Part shown: positions 1 to 64,000 of the stretch, piece by piece
Position numbering within the stretch: position 1 is the stretch's first letter
How the letters are laid out: the number at the start of each line of letters is the position of its first letter
Origin: Aneurinibacillus sp.
GTDB lineage: Bacteria > Bacillota > UBA5301 > DYFA01
Assembly: GCA_020725425.1 (NCBI GenBank)
Contig: DYFA01000045.1
Coordinates: forward strand, 70,924 to 134,923
Direction of reading: 5' to 3'
DNA: 64,000 nt
Made by a program: the position numbers and the translations under genes
The notes under the pieces: generated by a model
Database searches by the model: none
What the model was told of the DNA's origin: nothing
The model's input: the letters and a program-made list of their open reading frames with translations, nothing else

Positions 1-1273
1 CGCGGGCTTGACACACGAGCGGAATGGTGCTCGGACGCCGGCCGCCGAAGAGAATCGCGCTGATGGGCACACCATCAGGGTCTTCCCACTCCGGGGCGAT
101 GACCGGACACTGCCTGGCCGGAGCGGTAAAGCGCGCGTTCGGGTGAGCGGCCGTGCCTGTGCGATCCCACTCCTTGCCCTTCCAGTCGATGATCCTGCCG
201 GCGGGGGCCTCATAACCGATGCCTTCCCACCACACGTCACCGTCTTCCGTCAGGGCGACATTGGTGAAGATGGTGTTCTTCTCGATCGTCTTCATCGCAT
301 TGGGATTCGACTTTGCGGAGGTGCCGGGAGCCACGCCAAAGAAACCCGTTTCGGGGTTCGTGGCGTACAGGCGGCCGTCGGCGCCGAACCTCACCCAGGC
401 GATGTCTTCGCCCACGAGTTCGACCTTCCAGCCGGGGAGAGCGGGGGTCAGCATGGCCAGGTTGGTCTTGCCGCAGGCGCTGGGGAAAGCAGCAGCCATG
501 TACCTCTTGGCACCCTGGGGCGTGGTGACGGACAGGATGAGCATATGTTCGGCCAGCCAGCCCTCGTCACGGGCGATCACCGAAGCGATGCGCAGCGCCA
601 GACACTTCTTGCTGAGCAGCGCGTTGCCGCCGTATCCGGAACCATAAGACCAGATGGTGCGTTCCTCGGGGAAGTGTGCGATATATCTCTGCTCAAGGGG
701 GGCGCACGGCCACTGGCCGTTGTCTTTTTCGCCCGGAGCCAAGGGTTTGCCGACAGAATGAAGGCAAGGGATGAACTCGCCGTCTTCGCCCAGAGCCTCC
801 AGCACCCCGGAGCTCACGCGGGCCATGAGGTGCATGTTGGCGACCACATAGGGGCTGTCGGTGATTTGGACGCCGATTAGGGCGAGGCTGGAACCGGCCG
901 GACCCATGCGGAAAGGGACCACATACATGGTGCGCCCCCGCATGCAACCGCGGAAGAGGCCCCTCATCGTCTTCTTCAACGCCTCGGGCTCGGCCCAGTT
1001 GTTGGTCGGGCCGGCCTCTTCGGGGGTCTGGCTGGCGATGAAAGTGCGTTTTTCCGTGCGCGCTACATCGGAAGGGTCGGAGCGGACCAGGTAAGAGCCG
1101 GGGCGTTTGTCTGGATTGAGCGGGACGGCCAGCTTCTCGTCCACCATGGTTTGGATTGCGCGCTCGTATTCGGCCCGGGAACCATCGCACCATACGATTC
1201 TATCCGGCTGAGTCAGGCGGGCGACATCCTCGACCCAGGCGAGAAGTCGCTTATGCTTGACGACCAAGCTCAT
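1..1273 (-). CDS. pckG: GTP-dependent phosphoenolpyruvate carboxykinase, N-terminal ~424 aa (gene continues beyond window start)
   Basis: Reverse-strand translation from ATG ~1271-1273 ([16 protein letters not shown]...) runs to position 1 without a stop. It contains PEPCK-GTP motifs: P-loop '[14 protein letters not shown]', '[11 protein letters not shown]', '[16 protein letters not shown]', '[14 protein letters not shown]'. Confidence 0.85.
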
Positions 1274-1598
1274 GCCGCTCCTCCCGTGCATCATGTTAAA
1301 GCAGACGGTTCTCGAAAGTCGTCGTCACTTCCTTCCTCGCCTGCCCGCGGTCGCAGGCGTCCCAGCTCAGGCTGGGGCTCTGGAGGTTCCAGTCCCACCG
1401 CTGGCCGCCCGCTCCGGCGCAGCCCGTACAGGAGCAGCGCCTCACCCTGGGCCAGAATGCCCTGCAGGTGTTTGGGCTGCGATGATCCGAAAAGAAATGG
1501 TACTGGCAGCAGGAAACGGTTGCCATAATGTCGAATTCTTATGGCAGTTTCACCCATCTGGTCGGAGGGTGCCACATTACGCTAAGGAGGGGACCTTT

Positions 1599-3479
1599 AT
1601 GAAACACGGAGGCACATATCGGAACCTCGCGTTACTAGCGGCGCTGGCAGTGGTGGTAGGCAGCCTGACCGGCTGCTTCGGCGGCAGTTCGACCCCGACG
1701 GCGCCGTCCGCCAACGTGAGCCAGGTGACCGGGACCATCTTGGCTCCCGAAGGTACCGCAGTGGCGGCCGCAACTCGCCGCCCCATGCTTCTCGACTGGT
1801 TTGACCCCGTCGCCTATGCGTTGGGCGTTGGTACTCCGTTAGCCGGAGCAAAAGTGATCGCTCTCAACTTCGCTAACGGCACGCAGGTCGGCACCGAGGC
1901 GACGACCGACAGCAGCGGGAGATACACCATCAGCAACATCCCTGCCGGTATCGATGTCTTGATCGTCGCCACCAAGGACACCGCCGCGGGCCCCGTACGC
2001 CTCACGCGCCTGGTCGCCGACCTCGCGGAGGGCACCTCTCCTGCCGACGTGGACGCCGCGACCAGCGTGGTAGCCGAAGCCTATGCCGTGAATATGAACA
2101 AGGACTTTGACCTCGCAGCCGACGTGGTCCAGGCCGCGGTGCAGGCCGCCGCGGCGGAACTGGAGTCGGTGTCGACGCTGGACCTGACAGTCGGCCACGG
2201 CGTGATTCAAAGCACCCTGGGCAGCGGCCTGGATCCCGCAGCTCGAACGGAGGTACAGAACATCGTGAAAACCGCCGTGGCTGAGCCGGCCAAGGCCATG
2301 GTCAGAGGCCTGCTCACCGCCGGCCTAACCGCCTCGGGGACCTTCGAGACCGAAGTCGAGGCTGAGGTGAACGACTTCGACGCCAACATCATCCCGTACT
2401 TCCAGGATGTCGTGAACGCTTTCGTGGAACCGTACGGATACGAGTTGACCCGGGTCGCAGCGGCTTCATACACCAAGGCTGATTTGGAGGCGGCGCTGAG
2501 TTCCTCCACCGCCGAATGGGGTGCCTACCATGGCACCTGGACAATCACCGATGCCGGCATCACCCAGGTAGTCACGATCACGAAGTCCGGCGATTACGAG
2601 ACTTGGACGTTCAGTATCACCGGCCAGAACGGGTTTGAGGAGACCGGCAGCGCTCCCCTGCAAGCAAGGCTCGCTCCCGGTCAACTCAATTCGAATAGCT
2701 TCTCCTTCACCGCCCGGACCAGCACTGATGCCACCCCAGTCAGCTTCTCGGGGTCTATGAACTGTTCCCTGGACGAGCAAGGTCGCATGACCTCCGGCAC
2801 GCTGAGTGGCACTTTCTCTTCGGAGAAGGTCAACGGCCAGGGCACCCTCACCGTGCAGTGCTTCGACAGCAGCCCCAGTGTACCTCAGAGAATCACCTAT
2901 AACGGGACGTTGCGCACCGTTTCCCGGACCTATACCGGAACCTTTACGACGGATCTGGTACTAGTCCCAGAGACTCCGACCGTGCTGCCCTGCGTGCCGT
3001 CACGCATGGTCTTCACCGGCTCCTATACCTCGACCACCGGTGTCACGGCTCAGGGAACGCTGGACGCTCAGTTCCCCAACGCGGCCACCTACGATCCGTC
3101 AAGCGGCGAAAACTCCTCCAACTACCTGCAAGGGACGTTCACCTTCGACGGCAGCTTCACTAAGCCCGGATATCAGACAATCAACACCGACCTGACCATC
3201 ACCCGCAGCAGCAATACGACGTACACTGCGGACCTCGCCTACTCCTGCGGAGCCGCCACGCTCGCGGGAAAGATCGCCCATCAGACCGACACCGGCTCGA
3301 CCACGGTCAACCTCACCAACGAGGCCGGCTTGGTGGTCCAGATGACGGTCGACGGGAGTGGGCGGGCCACCGGCACCATCACGGGATTCGGCGCCCAGCT
3401 CGCTACGATCGCCTACAACTCAGCGCTCCACATGAATCAAGCGACGTACCCGGATGGCGAATTCAACAGTTTGTTCTAG
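1599..3479 (+). CDS. Secreted lipoprotein with N-terminal carboxypeptidase-regulatory-like domain and a Thr/Ser-rich beta-rich C-terminal region
   Basis: RBS AGGAGG upstream of ATG at 1599. Signal peptide with lipobox 'LTGC'. A 'SGRYTISNIPAG' motif is typical of CarboxypepD_reg-like domains. The listed ORF 1257..3479 carries a spurious N-terminal extension. Confidence 0.6.
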   Translation: MKHGGTYRNLALLAALAVVVGSLTGCFGGSSTPTAPSANVSQVTGTILAPEGTAVAAATRRPMLLDWFDPVAYALGVGTPLAGAKVIALNFANGTQVGTEATTDSSGRYTISNIPAGIDVLIVATKDTAAGPVRLTRLVADLAEGTSPADVDAATSVVAEAYAVNMNKDFDLAADVVQAAVQAAAAELESVSTLDLTVGHGVIQSTLGSGLDPAARTEVQNIVKTAVAEPAKAMVRGLLTAGLTASGTFETEVEAEVNDFDANIIPYFQDVVNAFVEPYGYELTRVAAASYTKADLEAALSSSTAEWGAYHGTWTITDAGITQVVTITKSGDYETWTFSITGQNGFEETGSAPLQARLAPGQLNSNSFSFTARTSTDATPVSFSGSMNCSLDEQGRMTSGTLSGTFSSEKVNGQGTLTVQCFDSSPSVPQRITYNGTLRTVSRTYTGTFTTDLVLVPETPTVLPCVPSRMVFTGSYTSTTGVTAQGTLDAQFPNAATYDPSSGENSSNYLQGTFTFDGSFTKPGYQTINTDLTITRSSNTTYTADLAYSCGAATLAGKIAHQTDTGSTTVNLTNEAGLVVQMTVDGSGRATGTITGFGAQLATIAYNSALHMNQATYPDGEFNSLF

Positions 3480-3492
3480 CTTCAAGCTGGAG

Positions 3493-3525
3493 GGCAGGGG
3501 AGTCCAACCTCCCCTGCCCTTTTTC
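3493..3525 (+). terminator. Rho-independent terminator after the lipoprotein gene
   Basis: Perfect 10-bp stem 'GGCAGGGGAG'/'CTCCCCTGCC' with a 5-nt loop, followed by 'CTTTTTC'. Confidence 0.55.
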
Positions 3526-3564
3526 ACCACAATATGCCGGGCACGGAGGGTCGCGGTCTTCCTT

Positions 3565-4680
3565 GTGACCAGCGTGGTTCTTCTGTGTGCCGGCACCGGT
3601 TCGGCGTTCCTTGATCCCTCCAGTCTCGCCGGCTTTCCGTCTTCCCGGCCGGCGACCGCCAGCTTTGACCCCTTCGGCTCGCTCAACGTCTCCGGCAACT
3701 ATCTTCCCGTCAATCGACTGGTGTCCCGGCCGTTCTCTTTCTCTCCCGCTTCTCTGACTCTCGGCTCCGCCGTCTTTTGGCCCGCTCGCCCCATTCCCCC
3801 GACAGTCCACTTCCGCCAGTCCGCGGCAGTGGCATGCCCGGCTTCTCTCCGTGCTGGCTGGGCAGTCGCCGTTCTGGACACATCCCGCCGCCAACTGGCG
3901 CTCAGCCGGGATGCCGTGATCTATGCCAAAGCGCCGGGGAGCATTCCCCCCGGCGAGACGCTGCTTTTCGCCGCCGCCTATTCCGAGGCCGCTGAGCAAA
4001 GGGTGCGCCTCGCGACCCGGCAGTCGTTTTCCGTCCGGGGGTTCAAGGGTGAAGCGGAGGTCCTGCTCGACCTGCTGTCCGGATCCAGGTACGCCGACCT
4101 TTCGGTCGCTGGGCCGATCACCAGTGACCAGACTGTACTGACGATCTCCAGCCTGGAGGCGCGCCCCGGTTCCGGCGCCCAAGGACTCGGGTTCGCCCTG
4201 CATGGCGCCGTCCAACTGGAACTCCCGGGAGGGTGGGAGTTGTCCGGCGCAGTCGAGAACGCCTTGTCCCGGATGTGGTGGACCGGCCTGACCCAGACCG
4301 AGGCATTAGCTAACACCAGCACCACGGTCACCGACCCCGACGGTTACCTGACGGTGGTCCCAGTGGTCTCTGGCACCGAAAGAAGAGTCAATCGGATAGT
4401 GGAGTTTCCGGTCGAGCCGACCATAGCCCTCTCCCGTCGCCAGGGTCCGGCCACCTACCGGCTCCTCGTCGACCTCTACACCGACCGGCCGGCCTTCCGC
4501 CCCGCCGTCTCCTGGCGCCTCCGCCGCTCCACCCTGACCCTGTCCTACCATTCCCTCGACTCCGCCACCACCCTGGGCCTGGTCTACGGCCCCGCCACCC
4601 TGGCTCTGACCACCAACGATCTCGACTTCAGCCGCGCCACGGCGTTGGGCATGACCGCTGGTCTTGTACTTGGCTTCTAG
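3565..4680 (+). CDS. Putative outer-membrane beta-barrel protein (start uncertain)
   Basis: The ORF ends '...ALGMTAGLVLGF', i.e. a C-terminal Phe with an alternating hydrophobic pattern typical of OMP C-terminal beta strands. The listed ATG at 3454 lies before and overlaps the terminator, so the real start is downstream (GTG ~3565 or later). Confidence 0.45.
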   Translation: MTSVVLLCAGTGSAFLDPSSLAGFPSSRPATASFDPFGSLNVSGNYLPVNRLVSRPFSFSPASLTLGSAVFWPARPIPPTVHFRQSAAVACPASLRAGWAVAVLDTSRRQLALSRDAVIYAKAPGSIPPGETLLFAAAYSEAAEQRVRLATRQSFSVRGFKGEAEVLLDLLSGSRYADLSVAGPITSDQTVLTISSLEARPGSGAQGLGFALHGAVQLELPGGWELSGAVENALSRMWWTGLTQTEALANTSTTVTDPDGYLTVVPVVSGTERRVNRIVEFPVEPTIALSRRQGPATYRLLVDLYTDRPAFRPAVSWRLRRSTLTLSYHSLDSATTLGLVYGPATLALTTNDLDFSRATALGMTAGLVLGF

Positions 4681-4942
4681 GGGCAACGGCCATGTTCACG
4701 GCCTCAACCGCAAGTTCGGCCACCGGACGTTCCCCCATGGCCCAACCCACAACCATGTTCGGTCATGTCCGCAACCCGCAGACGGTTGGGGGCCGCCGCC
4801 GTGACTGCCGCTGAACCAGGTCTGGCGCCAGTTCGTGCTCGGGGTTGCGGTGAGTAAAGCCGCAGAGTCTCCAAAACCCTGATTCTTCCAATATCCTGAT
4901 ACATCGGGCTTCCCCACAACGGGAGCAACCCAAAGTACACTA

Positions 4943-5209
4943 CAACCCCAAGCCAACACTGAAAATACCGACCTTCTCGCTGGGCACAGGCAAGACCCGG
5001 CCGGGATCGTCCTGGTAGTGGAGCGGGCGCCCGGAGAGCTCCAAGGTCATCGCGCCGTCATCGTTCTTGAAGGTCTTGCTGTGGGAGGTGCGGAGTTCAA
5101 TCAGTTCGCTTCGGGCCGCAGTCGCTGGAGGGGGCCACACAAAGAACCCGACAAGCACAACCAGGAAACCCGTCACGACGCTCGACGCGACCCAACGTCC
5201 TCCCCGCAT
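4943..5209 (-). CDS. Small membrane-anchored hypothetical protein (88 aa)
   Basis: Strong RBS 'GGAGGAGGG' 5 nt upstream of the ATG. N-terminal TM helix 'VASSVVTGFLVVLVGFFVW'. Divergent from the secretin gene. Confidence 0.4.
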
Positions 5210-5448
5210 ATAGACCCTCCTCCCCCAGGAATCAAAGCGGCCTGTTTCCCGGTGTCGAGAAACAGGCCCCGTGCCCGCTGGGTTGATTTCCTGTCTCTCC
5301 GGCAGCCCGGCTGTCGTAGCCTCCGTTTGGCTGTAGACCCGCAGCTTTGCGTCTCCCTCTCGCTGGCAGGATTAGCCAATGAAAGGTGGAACAACTATCT
5401 CACCAAAGCGCAAGGGGGTCGCCTTGTGTGAGCCGGGGAGGGAGAGCG

Positions 5449-7998
5449 GTGAAGCGGTTGCCCGGGTTGCTGCAGGTGGGTGTGACGCTCGGTCTCTGCG
5501 TGGCGCTGGTCGGGAACCTGACGATCTGCTCGCTCCCCGGAGCGGCGGCTGGCGGAACCGTCACTCTCGACTTCAAGGACACCGACATTCGGGACATCCT
5601 GCGGGTGCTCGGGGCGCAGCAGGGGGTCAGCATCCTCCCCGATCCCGGAATCGCCGGTCCGGTGACCATCCACCTGACCGACGTGCCCTTCGAGGAGGGC
5701 TTGCGCGCGCTGCTCGAATCGCAGGGTCTGACCTACACCAAGCAGGGGAACGTCTACCGGGTCCAGCGGGCCAAGACGGCGCAGTTCAAGGTGGCGTGGA
5801 ACAAGGAGAAGGGGCGGCTGTCGCTCAGCGCCAGCGGGGCCGACCTCGGGGAGCTGGCCCGGGAGATCACCAACCAGACCGGGATCAACGTGGTTCTGGA
5901 GCGGGGGGCCCGAGCCACCGTCACGGCGACCCTGGTGGACCTGCCCTTCGAGGCGGCGCTGGGGGCGCTGGCGGAAGCCAACGGGCTCCGGGCGGTGAAG
6001 CGGGAGAACTACTGGGCCCTGGCACCGGCCGACGGAGCGACGGGCGGGGGTCTGGAGCAGTTGCAGGTCGAGGGCGACCTGTTGACTCTGCGGGCTCGGG
6101 AGGTGGATCTGGGGCTGCTCCTGCGGGAGCTTTCGGCCCGGGCCAACCTCAATCTGGTCGCCGACCGGGAGGCAAGGGGGCCGGTGAGCGGGTCGCTGGT
6201 GCGGGTGCCCCTGGTGGCCGGGCTGACCACCCTGCTCGAAGCGAACGGCTTCCAACTCGTGAACCGGGGCGACACCTACGTCGTCCGCCGGGCTCAGGCT
6301 TCCAATTTCACCCTGGTCCGGCGCCTCGACGGGAAGTTCGACCTCAACGTCTCCGGAGCCGATCTCGGCCAGGTGCTGCGGGAGTTGGCCGAACGGGCCG
6401 GAGTCAACCTGGTGGTATACAACTACGTCCGGGCGCAGGTCGCCCAGGTGACGGTGGAAGGGGTAACCCTGGAGGAAGCCTTCACCTACCTGCTCAAGGG
6501 GACGCCGCTCGTCTTCCGCAAGGAGGGCAATCTCTACCTCGTCGGTGACGCCGGCACGCTCCGCCCCGACTCACTCGACCTGATCCAGTCGCGCTTCTTC
6601 CGCCTGGCCTACGTGGCCCCTGAGGGGCTGGCCGCCCTGCTCCCGCCCATTTTCCCGGCCAACGCCGTGCGCCCGGTGAAGGAGCTGTCCGGGATCGTCG
6701 CCACCGGCTCCCCTGAGCTGCTCGGGCGGCTCGAGGAGTACCTGAAGATGATCGACGTGCCGGGTCGGGGAGGGACGGTCGAGCTCGTCCGGCTGACCAA
6801 CACCAAAGCTGACGAGCTGGCGCCGGTCCTGGGCCGGGTCTACTCGCCTCAGGGTCTGCAGCCGTTGCGGGACGGGAGCGGCTTCCTGCTCAGCGGGACA
6901 CCGGAAATGGTCGCCCAGATGAAGGAGACGATCGGCCGCCTCGACCAGCCGAGCCCTGCTACCAGCCGCCTGTTCGTCCTCAAACACCTGCGGGCCGAGG
7001 ACGTGACCCGCCTGCTGCCACCCGGAATGGACAAGGCGGGGGTTCTGGCACTTCCCCACCTCAACGCCGTGGTCGCCTCAGGGAACGAGGCTTACCTCGC
7101 GCAGCTCGCGGCCTACCTCCACGAGATCGACGCCCCCACGCCGCAGATCCTCTTCGACGTTTTGGTGGTGGAGTACAGCCGGGACGTCAGCGATACCGCC
7201 GGACTCTCCATGACCGGCAAGGAGGGGCAGGTCGAGTTGAAGCTGAACGAGGGGGACTCCAACGACAACCCCACCGGGCTGGTGCTGAACGTGAACTCCG
7301 GCTGGTCCCTGAACCCCTCCTTCTCTGCCACGCTGAAAGCCCTGGTCCACCAGGGCAAAGCCAAAATCCTGGCCAACCCGAAACTGGCGGCCCTCTCCGG
7401 GGAGACGGCCAGCTTCAACGTGATCACCAAGAGCTACTACTGGGACCCCCGCTACGAGGACAGCGACGCCAACACGGCCCCCAACACCGGCACAGGCTCG
7501 TCGGGCACCAGCGGAACCGGCGGGAGCAGCGGGACCACCACGACCACGGACGGGACTCTCCCCACCCTGCGCGGCGGGGCGCCGCGGTCGATCGACACCG
7601 GCCTCAAGGTGAAGGTGAAGCCGTGGGTCTCGGGGACGGGCGAGATCACCATCGACATCGAACCCTCGATCAGCGACTCCATGCCGAGCCAGGCCGACTT
7701 GCCCAAGACCAACGAGCGGTCCGCCCGGACGACGGTCCGGGTGAAGGACGGCGAGACCATCATCATCGGGGGGCTGATCCAGAGCGAGGTGCACCGGCAG
7801 AGTTACCGCGTGCCGCTCCTGGGGAGCATCCCCGTGATCGGCGCCCTCTTCCGGAGCAAGAACAACCTGGACCGGCAGAGCGAGTTCGTCATCTACATCA
7901 CGCCCCATCTCGTCACGGGGGCGGAGGAGGCCAACCGCCGCTTCGTGCCGCTCTGGCAGCCGGAAGAGCTGAAGAAGGAAGGGGCGGCCGCCCACTAA
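5449..7998 (+). CDS. gspD: Type II secretion / type IV pilus secretin (GspD/PilQ family)
   Basis: GTG start at 5449 preceded by 'GGGAGGGAG'. Signal peptide present. Multiple N-domain repeats. C-terminal secretin domain ('...GETIIIGGLIQSEVHRQSYRVPLLGSIPVIGALFRSKNNLDRQSEFVIYITPHLV'). Contains a Gly/Ser/Thr low-complexity insert. Confidence 0.85.
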   Translation: MKRLPGLLQVGVTLGLCVALVGNLTICSLPGAAAGGTVTLDFKDTDIRDILRVLGAQQGVSILPDPGIAGPVTIHLTDVPFEEGLRALLESQGLTYTKQGNVYRVQRAKTAQFKVAWNKEKGRLSLSASGADLGELAREITNQTGINVVLERGARATVTATLVDLPFEAALGALAEANGLRAVKRENYWALAPADGATGGGLEQLQVEGDLLTLRAREVDLGLLLRELSARANLNLVADREARGPVSGSLVRVPLVAGLTTLLEANGFQLVNRGDTYVVRRAQASNFTLVRRLDGKFDLNVSGADLGQVLRELAERAGVNLVVYNYVRAQVAQVTVEGVTLEEAFTYLLKGTPLVFRKEGNLYLVGDAGTLRPDSLDLIQSRFFRLAYVAPEGLAALLPPIFPANAVRPVKELSGIVATGSPELLGRLEEYLKMIDVPGRGGTVELVRLTNTKADELAPVLGRVYSPQGLQPLRDGSGFLLSGTPEMVAQMKETIGRLDQPSPATSRLFVLKHLRAEDVTRLLPPGMDKAGVLALPHLNAVVASGNEAYLAQLAAYLHEIDAPTPQILFDVLVVEYSRDVSDTAGLSMTGKEGQVELKLNEGDSNDNPTGLVLNVNSGWSLNPSFSATLKALVHQGKAKILANPKLAALSGETASFNVITKSYYWDPRYEDSDANTAPNTGTGSSGTSGTGGSSGTTTTTDGTLPTLRGGAPRSIDTGLKVKVKPWVSGTGEITIDIEPSISDSMPSQADLPKTNERSARTTVRVKDGETIIIGGLIQSEVHRQSYRVPLLGSIPVIGALFRSKNNLDRQSEFVIYITPHLVTGAEEANRRFVPLWQPEELKKEGAAAH

Positions 7999-8017
7999 CC
8001 CCTGCCGGCGGACCTCC

Positions 8018-10213
8018 TCACGGCAGCGGCAGCCGGATCCGGGCGCCTTTGACCTCCACCACGATCCCGTCCCGCCGGATCTCGACCACTCTCTCCCCGC
8101 CGACCGTGTCTCCGGACTTGACCACGACCGTCGCCCCCCCGCCGGCCTGGCGGACCAGGGCGCGGGGGCTGCCTTGCGGGTCATAGACCAGGCCCAGGAG
8201 GACGAGGCTGCTGCGGGGCGGCTCAGGCGGGGCGGGCGCTCCCGCCGGGCGCCGGTTGCCGGCCTTCTCGGGCACCGGAGTAACGCCCAGCCCGAAGAGG
8301 CGCCCTTCCCAGAGGCGGGGATACGCCTCTACCCGGGGAACGGTCAAGCCGGCTGCTTCAGCCAGGGCGCCCGGCGCAGCGGGCGGCGCGGCCGCCGGGC
8401 GGGTATCCGGCGAGCCGGCCGAGGACGGGCGGTCCAGGACCAGTTGCAGACGGAAGATCATGGCGCCGGACTCGCCGGCGCTTCTTTGGGCAGCCAACAC
8501 CTCCAGGGAGAGGAGCGGGTTTTGCCCGGCCAGCGCCACAAGGAAGGCAGTCAGGCTGCGGTCGCCGCCGGAGAAGGAGACGTCCACCGCCAAGCGCTGG
8601 CGCCCCGGGGGCGAGGTGAGCAGTTGGGCGCTCTTCGTCTCCAACCGAACCTCCGCGCCGGCGGCGGCCCGCTCGACCTGCACGAGCAGGCGGGTCAGGG
8701 CCTGGTCCGGCGGGAGTCCGGCCCATCCCAGCGCCCGCAGGGCGGCCAGAGCCTGGGTCCTGTCGCCGGCCCCGGTTGACTGGACCGGCGGGGCGGCGGG
8801 AGTCAGGCGTCCCACCAGGGCGAAGGCCTCACTGCCGTCGGCGCGGCGGGTGACCGGCCCGGCCAGGGCGACCTCCGCCAGGCGGCGGTTCCCCGTCAGG
8901 GCAGACAACACCGCGCTGGCCCGGGACGCTACGGCGCGGAACTCGACCAGGTGGTCCCCTTCCAGACGCAGGCCCTCCAGCCGCGTTCCGGCAGGCAGGC
9001 TGGCCGCCAGGGAGTCGATGGTCTCCAGGCGGGCGGCCAGAGGGAAGGCCACCGTGCGCCAGGCGGTCACCTCGGCGGCCTGACCGGCCAGGGCGGCAGA
9101 GGCCCGCTCCGCCGCCCGCTGCTCGTGAAGGCGGTAGACAGCGGCCCCGGCACCCAGGAGGGCCATTCCGACGGCCAGAGCCAGCGCCGCCACCCGTCTC
9201 CCTTCATACAGGGGTCGCTCCCCCGCTCTCCGCCCCCCGTTCAACAAAAGCGGCAGAGCTGCCCGGCCCCCCGCAGCCAGGAGGCCACCCCAAGCCGCCC
9301 AGTACTCCGCCGGCAGGCCGCCCACCCCGGCCGGGCGCCATTCCCAGACCGCAAACCCCGGCAGGGACGCCCAGGAGGCGCCCGCCGGCACCCACAACTC
9401 GACCGGCCCCCCTTCCGGGGCAACGAACTGGCGGGACCGGTCGATCTCCGCCTCAGCCTCGGCCCGGGGGAAAGAGCGGGAGAACCCCCAGTCGCCCCCG
9501 GCCAGCGCCACCAGGTCGACCTCGTCCCGCGCCCCCACCAGGAACCCCCGCCCCGCCAGGGGGCCCGGCGCCTCCGCGCTGTCTTCCCTTCTCTTGGCCT
9601 TGCTCGTGCGGAAGGCGTTGAGCAGCGCCACGCCGGCCGGCACCACTCCGGCAAGTGAGGCGAGCTCCAGCCCGGCGTCCTGGCAGGCCTTGAGCCACGG
9701 CGCCAGCGCCTCCCGCTGCGCCGTGATGGCGAGCAGCCGGCGCGGCGCACTGTCCGACGGGCGGTCGGGCAGGGGTTCGGAGAGCGCAGTCCCGGGGAGA
9801 AGAGCGAAGCCGTCGTAGCGCTCCTCGTCGGTCCAGGGGAGAACGGCGTTGAGCTCCTGGGTCACCAGCGCCCCCAGGTGGCGGGGGCTCAGGGGCGGAA
9901 CGGTGAGCACCCGTTCCAGGAAGAGGCGGCGGGGCAGAACGACCACCAGACGTGCCCGCCCCGGCGGCAGCCAGTTCAGCAGCCGGCGCAGCGTGGCTGC
10001 CCGCGCCCCGGCGTCCGCGCCGGATGGGCCCTCGCTGGCGGCGGGCTCACCGGTCTCCTCCTCCGCCCAGCGTTCCTCAGCCCACCCCTCGACCGTCCAG
10101 ACAGCCCCCCAGCGGCGGGCAACCACGCCGCGCGCGGCGCACTGGTCGAAGTCGACGGCCACCCATCTCTCCGGCAACCAGCCCTGGAGCCTCATTGCCC
10201 CACCTCCGCCCAA
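8018..10213 (-). CDS. Fused pilus/T2SS assembly-platform protein: PilM(GspL)-like cytoplasmic domain + TM + PilN/PilO(GspM)-like + C-terminal PilP/GspC-like domain
   Basis: 731 aa. N-terminus 'WVAVDFDQ...' is actin-like PilM-like. A single TM follows ('ALALAVGMALLGAGAAVY'), then coiled-coil periplasmic domains. The C-terminus 'LVLLGLVYDPQGSPRALVRQ..GATVVVKSGDTVGGERVVEIRRDGIVVEV' is PilP/GspC-like. It sits last in the pseudopilin operon. Confidence 0.5.
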   Translation of the reverse strand: MGGGGAMRLQGWLPERWVAVDFDQCAARGVVARRWGAVWTVEGWAEERWAEEETGEPAASEGPSGADAGARAATLRRLLNWLPPGRARLVVVLPRRLFLERVLTVPPLSPRHLGALVTQELNAVLPWTDEERYDGFALLPGTALSEPLPDRPSDSAPRRLLAITAQREALAPWLKACQDAGLELASLAGVVPAGVALLNAFRTSKAKRREDSAEAPGPLAGRGFLVGARDEVDLVALAGGDWGFSRSFPRAEAEAEIDRSRQFVAPEGGPVELWVPAGASWASLPGFAVWEWRPAGVGGLPAEYWAAWGGLLAAGGRAALPLLLNGGRRAGERPLYEGRRVAALALAVGMALLGAGAAVYRLHEQRAAERASAALAGQAAEVTAWRTVAFPLAARLETIDSLAASLPAGTRLEGLRLEGDHLVEFRAVASRASAVLSALTGNRRLAEVALAGPVTRRADGSEAFALVGRLTPAAPPVQSTGAGDRTQALAALRALGWAGLPPDQALTRLLVQVERAAAGAEVRLETKSAQLLTSPPGRQRLAVDVSFSGGDRSLTAFLVALAGQNPLLSLEVLAAQRSAGESGAMIFRLQLVLDRPSSAGSPDTRPAAAPPAAPGALAEAAGLTVPRVEAYPRLWEGRLFGLGVTPVPEKAGNRRPAGAPAPPEPPRSSLVLLGLVYDPQGSPRALVRQAGGGATVVVKSGDTVGGERVVEIRRDGIVVEVKGARIRLPLP

Positions 10214-11220
10214 CTCACGACGGCCAGCTTCGGCCGCCCCTCATCCCACCGGCGCCGCACGACGACCCGCGCCGCCACCCGGGCCTCCCCTGCCCGGGCC
10301 TCCACGTCCACCCGGACCACGCGGCTCAGGACAGTCAGGTGGGGCCGGAGAGCCGCGGCGGCGGCCGGGTCGCCCAGGGTGGTCCAGAGGGCGGCGGTCT
10401 CCGGCCAGACCACCGCCTGCCGGGCGTCGAGCAGCCGCAGCCGGCTCTCGGCTCCGAGCTCCAGACCGGCCCAGAGCGACGCCAACACCTCCGGCGGGGC
10501 GAGGTGGGCGTTGATCGTCCCGTCGAGAACCACGTCTTCCTGGAGGCGGTCCCAGTCGCCGGGCGACAGGCTGGGCACCGCCTTCCGCAACTCCTCCAAG
10601 GTGGCGGGCTGCTCCGCCGGCGGCTTTCGGCGGACCTCCTCCAGCTCGGCCACCGCCGCCCGAGCCTCACTCTCGTCCAGCCCCCGCGCCCGGAGCAGCG
10701 CCGCCACTCCTTCGGGCGCCGCGCCGAGGGGGTTCAGCGGGCCGAAGGTGGTGACCATCTCCGCCAGCTCCGGCCACCTGGCCGCCAGGCCCTGCACCGC
10801 CCGCAGTTGCTCCGGCACCTCGATCCACTGCTGCCGGAAAGACAGGAGCCGGTCGAGCTCCTCCGGTCCCACCCCCGGCAGGCGGGCCAGCGCCCCCGGC
10901 GGAGCGGTGTTGAGGTTGAGCCGGCTTCCCTCGTCGCTCACCGCCACCCGGACCTCGCCGGCCGGCACGCGGCGGGTGACCGGCCGGAGCCACTCCTCGT
11001 CCGGGCTGTCGTATCCGGGAGTCGAGTCGGCGGCCAGCCGCTCGAGGGCCAGCGCCACGCCCCCCTGAACCAGCTCCCGGGCCTGCAGCTCGTCCAGGAA
11101 ACGGCGGGTGGCCGCCGTCTCCCGGCTGACCCGGTCCACCACGATCCCCAGAAAAACTCCGAGCACCGTGCAGGCCATCAGCACCAGAAGCAGCGCCGCG
11201 CCGCGCTCCCGCCCGCCCAT
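10192..11220 (-). CDS. gspK: GspK-like minor pseudopilin
   Basis: Internal start 'MGGRERGAALLLVLMACTVLGV'. Central 'LNLNTAPPGALARLPGVGPEELDRLLSFRQ' (HhH) is typical of GspK. The ORF N-extension overlaps the upstream gene, and the start overlaps the stop of the previous pseudopilin gene. Confidence 0.7.
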   Translation of the reverse strand: MGGRERGAALLLVLMACTVLGVFLGIVVDRVSRETAATRRFLDELQARELVQGGVALALERLAADSTPGYDSPDEEWLRPVTRRVPAGEVRVAVSDEGSRLNLNTAPPGALARLPGVGPEELDRLLSFRQQWIEVPEQLRAVQGLAARWPELAEMVTTFGPLNPLGAAPEGVAALLRARGLDESEARAAVAELEEVRRKPPAEQPATLEELRKAVPSLSPGDWDRLQEDVVLDGTINAHLAPPEVLASLWAGLELGAESRLRLLDARQAVVWPETAALWTTLGDPAAAAALRPHLTVLSRVVRVDVEARAGEARVAARVVVRRRWDEGRPKLAVVSWAEVGQ

Positions 11221-11870
11221 CAGGGTTCCGCTCCAGCCGGGGCTCCGGCGTGCAGGGGGAAGACCCAGAGGCGTTCCGAACCGTAGCCCGAACTTGTCCC
11301 GGCGCCGCCCACCGCCAACTCCACCGCCACCGGCAGCCCGCCCTCGATCTCGCTCCCCCAGCGGGTGCTCCACCCGCCGGCCCGGCTGAGATAGCGGAAC
11401 CGGATCTCCCGCACCGACTCCAGAAGCACAGCCGAGCGGGTCCCGGACAGAGGCGCCAGCACGCCCGGCGCCCCACCCGCGCCGTCTTCCCCCCCGGCCA
11501 CCCAGGGCGTCACCCGCCGTTCGAAACCCTCCCGGCCGGGTGTGTACTCCACCCGGCTGAGGCCGCTCGGGCCGAGCCGGGCGGCGAAGGAGAGGCGGTC
11601 CGGCTCGCCGGAGAAAGAGGGCAGCGCGGGGTTGGGCGAGGTGTACGCCGCCTCCAGATCCGCCCGGAGCCGCCGGTAAACCGCCCTCTGCCGGGCCTGG
11701 GCGTCCGCCGCGACCAGGGCGCTCAGGCTGCGGTGGAGGACGAAGTAGACGCCGGCGACCGTCATCAGCGTCAGGGCGGTCAACGCCAGGGCCGACACGA
11801 CCTCCATGAGGGTGAAGCCCCGTTCACGGCGGGCCGGTCCCGTATGAGGGGCAGAGTAGCGGGCGCTCAT
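11220..11870 (-). CDS. Minor pseudopilin (GspJ-like), prepilin-type N-terminal methylation domain
   Basis: 'RRERGFTLMEVVSALALTALTLMTVAG' prepilin cleavage/methylation motif. The start is at an internal Met. Confidence 0.6.
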   Translation of the reverse strand: MSARYSAPHTGPARRERGFTLMEVVSALALTALTLMTVAGVYFVLHRSLSALVAADAQARQRAVYRRLRADLEAAYTSPNPALPSFSGEPDRLSFAARLGPSGLSRVEYTPGREGFERRVTPWVAGGEDGAGGAPGVLAPLSGTRSAVLLESVREIRFRYLSRAGGWSTRWGSEIEGGLPVAVELAVGGAGTSSGYGSERLWVFPLHAGAPAGAEP

Positions 11871-12271
11871 CGGCGCGCCCCAGCCCAGGTGGAGAGGGTG
11901 ACGGCCGTCTCCCTCCGCGCCCGCCAGGCCAGGCGGGAAACCGTCACCCGCCCGGGCTCGCCCAGCTCCACCCCGCTCCCCCGGGGCGGCTCCCACCGCC
12001 AGCGGAGGGAGGGGTCATTACCCAGCCCGGAGGTGCCCGGCTCCACCCCGACGGCCAGAAGGGCAGCCTGATTGGCCGCGGCGGTGCCCAGCGTCTCCCG
12101 CTCGGCCAGCGCCGACAACACCCCCACCCCGTGGGTGAACCCTTCCACCAGTGCCGTCAGGGCGATACCCAGCAAGGCGACGGCCACCACTACTTCGAGC
12201 AGGGTGAACCCGCGCCCGCCGACTGCGCCCCGAGCTCGGCTCCTACCAGTTCCCGATGTCGGCATCCTCAC
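11867..12271 (-). CDS. Minor pseudopilin (GspH/GspI-like)
   Basis: 'GGRGFTLLEVVVAVALLGIALTAL' prepilin N-terminus. 134 aa. Confidence 0.6.
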   Translation of the reverse strand: MRMPTSGTGRSRARGAVGGRGFTLLEVVVAVALLGIALTALVEGFTHGVGVLSALAERETLGTAAANQAALLAVGVEPGTSGLGNDPSLRWRWEPPRGSGVELGEPGRVTVSRLAWRARRETAVTLSTWAGARR

Positions 12272-12710
12272 CCTCCCCCCCGGGCCGCCCGTCCCGGCCC
12301 AAGGAGAAGAGGTCGTACCGGTCGGGGTTGTGCACCCCCGGGCAGAGGTACTGGTACTCCCGGCCCCACGGGTCCTTGGGCAGGTCCTCCTCCAGGTACG
12401 GCCCGTTCCAGCCTTCCGCCCCGTAGGCCGGTCGCTGGCGCAGGGCCGAGAGCCCCTGCTCCGTGGTGGGATAGGCGCCGGTGTCGGTCCGGAACAGGTT
12501 CAACGCCAGGGAAAGCGTCTTGATCTGCGCCTTGGCCGCCGTCCGCTGAGCTCCGGCGATGCGCGTGAAGACGCCCGGAGCCACCAGGGCCGCCAGGAAG
12601 CCGATGATCACCACTACCGCCAGAACCTCGAGCAACGTGAAACCCTGTTCCCCACGGCGAGCGCGGCCTGCGACCATTCTCGATCCCCCCATGTCCTGCG
12701 ACCTGCGCAA
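12243..12710 (-). CDS. gspG: Major pseudopilin GspG
   Basis: 'GEQGFTLLEVLAVVVIIGFLAALVAPGV...AKAQIKTLSLALNLFRTDTGAYPTTEQGL...GWNGPYL...DPWGREYQY' is a textbook GspG. The likely start is the internal Met (~12677). Confidence 0.8.
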   Translation of the reverse strand: MRRSQDMGGSRMVAGRARRGEQGFTLLEVLAVVVIIGFLAALVAPGVFTRIAGAQRTAAKAQIKTLSLALNLFRTDTGAYPTTEQGLSALRQRPAYGAEGWNGPYLEEDLPKDPWGREYQYLCPGVHNPDRYDLFSLGRDGRPGGEGEDADIGNW

Positions 12711-12717
12711 GATAAGC

Positions 12718-13926
12718 TTAGAACTCCAGGGCGGGCAGAGACAAGACCGGCAGAAGCATCGCCGCCACCACCAGCGCCACGAGCCCCGCCACCCCCAGGA
12801 TCAGCGCCGGCTCCACGAGCGCCAGAAGCCGCCGGGTCCGCTCCCGCGCCTCAGTCCCGTAGACCTCCGCCACCCGGCTGAAGGCCGTTTCCAGGTTGCC
12901 CGCCTCCTCCCCGACGGCGACCATCTCCACCGCCAGCGCGGGAAAGAACGCCTGCTCCGCCAGAGTGGCAGCGAGGGGGCGGCCGCTCTCCACCCGCTCG
13001 TGGGCCTCGGCCAGGACCCTTCTGAGGCCGGGCGAGGCCTCCGCCTCGGTCAGCACGGCCAGCGCCCGGGAGAGGGTGAGCCCGCTTCCCAGGAGCATGG
13101 CCGCGCTCCGGGCGAGGCGGGCGACGGCCAGGTGGTGGCGGATCGTCCCGACCCCCGGCAGTCGCTCCGCCAGGCGGCCCAGTGCCGCCCGGCCGCCCGG
13201 CGAGCGGACCCAGATCCATCCGGCGAGGCCGGCCGCGCCCAGAACCAGCAGCCATACCGGCCACCTCCCGGCCAGCGCCGACCCGATCCCCACCACCACT
13301 CTGGTCGGCCAGGGGAGCGCCCGGTGGAACTGGCGGAAGAGCGCGGCGAAGCGCGGCACCACGAACCCCAGCATGACCCCGGCGGAGAGGACCGAGGCGG
13401 CGGCCACCACCGCCGGGTAGACCAGAGCGGTCCGGACGAACCGCCGCACCTCTTCCTCCTCCTCGCGGTAAGCCGCGAGGCGCCGGAGGACCGCCTCCAG
13501 GTTGCCGGCCGCCTCTCCCGCCCGCACCAGCCCTGTGTAGTCCGGAGGGAAGAGCCGCGGAAAGCGGGAGAGGGCGCCGGCCAGTCCGGCCCCGCTCTGA
13601 ACTTCGGCCCGGACGGCCAAAAGAAGCGGCTGCCACCGGGGCGGCGCCATGCGGCCGAGCGCGCCCAGCGCCCGATCCAGGTCGAGGCCGCTTTCGAGGA
13701 GGTCCGCCAGATGGCGGGTGAAGGCGGTCACCCAGGGACCGGCCCCCGCCGGGACGGCGCCCGCCCCGTTGCGGGCCTCCCGCAGACTCAAGGGGAAGAG
13801 TCCCTGCTCCCGCAGGCGCAGCCGGGCCGTCCCCAGGTCCTCGGCGGACAGTTGCCCCCGGACCACCCGCCCGTCCATCCCGGCGGCCCGGTAGGCGAAC
13901 TGGCGCACGGGCCGTTCCCCGGTCAT
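12718..13926 (-). CDS. gspF: Inner-membrane platform protein GspF/PilC
   Basis: Two GspF repeats with polytopic TM segments. The likely start 'MTGERPVRQFAYRA' overlaps the gspE stop. The ORF N-extension is spurious. Confidence 0.85.
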   Translation of the reverse strand: MTGERPVRQFAYRAAGMDGRVVRGQLSAEDLGTARLRLREQGLFPLSLREARNGAGAVPAGAGPWVTAFTRHLADLLESGLDLDRALGALGRMAPPRWQPLLLAVRAEVQSGAGLAGALSRFPRLFPPDYTGLVRAGEAAGNLEAVLRRLAAYREEEEEVRRFVRTALVYPAVVAAASVLSAGVMLGFVVPRFAALFRQFHRALPWPTRVVVGIGSALAGRWPVWLLVLGAAGLAGWIWVRSPGGRAALGRLAERLPGVGTIRHHLAVARLARSAAMLLGSGLTLSRALAVLTEAEASPGLRRVLAEAHERVESGRPLAATLAEQAFFPALAVEMVAVGEEAGNLETAFSRVAEVYGTEARERTRRLLALVEPALILGVAGLVALVVAAMLLPVLSLPALEF

Positions 13927-15410
13927 TCGCTGGTCACCCGCCACACCTCGGCGAGGCTCGTCACGCCGGCCGCCGCCTTGCGCAGCCCGTCCGCCCGGAG
14001 AGTCACCAGCCCCTGGCGCAGGGCCACCTCCCGCACCGCCCGGGCTGCCGGCCGGGTGAGGACGAGCTGGCTGATCTCCGGCGTCATCACGATCAATTCG
14101 TACAGGGCGGTGCGGCCGCGGTAGCCGGTTCCGCCGCAGGCCGGACAGCCCGACGGCCGGTAGAAAACCGCGGCGCCCGCCGAAGCCGCCATCTGCCCAG
14201 GCACCTCCGACGGCTGGCAAGGGATCTTGCACTCCGGGCAGAGCACCCGCACCAGCCGCTGGGCGAGGAGACCCCGGACAGTCGAGGCGACCAGGTACGG
14301 TTCGAGTTCCATGTCAAGCAGCCGGGTGACACCCCCCGCGGCGTCGTTGGTGTGGAGGGTGGAGAAGACGAGGTGCCCGGTGAGCGCCGCCTGGACGGCC
14401 ATCCGGGCCGTCTCCCGGTCCCGGATCTCGCCGACCAGGATGATGTCGGGGTCCTGGCGCAGGATGTGCCGGAGCCCCCGGGCGAAGGTGAAGCCGATCT
14501 TCTCCTTTACCTGCAGTTGGTTGACCCCGTGAAGCTGGTACTCCACCGGGTCCTCGATGGTGATGATCTTCTTCTCCGGCGTGTTGATGGCGCTGAGGGC
14601 GGCGTAGAGAGTCGTGGTCTTGCCGCTCCCGGTCGGGCCGGTCACCAGGATCAGGCCGTGCGGCAGGGCGATCAGCCGCTCGAAGGCCGCCTGGACCTCC
14701 GGCGAGAAGCCGAGCTCGGAGAGGGTGAGCAGGAGGCTGGCCCGGTCGAGCAGGCGGAGCACCACGCTTTCCCCGTGGACCGTCGGGACGGTGGAGACCC
14801 GCACGTCCACCTCCCGCCCCCCCAGCCGCAGCCGGAACCGGCCGTCCTGAGGCAGCCGACGCTCGGCGATGTTGAGCCCGGCCATGACCTTGATGCGGGA
14901 GACCACCCCGCTCCAGAGGCGACGGGGTGGAGGGGTCTCTTCGCGCAGGACGCCGTCGATCCGGTAGCGCAGCCGCACCTGTCCCTCGAAGGGCTCGAGG
15001 TGGACGTCGCTGGCCCGCTTCCGGAGGGCCTCGGCGATCATGGAGTTGACCAGCCTGACGACGGGGGCTTGGTTGGCCAGCTCCTCGGCGCCCTCGGCCT
15101 CCTCCTGCTCTCCCTCCTCAGACAGCCCCGCCAGGACTCCGGCCACGGTCTGCGAGCCGGCGCCGTAGTACCGGTCCACCAGGCCGTCCAGCTCAGCCGG
15201 GGGCACCGCCACGCCCCGGACCCGGCACCCCAGGAGCACCGCCAGCTCATCGAGAAGCAGGAGGTTGGAGGGGTCGGCCATTCCCACCACCAGGGCGCCT
15301 CGCTCCCACTCGACGGGCAGGACCCGGTAGCGGGTGGCAACCTCGGCGGGGATCCTGCTCCGCAGGTCCTCGGGGATCTCCGTTAGACGCAGAACCTCCT
15401 CGCCGCCCAT
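13923..15410 (-). CDS. gspE: Secretion/pilus assembly ATPase GspE/PilB
   Basis: N1 domain, Walker A 'GPTGSGKTTT', Asp and His boxes, and tetracysteine 'CPECKIPC...CPACGGTG'. RBS GGGAGGTGGG upstream. Confidence 0.9.
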   Translation of the reverse strand: MGGEEVLRLTEIPEDLRSRIPAEVATRYRVLPVEWERGALVVGMADPSNLLLLDELAVLLGCRVRGVAVPPAELDGLVDRYYGAGSQTVAGVLAGLSEEGEQEEAEGAEELANQAPVVRLVNSMIAEALRKRASDVHLEPFEGQVRLRYRIDGVLREETPPPRRLWSGVVSRIKVMAGLNIAERRLPQDGRFRLRLGGREVDVRVSTVPTVHGESVVLRLLDRASLLLTLSELGFSPEVQAAFERLIALPHGLILVTGPTGSGKTTTLYAALSAINTPEKKIITIEDPVEYQLHGVNQLQVKEKIGFTFARGLRHILRQDPDIILVGEIRDRETARMAVQAALTGHLVFSTLHTNDAAGGVTRLLDMELEPYLVASTVRGLLAQRLVRVLCPECKIPCQPSEVPGQMAASAGAAVFYRPSGCPACGGTGYRGRTALYELIVMTPEISQLVLTRPAARAVREVALRQGLVTLRADGLRKAAAGVTSLAEVWRVTSE

Positions 15411-15558
15411 CCGCCCACCTCCCGTCCCATATACTGCCAGTAAAGCCAGCTCTTCCTTACTTCGACCGCCCCCGGGTCATTCCTTCCGGGGCGGGAGCCA
15501 GGCCCCACCCACCGGCGGAGGTCATATAATAGGCTGGCTTGTGGGGAGGGACGGATGA

Positions 15559-15936
15559 ATGAGGACCTTCGATCTGCAGCGTTTTGCCACCGCCGGCCCG
15601 AGCGCCGGGTCGAGGCGGGTGCGGCGGAAACGAGTGTCGGGCCGCAGCCGCCCGGCCACCGCCGTCGTGTGTCCTCTGCGCCGCGCCGCGGCGCGAACCC
15701 GCCGCCCCCCCCGCAGCGCTTCGGCCAAGTCTCCGGCCGCCGCCCCGAGCCCGGCGCCGCCGGCCATCCCCGCCCTCACGGTGAAGTACGTGGTGCAGCC
15801 GGGAGACACCCTCCACCGCATCGCCCGCCGCTTCGGCACCACGGCCAGAACGCTCGCCCTCCTGAACGAGCTGCACAAACCGGTGTTGCTCGTCCCAGGC
15901 GAGATCATCCTGGTTCCGGATGAGGGGCGGGTCTAG
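15559..15936 (+). CDS. LysM domain protein (basic, Ala/Pro-rich N-terminus)
   Basis: C-terminal 'YVVQPGDTLHRIARRFGTTARTLALLNELHKPVLLVPGEIILVP' is a LysM motif. The start is uncertain. Confidence 0.4.
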   Translation: MRTFDLQRFATAGPSAGSRRVRRKRVSGRSRPATAVVCPLRRAAARTRRPPRSASAKSPAAAPSPAPPAIPALTVKYVVQPGDTLHRIARRFGTTARTLALLNELHKPVLLVPGEIILVPDEGRV

Positions 15937-16682
15937 AGCGGCTGCCCGGGGCGGGAAGGCTTCTCCTCCGCCGATCGCTGGGTCTGGAGGAAGAGCTTGC
16001 CTTCCGTGTCGAGGCTGGCGAGGTAAACCTCCTTGGGGCTCTGGAGGTTGAAGTTGCGGAGCTGGGTGGAGAGCCAAGTGTAGTCGAGGCCGACCTTGGC
16101 CAGGTTCTCGTAGAGGACCCGCCCCCGCTCGACGAGCACCACCGGCAGGCCCTCGTACTTGGTGGGGAGGCGCAGGTCGGCCGGCGTGAGCGGCGCTTTC
16201 TCCGGCTTCGGGATGACCGAGATCTCCCCGTTGGTCTCCAGGATGGCGAATTCGACGTCGGCCAGATTCGGGTAGCCCTTGGTGCGGAGCCGGGACAAGA
16301 GGTCGTCCACGCTCCAGAAGGCCTCGCGCAGCCCCCGCTTGACCACCTTGCCCTGGTCCACCAGGACGATCGGCGAGCCGCCGATCAGGCGGGAGAGCCG
16401 CCGGTTCTTCAGCGTGGCCAGGGAAAGCCCCACGTTGAGGAGGGTCAGGGTGGCCAGGGAGACCGCCGTCGGCCAGATGGGGAGCCGGCTGACGGTCAGC
16501 GGGTGGGCGGCGAGCGACCCGAAGAGGATGGAGATCATGAAATCGTAGGGGGTCAGCGCGGAGATCTGTTCCTTGCCGGTGATCCGCACCGCGGCGAGCA
16601 GCGCCAGGTAGATCACGAGCGCCCGGACGAGCATCGCCCAGATCGGCAGGGTTGACTGGCTACCGAACAGCGACGGACTCAT
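15933..16682 (-). CDS. DUF421 (YetF/YrbG-like) membrane protein, paralog 1
   Basis: N-terminal TM pair with a C-terminal YetF-like domain. 40% or more identical to the adjacent paralog. Confidence 0.75.
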   Translation of the reverse strand: MSPSLFGSQSTLPIWAMLVRALVIYLALLAAVRITGKEQISALTPYDFMISILFGSLAAHPLTVSRLPIWPTAVSLATLTLLNVGLSLATLKNRRLSRLIGGSPIVLVDQGKVVKRGLREAFWSVDDLLSRLRTKGYPNLADVEFAILETNGEISVIPKPEKAPLTPADLRLPTKYEGLPVVLVERGRVLYENLAKVGLDYTWLSTQLRNFNLQSPKEVYLASLDTEGKLFLQTQRSAEEKPSRPGQPL

Positions 16683-16692
16683 GCCTCTCTCC

Positions 16693-17430
16693 TCACTTCA
16701 GGTACTTGAACTGCGACGGCCGGATGTAGTCCACGTAGATGTTCTGCTGCCGGTCGATCGCCATGTAGAGGACGTCCTTCAGGTCCGGGATGCCCTTGGC
16801 CCGCAAGACGTCCCGCACCCACTGCTCGCCCTGGCCGATCATCCGCAGGTTCTCCTCGTTGATCTGTCCGTCGGCGATCAGGGTGAGGGGCCAGCCCTTC
16901 TCCGGGGGTTTGAGGCCCAGGTCGGCCGGGGTCGCCGGCCGGGCCTGCGACTTCAGGACCACTGACAGGTCGCCGGAGGGCTCCAGGACTGCAAACTCCA
17001 CGTCGGAGAGGCTGGGGGCGTTCTTGAGGCGCAACTGCATCAGCAGGTTGTCCATGTTGTAGTGGACCTTCATCAGATTGTCCTCGACCACCTTCCCGTT
17101 CTCCACCAGGACCACCGGCTCGTCCCCGACCAGCTTGGCCAGGTATGGGGAGGACTGTTCCAGGAAGAAGAGGATCAGGTGGAGGGTGTAGAAGGCGCCG
17201 ATGACGGCCAAGGCGGTGAAGGTCGAGGCGCCGGCGTCGGCCAGGGGCGGGCTGGCGAGCGACCCCACGGTGACGGCCACGACGAAGCTGTAGGGATCGA
17301 GGGTGGAGACCTCGCGCCGCCCCGACAGCCGGGTGACGAGGATCAGTGCCAGGTAGATGACGGCGGTACGCACGGAAAACGCCCAGAGCGGCAGGCTGGT
17401 CGAAGCACCAAAGAGGCGGGCCAGCGTCAC
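16693..17430 (-). CDS. DUF421 (YetF/YrbG-like) membrane protein, paralog 2
   Basis: Same architecture as paralog 1 ('...VIYLALILVTRLSGRREVSTLDPYSFVVAVTVGSLA...'). Of the two ORFs listed at this locus, frame 16693..17430 is the coding one. Confidence 0.75.
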   Translation of the reverse strand: MTLARLFGASTSLPLWAFSVRTAVIYLALILVTRLSGRREVSTLDPYSFVVAVTVGSLASPPLADAGASTFTALAVIGAFYTLHLILFFLEQSSPYLAKLVGDEPVVLVENGKVVEDNLMKVHYNMDNLLMQLRLKNAPSLSDVEFAVLEPSGDLSVVLKSQARPATPADLGLKPPEKGWPLTLIADGQINEENLRMIGQGEQWVRDVLRAKGIPDLKDVLYMAIDRQQNIYVDYIRPSQFKYLK

Positions 17431-17568
17431 GGCGACTCTCCTTCCCGGCCAGGATGGGCAACACCAAGCCTAACCTGCCCGGCTCTCCCCGGACCTATGC
17501 AGGCGGACAGGCGCACAAGGAACCAGCCCCGGCCTGGCGAACACCCAACGGTGGGTAGGTGAGCGACC

Positions 17569-18489
17569 GTGGTCAGCCCTCATGACCCGACCCGGTGGAG
17601 CCGGGCGTGGTTTCTCCTCTTGACAGCCGCCCTGCTGTTCTCCGCCGCTCTGCCGGCGGCAGGCGCTTCCCCCAAGGCCAAGGAGCTGTTCGCTCAGGGC
17701 ACCGACGCGGAGCAGGCCGGGGATTTCCAGTCGGCCCTGCCCTTGTTCGAACAGGCAGTCGCCCTGGACCCGAAGTACGCGGAAGCCTGGCTGGAGCTGG
17801 GGAACTGCAAGCTGATGCTCGGCCGGACCGAAGAGGCGGTGGAGGCCTTCAAGGAGGCCCTCCGGCACAAGCGGAACCTGGCCATGGCGTACGTCAACCT
17901 CGCCTTCGCCTACGTCCAGCTCGGGCGGTACGAGGAGGCGGTAGCCGAGTGCCAAAAGGCCCTCAAACGCCACCCGGGCAATTTCCAGCTCCACGGCAAC
18001 CTGGGCGAGGCCTACCTGCAACTTGAGCGCTACGCGGAGGCCGAGGTCTCCTTCCGGCAGGCCATCCGGTTCAACCCCAACTGGCCACTCCTGCACCTCG
18101 GCCTCGGGACGGCCTGCATGGCCCAGGAGAAGTTCTCTGAAGCGCTGGAGGCGTACGAGTACGCGGTGCGCCTCGACCCGGAGTTCGCCCTGTCGCACCT
18201 CCTGGTGGCCGAAGCCTACGAGGCCGCGGGCCGCCATGAGGAAGCCGTCCGGGCGTTCGAGAAAGCGATCGAACGCGCGCCGGCCCGTTCCGGGGAGAAG
18301 GGGATGGCCGAGGACAACCCCGAGGATGCCGGCACCTGGTTCAGTCTCGGCCGAGCCTACCGCAACCTGGGAAGTTACGACAAGGCAGCAGAGGCGTTCC
18401 AGCAGGTGGTGCGGCTCGAGCCGGAGTACGAGATCGTCAAGACGCTCGACGCCGCGCTGGCGGAAGAACTGGCCGGCAGCCTTGAGTAA
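17569..18489 (+). CDS. Secreted TPR-repeat protein
   Basis: Signal peptide followed by at least seven 34-aa TPR-like repeats (W-LG-Y...A...F..A..P). Confidence 0.7.
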   Translation: MVSPHDPTRWSRAWFLLLTAALLFSAALPAAGASPKAKELFAQGTDAEQAGDFQSALPLFEQAVALDPKYAEAWLELGNCKLMLGRTEEAVEAFKEALRHKRNLAMAYVNLAFAYVQLGRYEEAVAECQKALKRHPGNFQLHGNLGEAYLQLERYAEAEVSFRQAIRFNPNWPLLHLGLGTACMAQEKFSEALEAYEYAVRLDPEFALSHLLVAEAYEAAGRHEEAVRAFEKAIERAPARSGEKGMAEDNPEDAGTWFSLGRAYRNLGSYDKAAEAFQQVVRLEPEYEIVKTLDAALAEELAGSLE

Positions 18490-18547
18490 GCCGGCAGGCG
18501 ACCGTCACCTCGATACCTGACCTGGTCGGAATGAACCGGTGGCCCCG

Positions 18548-20299
18548 TCAGGCGGGATCCGCCGGCGGAACGATCGGCGCGCAGGGGATGCGCACCCGCT
18601 GGCCGGGGTAGATCAGGTCGGGGTTGGGGATCTGCGGGTTGGCCCGGATGATGGCCTCCAGCGGTACTCCGTACCGGCGGGAGAGCTTCCAGAGGGTGTC
18701 CCCGGGCTGGACGACCACCAGGCGCAGGGTGGTGCCGGGTGGGCAGGGAGCCACCATGATGCACTCCACCACGACCTCCACCTGGACGACCCGCATCGCC
18801 CGGACGTGGAGTTTAAGGACCACGTCCACCTGGATCGTCTCGGGGTCGACCAGGCGGCAGGCGACGGTATGGAGGGAAACGTGGGCGCAGGCCGACATGC
18901 CCGGGCTGACCCCCGGTATCTCCACCGCCTGCGAGAGGCGCAAGGCCCGGGGGAACTCGGCGTGGTGGATCATACAGTCGGGATCGGCCGCCTGGTACAG
19001 CAGGTCGAGCGACAGGTCGCCCTCGACCAGCACCCGGCCGTCCTCCACCGCCACCTGGTCGGGGATGAAGACCGCGCCGGTCCAGAGGACACAGCCCACC
19101 GGCGGCTTGGTCGGCGGCAGGGAGAGCACCCCACCCAGGGTCAGCTCGCGATGGCCTTCCGGCAGGTGATGGGGGAAACGCACCGTTCTCCGGATCACGT
19201 CCAGCGGGCCCCCGCTCTCAGCGACGACGTCGGTGACGAGTGGGAGATCCATAGCCTGACGGGCCGCCACCCGCAGCCGACCGTCGACCGTCACGGCGCA
19301 ACACCGGTCAGTCTCCCGCAGGCCGAAGCAGTCTTCGAGTTCCCAATCGGCCAGGAGCATCATCCCGGGGCGGGCGCCGGGGAGATCGAAGGCGGTGGAG
19401 AAGCGGTGGGCGTCAGGCCAGGAGAAGGCCCGCACCGGGGATTGCGGATCGCCGGTGAGGTAGACGGCGTCGACGTCGAACACGCCCTCGACGAAACACT
19501 TTCCCTCACCGGTCCGGCCCATGACGTGGTGGCAGCGGGGCACCACCCATAGCACTTCCCCGAGCGGCGGCTCCTCCCCCGGGACCGCCAGGTTCATCTC
19601 CAGCCGGAGGGGGCTTTCGGCCTCCGCCACCAGGTGCTCGACGTGGGTCACCTCCCGGACGAAGCGCACCCGGTCCGGGGGAAGGGCGGTCCCCTCGACC
19701 GCCGCCCGGACCTCCTGATCCTCGCAGACCCGGGCGACCGCCACCAGGGCCACGTCGCACCCGAGGCGCCGCCGGTTGACCAGGCTGGCGTTCACCGACT
19801 CGATCGTCACCATGGCGCGGGCAGTGAACCCCGGCGAGACGCCGGACATCTCCACCGCCACCTCGAAGGAGCAGACCTCTTTGAACTGGACCAGGACCAG
19901 CCGGGGGGGTTCATGGTCGTGATCGTGGTCGTCGTCGTGGTCGTCGTCATGGTCATGGTGGCCCTGGTCGTCGTACTCGTCCCGGCCGTGACGGTGGTCA
20001 CGGCGGTCGTGGCGGCGGTCGCGGCGGTCCTCGTGGCGCGGCCGGGACGGTTTCGCCGCCTCATAGAGCAGGCGCAGGTCGACCGCGCCCCGCACCATCA
20101 CCCGTCCTTCGCCGCAGACGGCGTCGACATGGCGTGGGACGGCGTGCGCCACGATCACTCGGTCCACGTCCGGGTACTCGCCCGTGAGATCCAAGGTGTC
20201 CTGCAAGATGGCGCTGGCCTTCCCCTCGCCCAGGCAATCCCGCACCCGCAGGAAGCGGTTCTGCACGGTGATGCTCATGTGCACTCCCCCCGTCTGCAA
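18548..20299 (-). CDS. C-terminal LysM protein with duplicated internal domains and a His/Asp/Arg-rich tract; SipL/SpoVID-like spore-coat morphogenetic candidate
   Basis: C-terminal LysM 'VVQPGDTLWKLSRRYGVPLEAIIRANPQIPNPDLIYPGQRVRIP'. Repeated modules 'GRVMVRGAVDLRLLYEA' / 'GRVLVEGDLSLDLLYQA'. Low-complexity 'HEDRRDRRHDRRDHRHGRDEYDDQGHHDHDDDHDDDHDHDHE'. Confidence 0.55.
   Translation of the reverse strand: MQTGGVHMSITVQNRFLRVRDCLGEGKASAILQDTLDLTGEYPDVDRVIVAHAVPRHVDAVCGEGRVMVRGAVDLRLLYEAAKPSRPRHEDRRDRRHDRRDHRHGRDEYDDQGHHDHDDDHDDDHDHDHEPPRLVLVQFKEVCSFEVAVEMSGVSPGFTARAMVTIESVNASLVNRRRLGCDVALVAVARVCEDQEVRAAVEGTALPPDRVRFVREVTHVEHLVAEAESPLRLEMNLAVPGEEPPLGEVLWVVPRCHHVMGRTGEGKCFVEGVFDVDAVYLTGDPQSPVRAFSWPDAHRFSTAFDLPGARPGMMLLADWELEDCFGLRETDRCCAVTVDGRLRVAARQAMDLPLVTDVVAESGGPLDVIRRTVRFPHHLPEGHRELTLGGVLSLPPTKPPVGCVLWTGAVFIPDQVAVEDGRVLVEGDLSLDLLYQAADPDCMIHHAEFPRALRLSQAVEIPGVSPGMSACAHVSLHTVACRLVDPETIQVDVVLKLHVRAMRVVQVEVVVECIMVAPCPPGTTLRLVVVQPGDTLWKLSRRYGVPLEAIIRANPQIPNPDLIYPGQRVRIPCAPIVPPADPA
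19900..20050. repeat. Imperfect trinucleotide (GTC/GTG/GAC) repeat tract encoding the His/Asp-rich segment
   Basis: 'gtcgtcgtcgtggtcgtcgtcatggtcatggtg...gtcgtggcggcggtcgcggcggtc' simple repeats. Confidence 0.5.
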
Positions 20300-20328
20300 G
20301 CTGAAGCGCGCTACACGCTACAAAATGA

Positions 20329-21492
20329 CTATGCTCTCAGCTCCCGAATATTCCGGCGGCCGGTCGCCCAGGCCTGGGAGACCTGCACGGCGAACAGGTC
20401 GGCCATCGCCCGGAAGACATCCTCCTGCCCGGCAGCCAGATCCCACAGAACCACCCCGCTCAGGGTCAGGCGGGTGACAAGGCTGAGCCTGGCCGAGAAG
20501 CCCGCCCGGGAACCGGTGGCGGAAAGACCCAGGAAGAGGCGGTAACAGGGATGGCGGCGGAGGAGGCGCCGGACAGGGGCGTAGTCCTCCTCCGAGGACT
20601 GGGACGGCAACCGCACCACCAGGCGGTCCACCTCCGCCAGATCCGCCACTCTCTGGAGTTCTTGGGCGACTTCCAGATAGAGCTGGGTCGAGGGCGGGAG
20701 GGCCCGGTGGAGAGCGGAGGTCAGCGTAGCCGCCGCGTACCGCTCTCCCGGGGCCAGCGGGTCGAAGAGGAGGTAGAGGCCGGGCAGGCGGTAGCGGGAG
20801 GCGACGCGGGCGATCTCCCCCACCGCCTGCCGGCGCCGGCGCCCGGTGGGAACGAGGCCGTCAGGGGCGGCCACCCTGACCTGGGCCACCAGCGGCAGGG
20901 AGAAGTCCTGCGCCAGTTCCCACACGGCGGCGTCCACCTTGCCTCCCGCCGTGCCGTCAGGCGCGACGCTCAACCAGGGCGCTACCAGGGCCGTAACCTG
21001 CTTCCGGTGGCGGCTCAGGGCGCGCCGGAGACGCTCCAGGCTCTGCGGCTCGCTCTCCTCAACCATCCCCAGGACCGGACGGACGGGGATGACCAGCCGG
21101 GTGCCGGGAGCCAGGTCCCGGCTCCCGGCGTCCCGGGCTAAGCGCCGCAGGAACGCCGGACTGACCCCGTACCGTTCCGCCAGGTCGTACAGGTCGTCGC
21201 CCGGCGACAGGGAGTGAACGAGGCGGAGGCCCGAGGGCAGGCCGGCCCCCAGGAGCTGCGCCACCTGCCGGCCGGCGACGCCGTCCCGGCGCAGGTGGTA
21301 ATCGGCTTGGAGCTGGTAGACCGCCTCCTCGGTGAGCAGGCCGAACTCCCCGTCGATCGGTCCCGGGTCGTACCCGAGCGCCAACAGCTTCTCCTGAAGC
21401 CGTGCCACGGCCGCCCCGCGGCTTCCGCGCCGCAGGGGCGCCCCCGACCACTCCGGCACACCAAAACCCCCCGTCGATGGTGGTGAAGGCAC
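20329..21492 (-). CDS. Peptidoglycan-binding (PG_binding_1) + LysM-like protein, possible inactive GH18/YaaH-like C-terminus
   Basis: N-terminus 'AAVARLQEKLLALGYDPGPIDGEFGLLTEEAVYQLQ' is a PG-binding domain. It is followed by a LysM-like 'YDLAERYGVSPAFLRRLA...GTRLVIPV'. Confidence 0.5.
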   Translation of the reverse strand: MPSPPSTGGFGVPEWSGAPLRRGSRGAAVARLQEKLLALGYDPGPIDGEFGLLTEEAVYQLQADYHLRRDGVAGRQVAQLLGAGLPSGLRLVHSLSPGDDLYDLAERYGVSPAFLRRLARDAGSRDLAPGTRLVIPVRPVLGMVEESEPQSLERLRRALSRHRKQVTALVAPWLSVAPDGTAGGKVDAAVWELAQDFSLPLVAQVRVAAPDGLVPTGRRRRQAVGEIARVASRYRLPGLYLLFDPLAPGERYAAATLTSALHRALPPSTQLYLEVAQELQRVADLAEVDRLVVRLPSQSSEEDYAPVRRLLRRHPCYRLFLGLSATGSRAGFSARLSLVTRLTLSGVVLWDLAAGQEDVFRAMADLFAVQVSQAWATGRRNIRELRA

Positions 21493-21536
21493 ACCATCAT
21501 ACGGGGGGTTTCCTCAATTGCAACTCGTCCCGCGAG

Positions 21537-23663
21537 CTACGCCGGGCGGTCAGCCGGTTGAGCCGCCGGTTCGGCCAGGACGTGGGCCAGCGCCTCGTCC
21601 ACCGTCTCCACCGGGACCACCTCGATACCCCGCAGGTTGGGCGGCACGTCCTTCCGGTTCTCCGCCGGGATGATGACCTTGCGGACGCCCGCCTGCTTGG
21701 CCCCGTAGATCTTCTCGTAGATCCCGCCCACCGCCCGCACCCGGCCCTGGATCGACAGTTCGCCGGTGACTGCCACGTCCTGGCGCACCGGTCGGCCTTC
21801 GACCGCCGAGTAGACCACAAGCAGCACTGCCGTCCCGGCCGACGGCCCGTCGATCCGCCCGCCGCCCACCACGTTGACGTGGACGTCGTACTCGGAGAGC
21901 TCCTTCCCGGTCAGCCGGCGGAAGACGGAGGCGGCGTTGAAGACCGAGTCCTTGGCCATCGAGCCCGCGGTCTCGTTGAACCGGAGCAGGCCCTTGCCCG
22001 GCTCGCGGGCCGGGAAGGCCACCGCCTCGAGCTCGATCACCGAGCCGAGGAAGCCGCTCACCCCCAGGCCGAAGACCTTGCCCACCTCCGCCGACTCGGA
22101 CGCCCGCACCGTGATGTTCGGGGTCAGCCGGCTGGACTGATAGACCTCGCGGATGTCCTCGCAGGTCACGACCACCCGGAGAAACTCCGCCGCGGCGGCG
22201 ATCTCCCGGGCCGCCCGGAGGATGGCCTCCCGGATCTGGCCCGGCCCGGCGCCCGGCGGCGCCGCGACCTCGGCCTGCCCAAGCTGGACGGTTGACGCCT
22301 TTTCCTCCCAGCGCTCCGGATGAGCCGCCACTTCCCGGTAGAGGGCGACCCCGTAGGCGTCGGCCAGGATCTGCGTCGCCTTGCGCCCCTCCATGGTGTA
22401 CTCGGCGATCAGCTCCGGCACCTCGTCCTCGAGGGTCACGTGGAGGCGGTCCGCCGCCTGCCGAATGATGCGGACGATGTCGTCCGGGGTGAGGGGCTCG
22501 AAGAAGATCTCGGCGCAGCGCGACCGCAGCGCCGGGCTGATCTCCGAAGGGTCACGGGTGGTGGCGCCGATCAGGATGAAGTCGGCTGGCGCCCCCTCTT
22601 CGAACAGCTTCTTCACGTACTTCGGCACGTTCGGGTCGGTCGGGTCGTAGTAGGCCGAGTCGAACGACACCCGCTTATCCTCGAGCACCTTGAGGAGCTT
22701 GTTCTGGAGCAACGGGTCCAACTCACCGATCTCGTCGATGAAGAGGATGCCGCCGTGAGCCTCGGTGACCAGGCCGAGCTTCGGTTCGGGTACTCCGCCC
22801 TCCGCCAGGTCGCGCCGGGCCCCCTGGTAGATGGGGTCGTGGACCGACCCGAGGAGCGGGTTGGTCACCTCCCGGGGATCCCACCGCAGGGTTGCGCCGT
22901 CCGTCTCGACGAACGGGGCGTTGGGGGCAAAGGGTGTGAAGGGCAGCCGCTTCGCCTCCTCCAGAGCCAACCGGGCCACGGTGGTCTTGCCGACGCCGGG
23001 CGGCCCGTAGAGGATCACGTGCTGCGGATAGGGCGAGGCGATCTTGGCGAAGAGGGCCTTGATCGCCCGCTCCTGGCCGACCACTTCGGAGACGTGGCGG
23101 GGCCGCAGCGCTTCGACGGCCGACCGCGAGAGGTGGCGCTTCTCCAACTCCTCGAGCTCGGACAGCTTCTTGAGCGTCTGGGGGTTCTCGGGGCCGGAGT
23201 CCTCCTTGAGGACCTGCATCTTGATCTCCTTGACGTAGTCCTCGTGGCGCTGCTGCATCCGCTCGGCGATCTTCTTCTCGATCTTGTCCTCCACGGTCTT
23301 CCGCGCCAAGAGGTCGGCGATCTCATCCTCCACCTGGTTCAGGACAGCCGGGATCTCCTCTGCCGGCGGCAGTTCGTCTATAGTCGGATCCTCGTATACC
23401 AGCCGTTCCAGCGCCAGGACCCGCTCCCGCAAGTCCGGAGAGCGCATGAGGTGCAGCGCCTCCAGTTTCCCCGCTTTCAGGATCAGCTTGTCCGACCCGT
23501 ACAGGCTCGAGAGCAGCCCGAAGAGGGCGGCCACCTGCCGCTTCTGTTGCTCCTCCTCGCTCCACCGCTCTCCCTCAGGTAGGTTCTTGCCCTCCAGGAT
23601 CCTGCGGATGAACCCCTTCACGTAGTTGCTCCTTTCACGAACCGCCTTGGGGTAACGGCGCAC
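21537..23663 (-). CDS. lon: Lon-family ATP-dependent protease (sporulation-type LonB/LonC-like)
   Basis: AAA+ Walker A 'GPPGVGKTT'. Lon proteolytic domain with the catalytic Ser motif 'DGPSAG', followed by the Lys-containing region. Confidence 0.85.
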   Translation of the reverse strand: MRRYPKAVRERSNYVKGFIRRILEGKNLPEGERWSEEEQQKRQVAALFGLLSSLYGSDKLILKAGKLEALHLMRSPDLRERVLALERLVYEDPTIDELPPAEEIPAVLNQVEDEIADLLARKTVEDKIEKKIAERMQQRHEDYVKEIKMQVLKEDSGPENPQTLKKLSELEELEKRHLSRSAVEALRPRHVSEVVGQERAIKALFAKIASPYPQHVILYGPPGVGKTTVARLALEEAKRLPFTPFAPNAPFVETDGATLRWDPREVTNPLLGSVHDPIYQGARRDLAEGGVPEPKLGLVTEAHGGILFIDEIGELDPLLQNKLLKVLEDKRVSFDSAYYDPTDPNVPKYVKKLFEEGAPADFILIGATTRDPSEISPALRSRCAEIFFEPLTPDDIVRIIRQAADRLHVTLEDEVPELIAEYTMEGRKATQILADAYGVALYREVAAHPERWEEKASTVQLGQAEVAAPPGAGPGQIREAILRAAREIAAAAEFLRVVVTCEDIREVYQSSRLTPNITVRASESAEVGKVFGLGVSGFLGSVIELEAVAFPAREPGKGLLRFNETAGSMAKDSVFNAASVFRRLTGKELSEYDVHVNVVGGGRIDGPSAGTAVLLVVYSAVEGRPVRQDVAVTGELSIQGRVRAVGGIYEKIYGAKQAGVRKVIIPAENRKDVPPNLRGIEVVPVETVDEALAHVLAEPAAQPADRPA

Positions 23664-23688
23664 CGGGGCAGGCCCGCCGAACCGGCGG

Positions 23689-24132
23689 TCAGCCGGGAAT
23701 CACTCTTACCGCCAGCTCCGAGTGGACCTTGGGATGCAGCTTGACCGGAATCCGGTACGTCCCCAGCTGTTTGATGGGTTCCTCCACCTCGAGCTTCCGC
23801 TTGTCGAGCGTCACGCCCTGCCTGGCCAGTGCCTCGGCGACGTCCTTGGCGGTGACGGAGCCGAAGAGACGCCCCCCTTCGCCCATTCTGGCCGGGATGA
23901 CCACTTCCAGCCTGGACAGCCGCTCAGCCAGCGCCCGGGCCTCTACCTCCTGGCGGGCCTTCTTCGCCTCAGTCGCCTTCTGTTCCATGGCCAGCGCCTT
24001 GAGCGCCCCCTCTGAGGCGACGGTCGCCAGGTCCCGGGGAATCAGGTAGTTGCGGGCGTACCCCTCCGCCACCTCAACCGTCGCGCCCCGCTTGCCCAGG
24101 CTCGGCACGTCCTTCTTCAGGATGACCTTCAT
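23689..24132 (-). CDS. rplI: 50S ribosomal protein L9
   Basis: 'MKVILKKDVPSLGKRGATVEVAEGYARNYLIPR'. The start overlaps the upstream stop. The ORF N-extension is spurious. Confidence 0.9.
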   Translation of the reverse strand: MKVILKKDVPSLGKRGATVEVAEGYARNYLIPRDLATVASEGALKALAMEQKATEAKKARQEVEARALAERLSRLEVVIPARMGEGGRLFGSVTAKDVAEALARQGVTLDKRKLEVEEPIKQLGTYRIPVKLHPKVHSELAVRVIPG

Positions 24133-25145
24133 ATCTCGCCCTCCCGTGGCTCTCGGTAGTCCAGAAAGATGTCCAGGAAGCCGATGGCCACCACGACCCA
24201 GAACGTCACCGCGCCGAACGCCCACAGGGCAAAGAGCGCGATGACCCACCGGGTCAACCTGTCCACCTTCCACCTGTCGAAATAGTACCAGGCCACCGCC
24301 AGCCCTTCAATGAGAAATGCATACAGGCATAGATTAAACAGGTTGTCGAAGACCGCTTTCGCCCCTGTCAGGTGCCAGGCGGCGTCGGCATACCCGGCGG
24401 CGTAGGCCGCCAGCCCGGCCCAGCCGACCCATTCGGGCAGCCGCCACAGGCGGAAGGGCGGGAAGGCCGGCAGCTCGCCCAGCTTCAGCCGGCGGAAGGT
24501 CAGGCGGATGATCCCGTAGTTGAGCGCGCCAGCCAGAAAGGCCGCGGTCACCACGGCCGCCGGCCACATGTGCGGCGCCTGCCGGGCAGCCTCCTGGAAC
24601 CCCTGCTCCCAGGCCTTGAGCTGCTGCAGGGTGGCGGGGTTGGGGGCCTTCTGGACGGAGTCCCTCATCACCTTGAGGACTTGATCCATGAACGTCCGCT
24701 GGAACTTGAGCGCCTCCTGCCATAGGTTGATCCCCAAGAACCAGAGCGAGAAGAAGAACTGCCCGACAAGGGTTACGAGGCCTGCGCCTGACGCCAGGAG
24801 CACCGTCTGAATGGCGGGATACCCCCGCCGCACCCCATAGGCGATCACCAGGCCGGCCGCCGCGGCCGCAATCACTTCGCCGACCGCCACCGGCGATCCC
24901 GACAGGAGGAAGGTCAGCGCCACCGCCACCGCCGCTGAGGCCGCCGCCCGGCGCAGCCCGTAGCGATACCCGACGATGGTCAACGGAATCGGAATGGCCA
25001 GGTGGAGGATGGCCAACCACGGCAGGAGCCCGGCCACGGCAAAAAGCGAAGCGAGCGCCGCGAAGAGCGCCCCCTCGACCAGCGACCGTGCGCCGGTCCG
25101 TCCCTCCGGCTGGCCCGGCTGCTTCATCCCCAACGCCTCGTTCAT
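24129..25145 (-). CDS. DUF2232 (YybS-like) polytopic membrane protein
   Basis: Multi-TM protein lying between rpsR and rplI, as yybS does in Firmicutes. The likely start is 'MNEALGMKQ'. Confidence 0.65.
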   Translation of the reverse strand: MNEALGMKQPGQPEGRTGARSLVEGALFAALASLFAVAGLLPWLAILHLAIPIPLTIVGYRYGLRRAAASAAVAVALTFLLSGSPVAVGEVIAAAAAGLVIAYGVRRGYPAIQTVLLASGAGLVTLVGQFFFSLWFLGINLWQEALKFQRTFMDQVLKVMRDSVQKAPNPATLQQLKAWEQGFQEAARQAPHMWPAAVVTAAFLAGALNYGIIRLTFRRLKLGELPAFPPFRLWRLPEWVGWAGLAAYAAGYADAAWHLTGAKAVFDNLFNLCLYAFLIEGLAVAWYYFDRWKVDRLTRWVIALFALWAFGAVTFWVVVAIGFLDIFLDYREPREGEI

Positions 25146-25456
25146 GACCCCGCCCGCTCTTCCAGATACCGGCGGAAGGAAGAGAAGTCGCCGTACCACT
25201 GCTCGATCTCGTGGCTCTTCGTGATGTTCGCCGACACCTTGTTTTCGATCTTCACGTCCAGGCGGGAGAAGGGAATTCCCAGCCGCTTGCCCAGGAGGTA
25301 GCACGCCACCACCACGTTGGCCAGGGCGTCCAGGATGGCGTCCTCGCTGTTTTTGAGCAGCGCCTTGAAGAGGGCCGACACGCCGCCGACCAGTTCGGCC
25401 TTGAGCCATTCGATGGTCCGCACGTTGCGGGCGATGTCCAACTCTGGCTTCGCCAT
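25142..25456 (-). CDS. Small conserved protein, possibly MazG-like nucleotide pyrophosphohydrolase family
   Basis: 104 aa, all-helical ('...EWLKAELVGGVSALFKAL...DALANVVVACYLLGKRLGI...'). Its start and stop overlap the neighbouring genes. Confidence 0.4.
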   Translation of the reverse strand: MAKPELDIARNVRTIEWLKAELVGGVSALFKALLKNSEDAILDALANVVVACYLLGKRLGIPFSRLDVKIENKVSANITKSHEIEQWYGDFSSFRRYLEERAGS

Positions 25457-25642
25457 GCCGTTCGTTGGCCTCCTTTGGCCTTCCCTGCCGAAGTCTCTAC
25501 TTACTTCGTGGGCGGCGAAACCTTATCCTGCCCCCCGGGAACGCAACTCCTCCCAGGAGTGGAAAGCGGCGGACCGCCCATCGGGCAGTCCGCCGCCGTC
25601 CGTCAAAGTTCGCCGGACAGAGCTGGTGCCGGAACTTCCAGC

Positions 25643-25873
25643 TTACTCCACGGTGTAGGGTAGCAGCGCCACCTGCCGGGCGCGCTTGACGGCGATAGTG
25701 ACCTGCCGCTGGTGCTTGGCGCAGTTGCCGGAGATCCGCCGGGGCAGGATCTTGCCCCGCTCCGTCAGGTACCGGCGCAGGCGGTTGGTGTCCTTGAAGT
25801 CCACGCCTACTATCTTGTCGACGCAAAACTGGCAAACCTTCCGCTTGCCCTTGCGCCCGCGCTCACGAGCCAC
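25643..25873 (-). CDS. rpsR: 30S ribosomal protein S18
   Basis: '[56 protein letters not shown]'. Confidence 0.95.
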
Positions 25874-25901
25874 GCTTCTTCCTCCTTTGCGAGTCTCAAG
25901 G

Positions 25902-26321
25902 TTAGAACGGGACGTCGTCGTCCACGTCGATGTCCGCGAGGTCCTCCGGGGCGCTGCCCGGGGGCTGTGTCCGGCCGGCTCCCGCCGACCGCTCGCCCTC
26001 CTTCGGCCAGTCGAGGAACTGCACGTTCTCCGCCACGACCTCGGCGGCCTTGCGCTTCGTCCCGTCCTGGGCGTCGTAGGAGCGGATCTGGAGCCGGCCC
26101 TCGACCGCCACCATCCGGCCCTTGCCGAGGTGGTTGGCGCACAGCTCCCCGAGTTTCTCCCAGACGACGATGTCGATGAAGTCGGTCTCCCGCTCCGCCT
26201 GCCCGCCGCGGGGCCGGCGATCCACCGCCAGGGTGAAGCGGGTCACGGCCTTGCCGCTCTGCGTGTACCGGAGGGCGGGATCGGCCGTCAGCCTACCGAT
26301 GAGAATGATCCGGTTGAGCAC
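25902..26321 (-). CDS. ssb: Single-stranded DNA-binding protein
   Basis: GTG start preceded by GGGAGGGAGG. OB fold '[32 protein letters not shown]'. Acidic tail '[10 protein letters not shown]'. Confidence 0.9.
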
Positions 26322-26341
26322 TGGGCCTCCCTCCCTCGTGG

Positions 26342-26629
26342 TTACTCGTCCGTCCGGACAAGCAGGTGCCGGATGACTTCGTCGGTGATCTTGAGCACGC
26401 GCTCGAGCTCGGTCGCGGCGTTGCTCTCGCTCTGAAAGTCGATCACCACGTAGAAGCCTTCGGTGTGGCCGTCGATCTCGTAGGCCAGCTTTCGCTTGCC
26501 CCACTTGTCGGTCTTGACAATCTCCCCGCCGTTTCCGGTGATCAGCTCCTGGAACTTGGTGATGAGAGCTTCAAGCGGCTCTTCCTCCAGGTTGGGGTTT
26601 AGAACGACCACTACTTCGTACGGGCGCAC
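26342..26629 (-). CDS. rpsF: 30S ribosomal protein S6
   Basis: 'MRPYEVVVVLNPNLEEE...KTDKWGKRKLAYEI'. Confidence 0.95.
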   Translation of the reverse strand: MRPYEVVVVLNPNLEEEPLEALITKFQELITGNGGEIVKTDKWGKRKLAYEIDGHTEGFYVVIDFQSESNAATELERVLKITDEVIRHLLVRTDE

Positions 26630-26808
26630 CGCGCTTCACCTCCTCCCTTTGGACTTGCGGCCCCGCCGGGGGTGAACGGCGGAGCAGGGGGTTGGCCTGC
26701 GTGTGGCGCGCTGGGCGCCACGTACCAAGTTTGGTATGGTCGCAGGACTTTTTAATTATACCAGAGGGGGTTCCGGGCTACAAGCGATACTTGCCGCGAT
26801 GGACGATG

Positions 26809-27789
26809 CTAGGCCACCCGCTCGACGGAGACCTCATTCAGGAACCGCGCGACCTCCGACAAGTCCACTTCACCAGCGCAGGGCTGAAGGGCGGCGCTGG
26901 CGGCGGCCGCTGTGCCCAGGCGCAATGCTTCGAGCACCACGGATTCCGCTGCCTCCCTCACGAGGTCCTGGGGGGACCGGTCGAACACCACGGCACACCC
27001 GGCCACCAGGGCGTCGCCGCAACCGACGGTGTTCACGGGGGACAACCGTGGCGGGCGGACTGACCAGGCACCTTTCTCGGTGACCGCCACGAGACCGGCT
27101 GCTCCGAGGGAGACTACAACCAGGGAGAGGCCCCTTTCCACCCAGCGCCGGCTGACCCCGACAATTCGACGCACATCCTCGCCGGCCCCGTAATCTTGTT
27201 TTACCTCGAGGTCGCCCAGTTCTTCTTCGTTGGGCTTGATGAGGTACGGGCCGGCTTCGAGGCCTTTGGCCAAGGGAGCGCCACTGGTGTCGAGGATGGT
27301 CAGCGCCCCCGCTCCTTTAGCGGCTGTGACCAGGTCCCCGTAGAATCCCGCGGGAAGGCCCGACGGCAGGCTGCCGGAGAAGACGATCACCCGGCTCCGT
27401 TCCGCCAGGTGCTTGACCTTGTCCAGCATCAATCCGGCTTCGCGCGGAGAGATGTCCGGACTCGGCTCGCGCAGTTCCGTCTGGTTTCCGGCGGCCCGGT
27501 CCACCAGTACCAAGGTGGTACGGGATTCGCCGCCGACACGCACGAAGTCGGTAGCCAGGCCGAGCCTCGCCAGCTCCTCCTCGATCCAGCGACCGGCGTT
27601 CCCGCCGGTAAAACCGCTGGCCAGGGCTTCGGCTCCGAGGGTCTTGACCACCCGGGCGACGTTGATCCCCTTCCCACCGGGGCGGAGGAGCAGCGAGTCG
27701 ACGCGGTTGGCCCGCCCCACAGCAAAGCCGGAGACGAAGTAGGTCTTGTCGATTGCAGCGTTGAGCGTGACGGTGGTTATCATGTGCAC
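26809..27789 (-). CDS. PfkB-family 1-phosphofructokinase / tagatose-6-phosphate kinase
   Basis: 'MITTVTLNAAIDKTYFV' FruK/LacC-type N-terminus. PfkB signature 2 'DTVGCGDALVAG'. Confidence 0.8.
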   Translation of the reverse strand: MHMITTVTLNAAIDKTYFVSGFAVGRANRVDSLLLRPGGKGINVARVVKTLGAEALASGFTGGNAGRWIEEELARLGLATDFVRVGGESRTTLVLVDRAAGNQTELREPSPDISPREAGLMLDKVKHLAERSRVIVFSGSLPSGLPAGFYGDLVTAAKGAGALTILDTSGAPLAKGLEAGPYLIKPNEEELGDLEVKQDYGAGEDVRRIVGVSRRWVERGLSLVVVSLGAAGLVAVTEKGAWSVRPPRLSPVNTVGCGDALVAGCAVVFDRSPQDLVREAAESVVLEALRLGTAAAASAALQPCAGEVDLSEVARFLNEVSVERVA

Positions 27790-28646
27790 TGTTCCCTGGC
27801 GGCCGCGCGCCCCGCTGCTCCCACAAGGACGATCTTCTCGAAGACCGTCTCTTCCACCGCCTGCCGCCCGGCTCCCAGGTACTTCCGGGGGTCGAACTCC
27901 TCCGGATGCGCCGTGAGGAAGGCCCGGATGGCCGCAGTGAAGGGGATTTTCAATTCGGTGGAAAGGTTGACCTTCCGTATTCCCAGCTCCACGGCCCGTC
28001 GGACGCTCCCCTCGGGCACTCCCGAGGCCCCATGCATCACGAGCGGCACCGCCACCCGCTCCCGAATGGCGGCAAGGCGTTCGAAGTCCAACTTCGGCTC
28101 GCCCTGGTACACCCCATGGGCGGTCCCGATCGCCACCGCCAGGGCGTCCACCCCTGTCTCTTCGACAAACCTGGCCGCTTCGTGGGGATCGGTAAAGCCG
28201 CCCTCCCCGGAGAGGTCGTCCTCCATGCCGCCGATACGACCGAGTTCGGCCTCGACCGAGACCCCGGCGCCGTGGGCGACCTCGACCACTTTTCGGACCA
28301 GAGCGGCGTTCTCAGCGTAGGGGAGGCGGGAGCCGTCGATCATCACCGAGGTGAAACCGTGGCGGAGGCACTGCACGACCACCTCGAAGCTGGTACCGTG
28401 ATCGAGGTGGATGGCTGCCGGAACCCGGAGATCCTCCGCCAGAGTCCGCAGCAGCGCGGCCAGCGGCCTGATCCCGGCGTACTTGATGGTCCCCTGGTTC
28501 ACCTGAAAGATCACCGGGGCTTGGGCGCGTTCAGCCGCCGCGGCGACGGCCTGGGCGATCTCCATCCCGTGGACGTTGAAGGCGCCTACGGCATATCCTC
28601 CGGCCCGGGCGTCCGCCAGAAGCTCCTTAAGCGTCACAAGACTCAT
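27780..28646 (-). CDS. Class II tagatose-/fructose-1,6-bisphosphate aldolase (GatY/KbaY/FbaA family)
   Basis: 'GGYAVGAFNVHGMEI...PVIFQVNQGTIKY...AAIHLDHG...'. Confidence 0.8.
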   Translation of the reverse strand: MSLVTLKELLADARAGGYAVGAFNVHGMEIAQAVAAAAERAQAPVIFQVNQGTIKYAGIRPLAALLRTLAEDLRVPAAIHLDHGTSFEVVVQCLRHGFTSVMIDGSRLPYAENAALVRKVVEVAHGAGVSVEAELGRIGGMEDDLSGEGGFTDPHEAARFVEETGVDALAVAIGTAHGVYQGEPKLDFERLAAIRERVAVPLVMHGASGVPEGSVRRAVELGIRKVNLSTELKIPFTAAIRAFLTAHPEEFDPRKYLGAGRQAVEETVFEKIVLVGAAGRAAAREQCT

Positions 28647-29593
28647 GCCTTGTCACCTTCCCGTTCGCCGGACTCCAGGAACCGGCGCACCTCAGCCAGA
28701 TTCCGGAAGCCCCCCGTTCCTCCGGCCCTGGAGGCAGCCAGCGCCCCGCAGGCGTTACCCCAGACGAGGGCCTCCGGGACGTCGAAACCGTTGAGGTGGG
28801 CGTAGATGAAGCCGGCGTTGAAGGAGTCGCCAGCCCCAGTGGTATCCACCGCCTGGATACGGAATCCCGGTTGGCGGTAGAGCTTTCCTCCGACTCGGGC
28901 CACCGACCCCCGGGCACCCAGCTTGACGGCGACCACCGGCACGTCCCGGGCCACCCGGTCCAAGGCTTCCTCCACTGTCCCTGCGCCGGCGAGCTTCATG
29001 ACCTCCCGCTCGTTGGGCAGGAACACGTCAACCGACCGCCAGACCTCTTCGATCTCGCGGCCCCACCGGTCCCGCGGGTCCCACCCCGTGTCCAGAGAGG
29101 TGGAGAGCCCGAGGTTCTTCGCCCGGCGGTAGACTTCCGGAAGATCCGGCCGGAGACCGTCTTGGAGGTAATAGGCCGAGGTGTGGAAGTGCCGCGCTTG
29201 GCGGAGGTAATTCCAGTCGAGGTCCTCCGCCGTAAAGCAGGCCATGCTCCCCTGGTAGGTCACAAGCAGCCGGTCCTCCGGATAGGACAGGGAGATGGTC
29301 ACGCCGGTCGAGATCTGGGGGTCGACGATGACCCGGGAAGTGTCGATGCCTTCCCGGTGCAGGAAGTCGACACAGTAGCGGCCGAACTGGTCGTCGCCGA
29401 CCTTGCCGGTCAACCCGACGCGCAGCCCGAGCCGGGCGAGGCCCACGGCAAAGATAGCCGACGAGCTGCCCATAGTGAGGGTGAAGCCGGAGGCCAGCTG
29501 TTCGATCCCCAGCACGGGTAGGCCGTCCAAGCCCGTCAGAATCAGGTCCGGGTTCAATTCCCCGGCTACGACTACGTCGAGGCTCATGGGCAC
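28643..29593 (-). CDS. PfkB-family sugar (amino-sugar?) kinase
   Basis: Ribokinase-like fold. 'DTTGAGDSFNAGF' PfkB signature. Confidence 0.75.
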   Translation of the reverse strand: MPMSLDVVVAGELNPDLILTGLDGLPVLGIEQLASGFTLTMGSSSAIFAVGLARLGLRVGLTGKVGDDQFGRYCVDFLHREGIDTSRVIVDPQISTGVTISLSYPEDRLLVTYQGSMACFTAEDLDWNYLRQARHFHTSAYYLQDGLRPDLPEVYRRAKNLGLSTSLDTGWDPRDRWGREIEEVWRSVDVFLPNEREVMKLAGAGTVEEALDRVARDVPVVAVKLGARGSVARVGGKLYRQPGFRIQAVDTTGAGDSFNAGFIYAHLNGFDVPEALVWGNACGALAASRAGGTGGFRNLAEVRRFLESGEREGDKA

Positions 29594-29624
29594 CGCTCCT
29601 TGGTTGGCGGAAGGCAGCGGATGT

Positions 29625-30956
29625 CTACTCCGCCACGCCGCAGAACCGGACGATGAAGGCCGCCAGTTCCCGAACGCCCTGCCGCAGTTCGTCGAGGCTC
29701 ACGAACTCGTCGATCTCATGGGCATTGGCAAGATTCCCCGGCCCATAGATGAGCGAGGGGGTGTCGCCCCAGAGCATCAGGGTCATGGCGTCACAGGCGC
29801 TCTCGAACCCCCGGACCGGCGGCTGCCCCGGGCGGAGGTCGGCCAGGGTATCCCGGAGGACGGTAAAAACCGGATCGGACTCCTCTACAGCCACCGGGAA
29901 GATGGGCCGGAGCGGGGGTGATTCGAGCCTCACCGGGTGATCCTTCAGGAAGGGGTGGCGGGAAGCCCACTCCGCCACGAACTCCTCGAACCTCCTCATC
30001 ACGCCCTCCCGTGACTCGCCCGGCAGCATCTCGACCATGAAGTACATAACAGCCTCGTCAGGCACGGCGAAGAAGTTGGGGTCGCCTGCCTGGATTGACC
30101 AGATGTCGTCGACCAGCGCCGGGACGGCGAAACGGCGAGGGTCGGCGTACAGGGGATGGGAGCGGGTCTCTTCGGTCCGCACCTCCTGAAAGCGGCGGAG
30201 CCCCTCTTTCAGGTAGATGGCGTGGTCGAAGGCGCTGGCCCCGGCCCACCAGAGGCAGTTGTGGGTGGCCTTGCCGGGTACGACCATGCGGTACACGTGG
30301 TTACCCTTCAGGCCCGGGCAGATCTCGAGCTGCGTCGGTTCCACCACCACCGCCCCGTCGGCCCGGTAGCCCCGGGCGCAGCAGGCCAGCGTCCCGTCGT
30401 ACACTCCGGTCTCCTCGCTCACCACGCTTTCCAGAATCAAGTCTCCCGCAAGCTGGACGCCGGCGCGGCGGACAGCTTCCGCCGCCATCACCGCCATGGC
30501 CAGGCCACCCTTCATGTCGCAGGCCCCGCGGCCGTAGAGGCGGCCCTCCTTGACCACACCCTCGAAGGGCGGGTAGGTCCAGCGTTCGGGCTTCCCCGCC
30601 GGGACCACGTCCATGTGGCCGTTGAGGATGAGCGACCGTCCTCCGCCCCGTCCCTTCCGGACCGCCACCACGTTGGGCCGGCCGGTGAAGTCCTGTCCCG
30701 GCCACCATCCGGGATGCTGTTCGATGCCGGGAACGTCGGTGGGGAGGAAGACGTCCACCTTGTCATAGCCTAACTCGCCCAACCGGCCGGCCAGGAAGCG
30801 CTGGGCCTCCCCTTCGTTGCCGGACGGCGGTCGGATTTCGCTCGGCCGGCGGATCAACTCGACCGCCAGCTCCACCACTTCGTCGGACAAGGCTTCCGCT
30901 GCCTGCGCCGCGGCCAGGGCCGCTTTCCGTTCATGCTCGACCGCCACGAGGATCAC
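29625..30956 (-). CDS. M20-family metallo-deacylase (ArgE/DapE-like)
   Basis: 'NGHMDVVPAG', 'GRGACDMKGG', and the dimerisation domain. Confidence 0.8.
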   Translation of the reverse strand: MILVAVEHERKAALAAAQAAEALSDEVVELAVELIRRPSEIRPPSGNEGEAQRFLAGRLGELGYDKVDVFLPTDVPGIEQHPGWWPGQDFTGRPNVVAVRKGRGGGRSLILNGHMDVVPAGKPERWTYPPFEGVVKEGRLYGRGACDMKGGLAMAVMAAEAVRRAGVQLAGDLILESVVSEETGVYDGTLACCARGYRADGAVVVEPTQLEICPGLKGNHVYRMVVPGKATHNCLWWAGASAFDHAIYLKEGLRRFQEVRTEETRSHPLYADPRRFAVPALVDDIWSIQAGDPNFFAVPDEAVMYFMVEMLPGESREGVMRRFEEFVAEWASRHPFLKDHPVRLESPPLRPIFPVAVEESDPVFTVLRDTLADLRPGQPPVRGFESACDAMTLMLWGDTPSLIYGPGNLANAHEIDEFVSLDELRQGVRELAAFIVRFCGVAE

Positions 30957-30971
30957 CTCTATCCGCGAATC

Positions 30972-31955
30972 CTAACCCCGGCGGGCCAACACCGCCAGGA
31001 TGATGATGACGCCCTTGATGACCATCTGCGGATAGGCGGCGATGCCCATCAGGTTCATCATGTTGCCGATAATGCCGATGATGAAGGCCCCGATCAGCGT
31101 GTTGAGAATCGTTCCCCGCCCACCGGCGAAGGAAGCCCCGCCGATGACCACCGCGGCGATGGCGTCAAGCTCCATCCCCTGACCCACCAGGGCCGTCCCC
31201 ACCCGGAGCCGCGCCGCCATCAGGATGCCCACTAGCCCGGACAAGACGCTGGAGAGCATGTACACCGCGAACAGATTCTTCCGGAGCGAGATGCCGACGA
31301 GGCGCGCCGCGTCCCGGTTACCGCCGATGGCGTAGAGTTTCCGGCCGAAGGTCGTGTACTTGAGTACCACGTGCAGGACGACCGCCGCCAGCGCCATGAT
31401 CAACACCGGGACCGGGATCGGCCCCAGGTTACCGGTGAAGCCGTTGATGAAAGCGTTGTTGAAGATGACCCGGACCGAGCCGACCTGGTACATGTAGGCG
31501 GCACCTCGCACGATGGTCATCATCGCCAGGCTGGCGATGAACGGCTCCATCTTCCCGATCGCCACGAGCCCGCCGGAAATGGCGCCCGGGATGAGCATCA
31601 GCGCCAGAACCGCCAGGATAGTCAGGGGGATGGACCAGCCCGCTTCGAGGAAACCGGCGGTGAAGCAGGCGGCCAGGGCCACCACCGAGCCGACCGACAG
31701 GTCGATGCCCCCGGTGAGAATGACGTACAGCATGCCGAAGGAGACGATGGCCACCGCCGAGTTCTGGATGGCGATGTTCATCAGGTTCTCCTGGCTCAGA
31801 AAGCGCGGTGAGAGGATACTCGAGATGAGGACCAACAGCACCAGGCTGATGATCAGGTAGTAGCGGCCCAGCCAGACCCCAAGACTTTCCCTTGGCTGGC
31901 GTTGCGCCTTGAGGGAACCAGTGTTCACAGGCATGTGGCGTCCTCCCAATGACAA
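30972..31955 (-). CDS. Ribose-type sugar ABC transporter permease
   Basis: RbsC/BPD_transp_2 family, about 10 TM segments. Confidence 0.85.
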   Translation of the reverse strand: MSLGGRHMPVNTGSLKAQRQPRESLGVWLGRYYLIISLVLLVLISSILSPRFLSQENLMNIAIQNSAVAIVSFGMLYVILTGGIDLSVGSVVALAACFTAGFLEAGWSIPLTILAVLALMLIPGAISGGLVAIGKMEPFIASLAMMTIVRGAAYMYQVGSVRVIFNNAFINGFTGNLGPIPVPVLIMALAAVVLHVVLKYTTFGRKLYAIGGNRDAARLVGISLRKNLFAVYMLSSVLSGLVGILMAARLRVGTALVGQGMELDAIAAVVIGGASFAGGRGTILNTLIGAFIIGIIGNMMNLMGIAAYPQMVIKGVIIILAVLARRG

Positions 31956-31966
31956 AAGCGTTCTGC

Positions 31967-33454
31967 TCAGCTGACCATCTTGTTCATCAGCGCCGCTTCG
32001 CTGGCCTCTTCCCGGCTGAACTCCCCGTTGATGCGCCCTCGAGCCATGACCAGGATCCGGTCGGAGATGGCGAGGAGCTCGGGCAGTTCGGAGGAGATCA
32101 CGATGGTCGATCCACCCTGCTTCACGTAGTCATCGATCAACCGGTAGATCTCTTCCTTCGATCCCACGTCAACCCCGCGGGTCGGCTCATCGAACACCAG
32201 GATCCGGCAACGGGTGGCGAGCCACCTGGCGAGGACCACCTTCTGCTGGTTGCCGCCGCTGAGGATGGCAACGGGGCTCTCGAGCGACGGCATCTTCACG
32301 CGGACCTGCTGGGCGTAATCGGCCGCCACCTGACGGTCGGCGGAGGTGATCCACCCCAGGCGCGACACCCGCCCGAGGTCGCCCACGGTGATGTTGGCCC
32401 GGACCGGCAACTCCAGGAAGAGCGCCTGCTGCCGCCGGTCTTCCGGCAGGAATCCGATGCCCCGGTGGATAGCCTCCTGAGGTGAACGGACCTGGACCGG
32501 CTGACCGTCCAGGAGAATCCGGCCGGCCTGGCGCGGGTCGATGCCGAAGAGGGCCCGGGCCATCTCGCTCCGGCCGCTGCCCACGAGGCCCGCGATCCCG
32601 AGGATCTCCCCCTCGTGGAGCGCGAACGAGACGCCGGCCACTTTCGGCAGAGCCGTCAGCCCCTCGACCTGGAGGACCAGCCTTGAGGTGCAGTGCCCGC
32701 CCAACTTGAGGTCGCGCACCGGCCGCCCGATCATCAACTGCACGATCTTCTCCGGGCTGAACTCCTCCCGCCTGAGGTGGCCGGAGAGGCGGCCATCCTT
32801 GAGGACGGTGACCCGGTCGCACAGGTCCACGACCTCCCCCAGGCGGTGGGAGACATAGATGATCCCCACGCCCTCCTGCTTCAACTGGCGGATGAGGTCG
32901 TGCAGCCGGGCGATATCGTCGAGGCCCAGGACGGCGGTGGGTTCGTCGAGGATGACTAGTTTCGACCGGATCGACCACGCCCGGGCGATCTCGACCATCT
33001 GTCGCGCCGCCACCCCGAGCTGTTTCACCGGGACAGTCGGATCGATCTCCAGTCCCAACTGGCCCAGGATCTCCCTGGCGGCCTGGTTGAGCTTGCGATA
33101 GCTCACGGTCCCCCGCACGCCGGCGGAAGGGAGGCGTCCCAGGAAGATGTTCTCCGCCACGCTCAACTCCGGAACCAGGCTGAACTCCTGGTAAATGGTG
33201 ACGACCCCCGCTTCCCGGGCCTGGTTGGGACTCCAGCCCTGGACAGCCCGGCCCTCGAAGCGAATCGTCCCGGCATCCGGGGTGTATGCCCCCGAGAGAA
33301 TCTTGATCAACGTCGACTTGCCGGCCCCGTTCTCGCCCACCAGCCCGTGCACCTCTCCGGACTGTACGTCCAGAGAAACGCTGTCTAGCGCCCGAGTACC
33401 CACAAACTGCTTGGTCACACCGTTCACTTCTAGAAGCACGGCCATCAGGTTCAC
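31967..33454 (-). CDS. Sugar ABC transporter ATP-binding protein (tandem NBDs, RbsA-like)
   Basis: Two Walker A sites ('GENGAGKST', 'GLVGSGRSE'), two LSGGQ motifs, and Walker B motifs. Confidence 0.9.
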   Translation of the reverse strand: MNLMAVLLEVNGVTKQFVGTRALDSVSLDVQSGEVHGLVGENGAGKSTLIKILSGAYTPDAGTIRFEGRAVQGWSPNQAREAGVVTIYQEFSLVPELSVAENIFLGRLPSAGVRGTVSYRKLNQAAREILGQLGLEIDPTVPVKQLGVAARQMVEIARAWSIRSKLVILDEPTAVLGLDDIARLHDLIRQLKQEGVGIIYVSHRLGEVVDLCDRVTVLKDGRLSGHLRREEFSPEKIVQLMIGRPVRDLKLGGHCTSRLVLQVEGLTALPKVAGVSFALHEGEILGIAGLVGSGRSEMARALFGIDPRQAGRILLDGQPVQVRSPQEAIHRGIGFLPEDRRQQALFLELPVRANITVGDLGRVSRLGWITSADRQVAADYAQQVRVKMPSLESPVAILSGGNQQKVVLARWLATRCRILVFDEPTRGVDVGSKEEIYRLIDDYVKQGGSTIVISSELPELLAISDRILVMARGRINGEFSREEASEAALMNKMVS

Positions 33455-33523
33455 CTCTGAGTGCAGGGGTGAAGGGGCGATGCGCCGTCAGGCTCAGGCG
33501 GCGCATCGCCCTAGTCTGAGCAA

Positions 33524-34588
33524 TTAGTACTTGGATTTCGGGTTGTAGAAGTCCTTGACGTTCTCGGTGTTGATGCCCACGACCGGGATGTGGAAGATCG
33601 CCGGCACCTCGTATTTCTTCGCCGCGTTGGCCGCCAGGTACACAGCCCACTTGCCCTCTTTCCGCGGATCGACCAGGGCGCTCGAGACCACGCCGCTCTT
33701 CGGATCCTGGATCAGCTGCAGCTCCTCTTTTCGGCCACCGGCGGTGGCGATCATGATCTTGCCCTGTTTGCCGGCGGACTGAATGGCGGAGTAGGCGCCC
33801 ATCAGCATGTTGCCATCCAGCGTAAAGAGAACGTCGAGGTCCGGGTTGACCGTCAGGATGTCTTCCATCTGCTTCAGGGCGGCATCGGCCTGCCAATGTC
33901 CATACCGTGTGGCCACGATGTTAAGGTTCACCTTATTGTACTTCTCCAGGTAATAGGAGACGAACCCGGAGATCATGCCGTTCGACTCATCCTGAGAGTA
34001 GAGTTCCTTCGGGAAGCCCATGAGGAAGGCGGCCTTGATCTCCTTGGGGTTGCCGTGCTTCTTGTCGTACATCTCAGCCAGGTCCCGCCCGGCCACGTAG
34101 CCGAAGGCGTAAGTGTTGTGGCCCACGAAGGACAGCGGCTTGGCCTCCGGCACCATCTGACTGTTCACGTTGATGAGCGGGATCTTGGCGGCGTGGATCT
34201 TCTTCACGGCCGTCATGATGCCCTGTGGATCCACCGGGTTGACGATGATGGCGTCAACCTTCCGCGCGATCAGGTCTTCGATGTCGGAAATCTGCTTCGC
34301 CAGGTTGCCCTGAGCATCCAGCACGATCAACCTGGCCCCCAGGTGCTTGGCCTCTTCTTGGGCCAGCCGGATCAGATTCTCGTACCATCCGCTCCCGGCC
34401 ACCGCCCGCTGCGAGAAGCCGATCGTGATCCCTTTGAAGGAGTCCTTCTGCCCGATGACCGACTCGGAGCTCGCCTTCAGCATCTCGTCGGTAATCGTGG
34501 CGTCCTTCGCCAAAGCAGCAACGCAGGCGGCCATGACCACGACCGTAACCATGGCCAGCGTCAGCAGTGCCATCAGAACCTTCTTCAT
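33524..34588 (-). CDS. Sugar ABC transporter periplasmic-binding protein (RbsB/PBP1 family), secreted
   Basis: Signal peptide 'MKKVLMALLTLAMVTVVVMAAC' followed by a PBP type 1 fold. Confidence 0.8.
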   Translation of the reverse strand: MKKVLMALLTLAMVTVVVMAACVAALAKDATITDEMLKASSESVIGQKDSFKGITIGFSQRAVAGSGWYENLIRLAQEEAKHLGARLIVLDAQGNLAKQISDIEDLIARKVDAIIVNPVDPQGIMTAVKKIHAAKIPLINVNSQMVPEAKPLSFVGHNTYAFGYVAGRDLAEMYDKKHGNPKEIKAAFLMGFPKELYSQDESNGMISGFVSYYLEKYNKVNLNIVATRYGHWQADAALKQMEDILTVNPDLDVLFTLDGNMLMGAYSAIQSAGKQGKIMIATAGGRKEELQLIQDPKSGVVSSALVDPRKEGKWAVYLAANAAKKYEVPAIFHIPVVGINTENVKDFYNPKSKY

Positions 34589-34651
34589 CTTCACGCCTCC
34601 CATCTAGGTCGACTCTGTCGCGTGTCCATCCGTAACCGATAACAGATCGAC

Positions 34652-35980
34652 TCACCTGCACAACCCCTGCCTGATCACCCCCAACTCGCGCTTCACCAGT
34701 TCCCTCACGGCGGAGACCGAATCCGGGACCGGATAGCCCTTCTCGTCCAACAGGTTGTTCGCCCGGTCGAAGAGGCCCACGAGCCTCGGGGTGCCGCTCA
34801 CGCCGCGGACGACTGCCACGTGGCTCCGGGTCGTGAACACCTGCGCTCGAAACCCAAAGATCACCGTGTCCCCGCTCTTGACCTGGTCGGGACGTTCCAT
34901 GAGCATCGTCCCGCCGTAGTAATCGGTGGCGTTAAGCGTCCGGCCGAAGAAGGACCCGACGTCCACCGGAAGCCGACGGTCGAAGATGTCCTCAGGGCTT
35001 TGGCCGACGTAGGCGTGGGGCTCCCACCGCCGGGAAAGCCGGAAGGGGGTATCGTCCCCGCGGTTGGCCGGGGTGTCGCAGGCGTAGAAGCCGCCGCCGA
35101 AGCAGTAGGCCTTGTCCTCGAAAGTATGAGACACCTCGTTGACGTAGACCATGGCCGGGCGCTCCGGCAAGTCCTCCAAGAGGTGCCAGGGGGTGGTCCC
35201 CATGACCCCGTGGCCCGGTTCACCGTGCGTGCCGCCGTGCTCGCGGATGACGGGGAGCATCGCGCTGGACGTGGCGCCTGGTGTATTGATCTGAGTTACT
35301 TCGAAACCCCACCGCCGGAGTTGCCCGGCCGCCCGGACCGCTGTCTGGAAGTTGACTGTGGCCGTGCCGCCCTTGGCCGCTTCGGAGACCAGCGTGCCGG
35401 GGAAGGTCACCGTGCCCGCGATCCGGACGCCTTTCATCCGGGAAATCTGCTTCACGGCGTCCTCCAGGTCGGACTCCCAGATACCCCCCTCTTCGTTGGG
35501 GTAGATGATGTCCTGAGGAGCACGCACCCTGAGCAGAATCGGCTGGACCCGCCCCATCCGCTCGGCGGCCTCCGACAGCTCCCGAGCCTTGTCCACGCTG
35601 TAGATCGTCCAGACTTCCGGCTCCATCTCCAGGACGTGGGGCACTTCGCTGTGGGGTATTTGAACCAGATGGCCGACATGCTTGACCGGGACACCGAAGC
35701 GCCACAGATATTTGGCGCACTGGACGTCGACGGCGACGGCGCCAGGCAACCCCGCTCGTACGATGGCCCAGCTGACGAGAGGGTTCCGGTTGAAGTGCTT
35801 GCTCATGAAGTAGTTCTGGATACCCGTCCGCTCCGCGGCCTCCGCGATGGCCCTGGCGTTGGCGATCACCGTGTCCAGGTCGATCACGTAGGTGTTGGCC
35901 GGGATGACCCGTTCCCGGTGGAGTCGGACCGCGGCCCGGATGAGGTCGGGGTTACGACGGCGGGTCAGCTCGAGAAACAT
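34652..35980 (-). CDS. YhfX-like PLP-dependent alanine-racemase-fold protein (putative amino-acid/amino-sugar racemase/epimerase)
   Basis: Ala_racemase_N-like TIM barrel with a C-terminal beta domain. Similar in length and layout to E. coli YhfX. Confidence 0.55.
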   Translation of the reverse strand: MFLELTRRRNPDLIRAAVRLHRERVIPANTYVIDLDTVIANARAIAEAAERTGIQNYFMSKHFNRNPLVSWAIVRAGLPGAVAVDVQCAKYLWRFGVPVKHVGHLVQIPHSEVPHVLEMEPEVWTIYSVDKARELSEAAERMGRVQPILLRVRAPQDIIYPNEEGGIWESDLEDAVKQISRMKGVRIAGTVTFPGTLVSEAAKGGTATVNFQTAVRAAGQLRRWGFEVTQINTPGATSSAMLPVIREHGGTHGEPGHGVMGTTPWHLLEDLPERPAMVYVNEVSHTFEDKAYCFGGGFYACDTPANRGDDTPFRLSRRWEPHAYVGQSPEDIFDRRLPVDVGSFFGRTLNATDYYGGTMLMERPDQVKSGDTVIFGFRAQVFTTRSHVAVVRGVSGTPRLVGLFDRANNLLDEKGYPVPDSVSAVRELVKRELGVIRQGLCR

Positions 35981-36061
35981 GTCGGGGCACCTCCGCTTCC
36001 CGGTATGAGGACAGACCTTTCTCTCCAGATTGTTGCTCGTTTTGAAACATTTTCCCTGCTC

Positions 36062-36117
36062 ATATAATCATAATGCGCCGCACTGATCCGGTATTTGAGC
36101 GTTCATTGTGATTATAT
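36062..36117. promoter_or_regulatory. Inverted repeat ATATAATCA ...38 nt... TGATTATAT in the AT-rich divergent promoter region (candidate DeoR/AgaR operator)
   Basis: The arms at 36062-36070 and 36109-36117 are exact reverse complements. A third TGATTAT copy lies at ~36270. Confidence 0.3.
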
Positions 36118-36164
36118 CTTATCAAGCGCGCTGGCTGGCGTCAACCCGGAGCCATCGAAAACCG

Positions 36165-36186
36165 CGTGAATAATCCGTGAATAATC
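36165..36186. promoter_or_regulatory. Perfect 11-bp tandem direct repeat CGTGAATAATC x2 (candidate DeoR-family operator)
   Basis: Visible directly in the sequence. DeoR-family regulators commonly bind direct repeats. Confidence 0.3.
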
Positions 36187-36335
36187 TGGGAGGAGCCTCA
36201 GGCCTCCGGCTGGGGTGTCTCTGTGGCAACTTTCTGCTCATTTGCGCATAGTAGTTGACCGTTTAGCCATAACTGGTTATGATTATGGCAGGAGGCATTC
36301 CTGGCGGAGCCAGGCGTTATGCCGGGGAGGAAGTT

Positions 36336-37118
36336 ATGGCACAGAACCGACGATGGGCGGAACGGTGGCACAGCATTCTGAGGGAAGTCGAAAAAACCGG
36401 CCTGGTGAACGTGGATGAGTTGGCTCGGACGCTCAACGTCAGTGAGGCCACCGTCCGGCGTGACTTGTACCGCATGGACCGGGAGGGCCTGATCCGCCGG
36501 GTACACGGGGGCGCGGTGATGCGGGATCGCGGGGCAGCCGAACTCCCGCTGATCGAGCGGTCCACTCTGCGCCAGGAAGCAAAACGGGCGATCGGTAAAG
36601 CGGCCGCGGCGCTCGTCAATTCCGGGGAGACCGTGTTTATCGGCAGCGGGACGACCGCGCTGGCAGTCGCTGAGGCGCTGGTCGAGCGAACCGAGCTCAA
36701 GGAGGTGACGATCATCACCAACTCCATCCCGGTAGCCGTGACCGTGACTCGTGCCCCACACCTGGGGCTGATCGTGGTCGGAGGTTTCCTGCGCCGGGAA
36801 GAGCAGTCTTTGATCGGTTTCCTCGCCGAACAGACCTTCCGCGAGTTGCGCGCCGACAAGGTGATCATGGGGGTGGGCGCCATCCATCTCGAGCACGGCC
36901 TCACCAACCGCCACGTGGTGGAGATGCATACGGACCGCACTATCATGGACCTAGCCCCTGAGGTGATCGTCGTCGCCGACCACAGCAAATTCGGGACCGT
37001 GGCCACGGCCCGCCTCGCCGGCCTGGACAAGGTCTCCACGATCGTCACCGACTCGGGCTTGCCTGAAGCTGAAGCAGCCAAGTACGAAGCTCTGGGGATT
37101 CGCGTATTGCGCTCTTGA
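36336..37118 (+). CDS. DeoR-family transcriptional regulator (AgaR-like)
   Basis: N-terminal HTH 'VDELARTLNVSEATVRRDLYRMDREGLIRRVHGGAV' with a DeoR C-terminal sugar-phosphate sensor domain. RBS GGGGAGGAAG precedes the ATG at 36336. Confidence 0.85.
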   Translation: MAQNRRWAERWHSILREVEKTGLVNVDELARTLNVSEATVRRDLYRMDREGLIRRVHGGAVMRDRGAAELPLIERSTLRQEAKRAIGKAAAALVNSGETVFIGSGTTALAVAEALVERTELKEVTIITNSIPVAVTVTRAPHLGLIVVGGFLRREEQSLIGFLAEQTFRELRADKVIMGVGAIHLEHGLTNRHVVEMHTDRTIMDLAPEVIVVADHSKFGTVATARLAGLDKVSTIVTDSGLPEAEAAKYEALGIRVLRS

Positions 37119-38332
37119 GACCCCTTACTACCCCGGAAAGGATGCGGCCGATGAACGCTCTACAAAGCCTGCTCGCCGAAAGCGACCTCGAGAAAGCCCG
37201 TAGTAAAGGTCTGGCCTACACCCCGCGCGAGATCGCCCACCAACCCGAAGCCTGGTTCAAGACCGCCGAGAGGGTGCTGGAAGAGGCGCCGTTGGCCGGT
37301 TTCCTCCGGCAGGCCCTTGAACCGGCGGGACCCGTGATCCTGGCGGGGGCCGGCACCTCCTATTACGTTGGTACTTCAGTGCGCAACTTCCTGACCGCCT
37401 CCTGGAAGCGCACTGTCCTGGCGGTCCCTTCGACGGAGATCGTCCTCGCCCCCGACCTCTGCCTCCCCCGGGACGCCACCCTGATGATCAGCTATGCCCG
37501 GTCCGGGCAAAGCCCGGAGGGAAACGCCGCCTTGGAGCTGGCAAGACAGGTCCGGCCGGAGACGGCCCACCTGGCCGTCACCTGCAACCACGAGGGTCTG
37601 CTCTACCGGCTGGCTGGAGGGTGGCCGGGGGGCTTCCCGCTCCTCCTGCCCGAGATGACCAACGACCGGGGGCTGGCCATGACCAGTTCCTACTCGAGCA
37701 TGGTGGTCGCTACCTACGGGCTGGCCTTCCTGAACGAACCCGAAACCTATCTGTCCCTCGTCGAGAAGCTCGCCGTCACCGCCCGACGCATCCTGGACGC
37801 CGAAGCCGACGCCGCCCGGCAGATCGCCGAAATGCCCTTTGCCCGGGCGTTGTACGTGGGAAACCGCGACCTGTTCGGAGTGGCTCAGGAAGCCCACCTC
37901 AAGCTGCAGGAGATGAGCGCCGGCCGGGTGATCGGCAAGGCCGAAACCACCCTCGGTCTCCGCCACGGCCCGATGGCTTCGATCGACGACCAAACGCTGG
38001 TGGTCGTGTTCCTGTCTTCGGACCCCTATGTCCGCCGCTATGAGCTGGATCTCCTGCGCGAGCTGAAGAACCAGGGACTGGGCATGCTCCGGGTGGCGAT
38101 CGATGAGCAGGCTGACCTGGAGGTGGCGCCGCTGGTGGATCACCTCGTCGAGCTGCGCCTGGGCGGAACGCCGATGGGCGATCTCAGCCGGGCGCCGGCG
38201 GCGGTCATCTTTCCGCAGTTGTTGGCCCTTTTCCGGTCCCTCCATGAAGGGTTGCTGCCCGACGCCCCGAGCCCCAAGGGGGTGATTAACCGGGTGGTCC
38301 AAGGGGTGCGCATCTACCCCTACTCGGCCTGA
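37115..38332 (+). CDS. Double-SIS-domain sugar-phosphate isomerase/deaminase (AgaS / GlmS C-terminal-like)
   Basis: Two SIS domains (405 aa). Translationally coupled to the DeoR gene. Confidence 0.75.
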   Translation: MRPLTTPERMRPMNALQSLLAESDLEKARSKGLAYTPREIAHQPEAWFKTAERVLEEAPLAGFLRQALEPAGPVILAGAGTSYYVGTSVRNFLTASWKRTVLAVPSTEIVLAPDLCLPRDATLMISYARSGQSPEGNAALELARQVRPETAHLAVTCNHEGLLYRLAGGWPGGFPLLLPEMTNDRGLAMTSSYSSMVVATYGLAFLNEPETYLSLVEKLAVTARRILDAEADAARQIAEMPFARALYVGNRDLFGVAQEAHLKLQEMSAGRVIGKAETTLGLRHGPMASIDDQTLVVVFLSSDPYVRRYELDLLRELKNQGLGMLRVAIDEQADLEVAPLVDHLVELRLGGTPMGDLSRAPAAVIFPQLLALFRSLHEGLLPDAPSPKGVINRVVQGVRIYPYSA

Positions 38333-38343
38333 GACGCTCGATG

Positions 38344-38550
38344 TTACGGCAGCTCGTCCACCCGCCATTCTTCCTTGCCGGCCTTGGCGAGGAACCGGTC
38401 CGCTGCCGACAGGGCAAGGGCGTAGTCCTGATCGACGGTGGCTGCCGGTTCCTCGGCCAGCCGCCTCGGCGACCCGTTCCACCAGCCTCCGGCCCAGAAG
38501 GCCAAAAGGAGCAGGACCAGGGTCCCCAGAAAGACAATCCCGCGCCTCAT
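38344..38550 (-). CDS. Small membrane-anchored hypothetical protein (68 aa)
   Basis: RBS GAGGTG 6 nt upstream of the ATG. N-terminal TM 'IVFLGTLVLLLLAFWAGGWW'. Confidence 0.35.
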   Translation of the reverse strand: MRRGIVFLGTLVLLLLAFWAGGWWNGSPRRLAEEPAATVDQDYALALSAADRFLAKAGKEEWRVDELP

Positions 38551-38603
38551 CCGCGATCACCTCGGCTCTAAGGCTTCCACCGCAGCAGGCAAGCCTTTCA
38601 TCG

Positions 38604-39734
38604 CTAGATCAGAAGACGCTTGTATCGCTCGACCTCGGCCCGGACCTCTTGAGCCAGTCTCTCGTACTTGTCCGCCAGCCTGACCGTCCGGATCCGCTCC
38701 GCCCGGGGATCGGCCGGCACCAGGAACCCCTCCTCGATCCACCTCTTCGTCTTCTCCCGGACAGTCCGGTCCGCCAACCCGGTGAGGCGGCGCAGGTCCG
38801 TGGTAGTGGCGGTGCTGCTGCGGAGAGCCAGATGGGCAAAGACCGTCCGCTGGACGCCGTCCAGGTGACGGAGGAGGTCGGGCTCGACCGACACGAACTC
38901 CTGACTCTTCGCCTCCACCACTTTGGCCGCCTCCAGAAAGACCTCGCCCACGCCTTGCAGGAAGAAGTCCAGCCAAGGGGTGAGGTCGGCGTCGTGGCGC
39001 CCGAAGTAGTAGTTGTGATGCAAGCCCATCTGGAGATTGGCGTAATAAGCGGCCAGGTTCCGGTCGTAATAGGTTTCGAGTACGAACAGGCGCTTCAACC
39101 CGAGCCCGCCACGCCGCATGAGATAAGTGGCCAAAGCCCTGCCTGTCCGGCCGTTCCCGTCAAGATAGGGGTGGATCGTCAGGAACTGGTAGAGAAAGAT
39201 CCCGGCCTGGATGGGCACAGGCAGCTCGCTGGCCGCCGGATGGTTGATCCAGGCCACCAGATCCTCCATCAAGCGGGGGACGTCTTCCCACTCCGGGGGC
39301 AGGTATACGATGCGCCCCGTGGACTCGTCTCTTACGGCGTTCTGCTCTTTGCGGTACTCGCTTAGGCGCGGCCGCCGGCCGCCGGGGATGACCCTGATGA
39401 TTGCATGGACCCGCTTGATCAGTTCCTCCGTGACCGGCAGACCCCGCTCTTCGCACTCCTCCAGGTACTCCATCGCCTTATACAGGTTGGATACCTCTTG
39501 TTCGGCCGCCGACCTGGTGCGGGCATATAACGCGGTCCGCTTTTGGGCTTCACTCAGCCGGTTTCCTTCGAGTTTGGTCGAGAGCAACACAGTCTGGACG
39601 CGGGACTCCCGCTGGAGCTCCTTCAGGATGTTGGCCGGCAGCGGGAGGTGCTCCACCAGTGTATTGGCGCGCGCAATCTCCATCAGATTAGAGGCCATGC
39701 GAGGGGTGATCGAGAACCGCGGGGCAAACGGCAT
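38604..39734 (-). CDS. Class II Fic-family protein (AMP-transferase) with intrinsic inhibitory helix and C-terminal wHTH
   Basis: Fic motif 'HPYLDGNGRTGRAL'. Inhibitory motif 'STKLEGN' ([ST]xxxE[GN]) near the N-terminus. The likely start is the second Met (RBS GGAGG precedes it). Confidence 0.85.
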   Translation of the reverse strand: MPFAPRFSITPRMASNLMEIARANTLVEHLPLPANILKELQRESRVQTVLLSTKLEGNRLSEAQKRTALYARTRSAAEQEVSNLYKAMEYLEECEERGLPVTEELIKRVHAIIRVIPGGRRPRLSEYRKEQNAVRDESTGRIVYLPPEWEDVPRLMEDLVAWINHPAASELPVPIQAGIFLYQFLTIHPYLDGNGRTGRALATYLMRRGGLGLKRLFVLETYYDRNLAAYYANLQMGLHHNYYFGRHDADLTPWLDFFLQGVGEVFLEAAKVVEAKSQEFVSVEPDLLRHLDGVQRTVFAHLALRSSTATTTDLRRLTGLADRTVREKTKRWIEEGFLVPADPRAERIRTVRLADKYERLAQEVRAEVERYKRLLI

Positions 39735-39755
39735 AATAAAGCCTCCTCGGGCCAT

Positions 39756-39784
39756 ATTATACCATTGCCGCTAATTTGCCGCAA
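39756..39784 (-). promoter_or_regulatory. Sigma-70 type promoter for the Fic gene (-35 TTGCGG, 17-bp spacer, -10 TATAAT)
   Basis: On the minus strand: TTGCGG-CAAATTAGCGGCAATGG-TATAAT, immediately upstream of the Fic RBS. Confidence 0.5.
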
Positions 39785-40045
39785 TCAGGTACGCCCGCTC
39801 TTCCCGCGGCTGGGGCTCTTCCGGACGGGGCGGGGACGGAGCTTGATCTCCGGGGTGACGCCCGGGGGGAGCAGTTCCTTCACGTCCCGCTCGAACTGAC
39901 GGCGGGGCAGCATCACGATGTGGCCGCACCCCAGGCACTTCAGCCGGAAGTCCATCCCCACCCGCAGGACCTCCCAGGCGTCCGAACCGCAGGGGTGTTC
40001 CTTCCGCAGCCGGACCAGGTCGCCCACGTGGTAGCGGGTCACAGT
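39785..40045 (-). CDS. DUF951 family small protein
   Basis: 'HVGDLVRLRKEHPCGSDAWEVLRVGMDFRLKCLGCGHIVMLPRRQFERDVKELL' matches the DUF951 consensus. GTG start overlaps the mscS stop. The listed 140-aa ORF is an N-terminal over-extension. Confidence 0.7.
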   Translation of the reverse strand, partial: TVTRYHVGDLVRLRKEHPCGSDAWEVLRVGMDFRLKCLGCGHIVMLPRRQFERDVKELLPPGVTPEIKLRPRPVRKSPSRGKSGRT

Positions 40046-40977
40046 CACGGCTTGCCCTCCCCTTCCGGCCGGCCGGTAAGGACGGGCTCCGGGCCGGCGG
40101 GTCCGCTTCCCTTGACGATGAGCATCCGGTGCGGGAAGGGAATCTCGATCCCCTGGGCGTCGAAACGCTCCTTGATCAACCGCTTCAGCTCCCGCTCGAC
40201 CCCCCACTGCTCCATGGGGCGGGTGCGGGCCAGGACCCGGATCGCGACCCCCGACTCACCCAGCTCCTGGACGCCGAGGACGGCCGGAGCCTCCACCAGC
40301 CGGTCGTTGCCCTGGGCGTACTCCTCGAGGACCTGCTGCAAGACGGTGATGGCCTGCTCTAGATCGGTCCCGTAGGAGACCTCCACGTCGAACATCACCC
40401 GCATGGAGGGCCCCATGTGGTTCGTGACCTGGGTGATCTGGCCGTTGGGGATGATGTGCAGTTGTCCGCCGGGGTCGCGGATCTTGGTGATGCGGATACC
40501 CATCTCCTCCACGATCCCCGTCACCCCGCCGGCGGTGATGAGGTCGCCCACCCCGTACTGGTCCTCGAAGAGGATGAAGAAGCCCGTGATGACGTCCCGG
40601 ACCAGGTTCTGGGCCCCGAAGCCGATAGCCAGCCCGCCGATCCCGGCGGCGGTGAGAATCGAGGTGGTGTTGAACCCCAGGTTCTGAAGAACCATCACCC
40701 CGGCAAAGAAGTAGATGACGTACTGGGCGATGGAGGCGATCAGAGTGGAGAGGGTTTTAACCCGGCGCTCGTCGAGGTAGACGTGGCGTTCCGGCTGGAA
40801 GAGGCGGTTCACGAAGGTTTCGGCCACCTTCACCAGAAGGCGCGCCCCGACGACGATCGCCAGGAGCACCAGGACACGGCCGAGCGCCTCCAGCAGCGCG
40901 CCTCCCTCGACCATGCGTTTGAACCAGGCCTGAACCCCCGGAAGAGCAGTCAGCAGATAGTTCGTCGCCGTCGCCAA
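40045..40977 (-). CDS. MscS-family small-conductance mechanosensitive channel
   Basis: Three TM helices followed by the MscS beta domain ('...GDLITAGGVTGIVEEMGIRITKIRDPGGQLHIIPNGQI'). Confidence 0.85.
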   Translation of the reverse strand: MATATNYLLTALPGVQAWFKRMVEGGALLEALGRVLVLLAIVVGARLLVKVAETFVNRLFQPERHVYLDERRVKTLSTLIASIAQYVIYFFAGVMVLQNLGFNTTSILTAAGIGGLAIGFGAQNLVRDVITGFFILFEDQYGVGDLITAGGVTGIVEEMGIRITKIRDPGGQLHIIPNGQITQVTNHMGPSMRVMFDVEVSYGTDLEQAITVLQQVLEEYAQGNDRLVEAPAVLGVQELGESGVAIRVLARTRPMEQWGVERELKRLIKERFDAQGIEIPFPHRMLIVKGSGPAGPEPVLTGRPEGEGKP

Positions 40978-40988
40978 CCTGCCACCCC

Positions 40989-41861
40989 CTAGCGGAATCC
41001 TTCAAGCAGCCGCAGCGCCAGGGCCGGGTCACCCATGGGGAAGAGGTGCACCCCCGGCACCCTGCCCCAGAGCTCGGCCAGGATCTCCCGGGCGAGACGG
41101 ACGCCTTCGTCCGGGGCCCCTTTCTCCATGCGCTCCAGGATGAACGGCGGGATCCGGATTCCCGGCACGTGCGTGTTCAGGTAAACCGCCGACTTGTAGC
41201 TCTTGAGCGGCAACACGCCGTAGATCACCCGAACTCCGAGATGGGCCGTCCGGCGCCGGAACTCAGCCGCCTGCTCCAGGTCGAAGACGGGCTGCGTCTG
41301 GGCGAAGACGATCCCCGCCTCCACCTTGGCCTCGAGGCGCGCCGCCTCGACCTCCAGGTCCGGGGCGTTGGGGCTGGCCGTCCCGCCGATCAGGAAGTCG
41401 GTCGGAGCGTCCAAGGGTTTGCCGTTGCTGTCCTGGCCGGCGTTGAGCGTGCGGGCCAGCCTGGCCAGACCCAGGGCGTCCACGTCGAACACCCCGGTGG
41501 CCTGGGGGTGGTCGCCCCGTTCCGGCCGGTCTCCCGTCAGGGCCAGGATGTTCTTAACCCCGAGCGCCGCCGCCCCGAGCAGCTCGGCTTGCAGCCCCAG
41601 GAGGTTGCGGTCCCGGCAGGTCAGGTGGAAGATGGCCTCCACCCCCAGGTCCTGCTGGAGCAGGTGGGCGCAGGCGATGGGGCTCATGCGCAGGTTGGCC
41701 ATGGGGCTGTCCGCCACGTTCACCGCGTCCACCAGCGCCGCCAGCACGCCGGCCTTCGCCAGCATCGGACGGGGGTCGGACCCCCGGGGCGGCTCCAGCT
41801 CCACCGTAACCACGAACTCTCCCCGGGCCAGCTTCTGCCGGAGATTCTTTTCCTCCTCCAC
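40989..41861 (-). CDS. metF: 5,10-methylenetetrahydrofolate reductase
   Basis: 'FVVTVELEPPRGSDP...' with an MTHFR TIM barrel. 290 aa. Confidence 0.85.
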   Translation of the reverse strand: MEEEKNLRQKLARGEFVVTVELEPPRGSDPRPMLAKAGVLAALVDAVNVADSPMANLRMSPIACAHLLQQDLGVEAIFHLTCRDRNLLGLQAELLGAAALGVKNILALTGDRPERGDHPQATGVFDVDALGLARLARTLNAGQDSNGKPLDAPTDFLIGGTASPNAPDLEVEAARLEAKVEAGIVFAQTQPVFDLEQAAEFRRRTAHLGVRVIYGVLPLKSYKSAVYLNTHVPGIRIPPFILERMEKGAPDEGVRLAREILAELWGRVPGVHLFPMGDPALALRLLEGFR

Positions 41862-41887
41862 TACTCCCTGCTCCTCCCTGTCTCCTG

Positions 41888-44416
41888 CTACCCCCGCTCC
41901 CTACCGGCCGTCAGTTCCTGGGCCAGCCGGACCGCCGCCACGGCGTCCCGCCCGTAGCCGTCCGCCCCGATCTGCCGGGCGAACTCCTCGGTCACCACCG
42001 CCCCGCCCACCATGACCTTCGCCGGGAGGCCCGCCGCCTGCAGAGCCTCGATCACCCGGCCCATCCCGACCATGGTAGTGGTCATCAGAGCGGAGAGACC
42101 CACCAGCCCGGCCCGCTCCGCCCGGGCCGCCTCGACCACCCTCGCCGCCGGGACGTCCCGGCCCAGGTCGACCACTCGGAACCCGTGGTTCTCCAGCATG
42201 ACCGCCACGATGTTCTTCCCGATGTCGTGGATGTCGCCCTCCACGGTGGCCAGGACCACGGTTCCGCGGCCGGCCGGAGCGCCACCCCGGGCGAGGTGCG
42301 GTTTGAGCTCGGCGAAGGCCGCCCGGGCGGCGTCCGCCGAGAGCATCAACTGCGGTAGAAAGTATTCACCGGCCTCGTAGCGGCGTCCCACTTCCTCGAG
42401 AGCCGGCACCACCGCCCGATCTACGATCTCGAGAGGATCCGACCCGGCCAGGGCCTTGGCCACCAAGTTCGGCGTCTTTTCGGCTTCCCCTTCTACAATC
42501 GCCCGGTAGAGAGCGGCGACGCTGTCGCCCTCAGCCGCGGGAGGCGGTTCGGGCATCCGGGCGGCCGCCGGTGCAGGCAGAGAACCGGCAGTATCCGCCG
42601 CCTGCGGCCGCCGCTCCTCCTTGGGCTGAGTGGCCAGGTAGACCCGGGCGTGGCGGTCCCGGTTCACCAGGACCGCCCCCGCCTGCAGCGTCTCCCAGAC
42701 CCGGGCATCCAGGGGGTTGACGATGGCCGCGTCCAGCCCCGCCCCCAGGGCCATCGCCAGGAAGGTGGCGTTGAGCAGGGATCTTCCCGGCAGCCCGTGG
42801 GAGACGTTGCTGACCCCCAGGACCGTCCCCACCCCGAGCTCCTCCCGGATCAGCCGCACTGCCCGGAGCGTCTCGGCGACCTCGGCCTGCTGCGCCCCGG
42901 CCGCCAGGACCAGACAGTCGATCAGGAGCTCCTCCCGCCGCAACCCGGCCGCCTCCGCCGCCGCGACGATCCGGCGGGCGATTGCCAGCCGCTCTTCCGC
43001 CCGCGGAGGTATGCCTCGCTCATCCAGGGTCAACCCGAGGACGGCCGCCCCGTATCGCCGGGCGAGCGGCAGAACCTCCGCCAGGACCTCCTCCTTGCCG
43101 TTGACCGAGTTCAGCAGGGCTCGTCCGTGGAAGATCTCCAACCCGGCTGCCAGGGCCTGGGCGTTGGCCGAGTCGATGCTCAGCGGGACCGGCACAGCCG
43201 CCTCGACCGCCGCCACCGCCGCTCGCATCGCCGCGGCCTCGTCCACCCCGGGCACCCCGACGTTCAGGTCGAGCACCTTCGCCCCGGCGGCCACCTGCGC
43301 TTTGGCCTCGTCCCGGTAAACCCCGAATTCCCTCGCCCGCACCGCCTCGGCCAGCCTCTTCCGGGCGGTCGGGTTGAGCCGTTCGCCGATGACCACCGGC
43401 AGCTCCTCCGGCCCGATCGCCACCACTCCGCCCGGACCGGCGAGGAGGGTCCGCCGCGATCCTCCGGCCACCCGGGGGGCCCCACCCTTCCCCGCCGCCT
43501 CGACCGCCCGGCGGAGGGCCCGGATGTGGTCCGGCGTGGTGCCGCAGCAGCCGCCGACCAGCGTCGCCCCGGCCGCCAGAAGCTCCTCCCCGGCCCGCCC
43601 GAACTCCTCCGGCCCCTGGGGGTAGACAGCCCGTCCCGCCTCCAGGCGGGGCAGGCCGGCATTGGGCTGAACCGCCACCGGAACCCGCGCTACCGCCGCC
43701 ATCCGCCGGATAAGCGGGACCAGCTCCCGGGGCCCCAGCGAGCAGTTGGCCCCGAGGAAGATCGCCCCGAGCCCCTCCAACACCACGGCCACCGTCTCAG
43801 GATCGGCCCCCAAGAGAGTCCGCCCGTGAGCGTCAAAGGTGAAGGTGCAGGCCACCGGAATCCCCGCGTCCCGGGCCGCCAGAACTGCCGCCCGGGCCTC
43901 GCCCAGGTCGGAGAAGGTCTCCAGGAAGATGAAGTCCACCCCGCCGGCGGCCAGCGCCTCGATCTGCTCCCGGTAGACGTCGTAGGTTTCGGCAAAGGAA
44001 AGCGGCCCGAAGGGCTCGACGAACTCTCCGGTCGGCCCTACGTCCCCGGCGACCAGGGCGTTCCCGCCCGCCGCCGCCACCGCCTCCCGGGCGAGCCTGA
44101 CCCCGGCCTGGTTCAGCTCCGCCACCGCCCTGCCCAGCCCAAAGGCGGAGAGTTTTCGGCGGTTAGCACCGAAGGTGTTGGTGGTGACGACCCGAGCTCC
44201 GGCCTCCAGGTAGGCCTGATGGATCCTCCGGACGGCCTCCGGACGGGCGGTGTTCCAAGTCTCCGGGCACTCCCCGGGGCGTAACCCGGCCGCGATGAGC
44301 TGAGTTCCCATCGCCCCATCCAGCAGGACCGGCCCCCGGTCGAGGAACACCCCAAGCCGCGCCGGACCCGGTCGGGCCACTTCGTTTCGCCGTCCGTCGC
44401 CCATCTGCGTCACCAT
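41888..44416 (-). CDS. metH: Cobalamin-dependent methionine synthase, short form (Hcy-binding + pterin-binding + B12-binding; no AdoMet reactivation domain)
   Basis: 'LLDGAMGTQL', pterin-binding domain, and B12 motif 'DIHDIGKNIV'. The ORF ends after the B12 domain. The ORF N-extension is spurious. Confidence 0.85.
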   Translation of the reverse strand: MVTQMGDGRRNEVARPGPARLGVFLDRGPVLLDGAMGTQLIAAGLRPGECPETWNTARPEAVRRIHQAYLEAGARVVTTNTFGANRRKLSAFGLGRAVAELNQAGVRLAREAVAAAGGNALVAGDVGPTGEFVEPFGPLSFAETYDVYREQIEALAAGGVDFIFLETFSDLGEARAAVLAARDAGIPVACTFTFDAHGRTLLGADPETVAVVLEGLGAIFLGANCSLGPRELVPLIRRMAAVARVPVAVQPNAGLPRLEAGRAVYPQGPEEFGRAGEELLAAGATLVGGCCGTTPDHIRALRRAVEAAGKGGAPRVAGGSRRTLLAGPGGVVAIGPEELPVVIGERLNPTARKRLAEAVRAREFGVYRDEAKAQVAAGAKVLDLNVGVPGVDEAAAMRAAVAAVEAAVPVPLSIDSANAQALAAGLEIFHGRALLNSVNGKEEVLAEVLPLARRYGAAVLGLTLDERGIPPRAEERLAIARRIVAAAEAAGLRREELLIDCLVLAAGAQQAEVAETLRAVRLIREELGVGTVLGVSNVSHGLPGRSLLNATFLAMALGAGLDAAIVNPLDARVWETLQAGAVLVNRDRHARVYLATQPKEERRPQAADTAGSLPAPAAARMPEPPPAAEGDSVAALYRAIVEGEAEKTPNLVAKALAGSDPLEIVDRAVVPALEEVGRRYEAGEYFLPQLMLSADAARAAFAELKPHLARGGAPAGRGTVVLATVEGDIHDIGKNIVAVMLENHGFRVVDLGRDVPAARVVEAARAERAGLVGLSALMTTTMVGMGRVIEALQAAGLPAKVMVGGAVVTEEFARQIGADGYGRDAVAAVRLAQELTAGRERG

Positions 44417-44967
44417 CCCCTGCCAGGCAGGGCGCCGCCCCACCCGGTCGCCGAATCCCGCCTTGCCTCTGCCCCCGGCTTGACAGCTTTGCGCATGGAG
44501 ACCACCGGCACCCGGGCGCCGTCCGAGCGCACCACAACCCGCTCGTCGTAGGCCTCGTATCCCAGCGAGGCATACAGCCGGACGTTCTGCTGTATTTCCG
44601 CCCGGACGTTGCACCAGACAACGCTCTCCCCGTTCTGCCGGGCGTACTCCTCGAGCCAGCCAACGATTGCCCTGGCTATGCCCCTTCGCCGGAAACCCGG
44701 CCGCACCGCAAGGCGTTTGAAATAGAGGCCGTCCTTCGAACGGAGGAACCGGACGGACCCCACCGCCACGCCGTCCACCAGACAAAGCGCTGCTTGCTCC
44801 ACGCCCTCCCGCATGAGGCCCTCGACGTCCTCCAGGCTCTCGCTCAGCGCCCCCGATGGGGTAGGCAGGTTGCGGTACTCTGCGAAGGCGTCGAGCGTCA
44901 CTGAATGAACCAGCGGGGCCTCCTCCGGGGTCGCCAACCGGATCTCCACTTCACCCTGACTGTTCAT
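44410..44967 (-). CDS. GNAT-family N-acetyltransferase
   Basis: 'FKRLAVRPGFRRRGIARAIVGWLEEYARQNG' acetyl-CoA-binding motif A. Start 'MNSQGEV'. Confidence 0.75.
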   Translation of the reverse strand: MNSQGEVEIRLATPEEAPLVHSVTLDAFAEYRNLPTPSGALSESLEDVEGLMREGVEQAALCLVDGVAVGSVRFLRSKDGLYFKRLAVRPGFRRRGIARAIVGWLEEYARQNGESVVWCNVRAEIQQNVRLYASLGYEAYDERVVVRSDGARVPVVSMRKAVKPGAEARRDSATGWGGALPGRGW

Positions 44968-46835
44968 GTTCCCACCGCCTTGCCACGCCGCCGCCCGTTC
45001 CAGGCCTCGGTCGCATACTTGAGCCGCACCAGCTCCTCTGCCCGGGAGCACTCCCCCGGCGTGAGCTCGCCCGGGGCCAGGACCACTCCGAACACCTCCG
45101 CCACCCCCGCGGCCACCGCCTCGACCACCTCCGTGAAGGCGGGGACCCGGCCCAGCACTCCCTCGAGCGAGGCGACGCCGTCCACCAGCGCTCGCCGCAA
45201 TCGCTCCCGGGCCGAGCGGGAGGGAAGCGCCAGACAGCGCAGGAGCTGATCGGGATCGAAACGCAAGAGAATCGAGCCGTGCTGGAGGATAGCCCCGGAC
45301 CGCCGGACCTGGGCCGAGCCGACCAGCTTCCGCCCCTTCACCACCAGTTCGTAGAAGGAAGGGGAGTCGAAGCAGGCCGCCGAGCGCTCCCCGCCCCGAT
45401 GCTTCGCCGGCGCCATCTCGGCCGGTGCCCCCAGCCGCCGCAACCCGGCCGCCAGCCCTTCGCCGATCGCCCGGTAGGTCTCGCTCACCGAAGACCCGGA
45501 GAAGCGGGGGTGCCCCTCCGGAACGACCACGGCATAGGTGACCTCTTCGGCGTGGAGCACCGCCCGTCCTCCAGTCGGCCGCCGGACACAGTCGAACCCC
45601 TGGGCGGCGCAGCCCTCCAGGTCGATCTCCTGCTCCCGGTCCTGGAAGTAGCCGAGGGAGAGGGCCGGCGGGTTCCAGCCGTAAAACCGCAGCGTCGGTG
45701 GGGCCTCGCCCCGGCCGACCGTCTCCATCAGAGCCTCGTCCACGGCCATGTTCCAGGCACCGGAGGCGAAACCCGTATCAAGCAGTCGCCAGGTTTCCCC
45801 GACAGGGAGAGCCACTGGCGTGAGCGGCGGCCGAGCCGTCTCCGGGAGACCCGCCTCCCTCAGGGCCCGCTCCGTCTCCTCCTCGCCCAACGGCCGGGGG
45901 TAATTGTAGGTAATGCCTCCGGGGCGCTCGGTGTAGTATGGCCGGTTGCAGTCCGGGCACCCGGAGGTCCGGAACGCCTCCCCCCCGGCCAGCGCCTCGC
46001 GGAGGTCCGCCGGAGACAGGCCGAAGCCGACCAGCCGCCCCTCAGGGTCGAAGGCGAAGGGTCGTCCGTCCGGCGCGACGCGGCCGGTAGCCAAAAGCCA
46101 CCGGGCGATCTGGAGCCGCCGGTAGACTGCCAGGTCAGGCGGGGCCTGTTCGGCAAGGGCGGTCCCGGGGACCGGGGTGAAGGCGAAAAGGCCCACCGTC
46201 AACCCGAGCCGGTGGAGCAGGAGCAGCGCCTCCGCCGCCTCCTTCTCCGACTCGCCCAGCCCGACGATCAGGTGGGTGGAGATCCGCCCCGGGAAGGCCG
46301 CCGCTGCCTCGCCCAGGAGATCCAGCAGGCGGGTGAAGCTGCCGCCCTTGACCCGGCGGAAGACCTCCGGCGTGGCGGCGTCCAGGGGAATACCGACCCG
46401 CTCGACGCCAAGTCTCAGCCATTCCCCCACTTCGGCGGCGTTCTTTGGCCTCACGGAGAGGCTGAGCGGCGGGTGAAGGGTCCCTTCGAGGGCAGAGAGG
46501 AAGGAGGCGACCCGTTCCCGCCAGCAGGGAGCGCTCACCACCTGCAGGCATAACCGGCGGAAGGGCGAGCCCTGCAGCGCCGCCAGGATCTCCTCATCCG
46601 CAAAGGCCGGCCAGGTCACCCGGGAGAGCCGGTCCGCCCGGCCCCGCGCCGTCCGGGCCTGGGGACAGAAGGCGCAGTCGGCCAGGCACCGCCCCTCGAG
46701 CAGAAGATAGGCGGTGGTAGGCGGGTCGCTCTGCCGGACCCGGGCTAAGCCCAGGACCCCGGCGGTACCCAGCGAAAGGCGCACGGTCGTCCTCCTTGTC
46801 AGGGATTTCCGGATGCGCTGAGAAAGGCGCAGCAC
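44964..46835 (-). CDS. Fusion protein: radical-SAM domain (LipS-like) + lipoate-protein ligase/octanoyltransferase (LplA/LipM BPL_LplA_LipB) domain
   Basis: N-terminal 'CLADCAFC' (CxxxCxxC). C-terminal 'GETWRLLDTGF...RFYGWNPPALSLGYFQ...RRPTGGRAVLH...KLVGSAQVRRSGAILQHGSIL' carries the lipoyl-ligase catalytic Lys motif. Confidence 0.7.
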   Translation of the reverse strand: MLRLSQRIRKSLTRRTTVRLSLGTAGVLGLARVRQSDPPTTAYLLLEGRCLADCAFCPQARTARGRADRLSRVTWPAFADEEILAALQGSPFRRLCLQVVSAPCWRERVASFLSALEGTLHPPLSLSVRPKNAAEVGEWLRLGVERVGIPLDAATPEVFRRVKGGSFTRLLDLLGEAAAAFPGRISTHLIVGLGESEKEAAEALLLLHRLGLTVGLFAFTPVPGTALAEQAPPDLAVYRRLQIARWLLATGRVAPDGRPFAFDPEGRLVGFGLSPADLREALAGGEAFRTSGCPDCNRPYYTERPGGITYNYPRPLGEEETERALREAGLPETARPPLTPVALPVGETWRLLDTGFASGAWNMAVDEALMETVGRGEAPPTLRFYGWNPPALSLGYFQDREQEIDLEGCAAQGFDCVRRPTGGRAVLHAEEVTYAVVVPEGHPRFSGSSVSETYRAIGEGLAAGLRRLGAPAEMAPAKHRGGERSAACFDSPSFYELVVKGRKLVGSAQVRRSGAILQHGSILLRFDPDQLLRCLALPSRSARERLRRALVDGVASLEGVLGRVPAFTEVVEAVAAGVAEVFGVVLAPGELTPGECSRAEELVRLKYATEAWNGRRRGKAVGT

Positions 46836-47662
46836 TCGTCATAAGGGACCAGCGCCCGGCCCTGAGCCGCCGCGAGTCGGCGCGCCGCCGGCGCCGGCTG
46901 GACGATGGCGTCCACCCCCGCCTCCACCGCCGCTACATCGAGTGCCTCCCGGTACCGCCCCCCCGGGCGCATGCAGCCCAGGGTGAGCCGGGCGCCGGGC
47001 AGGCGTTTCCGGGCGGCGGAGAGGAAGGCTGCCACCTCCTCGACCGGCGGGGCGCTCCGCCCCGCGTAGCGGGTCCCGGGCGTCGGGATGAAGACGAGCA
47101 CCACCAGGGCGTCGACTCCTTCCGCCACTAACCGGTCCAGGGCCGCGCCTTCCGGGCCGAGCCCGCCGCCGCGCAACCCGAGGCAGAGGTGGGGCACTAC
47201 AGGGAGCCGGGCCCGCAACGCCCGCAGGGCGGCCACGAACCTTTCCGGGCCGGCCTCTAAGCCGTAGACCTCCCGCAGCGTATCAGCGTCCGCGACGAAG
47301 TCGAGCGAGGCGACGTCCGCCCAGCCGGCGAGCGCCTCGGCTTCCGCCTCCTCCACCAGGCCGGGATGGGCGTTCAACCGGAACCGGCGGCGCAACCGGC
47401 GCAGCCGGCCGGCCTCCCGGGCCAGCGGCACCACGCCCCGGCGGTCACATCCCCCGCTGACGAGCAGGCTCTTGATTCGCCGCCAGCTTCTCCCTTCCTC
47501 CTGACCGGCCTCAACCGGCTCCAGCCCGACGGTGCGCAGATCGGCCATCCCGGCCAGGTATCGCCGGCCGCAGTGGGCGCAGTTCAGGGCGCACTCCGTC
47601 CCGGTGACGCTCACCGCCCGGGTCGCCCGGGGCCAGACGCAGATCAGCGGCCGGGGGTCCAC
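46799..47662 (-). CDS. Second radical-SAM protein (LipS partner-like)
   Basis: '[10 protein letters not shown]' CxxxCxxC, a TIM-barrel-like alternation, and a C-terminal CC pair. Confidence 0.6.
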
Positions 47663-49101
47663 CGCAGGTCGGGCTGGCGGGCCGCCCGGGCCTCGTCGAG
47701 GCGGCGGACCGGCGTGTGGTGCGGAGCGTCCTTCACCAGCTCCGGTTCCTCTTCCGCCTCCCGGGCAATCTGAGCCATGGCCGCCGCGAAGGCATCCAGC
47801 GTCTGCTGACTCTCGGTCTCGGTCGGCTCGATCATCAGCGCCTCCTCGACGATCAGCGGGAAGTAGATCGTCGGGGCGTGGAAGCCGAGGTCCAGGAGGC
47901 GTTTCGCCATGTCCAGGGTATGGACGCCCCGGGCCTTCTGCCGGCTCCCTGAGAGCACGAACTCGTGCATGCAGGTCCGGTCGAAGGGCACCGCGAAGTG
48001 CGGCCGCAGCTTCACCCGCAGGTAGTTGGCGTTCAGCACGGCGTCCTCGCTCACCTGCTCGAGCCCCTCCGGCCCCACCGCCCGCAGGTAGGCGTAGGCC
48101 TTGAGCGCCACCAGGAAGTTGCCGTAGAACGCCTTGACCTTGCCGATGGACTGCGGCCGGTCGTAGGCCAGGCGGAACCCGTCCGGTCCCTTTTCCACCA
48201 CCGGCACCGGCAGGAACGGCACGAGCGCCTCCTTGACGCCGACCGGCCCCGAGCCCGGGCCGCCGCCGCCATGAGGCGTGGCGAAGGTCTTGTGGAGGTT
48301 CAGATGGACCACGTCGAAGCCCATGTCGCCGGGGCGGGCCTTACCCAGAATAGCGTTGAGGTTGGCCCCGTCGTAGTACAGGAGGGCGCCGGCAGCGTGC
48401 ACGGTCCGGCTGATCTCGACGATCTGCTCCTCGAAGAGCCCCAGCGTGTTAGGGTTGGTCAGCATCAGGGCCGCCGTGTCGGGGCCGACCGCCGCCCGGA
48501 GTCTCTCCAGGTCCACCATGCCCCGCTCATCGGAGGGCACGGAGACCACCTCGAACCCGGCGAGAGCGGCCGAGGCCGGGTTGGTCCCGTGGGACGAGTC
48601 CGGGACCAGGACCTTCTTCCGCTGCTCTCCCTCGCCCCGGGCCCGGTGATAAGCAGCGATGAGGAAGAGGCCGGTCAGCTCGCCGTGGGCCCCCGCCGCC
48701 GGCTGCATGGTCATTCTGGCCATCCCCGTGACCTCGCAGAGGTCCCGCTCCAGCTCCCAGAGGAGCGCCAGCGCCCCCTGGACGGTCGTCTCCGGCTGGT
48801 AGGGGTGCAGCCCGGCGAAGCCCGGCAGTTCCGCCACCGCCTCGTCGATCTTGGGGTTGTACTTCATCGTGCAGGAGCCGAGCGGGTAGAAACCGACGTC
48901 CACTCCGTAGTTCAGCCGGGAGAGGTTGGTGAAGTGGCGGACCACGTCCACCTCGCTCACCTCGGGCAGCATCGGCGCCTCCTTGCGCAGCGCCTTCGCC
49001 GGCAGAAGCCGCTCCACGGGCTTCTGCGGCACGTCCGCCGCGGGGAGAGAGTAGCCGCGCCGCCCGGGAGACGAGATCTCGTACAACAACGGCACGCTCA
49101 T
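47644..49101 (-). CDS. gcvPB: Glycine dehydrogenase (decarboxylating) subunit 2
   Basis: Start '[17 protein letters not shown]'. PLP-Lys region present. ATGA overlap with gcvPA. Confidence 0.9.
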
Positions 49102-50447
49102 GCCCGCTTCGCCTCCTCCGCCAGCGCCTCGACCAGCCGGTCGATCGCCGCCTTGCTCTTCGTCTCCGTGACACAGACCAGCAGGGCGTCGGTCAAGTCC
49201 GGGTAGAACCGCCCCAGCGGCAGTCCGGGCAGGATCCCCCTCGCCGCCAGCCGTTCGGCCAGCTCCTCCGCCGGCCCCGGCACCCGCACTACGAACTCGT
49301 GGAAGAACGGCCCCGGGAAGGCAAGTTTGAAGCCGGGCAGAGCGCTCAAGCGGTCCGCGGCATAGTGGGCCTTCTGTAGGCAAAGCTCAGCCAGTTCTTT
49401 TAGCCCCTGCGGCCCCAGGAGCGAGAGATGCACGGTGAAGGCGAGGGCGCAGAGCGCCTCGTTGGAGCAGATGTTGCTCGTGGCCTTCTCCCGCCGGATG
49501 TGCTGTTCCCTCGTCTGGAGGGTCAAGACGAACCCCCGCCGCCCGTCCCGGTCCACCGTGGCGCCGACGATCCGCCCCGGCATCCGCCGGACCAGGCTCT
49601 CCCGGGCGGCCATAAAGCCCACGTACGGCCCGCCGAACCCGAGAGGGTTGCCGAGCGGCTGTCCCTCACCCACGCAGAGGTCCGCCCCGTAGGCCCCCGG
49701 CGCTTCGAGCAGCCCGAGGCTCACCGGGTTAGCGACCACGATGAGGAGCGCCCCCTTGGCGTGGGCCGCCTGGGCCAACTCTTCCCCGGCCTCCACCAGC
49801 CCGAAGAAGTTGGGGTTCTGCACGATGACGGCCGCCGTCTGTTCCGAGACCTGCGCTGCCGCCGCCGCCGGGTCGAGCGCCCCCTCCGGCGCCGGCAGTT
49901 CCCGGACCGTCACCTCCCACTGCCGGGTGTAGGTCTTGAGAACCTCCCGGTATTCCGGGTGGACGTTCGCCCCGATCAGAACCTCCGTCCGCCGGGTGTG
50001 GGCGAGGGCCATCGCCGCCGCCTCGGCCACCGCCGTGGCCCCGTCATAGAGCGAGGCGTTCGCCACGTCCAGCCCGGTCAGAGCCGCCACGTAGCTTTGG
50101 AACTCGTAGATCGCCTGAAGGGTCCCCTGGCTGACCTCCGGCTGGTAAGGGGTGTAAGCGGTGTAAAACTCGGCCCGCCCGGTGAGCTGGCCGACCGCGG
50201 CCGGGACGTAGTGCTCGTAGGCCCCGGCGCCCAGGAAAGAAAGGAGCCCGTTAGTGGGCGTGTTCCGCCCGGCCAGCGCCTGGAGGTGGCCCGCCAGTTC
50301 CATCTCGGAGAGGGGTCCCGGCAAATCCAGCGGGCGGCGGAGCCGAACCGCCTCCGGGATCGGGGCGAAGAGTTCCTCGACCGACTTGACCCCGCAGGCC
50401 TTGAGCATCTCCGCCCGCTCCCGCTCGGTGTGCGGCAGGAAGTTCAT
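49098..50447 (-). CDS. gcvPA: Glycine dehydrogenase (decarboxylating) subunit 1
   Basis: '[20 protein letters not shown]...[16 protein letters not shown]'. Confidence 0.9.
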
Positions 50448-50839
50448 CGGCCGCCGCCTTCTTCCCCTCCGACGAAGGCCGCATAATCGTCGGCCGACAG
50501 CAGGTTATCCAGCTCGCCCGGGTCGGACAGCTCGATCACCGCGATCCAGCCGTCCCCGTAGGGATCCTGGTTGATGGTCTCCGGATGGTCGGAGAGGTTC
50601 TCGTTCACCTCGACCACCGTTCCGGAGACCGGGGCGTAAACCTCGGAGACCGCCTTGACCGACTCGACCACCGCGAACTCCCCGCCCTGGGTGGTCGTGT
50701 CCCCCACCGCCGGCAGCTCGACGAAGACGACGTCCCCCAGCTCCTTCTGGGCGTGGTCGGTGATCCCCACGATCGCCCGCTTCCCTGAGACCCTGACCCA
50801 CTCGTGTTCCCGGGTGTATTTCAGCTCCTTCGGATACAT
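50444..50839 (-). CDS. gcvH: Glycine cleavage system H protein (lipoyl carrier)
   Basis: 'MYPKELKYTREHEWV...ESVKAVSEVYAP' with the lipoyl-Lys in 'SVKA'. Confidence 0.9.
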   Translation of the reverse strand: MYPKELKYTREHEWVRVSGKRAIVGITDHAQKELGDVVFVELPAVGDTTTQGGEFAVVESVKAVSEVYAPVSGTVVEVNENLSDHPETINQDPYGDGWIAVIELSDPGELDNLLSADDYAAFVGGEEGGGR

Positions 50840-50948
50840 CAGTCGCCCTCCTCCGCTCTTGATTCCCGTATAATTCCGGGCCTCCGTTTCCGGCTCCTGC
50901 CAGTGTCGAGCCGGAGTGTTGACACTTCGCTCAACTACGCTCATACGT

Positions 50949-52094
50949 CTATGCGCCGGGTGCGGCCGGCTGCTTGGGCGGCTTGCAGGTGCGGGCGGGG
51001 ACGAACGGCGTCCGCACCACCTTGGCCGGCACCGCCTTCCCCCGGATCTCGACCCCGATCTCCTGGCCCTCCGCCGCCAGATCAGCCCGTAGATACCCCA
51101 GCCCGATGTTCCGGCCCAGGGTCGGAGAGAAGGACCCGCTCGTGACCTCCCCCGCCGCCGCCCCATCCGGCGCCTTGAGCCCGTAGCCGTGGCGGGCCAC
51201 GCCGCCCTCCACGACGAACCCGGCGAGCTTCCGCTTGACCCCCTCCGCCTGCTGTTTGAGCAGCGCCTCCCGGCCGATGAACTCGCCCTTCTCCAGCTTC
51301 ACCACCCAGTTCAGGCCGGCCTCGAGGGGCGTCGTTTCGTCCGTCAGGTCGTTGCCGTAGAGCGGGTAAGCCATCTCCAGCCGGAGCGTGTCCCGAGCCC
51401 CCAGCCCGACCGGAACCAGGCCCAGCGGCTCACCCACGGCCAGGAGTCTCCGCCAGAGCCTCGGCGCCTCCGCCGCGGCCACGTACAGTTCGAACCCGTC
51501 CTCCCCGGTGTAGCCGGTCCGGGCGATGATCGCCGGAACCCCGTCGGCCTTCCCCTCCACGAAGCGGTAGTAGTAGAGTTCCCCCAGCGACTGGTCCGCC
51601 ACCTGGGCCACGATGTCGGCCGCCTTTGGCCCCTGCACCGCGATCAGCGCCGTCTCCAGGGTGGCATCCCTGAGCTCCACGCCGGGGCCCGGCCCCTGGG
51701 CGGCTACCCAGGTCCAGTCCTTGGTCACGTTGGCCCCGTTCACCACCACCATGAACCCCCTGGTCCGCCGGTAGACGACGATGTCGTCCACCACCCCGCC
51801 GGACGGGTTGAGGAGCATGGAGTAGTGGGCCTGCCCGACCGCCAGCCTTCCTAGGTCGTTGGTCGTCAGCCGCTGCAGGAAGGCCTCGGCTCCCGGCCCC
51901 TCGACAAAGAACTCGCCCATGTGGGAGAGATCGAAGAGACCGGCCTTCTCCCGGGTGGCCACGTGCTCGGCGACGATGCCTGTATACTGGACCGGCATCT
52001 CCCAACCGCCGAAAGCGGTGAAGCGGGCTCCCAGGGCCTGGTGTTCGGCATGGAGCGGGGTCCGTTTGAGGGCTTCACGGGTCTGGTTCTCCAC
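50949..52094 (-). CDS. gcvT: Aminomethyltransferase (glycine cleavage T protein)
   Basis: GTG start with RBS GGAGGGAG. '[29 protein letters not shown]'. Confidence 0.9.
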
Positions 52095-52132
52095 AGCTGT
52101 CTCCCTCCGTTCGGTACTGTTTCCCCAGTCCC

Positions 52133-52175
52133 CCAAAAAGAAAAGACAGGGGAACGCGCCCGTTCCTCTGTCCTT
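52133..52175 (-). terminator. Intrinsic terminator forming the riboswitch expression platform
   Basis: RNA 'GGAACG-GGCG-CGUUCC' hairpin followed by 'CCUGUCUUUUCUUUUU', about 40 nt upstream of the gcvT RBS. Confidence 0.5.
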
Positions 52176-52360
52176 CTCGCCTGAGAGATGCCCTGGGCGA
52201 CTTTCCCTCCGCCCGGGTTGCTCCTTCGGCGGGCTTTGCGCCGCCTCTCCAGAGTGCCGTCCTCCCGGGCTTCCGCTTGCCTGAGAGTTTCAGCGAGGGT
52301 GGCCGCTCCTCGCCTTGCTCCTTCGGCGCCCGACTCTCCGGGTCTCTCCCCCGGGACTCC
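52147..52360 (-). ncRNA. Tandem glycine riboswitch (two aptamers)
   Basis: Minus-strand RNA aptamer 1: 'GGGGGAGAG...GCGCCGAAGGAGCAAGG...ACUCUCAGGCAAG'. Aptamer 2: 'CUCUGGAGAG...GCCGAAGGAGCAACC...UCUCUCAGGCGAGAAGGACAGAG'. Both match the glycine riboswitch consensus and sit upstream of gcvT. Confidence 0.85.
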
Positions 52361-52585
52361 TCCGGCCGGTATGCGATTGTCGGTCGCTTCAAGTCTATTC
52401 GCCCGCTGCTATTATTGGGCACCGGCGGGGCCAATTCCTGCCAGACCCGGACCCCCTGGCGCGGGGAGACATATAATGGCGCCAGAACGGGCGATGGTCC
52501 CAGGGAAAGTGGGGTGGAAGGATGGAGACCCTTCTGCAGCGGCTGGTCAATCCGATTCTCAGGCGGTGCAACCGCACGGTCATCC

Positions 52586-53488
52586 TCATCTGGCGCCGCC
52601 ACCGGTAATCTCCTGCGCGAAGCCGGCGATCAGGCCGGCCACGTGCTCCGGCTGCTCCAGGGGGCTCAGGTGGCCGGCTTCCGCTATGTCTGCCCGCCGG
52701 GCGCCTGGCACCAGCTCCATCAGGTCCTGGGTCGCCTCGGCCGGCAGGGCCGGGTCCTCCTCGCCCCGCCCCACCAGGACCGGCCGGGCGATGCCCCTCA
52801 GCTCCTCCCGGAGGGCCACCAACTCCTCCTCCGGGGTGGTCCCCACCCCCTCGATCAGCTTGGTCAGCGTCCACACCGCCTCCGGCCGGCTGAAGGCCTT
52901 GGTACCTTCCTCCACCAACTCTTCCGGGATCTCTCCCCCCGGCCGCCAGAGCCGGCGCAGGATCCCCCGGAGCCCTCCCAGCTGCCCCAAGCGGAAGACC
53001 CCGGCCATGAACGACGGCCGGGCGGCGAAGAGCGTGATCCAGGGGAAGGGATGATAGGGCGAGGCGGTGGCGTCCAAAGCAGCTACCCCCGCGACCAGCT
53101 CCGGCCGACGCGCCGCCAGCCGCAAGGCCAGCAGCCCGCCCAGGTCGTGCCCGGCGACCACCCATCGCTCGGCCCCGGCCAGGTCCGCCAGCAGAGCCTC
53201 CACCAGGCCGGTCAGGCCGCTCAAGGTATACGAAAAGCCCAGAGGCTTGTCGCTCCCCCCCATCCCGACCAGGTCCACAGCGACCACCCGGTGTCCCCGC
53301 TCGCCCAGCAGAGGCGCCACCCCCCTCCAGGTCAAGGAGGCCAGCGGGACCCCGTGGAGCAGGAGGATGGGCCTGCCCCTCACCCCCTCCCCCTCTGGAC
53401 AAGCGGAAGGCGGCCCGGGCACCTCCCAGACCGCCATTCTGACTCCACCCAGCTCCGCAAATCTCCCGGCCTCGCCTCTTCCGGACAA
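52586..53488 (-). CDS. Alpha/beta-fold hydrolase
   Basis: 'ILLLHGVPLAS', nucleophile elbow 'GHDLGG', and a C-terminal His. Confidence 0.75.
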   Translation of the reverse strand: MSGRGEAGRFAELGGVRMAVWEVPGPPSACPEGEGVRGRPILLLHGVPLASLTWRGVAPLLGERGHRVVAVDLVGMGGSDKPLGFSYTLSGLTGLVEALLADLAGAERWVVAGHDLGGLLALRLAARRPELVAGVAALDATASPYHPFPWITLFAARPSFMAGVFRLGQLGGLRGILRRLWRPGGEIPEELVEEGTKAFSRPEAVWTLTKLIEGVGTTPEEELVALREELRGIARPVLVGRGEEDPALPAEATQDLMELVPGARRADIAEAGHLSPLEQPEHVAGLIAGFAQEITGGGAR

Positions 53489-53593
53489 GCGCCTCTCCTC
53501 CGTTCGTGCCTAGCGTTCGCCCGGAACTGTACCCGTACCCTAGGGTCCTTCCTCTGAAACAACGACCTGACTGCCCGAAAACAGAAGCGGCTC

Positions 53594-55852
53594 TCAGCCG
53601 GAGACACCTTCAGGTGCCGACGTCTCTAGCCTGCTGTCCTGGTCCGCCTCAGATTCTTCGGTGCTGCCACCCTCGGATACTGTCGTTTCTGTGACATGGC
53701 GGTGTACCGATGCGAATTGGTGCGCCACCCGTTCGTCGATGTGCCCTTTCCGATAGTTCTCAGCGCGAGGAGACTCTAGTGCTGACCCGTAGACCCTGCT
53801 CAGCGCCTTAAGCACCTGCCCCGGGTCCACAACTAATCTCAAAGAATCGTACTGCATACGTTCAAAATCTCCTGGGGCCGGACCTGAGTCGCTGCCCCAA
53901 GCAGTGCCCAGGTAGCACTTAAGCAGTTCTACTGCATTCCGAGGGTTTTCTTCCATTAGCTTAACTAGGTAATCGTTGCTTTCCTGCCGGGACCCCCAAT
54001 GCGCCCATACGTAGAGTAGTGCAGGGGCTTCTTTTCGGAAGTCTTCGTGAAGAACATGTGTTTGGCTGTACTCGCGAATTCGATTTGCCGCAACCCTGCC
54101 AATCTCGTCTTCCTGGCTCTTGGGTAAGGTTGCCTCCTCGCCTTCTTCAGACGCGCGGAGCCATCTGTAGAACTCGACAGCCAGTGACAACGGTTCTATA
54201 CTCTTGATCAGAAGCTTAGCCACATCGAATCGTTGCTGGACATCAGGAATGTTCTTGAGCAACGTCGCCAGCAGGGCAGCTGCTCTTGAGAAGGGACTCA
54301 GTGAAAGAAACGTTTCGGTATTCGGAAACTCCGGGCCAACCTCTCCGATGGCTAGGGCCAAGTTAACCGACGTCTCTGGAGGCAGTACCTCGGCCCTTCT
54401 GATGAACTTGGTCAAAACCCTGTCGGGCCCTGCGTCCTTGATTGCCGCACGAAGCTCGGGGAGACAAGCGCTTACTCTCTCCCTCCTCTCAAGTCCAGCT
54501 AGTAGGGAGAGTATCGCGTTGTCAGAGACATCGCCGAGGGGAATTGCATACGAGAAGTAGCGCCGGAAGTAGTCCTGGGAGGCGACTCGTTGTTCCTCTG
54601 CCCAATGCTTGTCCCAGTCGGATCCGTATGCCGCGTCGCCATATAGCCCGCACCCGGATCTCGGGAACAACACACCAAGCAATTCTCTTGCAGCATCCTT
54701 GTCCTCAAGCGGAAGCTCGGCTAGAGCTTCGTCAATGAGTTGTTGTTTTCTCTTTCGTTGGGACTCATCGCGAGAGCTCTTCAGAACAGCATCAGGATTG
54801 TCACGAACCATCGAGTAGAGCTTTGGATAGAAGACCCTCATGCCTTCAACTAGCATCAGATCTACGGGATTGACCTCACCTTTGAGAATCGGGAGGGCGA
54901 ACAGCAGTGCGTTGCCGTATCGTTTCGCCATCCTTGGTGTCCGAAGTCGGGGCCCGAAGGCTGTGATAAAGCGGCTGCTGAACGAGTTGGCATCTTCCTT
55001 CTTGAGTGTAATACCTGCAAGAGAAAGTGCTTCGTTTGCTGCCATAAAACATATTTCTACGAGAGACGCTTCGTCAGCGGGAGGAAGATGCAGCGGGACC
55101 TGCACGATCTTATCAAGGAAATCGTGGCCCGCTGCCTCGTCCGAGCCATACCGCTCCGCCAACGCTTTGGCCACCATGTCATCGTCGAACGCCAAGACGT
55201 AGCTTGTGTATGCAAAATCCGCGGTCAACTTTACGAGCTTAAAGATTGCGTGAATTTCTGTCTTATCCAGACGATCAATGTCGTCCACCAGCACTACCAC
55301 GCGCTTCTTTGAGCTCGTTAGAATGGTTTCAATCTTCTTCTTTAGGGCTTCTGCATCTATTGAAGTGAGTTTCTCTCCGACCTTTTGTAGACTGCTAGCA
55401 TAGGGGTTGACAGGGACCAGTAGCGCTGCATACTGCATGAGCAGTCCAAAGATCTCTGTGGTAGAAGTAAGACTCCTATGTAGCGCCGATGCCAAGGTCC
55501 TGAAGTAGGCTATTATGAGTTGGGTCTCGTCCTCGCATTGCCAAGGATTGAACCAAACGCAGATAATGTTGGCATGATGTTCAAGTTCATGCTTGATAAA
55601 ATGGAGGACTGTCGATTTCCCCTCTCCCCACGCGCCGTATATCCCTACTACCAGACTGCTGGAATCCTCAGATGCAGCTATCGTGTCCGCTACTCTCTTG
55701 GCAAAAGGCCACCGTCGAAAGCGATCTTGACTTGGATCCGTTATCGGAGAGTCCGCAAAGTAAGCACCTTGCGCTTCCGTTGACCTATTCTTGCGGGGTT
55801 GGTGGCCAGCTCGGCCCCTCCTGCTCTTGAATGGCCACATTCGCCGCATCAC
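53594..55852 (-). CDS. KAP-family P-loop NTPase
   Basis: 'DRFRRWPFAKRVADTI', Walker A 'GAWGEGKST', 'FNPWQ', and Walker B 'VVLVDDIDRL'. 752 aa. GC is markedly lower than the flanks. Confidence 0.8.
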   Translation of the reverse strand: MMRRMWPFKSRRGRAGHQPRKNRSTEAQGAYFADSPITDPSQDRFRRWPFAKRVADTIAASEDSSSLVVGIYGAWGEGKSTVLHFIKHELEHHANIICVWFNPWQCEDETQLIIAYFRTLASALHRSLTSTTEIFGLLMQYAALLVPVNPYASSLQKVGEKLTSIDAEALKKKIETILTSSKKRVVVLVDDIDRLDKTEIHAIFKLVKLTADFAYTSYVLAFDDDMVAKALAERYGSDEAAGHDFLDKIVQVPLHLPPADEASLVEICFMAANEALSLAGITLKKEDANSFSSRFITAFGPRLRTPRMAKRYGNALLFALPILKGEVNPVDLMLVEGMRVFYPKLYSMVRDNPDAVLKSSRDESQRKRKQQLIDEALAELPLEDKDAARELLGVLFPRSGCGLYGDAAYGSDWDKHWAEEQRVASQDYFRRYFSYAIPLGDVSDNAILSLLAGLERRERVSACLPELRAAIKDAGPDRVLTKFIRRAEVLPPETSVNLALAIGEVGPEFPNTETFLSLSPFSRAAALLATLLKNIPDVQQRFDVAKLLIKSIEPLSLAVEFYRWLRASEEGEEATLPKSQEDEIGRVAANRIREYSQTHVLHEDFRKEAPALLYVWAHWGSRQESNDYLVKLMEENPRNAVELLKCYLGTAWGSDSGPAPGDFERMQYDSLRLVVDPGQVLKALSRVYGSALESPRAENYRKGHIDERVAHQFASVHRHVTETTVSEGGSTEESEADQDSRLETSAPEGVSG

Positions 55853-55892
55853 GAGTTCTCTCCATCATTGGAATAGTATTCATGTTGGTCGA

Positions 55893-58800
55893 TCACCCGC
55901 ACTTCGAGTACCCGCAGCTGACGCAGACGACGCAGCCCGCCTCGTGGGTCAGCGTGCAGCCGCATTCAGGGCAGAGGTTCTTCTCGAGCGCGGCGTGGTA
56001 GCTGTCGCCGCTGGCCGCTACCTCCAGGGGCGCCCGGTGGGTCTCGCCGGTCGGCTCTTCGCAGCGGGGGTCGGCCCCGGGCGGCGGCTGCGGATCCGGC
56101 GCCAGCGGGATGGCGGTCGGCGCCTTCGGGACTCCGCCGCCGAAGGGGAGGCCGGGCTGGACGGCCCCGCCGGTCCGCTCGACGTACTTCTTGATCGCCT
56201 TGGCGATGGCGTCCGGGCAGGAGGTCACGTGAACCCCCGGGCGGCGCAGGCAGGCCGGGCAGCGGATGCCCCGCAACTGCTCGTAGATGGCGTCCACGGA
56301 GATCCCCGACCGCAGGGCGATCGAGATCAGGCGGCTGGTCGCTTCCGACTGGGAGGCGCATCCGCCCTCCCGGCCGGTGTTGGTGAAGACCTCGCAGACG
56401 CCGTACTCGTCGGCGTTGACGCTGACGTACAGGTTTCCGCAGCCGACCTGCACCTTCTCGGTGGTCCCGGCGGTCACCTGGGGCCGCGGGCGGGGCACGA
56501 TGGCCACGGGTGGGTGGACCGGACCCGAGCCGTCCACTTCCTTCGCCTTCGTCCCGGCGGTCAGCACCTGCTCCTCCCGGCTGCCGTCCCGGTAGACTGT
56601 CACCCCCTTACACCCCTTGGCGTACGCCAGGAGATACGCTTTGGCCACGTCCTCCCGGGTCGCCTCGTGGGGGAAGTTGATCGTCTTCGAGACGGCGTTG
56701 TCGGTGTACTTCTGGAACGCCGCTTGGATGGCGATGTGCCACTCCGGGGCGATCTGGTGCGCCGTGACGAAAAGCTGCCGGTAGCGCTCGGGCACCTCCT
56801 CGATGTCCTCGAGCGACCCCTTCTCGGCGATCCTCTCCATGAGCTGCGGGGTGTAGAACCCTTCCCGGCGGGCGATCTCCTCGAAGAGCGGGTTCACCTC
56901 GACCAGCCTCTGGTTGTCCAGGACGTTCCGGACGAAGCAGACCGCAAAGAGCGGCTCGATCCCCGAGGAGCAGCCGGCGATGATGCTGATCGTCCCCGTC
57001 GGGGCGATGGTGGTGGTGGTGGCGTTGCGGACTGGCCTGGCTCCGGGCTTGTCCAGGATACTCCCCTTGAAGTTGGGGAAGGGTCCCCGCTCTTCGGCCA
57101 AGTCCGCTGAGGCCTCCCAGGCCGTCTTCTGGATGAAGGACATGACCTCCTCGGCGATCTCGGCCGCCCGGTCGCTGTCGTAACGGACGCCGAGCTTGAT
57201 GAGCAGATCGGCGAAACCCATCACTCCGAGCCCGATCTTCCGGTTCGCCTTGACCATCTCGTCAATGATGGGCAGAGGGTACCGGCTGGCGTCGATCACG
57301 TCGTCCAGGAACCGCACCGCCAGCCTGACCACCTCGGCCAGTTTCTCGTAGTCGATCTCCGCCCGGTCCCCGACCTCCTCCACCATCTTGGCCAGGTTGA
57401 TCGAGCCGAGGTTACAGGCCTCGTAGGGCAGAAGGGGCTGCTCGCCGCAGTTGGAGACGACGATCCCGTTGGCGATGAAGGAGTGGGTCATTGGCTCGGT
57501 CAGGTCGAAGACCGGCTTCTCCCCGACGGGCACGACCGAGGCTACCCTGTCGGTGAAGCTGCGGGCGTAGAAGCCGCGCTTACGGCCACGGAGCTCGGCC
57601 ACCCGCTCAGCATACTTGTTGCCGAGGAACCCGATCTCGTCCAGGAACAGCTCTAGATCCTCCCGGCTCACCTGCAACTCGAAGAGGACCCCGTCACTCT
57701 CGTACCGCCGCTCCTCTCCGGCCACAGTCAGGTACCGGAAGGCCTGACGCGGGGTCCGGGATCGGTCATAGATCCGGCTCTTGACGCCTAGCGCCAGGAG
57801 GAGCCGCTGCACGTCCTGGAGCAGCAGGAGGGACTTGGCCGTCAGGCGGGCGTAGGCCGTCTGGTTCTTCCCGAGCGCCAGCGTCCCGTCGGCGGTGAAC
57901 AGGCCGCGCAAGAATCCGACCACCGCCTCTCGGGAAGCCGTGAAGAGGGCCTCCGGAACCCGCTTCTCCCGAGCCTCCCCAGGCACCACCCCGAGCTTCC
58001 GGAGGAACTCCACGAAGTAGCGGCTGTGGTAGGATAGGTGAAAGACCCCGTTCGCCCGCCGGATAGGCTTGACCTCGGTCCCGTACCACCGGTTGAGGAC
58101 CGGTGCCAGGCGCTCCATCGCCTCCCGGTCGTCGGCGGCGAAGGTGAACCCGACGCGGCAGTTCCGCTCGCCGTCCACGAGCCAGCCGTCGCCGACCAGC
58201 CATCCCAGCGCCTGCCCCAAGTCCTCGCTCCATTCGTGGGGGAAGGCATGGCGGTAGGTCCGCCCGTTCCGCCCCTGGACCTCCGCCTCCGGGACGAAGG
58301 GCAGGGCCGCCTTCTCCGGAAAACCGCTCTCGCCGGACTGGAGCAAGACGGAGTGGAAGCCCGGCTTAAGCTCACCCGCCCGGACCCAGCCCCGGGTTGT
58401 CATGATCTTGTGGTCCGGAGTGACTTCCAGGCTGTATCCGGCTTCGGTCGTCACCCGGACGACTGGCTTGACACCGCTGGCGAAGGCCCTTAGGACCGGA
58501 TGGAGCGTCACCCCGCCGGTGACCGCGCTGCTCCCGGCTGTACCGTTCTTGAGGCAGGTCAACGGAAGCACTCGGTCGTCCGTCGCCACGGCGACTTCTC
58601 TCCCGGCAGCTTCACGTACTAGCCGTTCCATGCGTATCAGCCCGTCGGCGGTGGAGACCAGAGCATCCCCGACTACGCACGGGTTGGTGCTCTCGATCTC
58701 CCCCACGGCCGGTGTCGGGTTGTCCCGGTTGATCCGGTCGAGGAAGATGATGCCCGGTTCCCCGTTCTTCCAGGCCCCCTCCACGATGAGGTCGAAGACC

Positions 58801-59495
58801 TCCCGGGCCCGGAGCTTCCGGACCACCCGGTTGTTGCGGGGGTTGACCAGCTCGTACTCCTCGTCTCTTTCCAGGGCCTCCATGAACTTGTCCGTGATCG
58901 CCACGGAGAGGTTGAAGTTGGTGAGGTCGCTGTTGTTCTCCTTGGCCGTGATGAACTCCAGGATGTCGGGGTGGTCCACCCGCAGGATGCCCATGTTGGC
59001 TCCCCGGCGCGTGCCCCCCTGTTTCACCGCGTCGGTGGCGGCGTTGAAAACCTTCATGAAGGAGATGGGCCCCGAGGCCACCCCGCCGGTCGTACGGACT
59101 TCGTCGTTCTTGGGCCGCAGGCGCGAGAAGCTGAACCCGGTTCCCCCGCCCGACTGATGGATCATGGCTGAGTACTTGATGGAGTCGAAGATCCCCGCCA
59201 TGGAGTCCTCGACGGGCAAGACGAAGCAGGCCGCCAGTTGCTGGAGGTCCCGCCCGGCGTTCATCAGGGTCGGCGAGTTGGGCATGAACTCAAGCCCGGT
59301 CATCAGGGCGTAGTAGCGGTCGGCCAGGGCCGCCACTTCCCCAGGGCTCTTGCCGTAGGCCGACTCGACCCCGGCGATGTTCTCCGCCACCCGGCGGAAC
59401 ATGTCCTCCGGGGCCTCGCAGGGTTTGCCGTCCTTCTTCTTCAGGTACCGCTTCTCGAGCACGCTCAGGGCGTTTCTCGAAAGGTTCAGACCCAT
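55893..59495 (-). CDS. nrdJ: Adenosylcobalamin-dependent class II ribonucleotide reductase, intein-containing precursor
   Basis: 'LEKRYLKK', 'FMPNSPTLMNAG', the catalytic 'NPC|GE' split by an insertion, and a C-terminal Cys-rich tail. 1200 aa, against about 790 aa without the insertion. Confidence 0.9.
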   Translation of the reverse strand: MGLNLSRNALSVLEKRYLKKKDGKPCEAPEDMFRRVAENIAGVESAYGKSPGEVAALADRYYALMTGLEFMPNSPTLMNAGRDLQQLAACFVLPVEDSMAGIFDSIKYSAMIHQSGGGTGFSFSRLRPKNDEVRTTGGVASGPISFMKVFNAATDAVKQGGTRRGANMGILRVDHPDILEFITAKENNSDLTNFNLSVAITDKFMEALERDEEYELVNPRNNRVVRKLRAREVFDLIVEGAWKNGEPGIIFLDRINRDNPTPAVGEIESTNPCVVGDALVSTADGLIRMERLVREAAGREVAVATDDRVLPLTCLKNGTAGSSAVTGGVTLHPVLRAFASGVKPVVRVTTEAGYSLEVTPDHKIMTTRGWVRAGELKPGFHSVLLQSGESGFPEKAALPFVPEAEVQGRNGRTYRHAFPHEWSEDLGQALGWLVGDGWLVDGERNCRVGFTFAADDREAMERLAPVLNRWYGTEVKPIRRANGVFHLSYHSRYFVEFLRKLGVVPGEAREKRVPEALFTASREAVVGFLRGLFTADGTLALGKNQTAYARLTAKSLLLLQDVQRLLLALGVKSRIYDRSRTPRQAFRYLTVAGEERRYESDGVLFELQVSREDLELFLDEIGFLGNKYAERVAELRGRKRGFYARSFTDRVASVVPVGEKPVFDLTEPMTHSFIANGIVVSNCGEQPLLPYEACNLGSINLAKMVEEVGDRAEIDYEKLAEVVRLAVRFLDDVIDASRYPLPIIDEMVKANRKIGLGVMGFADLLIKLGVRYDSDRAAEIAEEVMSFIQKTAWEASADLAEERGPFPNFKGSILDKPGARPVRNATTTTIAPTGTISIIAGCSSGIEPLFAVCFVRNVLDNQRLVEVNPLFEEIARREGFYTPQLMERIAEKGSLEDIEEVPERYRQLFVTAHQIAPEWHIAIQAAFQKYTDNAVSKTINFPHEATREDVAKAYLLAYAKGCKGVTVYRDGSREEQVLTAGTKAKEVDGSGPVHPPVAIVPRPRPQVTAGTTEKVQVGCGNLYVSVNADEYGVCEVFTNTGREGGCASQSEATSRLISIALRSGISVDAIYEQLRGIRCPACLRRPGVHVTSCPDAIAKAIKKYVERTGGAVQPGLPFGGGVPKAPTAIPLAPDPQPPPGADPRCEEPTGETHRAPLEVAASGDSYHAALEKNLCPECGCTLTHEAGCVVCVSCGYSKCG
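57450..58679 (-). mobile_element. Intein (410 aa) with LAGLIDADG homing-endonuclease domain inserted at the RNR thiyl-radical Cys site (coordinates +/-2 nt)
   Basis: Extein junctions: 'ESTNP|CVVGDALV...' (Cys1) and '...FIANGIVVSN|CGEQPLL' (terminal Asn, +1 Cys). LAGLIDADG motifs 'LGWLVGDGWLV' and 'VVGFLRGLFTADGTLA'. Confidence 0.8.
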
Positions 59496-59554
59496 CGCCG
59501 CTTTCCTCTCCCTCCGTGGACCCTACTGCGTCCAAGTACTATATCGCCCCATCC

Positions 59555-59602
59555 CACACTATATCTAGTGGGAACGCCGTGTTCATCATACTATATGTGG
59601 TG
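59555..59602. promoter_or_regulatory. Two tandem NrdR boxes (~32 bp centre-to-centre) upstream of nrdJ, plus a possible third half-site at ~59534-59549
   Basis: 'CACACTATATCTAGTG' and 'ATACTATATGTGGTGT' match the NrdR palindrome acaCwAtATaTwGtgt. They sit in the low-GC 5' leader of nrdJ. Confidence 0.6.
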
Positions 59603-59810
59603 TCCGCAGGTAAAACGGGAAAGCAGCGCTTTCTGTGCCGCCTGGCTGGTTCTTCGCCAACTGCGCCTCCTACAGGAGCGCGTTTGGGCGTTTGGCTTGT
59701 TTCCTTCCGGGCGCCCACCCTAGCTGCGGTTCAGTGTTTATCCCCTCCTTGTTCACACTCCCCTCTCCCTGGCCAAGCCGATGAGCAGAGGGCACCGGGA
59801 GTTATGCACA

Positions 59811-60752
59811 TTACCCACAGGTGCCTGTGGACAAACCGAAAGGTTGTTCGGTATTGGTACCGGCTTCCAGGCGCCTCTCCCACCGGCAGTACATCGCCAC
59901 GCGGCACTGCCCGGCGCAGAGGGCGGTCTGGCCCTGCCGGCACAACTGGTCCCCCTGGTGGAAGAGGGGCAGAGGGTCGCCGCCGAAGTAGCGCTCGATG
60001 GCCCGGAGGCAATCTCCCGTGGGGATATCCCGCAAGAAGGCGGCCTCCCGGCCGACGAAACCCAGCCGCCAGAGCGCCAGCTTGACCGGGGTATCCACCG
60101 CGATGCAGGCCTGAGGTTCGAGGTCGGGCCAGAGCCCGTGGCGGCGCATCTCCCGGCAGAGCCAGTAGGCCCGCGACTTGAGGTGGGGAAACTCGCGCAG
60201 CGCCTTCAAGGTCGCCTGCCAGGGCTGCCCCGGCTGGTGGACGTGGCGGAGATCCCCGCCGTACCGCTGGGTGACCCGTTCAGCCGCCGCGAACAGCGCC
60301 CCCGCCTTCTGCACCTTGTTGGCCAGGGCCCGGTAGTGCTCCTGGAGCACGGCCAGGACGGCCTGCTCGTCCTCCCGGTCCTGCGCCGCCAGGCGTTCCA
60401 GCCCGGTCAGCCCGCGCTCCCGCAGGGCGTTGAAGGTAGCGATGGCCGTCGCCTCCTGCACCTTGGCTCCGGCCAGAATGGCCAACAGCAGCAACCCGAA
60501 GCGGTCCTGCCGCTCCGTCAGATCCAGTTGAACCTCCTCGCGGCCCCGCCGGAGGATGAAGCGGGGCCCCTCGGTCCTCCACTCCCGCCAGGCCTCGCGC
60601 AAGGCCCGGGCGGCCGCCTCCAGCGACGGTTCCGCTCCCCGCGTCACCCGACGCCACATAAAACAGCCAGCTCCTTTCTGCTTCCCGGCTGGTGCCCGGC
60701 GGCCAAAAGTCGCTGGCGAAGTCATCGTACCATTTGCTGTAAGGAGAGTCAA
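59811..60752 (-). CDS. HhH-GPD superfamily (endonuclease III-like) protein with C-terminal [4Fe-4S]-type Cys cluster; start uncertain
   Basis: 'IAVDTPVKLALWRL' aligns with the EndoIII 'IAVDTHIFRV' catalytic Asp region. C-terminal 'C-x6-C-x3-C-x5-C' is near the EndoIII C-x6-C-x2-C-x5-C pattern. Confidence 0.4.
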   Translation of the reverse strand: MTLLTANGTMTSPATFGRRAPAGKQKGAGCFMWRRVTRGAEPSLEAAARALREAWREWRTEGPRFILRRGREEVQLDLTERQDRFGLLLLAILAGAKVQEATAIATFNALRERGLTGLERLAAQDREDEQAVLAVLQEHYRALANKVQKAGALFAAAERVTQRYGGDLRHVHQPGQPWQATLKALREFPHLKSRAYWLCREMRRHGLWPDLEPQACIAVDTPVKLALWRLGFVGREAAFLRDIPTGDCLRAIERYFGGDPLPLFHQGDQLCRQGQTALCAGQCRVAMYCRWERRLEAGTNTEQPFGLSTGTCG

Positions 60753-60780
60753 GAGGTGGAGGGAATCCCGCCGGTTCCGG

Positions 60781-62247
60781 TCAACCCGCCACTCCGGTCA
60801 GCCAGGCCAGGGCCGCGGCCAGGAGGGCGCCGGCCAGAGTGCCGGCCAGATTGACCAGGTCGTTGTCGACCCACGGCTTGCCCCGCCGCAAGAGCGTCGC
60901 TGTCCCGCACCCGTGGCGGGGGGTTTCGGCGGCCACGGCACAGACGGGGCAGTAATAGCCGGCCTGCAGCGTCGCCCCGAGCAGGCTGTCCACCAGGGCG
61001 CCCCCGAAGCCGCCCACCCACGGAGCAGCCACCCGCCAGGCCGTCGCCGGCCCCGGTGGCCCCACGAGGAGGGCGCCGACCAGGGAGATGAGCAACGCCC
61101 CGGCGGCGGACGCCCAGAGGCCCAGCGCAGTCACCCCGCCGGAGGTCCCCGGGGGGCACTGCACTCCCCCCAGGATGAGCCGGGGGGGCTTGGCGGACAG
61201 GACGCCCACCTCCGTCGCCCACGTGTCCGCCGCGGCTTCCGCCACCGCGCCGAGGTGCGCCAGGAAAAGCAACCCGGCCCGGTCGGGGAAGAACAGGCTG
61301 AGCGCTGCCGCCACCGCCGCCACCAGCCCGTTGGCCAGCACCTGGCCGGCGTCCCGCGCCCCCTCCTTGCCCTTGACCGCCCGGACCGCCTCCTTCGCCC
61401 CCGCCTTCCACCGCGAGAGGGCGCTGCTGGTGAGGAAGAAGACCACCAGGGGGATCGCCCAGCCCCACCCGCCGAAGGCCAGGACGAACGTGCCGATGCC
61501 AGCCGCGGCCGCCGCCCCGTCCGGACTCAGCGCCCGCCACCGGAGACCCAGCACCGCCAGAGCCCCGGAGAGGGCCACCCCCCAGAGCAGGCGCACCAGG
61601 AGCGGGCTGGCCGCGCCGGTGTGCGAGAGCAGAAAAAGCGACCCGGCCAGAGTGACCGGCACCGTGAAGTGGCCGAGGTCGGAGGGGGTCACGAGCCGAA
61701 CCAGGAGCCCCACCAGGCTGAGCAGGACAGCCAGCAGCACCCCTTGTCGGACCGGGAGTTCGGAGAGGTAGACCAGGGCCAAGAGAAGCGAGGCGAACCC
61801 CGTGACCAGGGCGAACAAGTCGCCCTCCAGGGTTCCCTGCCGGCCGAAGAGGCTGTACCGGCTCGACCCCCACAGCGCCTCGCCCACCTCGCCGCCGAGC
61901 ATCAGGCCCGTTCCGGCCAGAAGCCCCACGGCGGCGGCGTAGCGGTACTCGGGCGGCCAGAAGACCGGCAAGAGCAGGACGTAGGCGCCCAGGAACCAGA
62001 GCGTGGCCCGGGCGGCGGGCGCGGCGGCCCGTCTCGAGCGGCGGCCCACCCGGAAGAAGGCAAAGTAGAGGAGGAGCAGGAGCAGGAACGGCACCAGCGC
62101 CGCCGTCCACCAGCGGGAGAAGAAGGTGAGACTGGGCACGACGAACGCCGCCAGAAAAAGCCGGGGCAGGCTCCGCCCCAAGTTGCCCGGCCAGCGCAGA
62201 TGCCGCCGCAACTCCTCGGCGAACCACAGCGCCATGACGAAATACAC
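60781..62247 (-). CDS. Polytopic membrane protein with C-terminal DUF92/TMEM19-like domain
   Basis: 'LVDSLLGATLQAGYYC' resembles the DUF92 signature. At least ten TM helices. The alternative same-strand ORF 60749..62227 is judged non-coding. Confidence 0.55.
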   Translation of the reverse strand: MYFVMALWFAEELRRHLRWPGNLGRSLPRLFLAAFVVPSLTFFSRWWTAALVPFLLLLLLYFAFFRVGRRSRRAAAPAARATLWFLGAYVLLLPVFWPPEYRYAAAVGLLAGTGLMLGGEVGEALWGSSRYSLFGRQGTLEGDLFALVTGFASLLLALVYLSELPVRQGVLLAVLLSLVGLLVRLVTPSDLGHFTVPVTLAGSLFLLSHTGAASPLLVRLLWGVALSGALAVLGLRWRALSPDGAAAAAGIGTFVLAFGGWGWAIPLVVFFLTSSALSRWKAGAKEAVRAVKGKEGARDAGQVLANGLVAAVAAALSLFFPDRAGLLFLAHLGAVAEAAADTWATEVGVLSAKPPRLILGGVQCPPGTSGGVTALGLWASAAGALLISLVGALLVGPPGPATAWRVAAPWVGGFGGALVDSLLGATLQAGYYCPVCAVAAETPRHGCGTATLLRRGKPWVDNDLVNLAGTLAGALLAAALAWLTGVAG

Positions 62248-62289
62248 CAGGTTGACGACGATCGCCCAGAGGTCATTGGGCCAGATGGG

Positions 62290-63006
62290 TCATTCCTCCC
62301 CTGCGCCGCTCCGTTCCAGGTCCTTCCCCAGCGCCTGCCGGAGAAACACCTCCATTTCGGTAAATCCCTTCAACGGGGTGCAGGCGATTCCCTCCGCCCG
62401 GCAGAAGCCGAGCAGGTACCCCCGGGCGAAGACGGCGTCGGCCCGGCGGGCGGCGCAGCGGTCGGTCCGGCCATCACCGGCGTAGAGCACCCGGTATCCC
62501 TGCCGGTGGAACGCGTCCACCCACTCCCGCTTGCAGTTGCCGCACAACCCGCAGCCCCCCGGCGGTTCGACGAACGCCAGGCGGACGCCGGAGGCGGTGT
62601 AGGAGGCGTTGTTGGCCGCCACCGGCAGCCTGTCCAGGCCGGCGTCGGCCAGGAGCAGCTCGATGTAGAAGCGCTGCCCGTCGCTGACCACCTGCAGTGG
62701 GACACCGTGATCCAGGCAGAACCGGGCGAAGGCGGGGAAGGTGGGGTCAAGCCGGACGCGCTTCCGGACGAAGGCGGCCACTTCCTCCGCCGGCAACCGG
62801 AAACCCTCGTAGATCAGGGGGTAGGCGGCCCGGGAACCCAACCCCCCGGCGTAGACCTCATCTTCCACAGCGGCCCAGTCGGGGCGCCCGAAAGCGTCCA
62901 AGAGCAATACCTGGGCGTCTTGGATGGTGACCGTTCCGTCCCAGTCCAACAGGCAAGCCCAACGTTCCCGGCCTGCCGGCGTCGCCCCGCCGCCCGTCCC
63001 CCTCAC
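62290..63006 (-). CDS. HAD-IB family phosphatase (MtnX-like)
   Basis: Motif I 'DWDGT'. 'SDGQ', 'GGCGLCGNCK' and 'AGDGRTD' are the type of motifs seen in MtnX-type HAD phosphatases. Confidence 0.55.
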   Translation of the reverse strand: MRGTGGGATPAGRERWACLLDWDGTVTIQDAQVLLLDAFGRPDWAAVEDEVYAGGLGSRAAYPLIYEGFRLPAEEVAAFVRKRVRLDPTFPAFARFCLDHGVPLQVVSDGQRFYIELLLADAGLDRLPVAANNASYTASGVRLAFVEPPGGCGLCGNCKREWVDAFHRQGYRVLYAGDGRTDRCAARRADAVFARGYLLGFCRAEGIACTPLKGFTEMEVFLRQALGKDLERSGAGEE

Positions 63007-63815
63007 CGGTCCAACCCCAACATCCGCCGGGCGTTGGCGGTGGTGGCCTCCGCCACCTCCGCCAGGGCCAGGCCCCGCACGCCCGCCAGCGCCTCCGCCA
63101 CCCGGACGACGTAGGCCGGTTCATTGCGCTTCCCCCGGTAGGGCGCCGGCGCCAGGTAAGGGCAGTCGGTCTCGATCACCAGCGCCGACAGGGGAACCGC
63201 CTCCGCCACCTCGACCACCCGGCGGGCGTTGGCGAAGGTGAGCGGCCCCCCGACGCCGAGCAGCAGCCCCAGGCCAAGAAAGTCCGCCGCCATCTCCCGG
63301 CTCCCGGAGTAGCAGTGCATGACCCCCTGCACCGTTCCCGTCCCCCGCCGCTCCGCCTCCTGGCGCAGCGCCGCCAGGGTGTCGGCATGGGCCTCCCGGT
63401 CGTGGACCAACACCGGCAGGCCCAATTCGCCCGCCAGGGCCAACTGTTCCGCAAAGAGACGCCGCTGCGTGTCACGGGGTGAGAAGTCGTAGTGGTAGTC
63501 GAGGCCGATCTCCCCGAGGGCGACCACCCCCGGCCGGCGCGCCAAGTCCCGCAGCCGCTCCAGGTAATCGGCCGGCGCCCTGGCGGCGTCGTGGGGGTGG
63601 ATCCCCACCGCGGCGTAGAGCCCCTGCCCCGGGTCGGCCATCGCCGCCGCCTCCGCCGAGGAAGCCAGGTCCCACCCGGCGTTGAGGATATACCTCACTC
63701 CGGCGGCCCGGGCCCGCTTCAGGACTTCCTCCCGGTCGGCGGCGAAGTCGGCGTGGGCGAGGTGGGCGTGGGTGTCGAAGAGGACGGCAGCACTGTGCCC
63801 CGCGTCAGGCGTCAA
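63003..63815 (-). CDS. tatD: TatD-family metal-dependent hydrolase/DNase
   Basis: 'LFDTHAHL...', with His and Asp metal ligands and a TIM barrel. TTG start. Confidence 0.85.
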   Translation of the reverse strand: MTPDAGHSAAVLFDTHAHLAHADFAADREEVLKRARAAGVRYILNAGWDLASSAEAAAMADPGQGLYAAVGIHPHDAARAPADYLERLRDLARRPGVVALGEIGLDYHYDFSPRDTQRRLFAEQLALAGELGLPVLVHDREAHADTLAALRQEAERRGTGTVQGVMHCYSGSREMAADFLGLGLLLGVGGPLTFANARRVVEVAEAVPLSALVIETDCPYLAPAPYRGKRNEPAYVVRVAEALAGVRGLALAEVAEATTANARRMLGLDR

Positions 63816-63819
63816 GGGT

Positions 63820-64000
63820 CACTTCACCCGGCTTCCCGGGGGCACCGGCCGTTCCGCCGTCACGAGGCTCAGCACGGCGTGGTCGGGGGTCGAGGCGGCG
63901 AGGAGCATCCCCTGGGAAACCTCCCCCCGCAGCTTGGCCGGTTTGAGATTGGCCACGACCACGATCTCCTTGCCCACCAGCTCCTCCGGGGTGTAGTGGA
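63820..64000 (-). CDS. metG: Methionyl-tRNA synthetase, C-terminal tRNA-binding domain (gene continues beyond window end)
   Basis: Reverse translation '...[30 protein letters not shown]...PGSRVK*' is an EMAP/Trbp111-like domain. metG precedes tatD in many Firmicutes. Confidence 0.7.

What the first reader, a model, noticed from the sequence alone, without database searches (positions are those of the whole stretch)
5449..15410. T2SS/T4P-like locus with convergent secretin and a single 731-aa PilM/N/O/P (GspL/M/C)-like fusion protein
gspE-F-G plus three minor pseudopilins and gspK are translationally coupled, with overlapping stops and starts. Instead of separate alignment-subcomplex genes there is one ORF (8018-10213). 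It combines an actin-like cytoplasmic domain, one TM, periplasmic coiled-coil domains and a PilP/GspC-like C-terminus. The secretin gene is on the opposite strand, converging, and carries a Gly/Ser/Thr-rich insert (about 7480-7570). There is no pilT/pilU, which argues for secretion or a non-retractile fibre.
Basis: partly seen in the sequence, partly recalled or inferred. Interest (0 to 1): 0.55.

Follow-up and report, generated by a model that had tools for sequence, protein, structure and literature searches.

The report
Type II secretion locus with fused GspL-M-C
A spore-former-type Bacillota genome carries a complete-looking type II secretion gene cluster in which the three proteins that normally link the inner-membrane motor to the outer-membrane pore are fused into one chain, a rare natural variant bearing on how many copies of each part the machine needs.

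Summary
The locus is real. On the minus strand lie gspE, gspF, gspG, a GspI-like gene, a GspJ-like gene, a GspK-like gene and one 725-aa ORF (8018-10195). A secretin gene (5449-7998, plus strand) converges on that ORF with a 19-bp gap.

The long ORF is a GspL-GspM-GspC fusion:
- residues 1-~320 fold as a PilM/GspL-type actin-like domain (AlphaFold pLDDT 87; Foldseek PilM E 5e-14, cyto-EpsL/GspL E 1e-9);
- there is one transmembrane helix (335-353);
- then a PilN-like domain, a GspMb/PilO-like domain, a Pro/Ala-rich linker and a GspC-HR/PilP-like domain.

An unfused relative encodes L, M, C and D in the same order. The fusion is rare: I found five sequence clusters, and only two full-length relatives among 1.84 billion representative proteins. 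All keep one open frame.

- two minor pseudopilins plus GspK, not three plus GspK;
- a 40-bp gap between gspF and gspG;
- the likely start gives 725 aa, not 731.

In two relatives a c-di-GMP riboswitch and a >2600-aa PKD-rich protein diverge from the secretin. Here only the riboswitch and an 89-aa remnant remain.

Verdict: a new variant of a known system, of moderate interest.

The parts
13923..15410 (-). gspE, the secretion ATPase (495 aa)
   Evidence: NCBIfam TIGR02533 type_II_gspE scores 629.9 bits (cut-off 630.25) and is the best family, ahead of PilB at 555. Pfam T2SSE E 3.5e-140 plus MshEN. No paralogue in the window.
12718..13926 (-). gspF, the inner-membrane platform protein (402 aa)
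   Evidence: Pfam T2SSF matches twice, E 2.4e-52. The best NCBIfam family is GspF at 309.8 bits, below the 424 cut-off. The ATGA overlaps the gspE stop.
12243..12677 (-). gspG, the major pseudopilin (144 aa)
   Evidence: TIGR01710 typeII_sec_gspG scores 160.2 bits against a cut-off of 88.85. Pfam T2SSG E 1.2e-39. The GFTLLE prepilin motif is present.
11867..12265 (-). GspI-like minor pseudopilin (132 aa)
   Evidence: Pfam N_methyl matches. Matches to XpsI and gspI are weak (26.6 and 24.8 bits, below their cut-offs). The GFTLLE motif is present.
11220..11870 (-). GspJ-like minor pseudopilin (216 aa)
   Evidence: Pfam T2SSJ scores 31.2 bits against a cut-off of 28. N_methyl matches and the GFTLME motif is present.
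10192..11220 (-). GspK-like minor pseudopilin (342 aa)
   Evidence: NCBIfam T2SS_GspK scores 100 bits (cut-off 130) and covers model positions 1-298 of 307. Pfam T2SSK and HHH_3 match weakly.
8018..10195 (-). Fused GspL-GspM-GspC assembly-platform protein (725 aa plus stop)
   Evidence: The ORF is open in five homologues at 46-68% identity. It has one strong TM helix. The evidence for each domain is given in the rows below.
9236..10195 (-). Residues 1-~320: cytoplasmic PilM/GspL-type actin-like domain
   Evidence: The AF2 model of residues 1-470 has pLDDT 87.1 and pTM 0.70. Foldseek against PDB gives PilM 5eoy E 5.5e-14, 2ych 9e-12, FtsA 1.5e-10, cyto-EpsL 1yf5 1.3e-9 (TMt 0.61) and GspL-cyto 4pht 2.7e-9 (TMt 0.64). 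Remote HMMER relatives of this region carry Pfam PilM_2 plus PilN.
9137..9193 (-). Residues 335-353: the single transmembrane helix
   Evidence: The Kyte-Doolittle peak is 2.26 at an equivalent position in all five homologues, and no other strong peak follows it. It forms part of the long helix 329-382 in the model.
8801..9040 (-). Residues 386-465: PilN/GspL-periplasmic-type ferredoxin-like domain
   Evidence: Pfam PilN matches weakly in the window copy (17.8 bits) but in 4 of 5 family members. pLDDT is 90-97 in model 2. Remote relatives match PilN at the same position.
8426..8713 (-). Residues 495-590: GspMb/PilO-like domain, with no TM helix of its own
   Evidence: Pfam T2SSM_b matches in 5 of 5 members, best E 6.5e-6. 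P0004 scores 24.0 bits against a cut-off of 21.7; the window copy scores 19.0. NCBIfam GspM_XpsM gives E 1.8e-4. The best Foldseek match of model 1 is PilO 2rjz. NCBI names homologue P0153 'GspMb/PilO family protein'.
8216..8425 (-). Residues 591-660: Pro/Ala/Gly-rich linker containing one conserved motif (VPR..AYP.L..G.LFG)
   Evidence: P+A+G+S+T make up 63% of these residues. pLDDT is below 50. The conserved columns are listed.
8021..8215 (-). Residues 661-725: GspC HR / PilP-like beta domain
   Evidence: Pfam T2SSC scores 20.1 bits over model positions 75-141 of 141, below the cut-off of 27. NCBIfam GspC_delta gives E 7.9e-5. The PDB sequence hit is LspC 7oio. In model 1 the domain has pLDDT 70-84, and Foldseek matches PulC HR 6hcg_e (TMt 0.71, rmsd 2.2), GspC 3oss_C (TMt 0.74) and PilP 2y4y.
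5449..7998 (+). Secretin (849 aa), converging on the fused gene
   Evidence: Pfam matches are Secretin E 7e-38, STN (4 stretches), Secretin_N (3 stretches) and GspD N0. The PilQ and GspD equivalogs tie at about 200 bits, both below their cut-offs. PDB sequence matches are to GspD and PilQ.
5560..6549 (+). Four tandem N0/STN-type repeats in the secretin N-terminus
   Evidence: Pfam STN matches four times. The repeat starts are at residues 38, 124, 212 and 297. The repeats are conserved in the relatives L001 and L003.
7459..7557 (+). Gly/Ser/Thr-rich insert within the secretin domain
   Evidence: The sequence is DSDANTAPNTGTGSSGTSGTGGSSGTTTTTDGT. The insert is present but variable in L001 and L003, and about 35 residues longer than the same loop in L007.
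5298..5387 (-). c-di-GMP-I riboswitch aptamer, divergent from the secretin gene
   Evidence: Rfam RF01051 scores 55.5 bits against a gathering score of 35. A homologous element (RF03167, 74-80 bits) sits at the same place in L001 and L003.
4940..5209 (-). 89-aa ORF: the N-terminal remnant (signal peptide plus first motif) of the giant PKD-rich protein of the relatives
   Evidence: blastp gives 69% identity over 36 aa to the L001 protein and 39% over 82 aa to the L003 protein. tblastn finds no other part of the giant gene in the window.

Best explanation
This is a type II secretion-type (pseudopilus) machine of a diderm, sporulation-gene-carrying Bacillota lineage. Its entire GspC-GspL-GspM assembly platform is encoded as one polypeptide.

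Shown here:
- The protein has an N-terminal cytoplasmic actin-like PilM/GspL domain and one TM helix.
- In the periplasm it has a PilN-like domain, a GspMb/PilO-like domain, a long Pro/Ala-rich linker and a terminal GspC-HR/PilP-like domain.
- The domain order equals the gene order L-M-C-D of unfused systems of the same subtype.

Inferred from what is established for the separate proteins:
- The cytoplasmic domain docks the GspE hexamer.
- The L- and M-type ferredoxin-like domains pair with each other, within or between chains, around GspF.
- The flexible linker lets the HR domain reach the N0/STN domains of the secretin.
- Each chain would therefore be one complete 'column' tying the ATPase to the outer-membrane pore, at a fixed 1:1:1 L:M:C ratio and without the TM helices that GspM and GspC normally have.
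- The GspG pseudopilus, capped by the I/J/K-like proteins, would push Sec-exported folded cargo through the secretin.

The likely ancestral cargo or partner is the c-di-GMP-riboswitch-controlled, signal-peptide-bearing protein of more than 2600 aa, rich in PKD/fn3 domains. It lies next to the secretin gene in two relatives and is reduced to an 89-aa stub in this genome.

The fusion most plausibly arose by joining an L gene to an already fused M-C gene, because such M-C genes exist elsewhere.
For: Locus composition and family matches:
- GspG is above its equivalog cut-off. GspE is 0.35 bits below its cut-off and is the best family. GspF, GspJ and GspK are the best family matches for their ORFs, and the secretin is clear.

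Domain evidence for the fused protein:
- AF2 model of residues 1-470: pLDDT 87.1.
- Foldseek: PilM 5.5e-14, EpsL-cyto 1.3e-9, GspL-cyto in complex with GspE 2.7e-9.
- Pfam PilN, T2SSM_b and T2SSC in 4, 5 and 2 of the 5 family members.
- The HR domain matches PulC/GspC HR with TM 0.71-0.74 and rmsd 2.2-2.6 A.
- There is a single TM helix.

Exhaustive HMMER search:
- Remote hits fall into L-type proteins (PilM_2+PilN, 420-570 aa) covering profile positions 5-440, C-type HR proteins covering 550-699, and M-C fusions.
- No other L-M-C protein appears among the best 150 hits.

Comparative loci:
- The unfused reference locus L007 reads E-F-G-H-I-J-K-L(461)-M(193)-C(222)-D.
- The same fused architecture and gene order recur in L001, L002, L003 and L006.
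- M-C two-domain proteins are P0078, P0059 and probably the 312-aa gene of the Bacillota MAG locus L075.

Other support:
- Junctions fit translational coupling.
- Riboswitch plus giant protein in the relatives, and the remnant here.
- Published work describes a 1:1:1 XpsCLM column module that links XpsE to XpsD N0 through a disordered GspC linker (PMC11981180).
Against: - No experiment exists. Function, expression and secretion are all inferred.
- The window copy's own matches to PilN, T2SSM_b and T2SSC are below the Pfam cut-offs (17.8, 19.0 and 20.1 bits). The M- and C-domain assignments therefore rest on family-wide hits and on a low-confidence full-length model (pLDDT 44; Foldseek E > 0.007).
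- There is no direct Pfam T2SSL hit.
- GspH is missing. No prepilin peptidase was found in the parts of the window I scanned.
- The candidate cargo gene is truncated in this genome, so the present cargo is unknown.
- In canonical systems the TM helices of GspM and GspC contribute to the C-L-M complex. Their absence here may mean a different mode of assembly.
- The diderm status of the organism is inferred from the secretin and a possible beta-barrel protein, not demonstrated.
Confidence: 0.75

Rival explanations
1. The machine is a type IV pilus-like fibre (adhesion or DNA uptake) rather than a protein-secretion system. On this reading the fused protein is a PilM-N-O-P alignment subcomplex.
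For: - The N-terminal domain is structurally nearer to PilM than to GspL by Foldseek E-value.
- Remote relatives carry Pfam PilM_2 and PilN rather than T2SSL.
- The secretin scores equally for PilQ and GspD (202 against 199 bits) and carries STN domains.
- GspH is absent.
Against: - The major pilin is a GspG equivalog, well above its cut-off (160 against 88.85 bits).
- The ATPase scores higher as GspE (630 bits) than as PilB (555, with a cut-off of 676).
- I-, J- and K-like minor pseudopilins are present, including a GspK-type cap protein.
- The C-terminal domain hits T2SSC/GspC models.
- There is no PilT in the window.
Confidence: 0.12
2. The 725-aa product is a polyprotein. After export it would be cut in the Pro/Ala-rich linkers, yielding a membrane-anchored L part and soluble periplasmic M and C parts, so the working machine would not be single-chain.
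For: Two low-complexity, low-confidence linkers (466-494 and 591-660) separate the domains. The M and C parts have no anchor of their own.
Against: - No protease site or protease gene is evident.
- The linker 591-660 holds a conserved motif, which suggests a functional tether.
- Canonical GspC itself has a long disordered linker that is not cleaved (PMC11981180).
- M-C fusions with a single TM helix exist elsewhere.
Confidence: 0.08
3. The locus is a decaying or silent remnant, or the fusion is an assembly or frameshift artefact.
For: The neighbouring giant gene is reduced to an 89-aa stub. GspH and a prepilin peptidase are missing from the locus. The sequence comes from a metagenome-assembled genome.
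Against: - All eight genes are intact, with coding-type GC3 of 0.85-0.92.
- The fused frame is open in five homologues from different samples and assemblies at 46-68% identity, with many invariant columns across all domains.
- The secretin is 77-84% identical among them, which indicates purifying selection.
Confidence: 0.04

Closest known systems
Canonical T2SS assembly platform GspC-GspL-GspM (for example XpsCLM, PulCLM, EpsCLM)
   Same: - It has the same set of domains: an actin-like cytoplasmic domain that binds GspE, L and M ferredoxin-like periplasmic domains, and a GspC HR domain that binds secretin N0 through a disordered linker.
- It sits at the same position in the operon, after gspK and next to gspD.
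- The 1:1:1 module matches the trimeric XpsCLM column proposed in PMC11981180.
   Different: - Here it is one polypeptide with a single TM helix. The M and C parts lack their own N-terminal cytoplasmic stub and TM helix.
- There is no PDZ or coiled-coil domain after the HR domain.
- The L part is of the PilM_2/PilN sequence type, not Pfam T2SSL, and the M part is of the T2SSM_b subtype.
PilM-PilN-PilO-PilP alignment subcomplex of type IVa pili
   Same: The modules are homologous and in the same order from cytoplasm to outer membrane. The best structural matches are PilM (5eoy, 2ych), PilO (2rjz) and PilP (2y4y).
   Different: - In T4aP these are four separate proteins, and PilP is a lipoprotein.
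- The pilin, ATPase and minor-pilin set here is of T2SS type.
- No PilT is present in the window.
Unfused 'PilM_2/PilN-type GspL + GspMb' T2SS loci of diverse diderm phyla (for example L007; also the Halanaerobiales MAG L040 and the Bacillota MAG L075)
   Same: The gene order is E-F-G-(H)-I-J-K-L-M-C-D. L7_L461 matches fused-family profile positions 40-426, and L7_C222 matches positions 636-695.
   Different: - L, M and C are separate genes, or L plus an M-C gene in L075.
- The secretin lies on the same strand and has a single N0 domain.
- GspH is present in L007.
Two-domain GspM-GspC fusions (P0078, 325 aa; P0059, 346 aa)
   Same: They have a T2SSM_b-type domain followed by an HR-like C-terminus, and they match profile positions 455-688 and 510-699 of the fused family.
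   Different: They keep the N-terminal TM helix of GspM and lack the L part. They are possible intermediates on the way to the triple fusion.

Membership tests
Type II secretion system (T2SS) | GspE-type secretion ATPase | tested here: met
   TIGR02533 scores 629.9 bits against a cut-off of 630.25, so marginally below, but it is the best-scoring family. Pfam T2SSE gives E 3.5e-140.
Type II secretion system (T2SS) | GspG major pseudopilin with a prepilin leader | tested here: met
   TIGR01710 scores 160.2 bits against a cut-off of 88.85, and the GFTLLE motif is present.
Type II secretion system (T2SS) | GspF polytopic platform protein | tested here: met
   Pfam T2SSF matches twice, E 2.4e-52. 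The GspF equivalog is the best family, but at 309.8 bits it is below the 424 cut-off.
Type II secretion system (T2SS) | Minor pseudopilins GspH, I, J and K | tested here: inconclusive
   I-like, J-like (Pfam T2SSJ above its cut-off) and K-like (100 bits against a cut-off of 130) proteins are present. No GspH gene is present. Only three prepilin motifs exist in the window.
Type II secretion system (T2SS) | Outer-membrane secretin GspD with an N0 domain | tested here: met
   Pfam Secretin, Secretin_N, N0 and STN all match. The GspD and PilQ equivalogs both score about 200 bits, below their cut-offs, so the subtype is not resolved.
Type II secretion system (T2SS) | GspC (HR domain), the component that distinguishes T2SS in TXSScan-type models (PMC6668835) | tested here: inconclusive
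   By sequence, T2SSC scores 20.1 bits against a cut-off of 27 and GspC_delta gives E 7.9e-5. By structure, TM is 0.71-0.74 to PulC/GspC HR, but that comes from a moderate-confidence part of a poor model, with Foldseek E about 0.1.
Type II secretion system (T2SS) | GspL: cytoplasmic actin-like domain, one TM helix, periplasmic ferredoxin-like domain | tested here: met
   The confident model (pLDDT 87) matches cyto-EpsL and GspL at E 1e-9 and PilM at 5e-14. There is one TM helix and a PilN-like domain follows it. There is no direct Pfam T2SSL hit.
Type II secretion system (T2SS) | GspM | tested here: met
   Pfam T2SSM_b matches in 5 of 5 family members, best E 6.5e-6. P0004 is above the cut-off, while the window copy scores 19.0 against 21.7. 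The TM helix of GspM is absent.
Type II secretion system (T2SS) | Prepilin peptidase GspO/PilD (may be encoded elsewhere) | tested here: not met
   None lies in the locus, and none was found among the roughly 40 window ORFs scanned. The rest of the genome was not available.
Type II secretion system (T2SS) | Secretes folded periplasmic proteins across an outer membrane | not testable with these tools
   This needs a secretome comparison between wild type and mutant.
Type IVa pilus | PilT/PilU retraction ATPase and a PilA-type major pilin | tested here: not met
   There is no second T2SSE-family ATPase in the window. The pilin is GspG-type. PilB scores 555 bits against a cut-off of 675.65.

The most novel reading that the evidence does not exclude
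A natural single-chain GspL-M-C protein, with only one TM helix, is a fully functional T2SS assembly platform. If so, a strict 1:1:1 L:M:C stoichiometry suffices and the TM anchors of GspM and GspC are dispensable. It would also mean that a lineage of spore-former-type diderm Bacillota uses this streamlined T2SS, whose secretin carries four N0/STN rings, to export a giant adhesin controlled by a c-di-GMP riboswitch.
Probability: 0.45. Interest if true: 0.65.

Novelty: new variant of a known kind. Interest (0 to 1): 0.5.

Why it matters
How many copies of GspC, GspL and GspM a T2SS holds, and how they are arranged, is still debated. One cryo-EM study found twelve GspC, while a model of six 1:1:1 C-L-M columns has also been proposed (as summarised in PMC11981180).

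A naturally fused L-M-C chain is an evolutionary experiment on this question. It fixes the ratio at 1:1:1 and removes two of the three TM helices.

In practical terms, it offers a single-gene, single-chain construct for structural work on the whole column from the ATPase to the secretin.

It also adds a T2SS to the short list known from outer-membrane-bearing Firmicutes. Only one T2SS was found in that group in PMC6668835. In relatives the system is tied to a c-di-GMP riboswitch and a giant surface-type protein.

Tried and rejected
- **Full-length AF2 model.** A three-sequence alignment gave a poor model (pLDDT 44). I used it only for the two moderately confident periplasmic domains.
- **Scan of GTDB species genomes with the fused-family alignment.** It found nothing.
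- **Second scan with GspE.** It returned only distant systems, at most 55% identity, from many diderm phyla. No named close relative or fine taxonomy could be obtained.
- **Word-indexed protein search with an L-type alignment.** It returned only 10 proteins.
- **Next-nearest secretins (33-36% identity).** They are stand-alone genes in unrelated contexts and gave no comparison for the platform.
- **Narrow family profile against the M genes of L007, L040 and L075.** It does not detect them directly. The M assignment therefore rests on Pfam T2SSM_b.
- **ORF 10667-11476 as a third minor pseudopilin.** Rejected: it has no family match and no prepilin motif, and it lies in an alternative frame.
- **MshEN-type c-di-GMP binding by GspE.** The Pfam domain is present, but I did not test the binding motif, so I make no claim.
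- **Literature searches.** I found no paper describing an L-M-C fusion, or a T2SS in Limnochordia-like Firmicutes.

Full report
**Source and setting**

The fused protein is identical to NCBI protein QME79_04145 of a 'Bacillota bacterium' MAG (GCA_030019095.1, contig JASEFQ010000006.1). The window has 63-75% G+C, and the T2SS operon is its richest part at about 75%.

Neighbouring genes are ordinary chromosomal ones:
- two YetF/DUF421 genes;
- a SipL(SPOCS)-LysM sporulation-type protein;
- a Lon-like protease, MetH and the glycine cleavage genes behind a glycine riboswitch;
- an intein-containing NrdJ.

The sporulation-type gene fits the Bacillota label. The secretin implies an outer membrane. 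The best GspE matches in 185,579 GTDB species genomes reach only 55% identity and come from many diderm phyla, including two Halanaerobiales MAGs and one Bacillota MAG. No close named relative was found, so finer taxonomy stays open.

**Checking the observation**

Gene calls follow the NCBI and Logan annotation and coding-type GC3. On the minus strand they are:

| Gene | Coordinates | Length |
|---|---|---|
| gspE | 13923-15410 | 495 aa |
| gspF | 12718-13926 | 402 aa |
| gspG | 12243-12677 | 144 aa |
| GspI-like | 11867-12265 | 132 aa |
| GspJ-like | 11220-11870 | 216 aa |
| GspK-like | 10192-11220 | 342 aa |
| long ORF | 8018-10195 | 725 aa |

- The long ORF extends to 10213, giving 731 aa, only if an upstream TTG is used.
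- Junctions are overlaps of 4, 23, 4, 1 and 4 nt, except for a 40-nt gap between gspF and gspG.
- The secretin (5449-7998, plus strand, 849 aa) converges on the long ORF with 19 bp between the stops.
- The Gly/Ser/Thr-rich stretch is at 7459-7557, within the Pfam Secretin domain. It is conserved in position but not in sequence in the close relatives, and it is missing from a distant unfused system.
- Only three prepilin G-F-T-L-x-E motifs occur in the whole window. There are therefore two minor pseudopilins plus GspK, not three plus GspK, and GspH is absent.
- No second GspE/PilT-type ATPase is in the window.

**What kind of machine it is**

- GspG exceeds its NCBIfam equivalog cut-off (160 against 89 bits).
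- GspE scores 629.9 against a cut-off of 630.25, clearly above PilB (555).
- GspF, GspK and GspJ are the best-matching families for their ORFs.
- The secretin carries N0/STN, Secretin_N and Secretin domains but does not resolve between GspD and PilQ.

Taken together this is a T2SS-type (pseudopilus) system rather than a type IVa pilus.

**The 725-aa protein: sequence evidence**

The window copy has only sub-threshold Pfam hits, but they are ordered as expected:
- PilN at residues 393-456;
- T2SSM_b at 493-572;
- T2SSC (the HR part) at 659-724.

Across the five known family members, T2SSM_b is hit in 5, PilN in 4 and T2SSC in 2. One member exceeds the T2SSM_b gathering score, and NCBI names another 'GspMb/PilO family protein'.

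I ran an exhaustive HMMER search with the family profile against 1.84 billion representative proteins. It found only two full-length relatives, plus one 61-aa fragment matching the C-terminus. The remote hits fall into three classes:
- proteins of 420-570 aa matching profile positions ~5-440, which carry Pfam PilM_2 plus PilN and sometimes weak T2SSL;
- proteins of 150-280 aa matching positions ~550-699, which carry T2SSC;
- two M-C proteins (P0078, P0059) with an N-terminal TM helix, a T2SSM_b domain (Pfam hit in P0078 only) and an HR-like end.

**The 725-aa protein: structural evidence**

A 93-row alignment of the first 470 residues gave a confident AlphaFold2 model (pLDDT 87.1, pTM 0.70). 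Its features are:
- an actin-like two-lobed alpha/beta domain up to about residue 320;
- a long helix at 329-382 that includes the only strong hydrophobic segment, 335-353;
- a ferredoxin-like domain at 386-465.

Foldseek against the PDB gave:
- PilM: 5eoy E 5.5e-14, 2ych E 9e-12;
- FtsA: about 1e-10;
- cytoplasmic domain of EpsL: 1yf5 E 1.3e-9, TM 0.61;
- GspL cytoplasmic domain bound to GspE: 4pht E 2.7e-9, TM 0.64.

The full-length model from three sequences was poor overall (pLDDT 44). Residues 390-465 and 660-725 reached 70-85, and residues 495-590 reached 50-67. Its best PDB matches were PilO (2rjz), PilM/FtsA, PilP (2y4y), the PulC HR domain (6hcg_e; TM 0.71, rmsd 2.2 A, 26% identity) and the GspC HR domain (3oss_C; TM 0.74). 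All had weak E-values, so this is supporting evidence and not decisive.

No hydrophobic segment follows the first TM helix in any of the five homologues. The M and C parts are therefore periplasmic and have no anchors of their own.

**The fusion is real and rare**

The five homologues are P0001, P0002, P0003, P0004 and P0153. They share 46-68% identity with the window protein (BLASTP; searches give similar figures) and come from an NCBI MAG, a JGI metagenome, two Logan assemblies and a second NCBI MAG. All keep one open frame, with invariant columns in every domain.

- In L001, L002 and L003 the gene order is the same as in the window.
- L006 shows a GspK-like gene directly upstream of the fused gene.
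- The associated secretins are 77-84% identical to the window's. The next ones drop to 33-36% and stand alone in unrelated contexts.

**Comparison with unfused systems**

| Locus | Gene order |
|---|---|
| L007 | E-F-G-H-I-J-K-L(461 aa, PilM_2+PilN)-M(193 aa, T2SSM_b)-C(222 aa)-D |
| L075 (Bacillota MAG) | E-F-G-x-x-x-K-L(488)-[312 aa: T2SSM_b plus an HR-like end]-D |
| L040 (Halanaerobiales MAG) | L(431)-193 aa-D |

- In L007 the family profile matches the L gene at positions 40-426 and the C gene at positions 636-695. The domain order of the fused protein therefore equals the gene order L-M-C of this T2SS subtype.
- The likeliest history is L plus (M-C) giving L-M-C, with loss of the M anchor.
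- Among the 80 GspE-anchored loci, none encodes a fused L-M-C protein detectable with the family profile.

**Mechanism (inferred)**

By analogy with the established roles of the separate proteins:
- the cytoplasmic domain binds GspE (as in 4pht);
- the L- and M-type periplasmic domains pair;
- the HR domain binds the secretin N0 domain (as in 3oss and 6hcg);
- the 70-residue Pro/Ala-rich linker corresponds to the disordered GspC linker.

The disordered GspC linker has been proposed to bridge six C-L-M columns to a 15-mer secretin (PMC11981180). The fused protein would be a covalent version of that 1:1:1 column.

**Context beyond the finding**

- A c-di-GMP-I riboswitch (5298-5387, minus strand; 55.5 bits) diverges from the secretin gene.
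- In L001 and L003 a c-di-GMP-I-GGC-type riboswitch (74-80 bits) sits in the same place. It precedes a protein of more than 2600 aa with a signal peptide and PKD/fn3/Ig-like domains.
- In the window only an 89-aa ORF remains (4940-5209). It is homologous to the N-terminus of that protein. The presumed cargo or partner gene has therefore been lost or moved in this genome.
- The secretin has four tandem N0/STN-type repeats, against one N0 in L007 and L075.

**Novelty**

I found no paper describing an L-M-C fusion. The large TFF survey in PMC6668835 reports only one T2SS among outer-membrane-bearing Firmicutes.

All parts are homologous to known T2SS components, so this is a new variant of a known kind. 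It is of moderate interest, mainly for the questions of assembly-platform stoichiometry and minimal architecture.

Noticed in passing
window 5298-5387 (-) and 4940-5209 (-); L001 15320-15407 and 15602-end; L003 10008-10092 and 10180-end: A c-di-GMP riboswitch diverges from the secretin gene. In two relatives it precedes a signal-peptide-bearing PKD/fn3-rich protein of more than 2600 aa. In the window only an 89-aa N-terminal remnant of that gene is left. The relatives match the c-di-GMP-I-GGC variant model, whereas the window copy matches the standard c-di-GMP-I model.
   Followed up: partly
window 5560-6549 (+): The secretin has four tandem N0/STN-type repeats ahead of three Secretin_N domains. 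Unfused systems (L007, L075) have one N0. This may relate to the width of the periplasm, or offer several docking sites for the HR domain.
   Followed up: partly
window 8000-14000: The T2SS operon has about 75% G+C, against 63-68% in the flanking genes. This could reflect horizontal origin or its Ala/Arg/Gly/Pro-rich proteins. I did not analyse it further.
   Followed up: no
window 1599-3479 (+) and 3454/3565-4680 (+): There is a 626-aa predicted lipoprotein (lipobox LTGC; weak CarboxypepD_reg domain). It is followed by a 371-408-aa protein with no family match that has a signal-like N-terminus and ends in ...GLVLGF. A C-terminal Phe is typical of outer-membrane beta-barrels. These could be envelope or cargo proteins.
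   Followed up: no
window 55893-59495 (-): The B12-dependent ribonucleotide reductase NrdJ is 1200 aa. An insert at about residues 324-642 matches intein-containing families. The G+C dip to 53% at 54-56 kb lies just beside it.
   Followed up: no
window 52258-52361 (-): A glycine riboswitch lies upstream of the glycine cleavage genes (GcvPA and GcvPB at 47644-50447).
   Followed up: no
window 18548-20299 (-): A SipL (SPOCS) plus LysM protein, which is a spore-coat morphogenesis type, together with two YetF/DUF421 genes at 15933-17430. These mark an endospore-former-type Bacillota that also has a secretin.
   Followed up: no
L003 6650-7204; L001 3669-4465: PhdYeFM/ParE toxin-antitoxin genes are inserted between the fused gene and the secretin in L003, and upstream of gspE in L001. 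They are absent at these places in the window.
   Followed up: no
L006 (GCA_050261595.1, contig JBLNDK010000012.1): A fifth fused L-M-C homologue lies on a 4.1-kb contig binned as 'Methanocella sp.', an archaeon. This is almost certainly a mis-binned bacterial contig.
   Followed up: no

Follow-up and report, generated by a model that had tools for sequence, protein, structure and literature searches.

The locus lies in a 64-kb window, by which we mean the whole stretch of DNA that was analysed. It is a ten-gene sugar-catabolic locus, and profile searches, together with structure matches, showed that the preliminary description had identified the genes correctly, with open reading frames for all ten listed families exactly where it had placed them. 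A minus-strand operon (26809-35980) begins with a YhfX-like gene, and genes for a DeoR-family regulator and a double-SIS enzyme are divergent to it on the plus strand. Overlaps of 4 to 10 bases join the last three genes of the operon (10 bases between the PfkB kinase 2 and aldolase genes), consistent with a single transcription unit. Family assignments were graded against the bit-score cut-offs of NCBIfam models, plus Pfam domains and PDB structure matches, and the features are as follows.

26809-27789, minus strand: PfkB kinase 2, of the 1-phosphofructokinase/tagatose-6-phosphate kinase/PfkB subfamily (PF00294, 136 bits)
27780-28646, minus strand: class II ketose-1,6-bisphosphate aldolase, FBA/tagatose-bisphosphate aldolase family (PF01116, 348.8 bits)
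28643-29593, minus strand: PfkB kinase 1, generic IolC/ribokinase-like (PF00294, 166 bits; without an equivalog match)
29625-30956, minus strand: M20 ArgE/DapE-family amidohydrolase (PF01546 and PF07687; TIGR01910, 240.4 bits, cut-off 217.6)
30972-31955, minus strand: ABC permease of ribose/CUT2 (RbsC) type (PF02653; RbsC model 243 bits, under cut-off)
31967-33454, minus strand: ABC ATPase of CUT2 type with two fused nucleotide-binding domains (PF00005 twice)
33524-34588 (open reading frame to 34603), minus strand: substrate-binding protein, Peripla_BP_4 (PF13407, 176.6 bits)
34652-35980, minus strand: YhfX-like fold-type III PLP enzyme (PF21279 and PF01168), the first gene of the operon and hallmark of the system
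35981-36336: AT-rich divergent control region containing repeated motifs and, on each strand, promoter-like hexamers
36337-37118 (open reading frame from 36279), plus strand: DeoR-family regulator, AgaR/GlpR-like (PF08220 and PF00455)
37151-38332 (open reading frame from TTG 37115), plus strand: AgaS-like double-SIS enzyme (agaS_fam TIGR02815, 326 bits, cut-off 529)

The control region contains promoter-like sites at 36144-36116 on the minus strand and 36255-36283 on the plus strand, a tandem CGTGAATAATC at 36165-36186, and three copies of a ATAATCATAA / TTATGATTAT motif, whose 10-mer is absent from the rest of the window; these repeats are candidate operator sites. The DeoR regulator would control both divergent promoters, probably in response to a sugar-phosphate intermediate, and is probably co-transcribed with the SIS gene. 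Its most likely start is ATG 36337 (260 aa), where a GGAGGAAG ribosome-binding site is present and where the public gene call also places it; for the SIS protein, ATG 37151 (393 aa) is the probable start. As the preliminary description anticipated, the SIS protein groups with AgaS and not with GlmS: it matches the E. coli AgaS structure 3C3J over its full length (E = 4e-70), shares 38% identity with the AgaS-like protein of a related locus (L006), and reaches only about 60 bits with GlmS models. Both plus-strand proteins score under the corresponding NCBIfam cut-offs for AgaR and AgaS (192 bits against 260 for AgaR). We propose that the SIS protein is a hexosamine-6-phosphate deaminase/isomerase.

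PfkB kinase 2 passes the 1-PFK/hexose kinase subfamily model TIGR03168 (290.7 bits, cut-off 216.4), and is under the cut-off of 292 for the FruK equivalog TIGR03828 (270.5 bits) and far under those of the LacC models (179-185 bits); we propose that it turns a ketose monophosphate into the 1,6-bisphosphate. The aldolase passes the class II FBP aldolase model TIGR01859 (357.6 bits, cut-off 343), and its scores with the GatY and KbaY models (293-348 bits) are all under cut-off. The tagatose branch suggested previously is plausible from these families, but both proteins score slightly higher in NCBIfam as fructose-type than as tagatose-type, and because the aldolase passes the FBP aldolase model and PfkB kinase 2 is nearest to FruK, a fructose-based ketose is also possible. 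The best NCBIfam matches of PfkB kinase 1, namely IolC_N (159 bits), ribose-1-phosphate kinase (144), tagatose kinase (108), KDG kinase (102), and FrlD (94, cut-off 247), are all far under their cut-offs, and it shares 29% identity with E. coli FrlD; a kinase for a free sugar or amino sugar is the proposed function.

In having a DeoR regulator, a full-length AgaS homologue, and a class II ketose-bisphosphate aldolase, the locus resembles the E. coli aga system (AgaR, AgaS, KbaY/KbaZ), with which it would have in common the route from amino-sugar phosphate through ketose phosphate to trioses. Unlike aga, which uses a PTS, it relies on an ABC transporter and soluble PfkB kinases, lacks an AgaA/NagA deacetylase and KbaZ, adds the M20 and YhfX-like proteins, and has AgaR, AgaS, and KbaY model scores that are all under cut-off.

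The substrate-binding protein most likely starts at ATG 34588 (354 aa), as in the public gene call, and its translated N-terminus contains a hydrophobic stretch followed by a Cys, a signal or lipoprotein-like segment. Its best solved relative is 4RY9 (E = 3e-43), with ribose-binding proteins much weaker, and the ATPase scores about 500-525 bits with the AraG, XylG, and RbsA models, all under cut-off. The M20 translation shows the metal and catalytic motifs HMD, CDMKGG, SEETG, VEPT, and NAHE and matches PDB 3PFO (E = 6e-42); removal of an N-acyl or aminoacyl group is its proposed role.

The YhfX-like protein matches the E. coli YhfX structure 4KBX (E = 7e-78) and is 35% identical to E. coli YhfX, with which it shares the lysine motif Y-F/L-M-S/T-K and also HxGHLVQIP, EPGH, E-V/I-SH, and GGG-F/Y-Y, although its length is greater and its C-terminal domain differs in part. 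When its AF2 model (pLDDT 91) was searched with Foldseek, YhfX was the top match (TM 0.82/0.94), followed by D-threonine aldolases, beta-hydroxyaspartate aldolase and dehydratase, and D-serine deaminase-like or D-serine dehydratase-like enzymes. For the YhfX family we found a crystal structure (4KBX) and no assigned reaction in the literature, and the present locus offers a concrete route to the function of this orphan enzyme family. The E. coli cluster yhfZ-yhfY-yhfX-yhfW-php-yhfU-yhfT-yhfS encodes a PLP enzyme of the same family with shared active-site motifs, and the context of E. coli-type yhf clusters is likewise tied to a hexosamine-6-phosphate deaminase and often to an amidase-like protein. 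The window differs in lacking the YhfW mutase, Php, YhfS, YhfT/U, and YhfY/Z, and its subfamily uses SIS deaminases, whereas the yhf clusters have NagB.

Genomic context was surveyed across about 12 independent architectures, with gene calling in the high-GC loci done partly by tblastn. The front end (importer, M20, and YhfX) is 57-76% identical to that of the closest relatives, and relatives either replace the kinases, SIS enzyme, aldolase, and regulator or have divergent forms of them (27-48% identity). Compared with locus L094, identity is 76% for YhfX, 66% for M20, and 57% for the binding protein, versus 41% for each PfkB kinase, 48% for the aldolase, and 27% for the SIS protein; the M20 protein is also 60-63% identical to its counterparts in L002 and L006. 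Synteny was observed as well, with the gene order YhfX, binding protein, ATPase, permease, M20 common to the window, L094/L095, the L002 group, and L006. The trio of importer, M20, and YhfX was also found in gut Clostridiales and on alphaproteobacterial plasmids, where those of Aminobacter, Nitratireductor, Ruegeria, and Rhizobium bring together M20, a CUT2 ABC transporter, YhfX, and a ROK regulator, the Rhizobium set being followed by a SIS gene. The co-conserved, stable unit is YhfX with the ribose-type ABC importer and M20, rather than the AgaR/AgaS pair, which the preliminary description placed in the core. Proteins resembling both are present, but they are not a conserved feature, as the closest relatives (YhfX 75-76% identical) have a GntR/UTRA regulator and a different SIS protein (350 aa, 27% identical) instead.

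In all 12 subfamily loci with enough flanking sequence, YhfX is accompanied by a sugar kinase and by a SIS protein of GlmS/AgaS/GlmD type, and E. coli-type yhf clusters have a true NagB in nine loci (330 bits, cut-off 236.9), often at the cluster end, which ties the YhfX family to hexosamine-6-phosphate deamination. Relatives have GatZ/KbaZ-like or LacD-like proteins instead of the aldolase, suggesting a tagatose-6-phosphate-type product. By sequence comparison, importer, M20, and YhfX are a conserved module, as yet uncharacterised, that probably supplies amino-sugar breakdown. An amide hydrolase is always present in the ABC-importer loci, the role being filled by four or five unrelated families (M20, dimethylformamidase-like, amidase-signature, CE4-like), with none of NagA type in the surveyed YhfX loci, and most loci with an amino-acid-type APC permease have no hydrolase. 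We propose from this distribution that the amide is unmasked before PLP chemistry.

These data bear on an alternative that we consider unlikely, in which the locus would be a plain GalNAc/GalN (or GlcNAc/GlcN) operon, with ABC import and PfkB phosphorylation followed by the AgaS-like, PfkB kinase 2, and aldolase steps, M20 as a non-orthologous replacement of NagA/AgaA, and YhfX as an accessory, for example a side-activity racemase or detoxifier; a possible variant, and the simplest alternative, has M20 deacetylate GalNAc-6-phosphate with YhfX in a side role. The gene set minus YhfX indeed completes a GalNAc pathway with every step filled, profile searches found the locus to be without a NagA-type gene, the Shewanella N-acetylglucosamine kinase model matches the BadF-type kinases of L002 and L006, if only at 81 bits, and in L021 a CE4-type, carbohydrate-deacetylase-like hydrolase occupies the M20 position. 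However, YhfX is the most conserved gene of the locus, is first in the operon, and occurs in every surveyed locus, amidase-less ones included; alphaproteobacterial operons have M20, YhfX, and the ABC transporter but no kinase, and usually no deaminase; and amino-acid-type APC, Liv-type, or CUT1 transporters stand in for the sugar ABC importer in relatives. The repeated recruitment of unrelated amidase families, but never NagA, further argues for an unusual amide.

Two relatives, L008 and L010, combine YhfX with an APC permease, a GntR/UTRA regulator, a PfkB kinase, and a GlmS-like SIS protein, a composition like that of frl/fra and equal to frl with YhfX replacing FrlC. The E. coli yhf cluster also adjoins frlABCDR, and FrlR is 29-31% identical to GntR regulators of the surveyed loci. 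In a fructosamine-type pathway for Amadori or Heyns products, on the model of frl, fra, and gfr, the kinase would phosphorylate a glycated amino acid, the SIS enzyme would serve as deglycase, YhfX would act on the amino-acid moiety, and the amidase would convert an amide form, as FraE does with fructose-asparagine. We regard this as very improbable. The resemblance to Frl systems raised earlier is real in composition but does not extend to orthology, with no orthologues of E. coli FrlA, FrlB, or FrlD found among proteins of the surveyed loci: FrlB reaches no more than 23% identity with any SIS protein there (best E = 1e-10) and gives no match to the AgaS-like protein of the window, FrlA is about 21% identical over a fragment, and the FrlD model score is far below cut-off. 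Moreover, AgaS-like and GatZ-like proteins and NagB indicate 2-amino sugars and not ketosamines, alpha-N-glycated amino acids lack the primary amine that PLP would bind, and a deglycase is usually missing from the alphaproteobacterial operons. The frl and fra systems themselves lack a PLP enzyme and yield an aldose-6-phosphate plus an amino acid.

We looked for a characterised pathway with the same gene set and found none, and the comparative context strengthens the earlier idea that the substrate is an N-acylated or amino-acid-conjugated amino sugar. Our preferred view of the locus is a two-module catabolic system for a derivatised amino sugar, probably of galactosamine type. We infer every enzymatic step, the order of M20, YhfX, and kinase, and the substrate, and give the following pathway an even chance of being correct. 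A lipoprotein-type binding protein and CUT2 ABC transporter would import a monosaccharide-sized, N-acylated or amino-acid-linked galactosamine-type compound bearing an amide whose removal leaves a primary amine. After the M20 amidohydrolase takes off the N-acyl or aminoacyl group, the exposed amine would form a Schiff base with the YhfX-like PLP enzyme, which may then carry out an elimination, aldol-type, or epimerisation step to give an ordinary hexosamine, possibly still N-acetylated. PfkB kinase 1 would make the 6-phosphate, the AgaS-like enzyme would deaminate and isomerise it to a ketose-6-phosphate (tagatose-6-phosphate for a galacto-configured sugar), PfkB kinase 2 would make the 1,6-bisphosphate, and the class II aldolase would split this into DHAP and glyceraldehyde-3-phosphate. 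Among relatives, the back end (kinases, SIS enzyme, aldolase) is interchangeable. The fructose alternative counts against this pathway, since the SIS protein, the regulator, PfkB kinase 2, and the aldolase in its tagatose-type models are under equivalog cut-offs.

In the ong pathway for oxidised chitin in Pseudoalteromonas, N-deacylation by the deacetylase OngB is likewise followed by a fold-type III PLP enzyme, the deaminase OngC, and a PfkB kinase, KdgK (PMC9537276). Unlike the window, ong has a D-aminoacylase-type amidohydrolase (OngB) rather than M20, an OngC of a different subfamily, no SIS enzyme, second kinase, or FBA-type aldolase, and a need for RidA. We consider it improbable that the locus encodes an Ong-like pathway acting on N-acetyl-hexosaminic acids (C1-oxidised amino sugars, for example GlcNAc1A and GalNAc1A); in it, M20 would deacetylate the N-acetyl amino-aldonate, YhfX would deaminate or dehydrate it to a 2-keto-3-deoxy-aldonate, and PfkB kinase 1 would phosphorylate the product. 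M20 enzymes typically act on N-acyl alpha-amino acids, of which N-acetyl-hexosaminate is one, and the structural neighbours of the YhfX model (D-threonine aldolases and D-serine dehydratase-like enzymes), the amino-acid-type transporters of relatives, which suit an amino-acid-like substrate, and the alphaproteobacterial version, which could feed the Entner-Doudoroff pathway without further dedicated genes, all favour such a route. It nevertheless gives no role to the SIS enzyme found in all 12 long loci, the yhf-cluster NagB, PfkB kinase 2, or the FBA-type aldolase; neither an Eda-type aldolase nor a RidA homologue was seen in the surveyed loci, and PfkB kinase 1 is no nearer to KDG kinases than to several other PfkB families. 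Conversely, if YhfX removed the sole amine, as OngC does, the SIS enzyme would be left without a substrate to deaminate, a point against the galactosamine-type pathway.

For its deacylation-PLP-kinase logic, the galactosamine-type pathway draws on ong and on the alf-2 operon as published precedents. The alf-2 operon of Lactobacillus casei (AlfH, AlfC, AsnA2, AsdA, PepV, SugK, AlfR2), with a permease, the peptidase PepV, the PLP enzyme AsdA, an amidase, a sugar kinase, and a regulator, acts on a sugar joined to an amino acid, N-linked GlcNAc-Asn (PMC6960285). Compared by family description, alf-2 differs from the window in its MFS permease, fold-type I AsdA, Ntn-type glycosylasparaginase, and fucosidase, and resembles it in combining a transporter, a cytoplasmic peptidase, a PLP enzyme, an amide hydrolase, a sugar kinase, and a regulator. 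PepV is itself a member of family M20.

The locus at 26809-38332 is an amino-sugar catabolic locus of a known sort with an uncharacterised front end that occurs across phyla. It contains ten genes, eight of which are tightly packed or overlapping on the minus strand and two of which are divergent from them. ORFs and HMM matches confirmed that all genes listed in the preliminary description are present in this interval; the parts list is secure and the sugar specificities are not.

Genes of the locus (start positions of the DeoR and binding protein genes are corrected ones)
minus strand: YhfX-like PLP enzyme
minus strand, start at 34588: Peripla_BP_4 binding protein
minus strand: double-domain ABC ATPase
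minus strand: RbsC-type permease (one gene)
minus strand: M20 amidohydrolase of the ArgE/DapE family
28643-29593, minus strand: generic PfkB kinase (PfkB1)
minus strand: class II ketose-bisphosphate aldolase
26809-27789, minus strand: second PfkB kinase (PfkB2), 1-PFK/LacC/PfkB subfamily
divergent, start at 36337: DeoR-family regulator
37151-38332, plus strand, divergent: double-SIS protein (start probably at 37151)

The divergent region is AT-rich, spans 356 bp, and carries promoter-like hexamers on either strand. Within its promoter region (36062-36286), we found a tandem CGTGAATAATC repeat at 36165-36186 and three copies of a ATAATCATAA / TTATGATTAT motif overlapping the promoter-like hexamers, and both sets of repeats could be DeoR operator sites. 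The neighbouring genes are unrelated to sugar metabolism and include those for SSB and a DUF2232 protein. A Fic/DOC-domain protein gene (38604-39755, minus strand) lies directly downstream of the SIS gene and convergent with it, followed by genes for MscS (40045-40977), MTHFR (40989-41861), and a MetH-like methionine synthase (41888-44785). Elsewhere in the window, a c-di-GMP-I riboswitch (5298-5387, minus strand, 55.5 bits) and a glycine riboswitch (52258-52361, minus strand, 51.1 bits) both scored above the Rfam gathering threshold, no tRNA genes were found, and the G+C content was 63-73% apart from outliers of ~75% at 8000-14000 and 53% at 54000-56000.

The PLP enzyme of the window is clearly a homologue of YhfX, a long-standing orphan, i.e., an E. 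coli K-12 y-gene product with a solved PLP-bound structure, which RefSeq names "putative PLP-binding protein" and for which the searchable literature reports no function. The window protein, which is identical to a protein annotated from a "Bacillota bacterium" MAG, scored above the cut-offs of both domain models of the YhfX family (PF01168, 45.3 bits vs 24.1; PF21279, 71.2 bits vs 27), is composed, as a fold-type III PLP enzyme, of an Ala_racemase_N barrel and a YhfX-like C-terminal domain, and matched the E. coli YhfX structure 4KBX by sequence (E = 7e-78) and by Foldseek (TM 0.82/0.94; AF2 model, pLDDT 91). Its K61 (YFMSKHF) aligns with the PLP-binding lysine in YLMTKQF of E. coli YhfX and is invariant across 21 homologues; the lysine and histidine motifs are common to the two proteins. 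The family is small (171 clusters at 50% identity with E <= 1e-30 among 1.84 billion representative proteins) yet spread over several phyla.

After YhfX itself, the Foldseek neighbours of the model were D-threonine aldolases, beta-hydroxyaspartate aldolase, D-threo-3-hydroxyaspartate dehydratase, and a D-serine deaminase-like protein (TMq 0.54-0.63; 0.57-0.63 for the aldolases and dehydratase), which scored somewhat above alanine racemases and decarboxylases. The substrates of these neighbours are beta-hydroxy amino acids, which they cleave in an aldol reaction or convert by elimination. A weak profile match also pairs K61 with the HAK lysine of 7DIB, a D-threonine aldolase, and because the sequence-profile search for solved relatives beyond YhfX gave marginal matches alone (E about 0.1), it is Foldseek by itself that carries this fold relationship. 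The same structural neighbourhood holds OngC, the glucosaminate deaminase of the oxidised-chitin (Ong) pathway (PMC9537276), and an Ong-like route for N-acetyl-hexosaminates would have the best biochemical precedent for an M20 enzyme followed by a fold-type III PLP enzyme; such a route is very unlikely, however, as it gives no role to the ever-present SIS/NagB enzymes, the second kinase, or the FBA-type aldolase.

The remaining proteins were then placed within known families. The SIS protein had been likened to AgaS, with GlmS and FrlB as the comparisons to be made, and AgaS was indeed the closest: the match to the E. coli AgaS structure 3C3J covers the full double-SIS length (E = 4e-70, residues 34-405 on 14-384), the AgaS model TIGR02815 gave 326.4 bits, which is below its trusted cut-off of 529.2 (as is the 410.7 bits of the SIS homologue in the related locus L006), the GlmS and GlmD models gave only 60-63 bits, and FrlB gave no blastp match. 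MurQ-type recycling of peptidoglycan or MurNAc was rejected, since SIS proteins matched GlmS, GlmD, AgaS, and NagB-II models only and the tagatose-type back end is a poor fit; no MurQ match was found for the window protein (E <= 0.001; AgaS, GlmS, and GlmD models only) or for its counterparts in loci L002, L006, L008, L009, and L011 (E <= 1e-10; GlmS, GlmD, AgaS, and NagB-II only). The regulator is a generic DeoR-family member, with 192.1 bits on the AgaR equivalog NF040755 (cut-off 260) and nearly as much (168 bits) on GlpR-type models. The aldolase scored 348, 346, 334, and 293 bits on GatY/KbaY models with cut-offs of 384, 383, 443, and 542, respectively, and passed the class II FBP aldolase model TIGR01859 (357.6 bits vs 343); sequence does not decide between tagatose and fructose type. 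Similarly, PfkB2 was below the cut-offs of the LacC models (179-185 bits vs 409-469) and of FruK, the nearest (270.5 bits vs 292), and passed only the umbrella subfamily TIGR03168. The M20 protein belongs to the ArgE/DapE subfamily TIGR01910 (240.4 bits vs 217.6) and has the motifs expected of the two-metal site and the catalytic Glu (H-x-D, bridging D, EE, E, and C-terminal H), and neither equivalog model (ArgE, DapE) was passed. For the ligand of 4RY9, the closest solved binding protein, a literature search by PDB code found nothing relevant. An inositol- or rhizopine-type route, with an IolC-like kinase and an IolJ-like aldolase, was set aside because IolG-, IolE-, IolD-, and IolB-type genes were not found in the window locus and annotated related loci.

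To place the locus in a comparative context, about 100 loci encoding YhfX-like relatives were collected (L-numbers here), and their neighbours were labelled using Pfam, NCBIfam, clustering, and tblastn; in high-GC loci, longest-ORF calling gave spurious antisense ORFs, and tblastn against labelled reference proteins was used instead. Within the YhfX subfamily (>=50% identity), each of the 12 loci whose flanks were long enough encodes both a sugar kinase and a SIS protein of the GlmS superfamily, and the SIS proteins among relatives fell into at least four subtypes with mutual identity of just 20-38%. The other components varied as well: the regulator is DeoR or GntR/UTRA; the kinase is PfkB or BadF/NagK-like; the importer is a CUT2, CUT1, or Liv-type ABC system or an APC amino-acid-type permease; the ketose-phosphate branch consists of PfkB2 with a class II aldolase, PfkB2 with a LacD-like class I aldolase, or a lone GatZ/KbaZ-like protein, or is missing; and the amide hydrolase is M20, dimethylformamidase-like alpha/beta, amidase-signature, or CE4-like, or is missing. 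All ABC-importer loci have an amidase and APC-permease loci mostly lack one, and across the window locus and its relatives YhfX is usually adjoined by an amide hydrolase and a dedicated importer. In two actinobacterial-type loci (L008, 13952-20850; L010, 8084-15043), the APC permease/YhfX/SIS/PfkB module adjoins another gene cluster (DAO-type oxidase, glutamine-synthetase-like, GATase, and glutamate-synthase-like) that resembles gamma-glutamyl-amine or N-methylglutamate pathways, an adjacency that could be due to chance, L008 and L010 being closely related.

The genes of the front end hold together as a unit. Between the window and its closest relative (L094), identity is 76% for the YhfX-like protein, 66% for M20, and 57% for the binding protein, vs 48% for the aldolase, 41% for each of PfkB1 and PfkB2, and 27% for the SIS protein, and the regulator of L094 is GntR rather than DeoR. 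The AgaR/AgaS pair that had been taken as the core of the locus is thus not its conserved part; the front end is. Plasmids from four genera (Aminobacter, Nitratireductor, Ruegeria, and Rhizobium) also carry the M20, CUT2 ABC, and YhfX-like trio, together with a ROK regulator, and in the Rhizobium case a SIS gene comes next after the trio. The two closest relatives (L094, 9664-9975; L095, 5325-5630) carry, directly upstream of yhfX, a conserved ORF of 101-103 aa with no Pfam match, which is absent from the window. A 2.9-kb contig (JBLNBY010000322.1) binned as a Bacteroidota MAG, and probably mis-binned, has a DeoR gene divergent from YhfX and binding protein genes as in the window (YhfX 89% and DeoR 84% identical).

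Given these patterns, we propose a two-module locus in which we infer every enzymatic step, and we consider the chances of this model to be about even. The front end would import a monosaccharide-sized compound bearing an amide, M20 would take off an acyl or aminoacyl group to expose a primary amine, and the YhfX-like enzyme would use PLP chemistry on this amine to yield an ordinary hexosamine. In the back end, PfkB1 would phosphorylate the hexosamine, the AgaS-like enzyme would deaminate and isomerise it, PfkB2 would add a second phosphate, and the aldolase would cleave the product to triose phosphates. In the window's lineage, the homology of the SIS protein to AgaS, the presence of a second kinase and an aldolase in the operon itself, and the GatZ-like or LacD-like proteins at the same position in relatives favour a sugar of galacto configuration and tagatose-6-P, although the HMM scores would still allow a fructose-based route. 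That YhfX might be a 2-epimerase of amino sugars (ManN to GlcN, or TalN to GalN) was set aside by reasoning, as a single ketose would arise from either epimer and talosamine is not common enough to account for galacto-type loci.

The comparative context strengthens the earlier, hedged suggestion of a new substrate. A plain GalNAc/GalN operon with M20 in place of NagA would account for all genes but the most conserved one, and it is unlikely given the kinase-less alphaproteobacterial operons and the amino-acid-type importers of relatives, both of which it leaves unexplained. Resemblance to fructosamine systems, which had been pointed out previously, proved superficial in blastp searches with E. 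coli queries (FrlB <=23% identical; FrlA about 21% over a fragment) and on the FrlD model (93.7 bits vs a cut-off of 247), leaving no orthology of kinase, deglycase, or permease. The gene content of some relatives, like the gene adjacency in E. coli, agrees with an Amadori/Heyns route of the Frl, fra, or gfr kind, but AgaS, NagB, and GatZ point to 2-amino sugars, making this route most improbable. In the literature searched, we found no characterised pathway with YhfX, yhfS/T/U/W, or AgaS plus M20, and none of this kind combining a deglycase with a racemase or a fold-type III enzyme with an amino sugar. The locus and its relatives give the YhfX family a readable setting and a substrate shortlist (glyco-amino acids, N-acyl hexosaminates, and N-acyl hexosamines) that can be purchased or synthesised, making the function of the family directly testable through the locus, and culturable carriers suited to genetics exist (Ruegeria sp. 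TM1040, with the genes TM1040_RS01745-01770, Aminobacter, and Micromonospora sp. NPDC049679). Should the substrate turn out to be an oxidised amino sugar or a glyco-amino acid, the module would represent a hitherto unnoticed way for gut and soil bacteria to recycle glycoprotein or amino-sugar material.

A bolder reading, which we regard as a long shot, is that YhfX-type enzymes are PLP beta-lyases that free the sugar from O-glycosylated Ser/Thr and that the locus is a glyco-amino-acid salvage pathway, with GalNAc-alpha-Ser/Thr, for example, deglycosylated non-hydrolytically. A glyco-amino acid or short glycopeptide would be imported, M20 would trim the peptide or N-acyl group to give a free alpha-amine, YhfX would eliminate the sugar with release of pyruvate or 2-oxobutyrate plus ammonia, and the sugar would pass through kinase, AgaS-like enzyme, second kinase, and aldolase. 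Such a pathway would give every gene a role and account for the occurrence in relatives of both sugar-type and amino-acid-type transporters and for the absence of a glycoside hydrolase (none seen in loci with annotated neighbours), and it fits the related locus L087, in which the genes flanking the module encode an S9 peptidase and a BNR-repeat protein. Its architecture is plausible since like parts occur together in the published alf-2 operon of L. casei for glyco-amino acids, where a sugar kinase, an amidase, and a regulator accompany a permease, a PLP enzyme, and the peptidase PepV (PMC6960285). Were GalNAc the sugar, however, deacetylation would be needed before the AgaS-like step, by a housekeeping NagA elsewhere or by M20 in double duty. 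GlcNAc-Asn was rejected as a substrate, as an amidase alone would suffice and YhfX would have no role.

If beta-lyase activity holds, it would give the E. coli yhf operon its first testable function. More distant relatives (36-46% identical) lie in a conserved E. coli-type cluster, yhfZ-Y-X-W-php-U-T-S, which a true NagB follows in nine loci (330 bits, cut-off 236.9); in L031, L034, L061, and L077, a Cof-type HAD phosphatase accompanies the true NagB (glucosamine-6-P deaminase) after yhfX/yhfW, and ~20 such clusters hold a 372-aa amidase-signature-like protein without an NCBIfam match. This context may hint at what the operon does. With SIS proteins in the subfamily loci and NagB in the yhf clusters, the hexosamine-6-phosphate deaminases to which YhfX is linked have two unrelated folds, and this link is the strongest clue to the destination of YhfX pathways. 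Four loci (L009, 5897-7168; L016, 5-1009; L021, 11346-12557; L079, 2624-3328) encode, beside the first YhfX, a second divergent paralogue that is 34-42% identical to the window protein, and these pairs may represent two successive PLP steps or two substrates.

Follow-up and report, generated by a model that had tools for sequence, protein, structure and literature searches.

Gene content and packing of the array

Can methionine synthesis pass from the control of its end product to that of glycine? Methionine genes of Bacillota, e.g., yitJ and metE of B. subtilis, are under S-box (SAM-I) control. In the stretch of DNA analyzed here (64 kb in full, hereafter the window), metH and metF lie in an array of 11 open reading frames, ~12.3 kb long and on the minus strand throughout (39785..52365), in the order gcvT-gcvH-gcvPA-gcvPB-lipS1-lipS2::ligase domain-GNAT-metH-metF-mscS-DUF951. 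Genes were assigned with Pfam and NCBIfam profiles, and their content agreed with the gene list of a preliminary description of the locus. That description had counted twelve genes on one strand; all are indeed on one strand, but there are 11 reading frames, since LipS2 and a ligase-like domain form a single protein of 606 aa. The gene calls were identical on NCBI contig JASEFQ010000016.1 (GCA_030019095.1), where the exact GcvPA protein is found as well.

The junctions measure 106-109 nt (gcvT-gcvH), -4 nt (gcvH-gcvPA), -4 nt (gcvPA-gcvPB), -19 nt (gcvPB-lipS1), 14 nt (lipS1-lipS2::ligase), -4 nt (lipS2::ligase-GNAT), 5 nt (GNAT-metH), 26 nt (metH-metF), 11 nt (metF-mscS), and -4 nt (mscS-DUF951). 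Four overlaps are of the ATGA/GTGA type, and the remaining gaps are ≤26 nt except that between gcvT and gcvH, the one junction at which the earlier picture of a gap-free array, with genes overlapping or ≤30 nt apart, does not apply. In operon prediction, gaps of this size between genes on one strand are a strong indicator of co-transcription. Together with the conserved order and the lack of internal signals (below), the spacing makes co-transcription of the array plausible.

A predicted glycine-ON leader

The leader upstream of gcvT contains the following elements:

52411..52444, minus strand: putative gcv promoter region, CTGGCAGGA-N19-AATAAT, ~50 nt upstream of aptamer 1
52258..52361, minus strand: glycine riboswitch aptamer 1 (RF00504, 51.1 bits, full-length model match)
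52158..52262, minus strand: glycine riboswitch aptamer 2 (RF00504, 39.9 bits when searched alone)
52135..52173, minus strand: predicted intrinsic terminator (expression platform), GGACAGAGGAACG-GGCG-CGUUCCCCUGUC and then UUUUCUUUUU, found by terminator scan and folding

Both aptamers exceed the RF00504 gathering score of 32. They are contiguous (52361..52158), the tandem clan model aligns to them end to end, and a single terminator follows. The terminator hairpin has an MFE of -22 kcal/mol (z = -3.0) with the U-run UUUUCUUUUU directly after it; the 3' strand of P1 in aptamer 2 doubles as the 5' arm of the hairpin, GGACAGAGG being the common segment. In three relatives (L163, L165, and L169), aptamer 1 is conserved and the terminator stem is kept with compensatory changes. 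By both the aptamer scores and the overlap of the hairpin with P1, the riboswitch is thus tandem with a terminator-type platform, as had been proposed, and the platform is predicted to be of the ON type, with glycine binding and relief of termination as part of that prediction. The variant glycine-GGAnGA riboswitch (RF03166) was rejected as a candidate, as it reached 60.9 bits against a gathering score of 110 and the leader has standard GGAGAG cores. No credible Rfam match other than the glycine riboswitch was found inside the array at E≤10.

The tandem glycine riboswitch of the B. subtilis gcvT-gcvPA-gcvPB operon was described by Mandal et al. 2004 (as cited in PMC2258182). The leader resembles that of B. 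subtilis in having two aptamers, one platform, and a terminator-based ON logic by which glycine cleavage would be induced at high glycine. Unlike the three-gene B. subtilis operon, however, the array adds gcvH, lipS1, lipS2::ligase, GNAT, metH, metF, mscS, and DUF951.

The glycine cleavage genes and a second copy of the promoter-region motif

The first genes behind the leader are:

50949..52094, minus strand: gcvT, aminomethyltransferase, 381 aa (PF01571, 328.6 bits, and PF08669; GTG start, GGAGGGAG Shine-Dalgarno sequence)
50840..50948, minus strand: gcvT-gcvH spacer, 106-109 nt, with a second CTGGCAGGA copy and two small hairpins
50444..50839, minus strand: gcvH, lipoyl carrier H protein, 131 aa (PF01597, 155.4 bits)
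49098..50447, minus strand: gcvPA, glycine dehydrogenase subunit 1, 449 aa (PF02347, 434 bits; ATGA overlap with gcvH)
47644..49101, minus strand: gcvPB, glycine dehydrogenase subunit 2, 485 aa (PF21478, PF02347; ATGA overlap with gcvPA)

The gcv promoter region departs from the SigA consensus; its motif is kept in L163 and recurs in part in L165 and L169. The 9-mer CTGGCAGGA at identical spacing from an AT-rich hexamer occurs just twice in the window, in this region and in the gcvT-gcvH spacer (CTGGCAGGA-N19-AATTAT, 50903..50870). The spacer copy may be a promoter inside the array or a site of RNA processing; as a promoter, the shared pattern CTGGCAGGA-N19-AATWAT could give riboswitch-independent transcription from gcvH onward. 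The spacer would then drive gcvH through metF without glycine, leaving only gcvT strictly gated. Conservation of the motif at both places in L163 speaks for such a promoter, as does what we take to be a loose resemblance of both copies to a sigma-H-type promoter. However, the pattern was defined after the two copies had been seen, which makes the statistic circular; the element is kept in L165 only in degenerate form and is missing from the spacer of L169; and the two small, conserved hairpins of the spacer (GCCG-GAAA-CGGC type) are just as compatible with an element for mRNA processing or stability. We consider a glycine-independent spacer promoter improbable.

LipS1 and a LipS2-ligase fusion within the gcv operon

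Three genes separate gcvPB from metH:

46799..47662, minus strand: lipS1, radical SAM protein, 287 aa (NCBIfam NF053742 LipS1, 256.7 bits, cutoff 230)
44964..46784, minus strand: fusion of lipS2 with an LplA-catalytic/LipM-like domain, 606 aa (NF053743 LipS2, 340.2 bits, cutoff 270)
44410..44967, minus strand: GNAT acetyltransferase, 185 aa (PF00583)

The preliminary description had recognized lipoylation genes here, correctly, but had missed that NCBIfam equivalogs identify a LipS1/LipS2 system with a fused ligase/transferase domain. With both proteins above the equivalog cutoffs, the genes are assigned to the LipS1/LipS2 two-protein lipoyl synthase. PF04055 matches both, and each carries a CxxxCxxC motif (CALNCAHC in LipS1, CLADCAFC in LipS2). 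In the fusion protein, LipS2 occupies aa 1-296 and the ligase-like domain aa ~330-600 (PF21948, 136 bits); among solved structures, the latter comes closest to 2ARS, the catalytic subunit of Thermoplasma LplA (E = 1.8e-21). The fused domain is catalytic-only (PF21948/PF03099), and no LplB accessory domain was found in the fusion protein or the operon with Pfam and NCBIfam profiles. It carries the motif AACFDSPSFYE, whose Cys presumably occupies the position of the B. subtilis LipM catalytic Cys. LipS2-ligase fusions are common, and public annotation names them "hypothetical protein" or "biotin synthase"; in one protein (P0124), GNAT is fused to LipS2-ligase as well.

The LipS1/LipS2 pathway is known from Thermococcus kodakarensis (PMC9585515) and, in bacteria, as sLpl(AB)-LipS1/S2 (PMC10332631). 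LipS2 inserts sulfur at C8 first, and LipS1 follows at C6, an order established biochemically in T. kodakarensis only (PMC9585515). As in the bacterial neighborhoods described there, the genes of the array adjoin GcvH and a lipoate ligase/transferase homologue. They differ from the described sets in that LipS2 is fused to a catalytic-only ligase/transferase, with neither LplB nor lipT, and in their setting, a gcv operon headed by a glycine riboswitch and not a cluster for sulfur oxidation (sHdr). In many Bacillota, LipS1/LipS2 sets lie within such operons, and cofactor assembly and apoprotein are therefore probably co-induced.

metH and metF without an S-box

The methionine genes of the array are:

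41888..44404, minus strand: metH, cobalamin-dependent methionine synthase, 838 aa (PF02574, PF00809, PF02607, PF02310)
40989..41861, minus strand: metF, methylenetetrahydrofolate reductase (MTHFR), YitJ C-terminal type, 290 aa (PF02219, 121 bits)

MetH has the homocysteine-binding, pterin-binding, B12-cap, and B12-binding domains; the Pfam search returned no AdoMet reactivation domain (PF02965), and TIGR02082 matched over model positions 7-857 of 1182, below its cutoff. Judged by lengths, MetH is the short form common in Bacillota. For MetF, NF006396 gave 308 bits over the MTHFR half.

Eleven SAM-I elements occur in B. subtilis (PMC2258182). In the window, none (RF00162) was detected at the gathering score, and none at E≤10 in 39500-52800; five clade loci (L163, L165, L166, L168, and L169) likewise lacked SAM-I. 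An internal S-box, suggested earlier as a check on the single-operon view, was therefore not found. The array shares the enzymes of the S-box regulon, MetH and a YitJ-type MetF. In contrast to that regulon, however, its metH abuts the preceding gene, and the sole upstream riboswitch is a predicted glycine ON switch, not an end-product OFF switch.

Linkage of metH-metF to gcv is confined to one clade

In the comparison of operon structure in relatives that had been suggested, the order lipS1-lipS2/ligase-(GNAT)-metH-metF-mscS was conserved in all seven relatives with MetH at 72-85% identity. GNAT is optional within the clade, being missing from L165, L169, and L173. The metH-metF extension was present in 7/7 of these relatives; 80 gcv/lipS loci at greater distance all lacked it. 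In more distant Bacillota, gcvPB-lipS1 adjacency was found at ~34 loci, with gcvTHP-lipS1-lipS2/ligase and no metHF; the glycine riboswitch was present in 12 of 14 outgroup loci scanned. The riboswitch-gcvTHP-lipS1-lipS2/ligase block is thus widespread in Bacillota, with known components, and the metHF linkage belongs to one small clade only and does not represent a general design.

In four outgroups (L170, L171, L172, and L175), metH and metF lie apart from gcv. L171 (96.6 bits) and L172 (76.7 bits) keep a SAM-I riboswitch directly upstream of metH or metF-metH. L170 and L175, the nearest outgroups, have metH-metF-DUF951-rpsF with no gcv upstream, and the AT-rich region upstream of metH in L170 gave no riboswitch. 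With metH and metF either under SAM-I or free of gcv in these outgroups, the array is unusual for its lineage, as had been claimed; SAM riboswitches, described earlier as the normal control of metF and metH, were found in two of the four.

The separate metH-metF-DUF951 unit, with its AT-rich upstream region in L170, also fits a reading in which two or more units merely abut: the riboswitch would govern gcv and lipoylation, and metH-metF(-mscS-DUF951) would be driven by a promoter of their own inside the 3' part of the preceding coding sequence, left over from the stand-alone unit, with the tight packing reflecting genome compaction and not co-regulation. The variable gaps before metH are in line with this, spanning 5 to about 75 nt across the clade (-20 to +107 nt as called, the upper value probably being inflated, since in L165 the MetH alignment begins 93 nt ahead of the called start), with GC-rich hairpins that lack U-runs between GNAT and metH in L163 and L166. 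However, metH overlaps or sits ≤4 nt from the upstream gene in L168, L169, and L173, and the junction into metH is too short for an S-box leader.

The check for promoters or terminators separating gcv from metHF, proposed in the preliminary description, yielded no intrinsic terminator and no SigA-like promoter (-10/-35-like element) inside the array in six clade loci, although the same scan found the rpsF promoter downstream; it is insensitive to non-consensus promoters such as that of gcv, and a similar internal one would be missed, a point in favor of abutting units. Against them, in six outgroups the ligase gene is directly followed by a strong terminator, which the array lacks at that position. 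Even with an internal promoter, riboswitch read-through would add glycine-dependent expression. Taken with these points, separately driven abutting units appear unlikely, though they keep appreciable weight.

The 3' end of the array

Behind metF, the array continues with:

40045..40977, minus strand: mscS-type mechanosensitive channel, 310 aa (PF00924, PF21082, PF21088)
39785..40048, minus strand: DUF951 protein, 87 aa (PF06107, 101 bits; GTGA overlap with mscS)
39756..39784, minus strand: extended -10 promoter-like element TTGCGG-N17-(TG)gTATAAT, directly 3' of the DUF951 stop codon

By its sequence, the promoter-like element marks the predicted start of the next transcription unit; the same element precedes rpsF in L163, L166, and L169. 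In the window, a Fic-domain gene on the same strand begins just 29-50 nt further on, and no terminator was found between it and the array; the 3' end of the array is therefore not defined by sequence. In lineages lacking the glycine-metHF operon, mscS and DUF951 accompany the rpsF-ssb-rpsR neighborhood. Their adjacency to the one-carbon genes, from which they had been counted as members of a supraoperon, is real, but they are probably legacy neighbors of rpsF outside the one-carbon logic.

A model for glycine-induced one-carbon metabolism

The identities assigned earlier to the riboswitch, gcv, metH, and metF hold, as does the functional logic that links them. We lean toward the view that the array is a glycine-inducible one-carbon operon, made in one uncultured Bacillota clade by the joining of two older units. 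The part identities, the anatomy of riboswitch and terminator, the tight spacing, the conservation within the clade, and the lack of an S-box are direct observations; that transcription continues through every junction, that metHF respond to glycine, and which way the fusion went in evolution are inferred. A promoter ~50 nt ahead of the leader would initiate transcription. When glycine is scarce, the 3' strand of P1 in aptamer 2 would pair downstream into the intrinsic terminator, stopping RNA polymerase before gcvT. With glycine in the tandem aptamers, P1 would form, the terminator would be blocked, and polymerase would continue into a transcript encoding the T, H, P-alpha, and P-beta components of glycine cleavage. 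On the lipoyl arm of the H protein, the LipM/LplA-type domain would attach octanoate, into which LipS2 and then LipS1 would insert sulfur. The same transcript would carry the optional GNAT, and 5,10-methylene-THF from glycine cleavage would be reduced by MetF to 5-methyl-THF, with which MetH would convert homocysteine to methionine and release THF. mscS and DUF951 would be carried along as former neighbors of the rpsF region.

Glycine cleavage is reversible in some anaerobes, and in an uncultured lineage of unknown physiology the array might instead serve glycine synthesis (reverse glycine cleavage, reductive glycine pathway), with MetF and MetH tied to methyl-branch flux. A glycine-ON leader, however, would induce the genes when glycine is abundant, opposite to a biosynthetic need, and the homocysteine-binding domain of MetH marks a true methionine synthase, making this reading very improbable.

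A glycine-riboswitch gcv operon with added one-carbon and amino-acid genes has a parallel in the Streptomyces gcvT-gcvH-glyA-sdhA operon, which also follows tandem glycine riboswitches (PMC12452182). The phylum differs, and the extension there consists of serine hydroxymethyltransferase and serine dehydratase, as opposed to lipoyl synthesis and metH/metF.

These findings leave current understanding standing: the array is a variant of a well-known operon in one small clade. The placement of LipS1/LipS2, often ligase-fused, inside the glycine-riboswitch gcv operon of many Bacillota goes unmentioned in the main text of the literature cited here. Within the operon that we favor, a more far-reaching and tentative reading, somewhat less likely than not, is a swap of riboswitch regulons, in which metH and MTHFR would have lost SAM (S-box) feedback and come under glycine feed-forward through a single 12-kb transcript, with maturation of the H-protein cofactor likewise gated. 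Sole control of methionine synthesis by glycine looks risky unless there is another methionine synthase or basal read-through. If metH-metF are read through, operon fusion would have moved a biosynthetic step from SAM end-product repression to substrate-side induction by glycine, which, if true, would bear on the evolution of riboswitch regulons and on turnover of the THF pool during glycine catabolism.

Organization of the array and its leader

The array occupies the minus strand of the window, whose G+C content is 67.7%. Its gene model, derived from start codons and Shine-Dalgarno sequences, corresponds to the gene calls on GCA_030019095.1, contig JASEFQ010000016.1, an exact-protein match in a MAG labelled "Bacillota bacterium".

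Leader and genes of the array; gene identities are Pfam/NCBIfam family assignments
52444..52095, minus strand, leader
52094..50949, minus strand, gcvT
50839..50444, minus strand, gcvH
50447..49098, minus strand, gcvPA
49101..47644, minus strand, gcvPB
47662..46799, minus strand, lipS1
46784..44964, minus strand, lipS2 fused to a ligase domain
44967..44410, minus strand, GNAT
44404..41888, minus strand, metH
41861..40989, minus strand, metF
40977..40045, minus strand, mscS
40048..39785, minus strand, DUF951

From gcvT to DUF951, the ten junctions measure, in order, 106-109, -4, -4, -19, +14, -4, +5, +26, +11, and -4 nt. The preliminary description was real and essentially correct in gene content and order, and it rightly placed every gene on one strand. 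It counted twelve genes where the array has 11 ORFs, the extra one being probably LipS2 and its ligase-like domain counted separately; the claimed spacing (overlaps, or gaps of 30 nt or less) holds at nine junctions and fails at gcvT-gcvH.

The tandem glycine riboswitch with a terminator-type platform was borne out by Rfam scans, which we used for all aptamer calls (a core regular expression was dropped since it missed Rfam-confirmed loci). Aptamer 1 (52361..52258) scored 51.1 bits against a gathering score of 32, and aptamer 2 (52262..52158) scored 39.9 bits when the second half was searched alone; the two share one terminator. The tandem-architecture clan model covered both aptamers end to end at 60.9 bits, far under the 110-bit threshold of the GGAnGA variant, and the leader is therefore of the ordinary glycine class. 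MAFFT misaligned aptamer 2 when aptamer-1 and aptamer-2 rows were mixed, and no in-house covariance model was used. Immediately 3' of aptamer 2 lies GGACAGAGGAACG-GGCG-CGUUCCCCUGUC followed by UUUUCUUUUU, a terminator hairpin with an MFE of -22 kcal/mol (z = -3.0). The 3' strand of aptamer-2 P1 doubles as its 5' arm, so that P1 stabilised by ligand and the terminator cannot form together. Glycine riboswitches in front of gcv genes are described as working by this same ON logic (PMC2258182, PMC6944388). Three relatives retain both aptamers as well as the terminator, whose stem shows compensatory changes. A reductive-glycine-pathway reading of the array was rejected on the predicted glycine-ON logic of the switch.

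In two other gcv-lipS leaders, the GGAnGA variant model, rather than the standard one, scored above its gathering threshold (Rfam):
L053 2418..2598, Carboxydothermus islandicus, GGAnGA-type leader, 123.9 bits
L025 4087..4277, Desulfitobacterium MAG, GGAnGA-type leader, 111.7 bits

The lipoylation genes are lipS1 and lipS2

The genes described as lipoylation genes are LipS1/LipS2, not lipA/lipB. The 287-aa protein matched NCBIfam LipS1 at 256.7 bits (cutoff, 230), the 606-aa protein matched LipS2 over its first 296 residues at 340.2 bits (cutoff, 270), and both carry a CxxxCxxC motif. In Thermococcus kodakarensis, two such radical-SAM proteins jointly make the lipoyl group, LipS2 acting first at C8 and LipS1 at C6 (PMC9585515). 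The last ~275 residues of the fused protein form an LplA-type catalytic domain (PF21948, 136 bits) for which the closest solved structure is the Thermoplasma LplA catalytic subunit; the LplB accessory domain is absent from the fusion. Tanabe et al. derive a LipM-type lineage from archaeal LplAB and found it with lipS1/S2 in some bacteria (PMC10332631). The fused domain fits this lineage and is predicted to be a transferase or ligase. Recurrence of the LipS2-ligase fusion in dozens of genomes and about 40 protein clusters rules out an assembly artefact; in the close relative L168, the two parts are separate genes. Genome-neighbourhood networks have been reported in which bacterial LipS1/LipS2 group with GcvH and a lipoate ligase (PMC9585515), and this portion of the array was therefore already known.

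In another close relative, the protein P0124 (JGI contig, 784 aa, 76% identity) joins LipS2, ligase, and GNAT in a triple fusion, with a GNAT portion 61% identical to the window GNAT. Read as a Rosetta-stone protein, P0124 hints that GNAT may belong with the lipoylation module. The fusion is known from a single contig, and a frameshift artefact is a possible alternative source of it.

metH-metF is attached to the gcv-lipS operon in a single clade

With LipS2-ligase as the bait and a single genome for each GTDB species as the target, we found gcvPB-lipS1-lipS2(/ligase) in the same order in about 34 Bacillota loci, most with the full gcvT-H-PA-PB upstream, including Symbiobacterium, Sporomusa, Carboxydothermus, Desulfitobacterium, Limnochordia, Frackibacter, and many MAGs. 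None of these species representatives exceeded ~54% identity for LipS2-ligase, and metH or metF lay within 10 kb in 0 of the 80 loci recovered with this bait. Among the 14 outgroup gcv-lipS loci scanned with Rfam, 12 carried a glycine riboswitch before gcvT and none carried an S-box. A strong canonical terminator was present within 100 nt past the ligase gene in six outgroup loci; our home-made terminator finder was noisy, and these six matches alone were convincing. The outgroup gcv-ligase locus L043, without lipS1/S2 and with no glycine riboswitch detected, has a T-box leader (10904..11161, 121 bits) directly 3' of its operon.

MetH homologues fell into a tier at 72-85% identity, with the next drop to 57%. 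This close tier came from the large protein collection only, and among its members with readable contigs (L163, L165, L166/167, L168, L169, L173, and L174), all seven loci shared lipS1-lipS2/ligase-(GNAT)-metH-metF-mscS, with DUF951 next in most. The gcv genes lie upstream in every locus whose contig extends far enough, three of them also with the riboswitch; GNAT is missing from three of the seven. The preliminary description had proposed comparing relatives, and this gene order through mscS supports it. As genes were called, the gap into metH across the clade ranges from -20 to +107 nt, too short for an S-box leader; for L165, which gives the largest value, the figure is probably too high, since its MetH alignment starts 93 nt upstream of the called start. 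Two MAGs with near-identical operons carry the labels Betaproteobacteria (GCA_050260635.1) and Chitinophagales (GCA_050260095.1), names at odds with their Bacillota-like gene content and synteny; mis-binning or mislabelling is the probable cause.

In L170 and L175 (57%), just beyond the clade, the order is metH-metF-DUF951-cheW-rpsF-ssb-rpsR; gcv is absent, and a divergently oriented ABC transporter lies upstream. The AT-rich region upstream of metH in L170 gave no Rfam match at E ≤ 1. A SAM-I riboswitch directly precedes metH in L171 (56%; 96.6 bits) and metF-x-metH in L172 (Caldinitratiruptor, 53%; 76.7 bits). The statement that metF and metH are normally under SAM-riboswitch control applies to two of these four relatives and does not extend to L170. 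A metagenome scan with MetH returned relatives at 40-48% identity only, all without gcv.

In the clade, mscS and DUF951 lie upstream of rpsF-ssb-rpsR, and both also occur, without metHF, near the gcv/lipS loci L027, L030, and L043; from these neighbourhoods, they look like legacy neighbours. The simplest reading is that an older metH-metF-(mscS)-DUF951 unit by rpsF and the widespread riboswitch-gcv-lipS operon were joined in the clade ancestor, a union that would have cost the terminator and promoter between them.

The riboswitch, the gcv genes, and LipS1/LipS2 all belong to known families. On the sequence comparison, what is new is the clade-specific attachment of metH-metF behind riboswitch-gcv-lipS, apparently replacing the S-box control that two of the four outside relatives show. 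In the open-access literature, we found no report of metH/metF or methionine synthase in a glycine-riboswitch unit; catalogued contexts are gcv genes and transporters, and gcvT-gcvH-glyA-sdhA in Streptomyces (PMC6944388, PMC12452182).

Transcription signals within the array

A consensus promoter scan of the operon strand found none, and the sole convincing terminator in the array was that of the riboswitch. We also ran a permissive scan (-10 matching at least 5/6, plus a TTG-type -35 or an extended -10). Between gcvT and DUF951, it returned nothing in six clade loci, in keeping with the earlier impression that internal promoters are not obvious, by criteria that also miss the gcv promoter itself. 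The scan did recover TTGnnn-N17-TGgTATAAT before rpsF in L163, L166, and L169, which serves as a positive control, and the same element directly past the DUF951 stop codon in the window.

The motif CTGGCAGGA-N19-AAT(A/T)AT has exactly two copies in the 64 kb:
52411..52444, minus strand, gcv promoter region, about 50 nt upstream of aptamer 1
50870..50903, minus strand, inside the gcvT-gcvH spacer

L163 keeps it at both sites; in L165 it is degenerate, and the L169 spacer lacks it. The spacer also folds two small hairpins. The motif may act as a promoter or an operator, and its spacer copy may instead serve mRNA processing or stability. Its spacing is wrong for sigma-54; a sigma-H reading is a possible alternative.

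Surroundings of the array

Divergent from the gcv promoter lies a 28-codon ORF, METLLQRLVNPILRRCNRTVILIWRRHR (52522..52608, plus strand), with a TATAAT box at 52472..52477. At 87 nt, it is under the usual gene-caller minimum, and its 28-aa product had no Pfam or NCBIfam match. Four clade members have it at identical length, and outgroup L043 has a 29-codon version upstream of gcvT. Relatives, on the minus strand of their loci, are:
L163 1887..1801
L165 2276..2190
L169 913..827
L043 5542..5453

Substitutions favor codon position 3, the ORF ends in any of three different stop codons, and the Shine-Dalgarno sequence is kept. The ORF may encode a small protein that is tied to gcv loci and has escaped annotation.

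About 13 kb (~26700..39755) separates DUF951 from rpsF in the window, compared to at most about 3 kb in relatives (0.1 kb in L169). This stretch, a lineage-specific insertion, encodes Fic-domain, SIS-domain, and YhfX-like/alanine-racemase-N proteins, a sugar-type ABC transporter, and an M20 peptidase, and the rpsF-type extended -10 promoter now precedes the Fic gene.

Elsewhere, the window carries a c-di-GMP-I riboswitch (5298..5387, minus strand; 55.5 bits, Rfam). Upstream of the hydrolase gene, at 53594..55852 (minus strand) and beyond (L081 953..4555), lie a KAP-family P-loop NTPase and a class II-like ribonucleotide reductase, the latter with an intein containing a LAGLIDADG domain. In L169, a NiCo riboswitch (14884..14970, 42.4 bits) precedes a P-type ATPase in the stretch from rpsR to a MazG-like gene.

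Predicted physiology

One transcript across the whole array is plausible and, on the signals found, somewhat favored. Glycine cleavage would yield 5,10-methylene-THF, which MetF would reduce, and MetH would then move the methyl group to homocysteine, freeing THF. The window MetH is a short form without the AdoMet reactivation domain, and the array encodes no reactivation partner; L172 has a RACo-like gene after metH. If the genes are co-induced, the array would provide a one-carbon sink for glycine catabolism, THF recycling, and assured lipoylation of newly made H protein.
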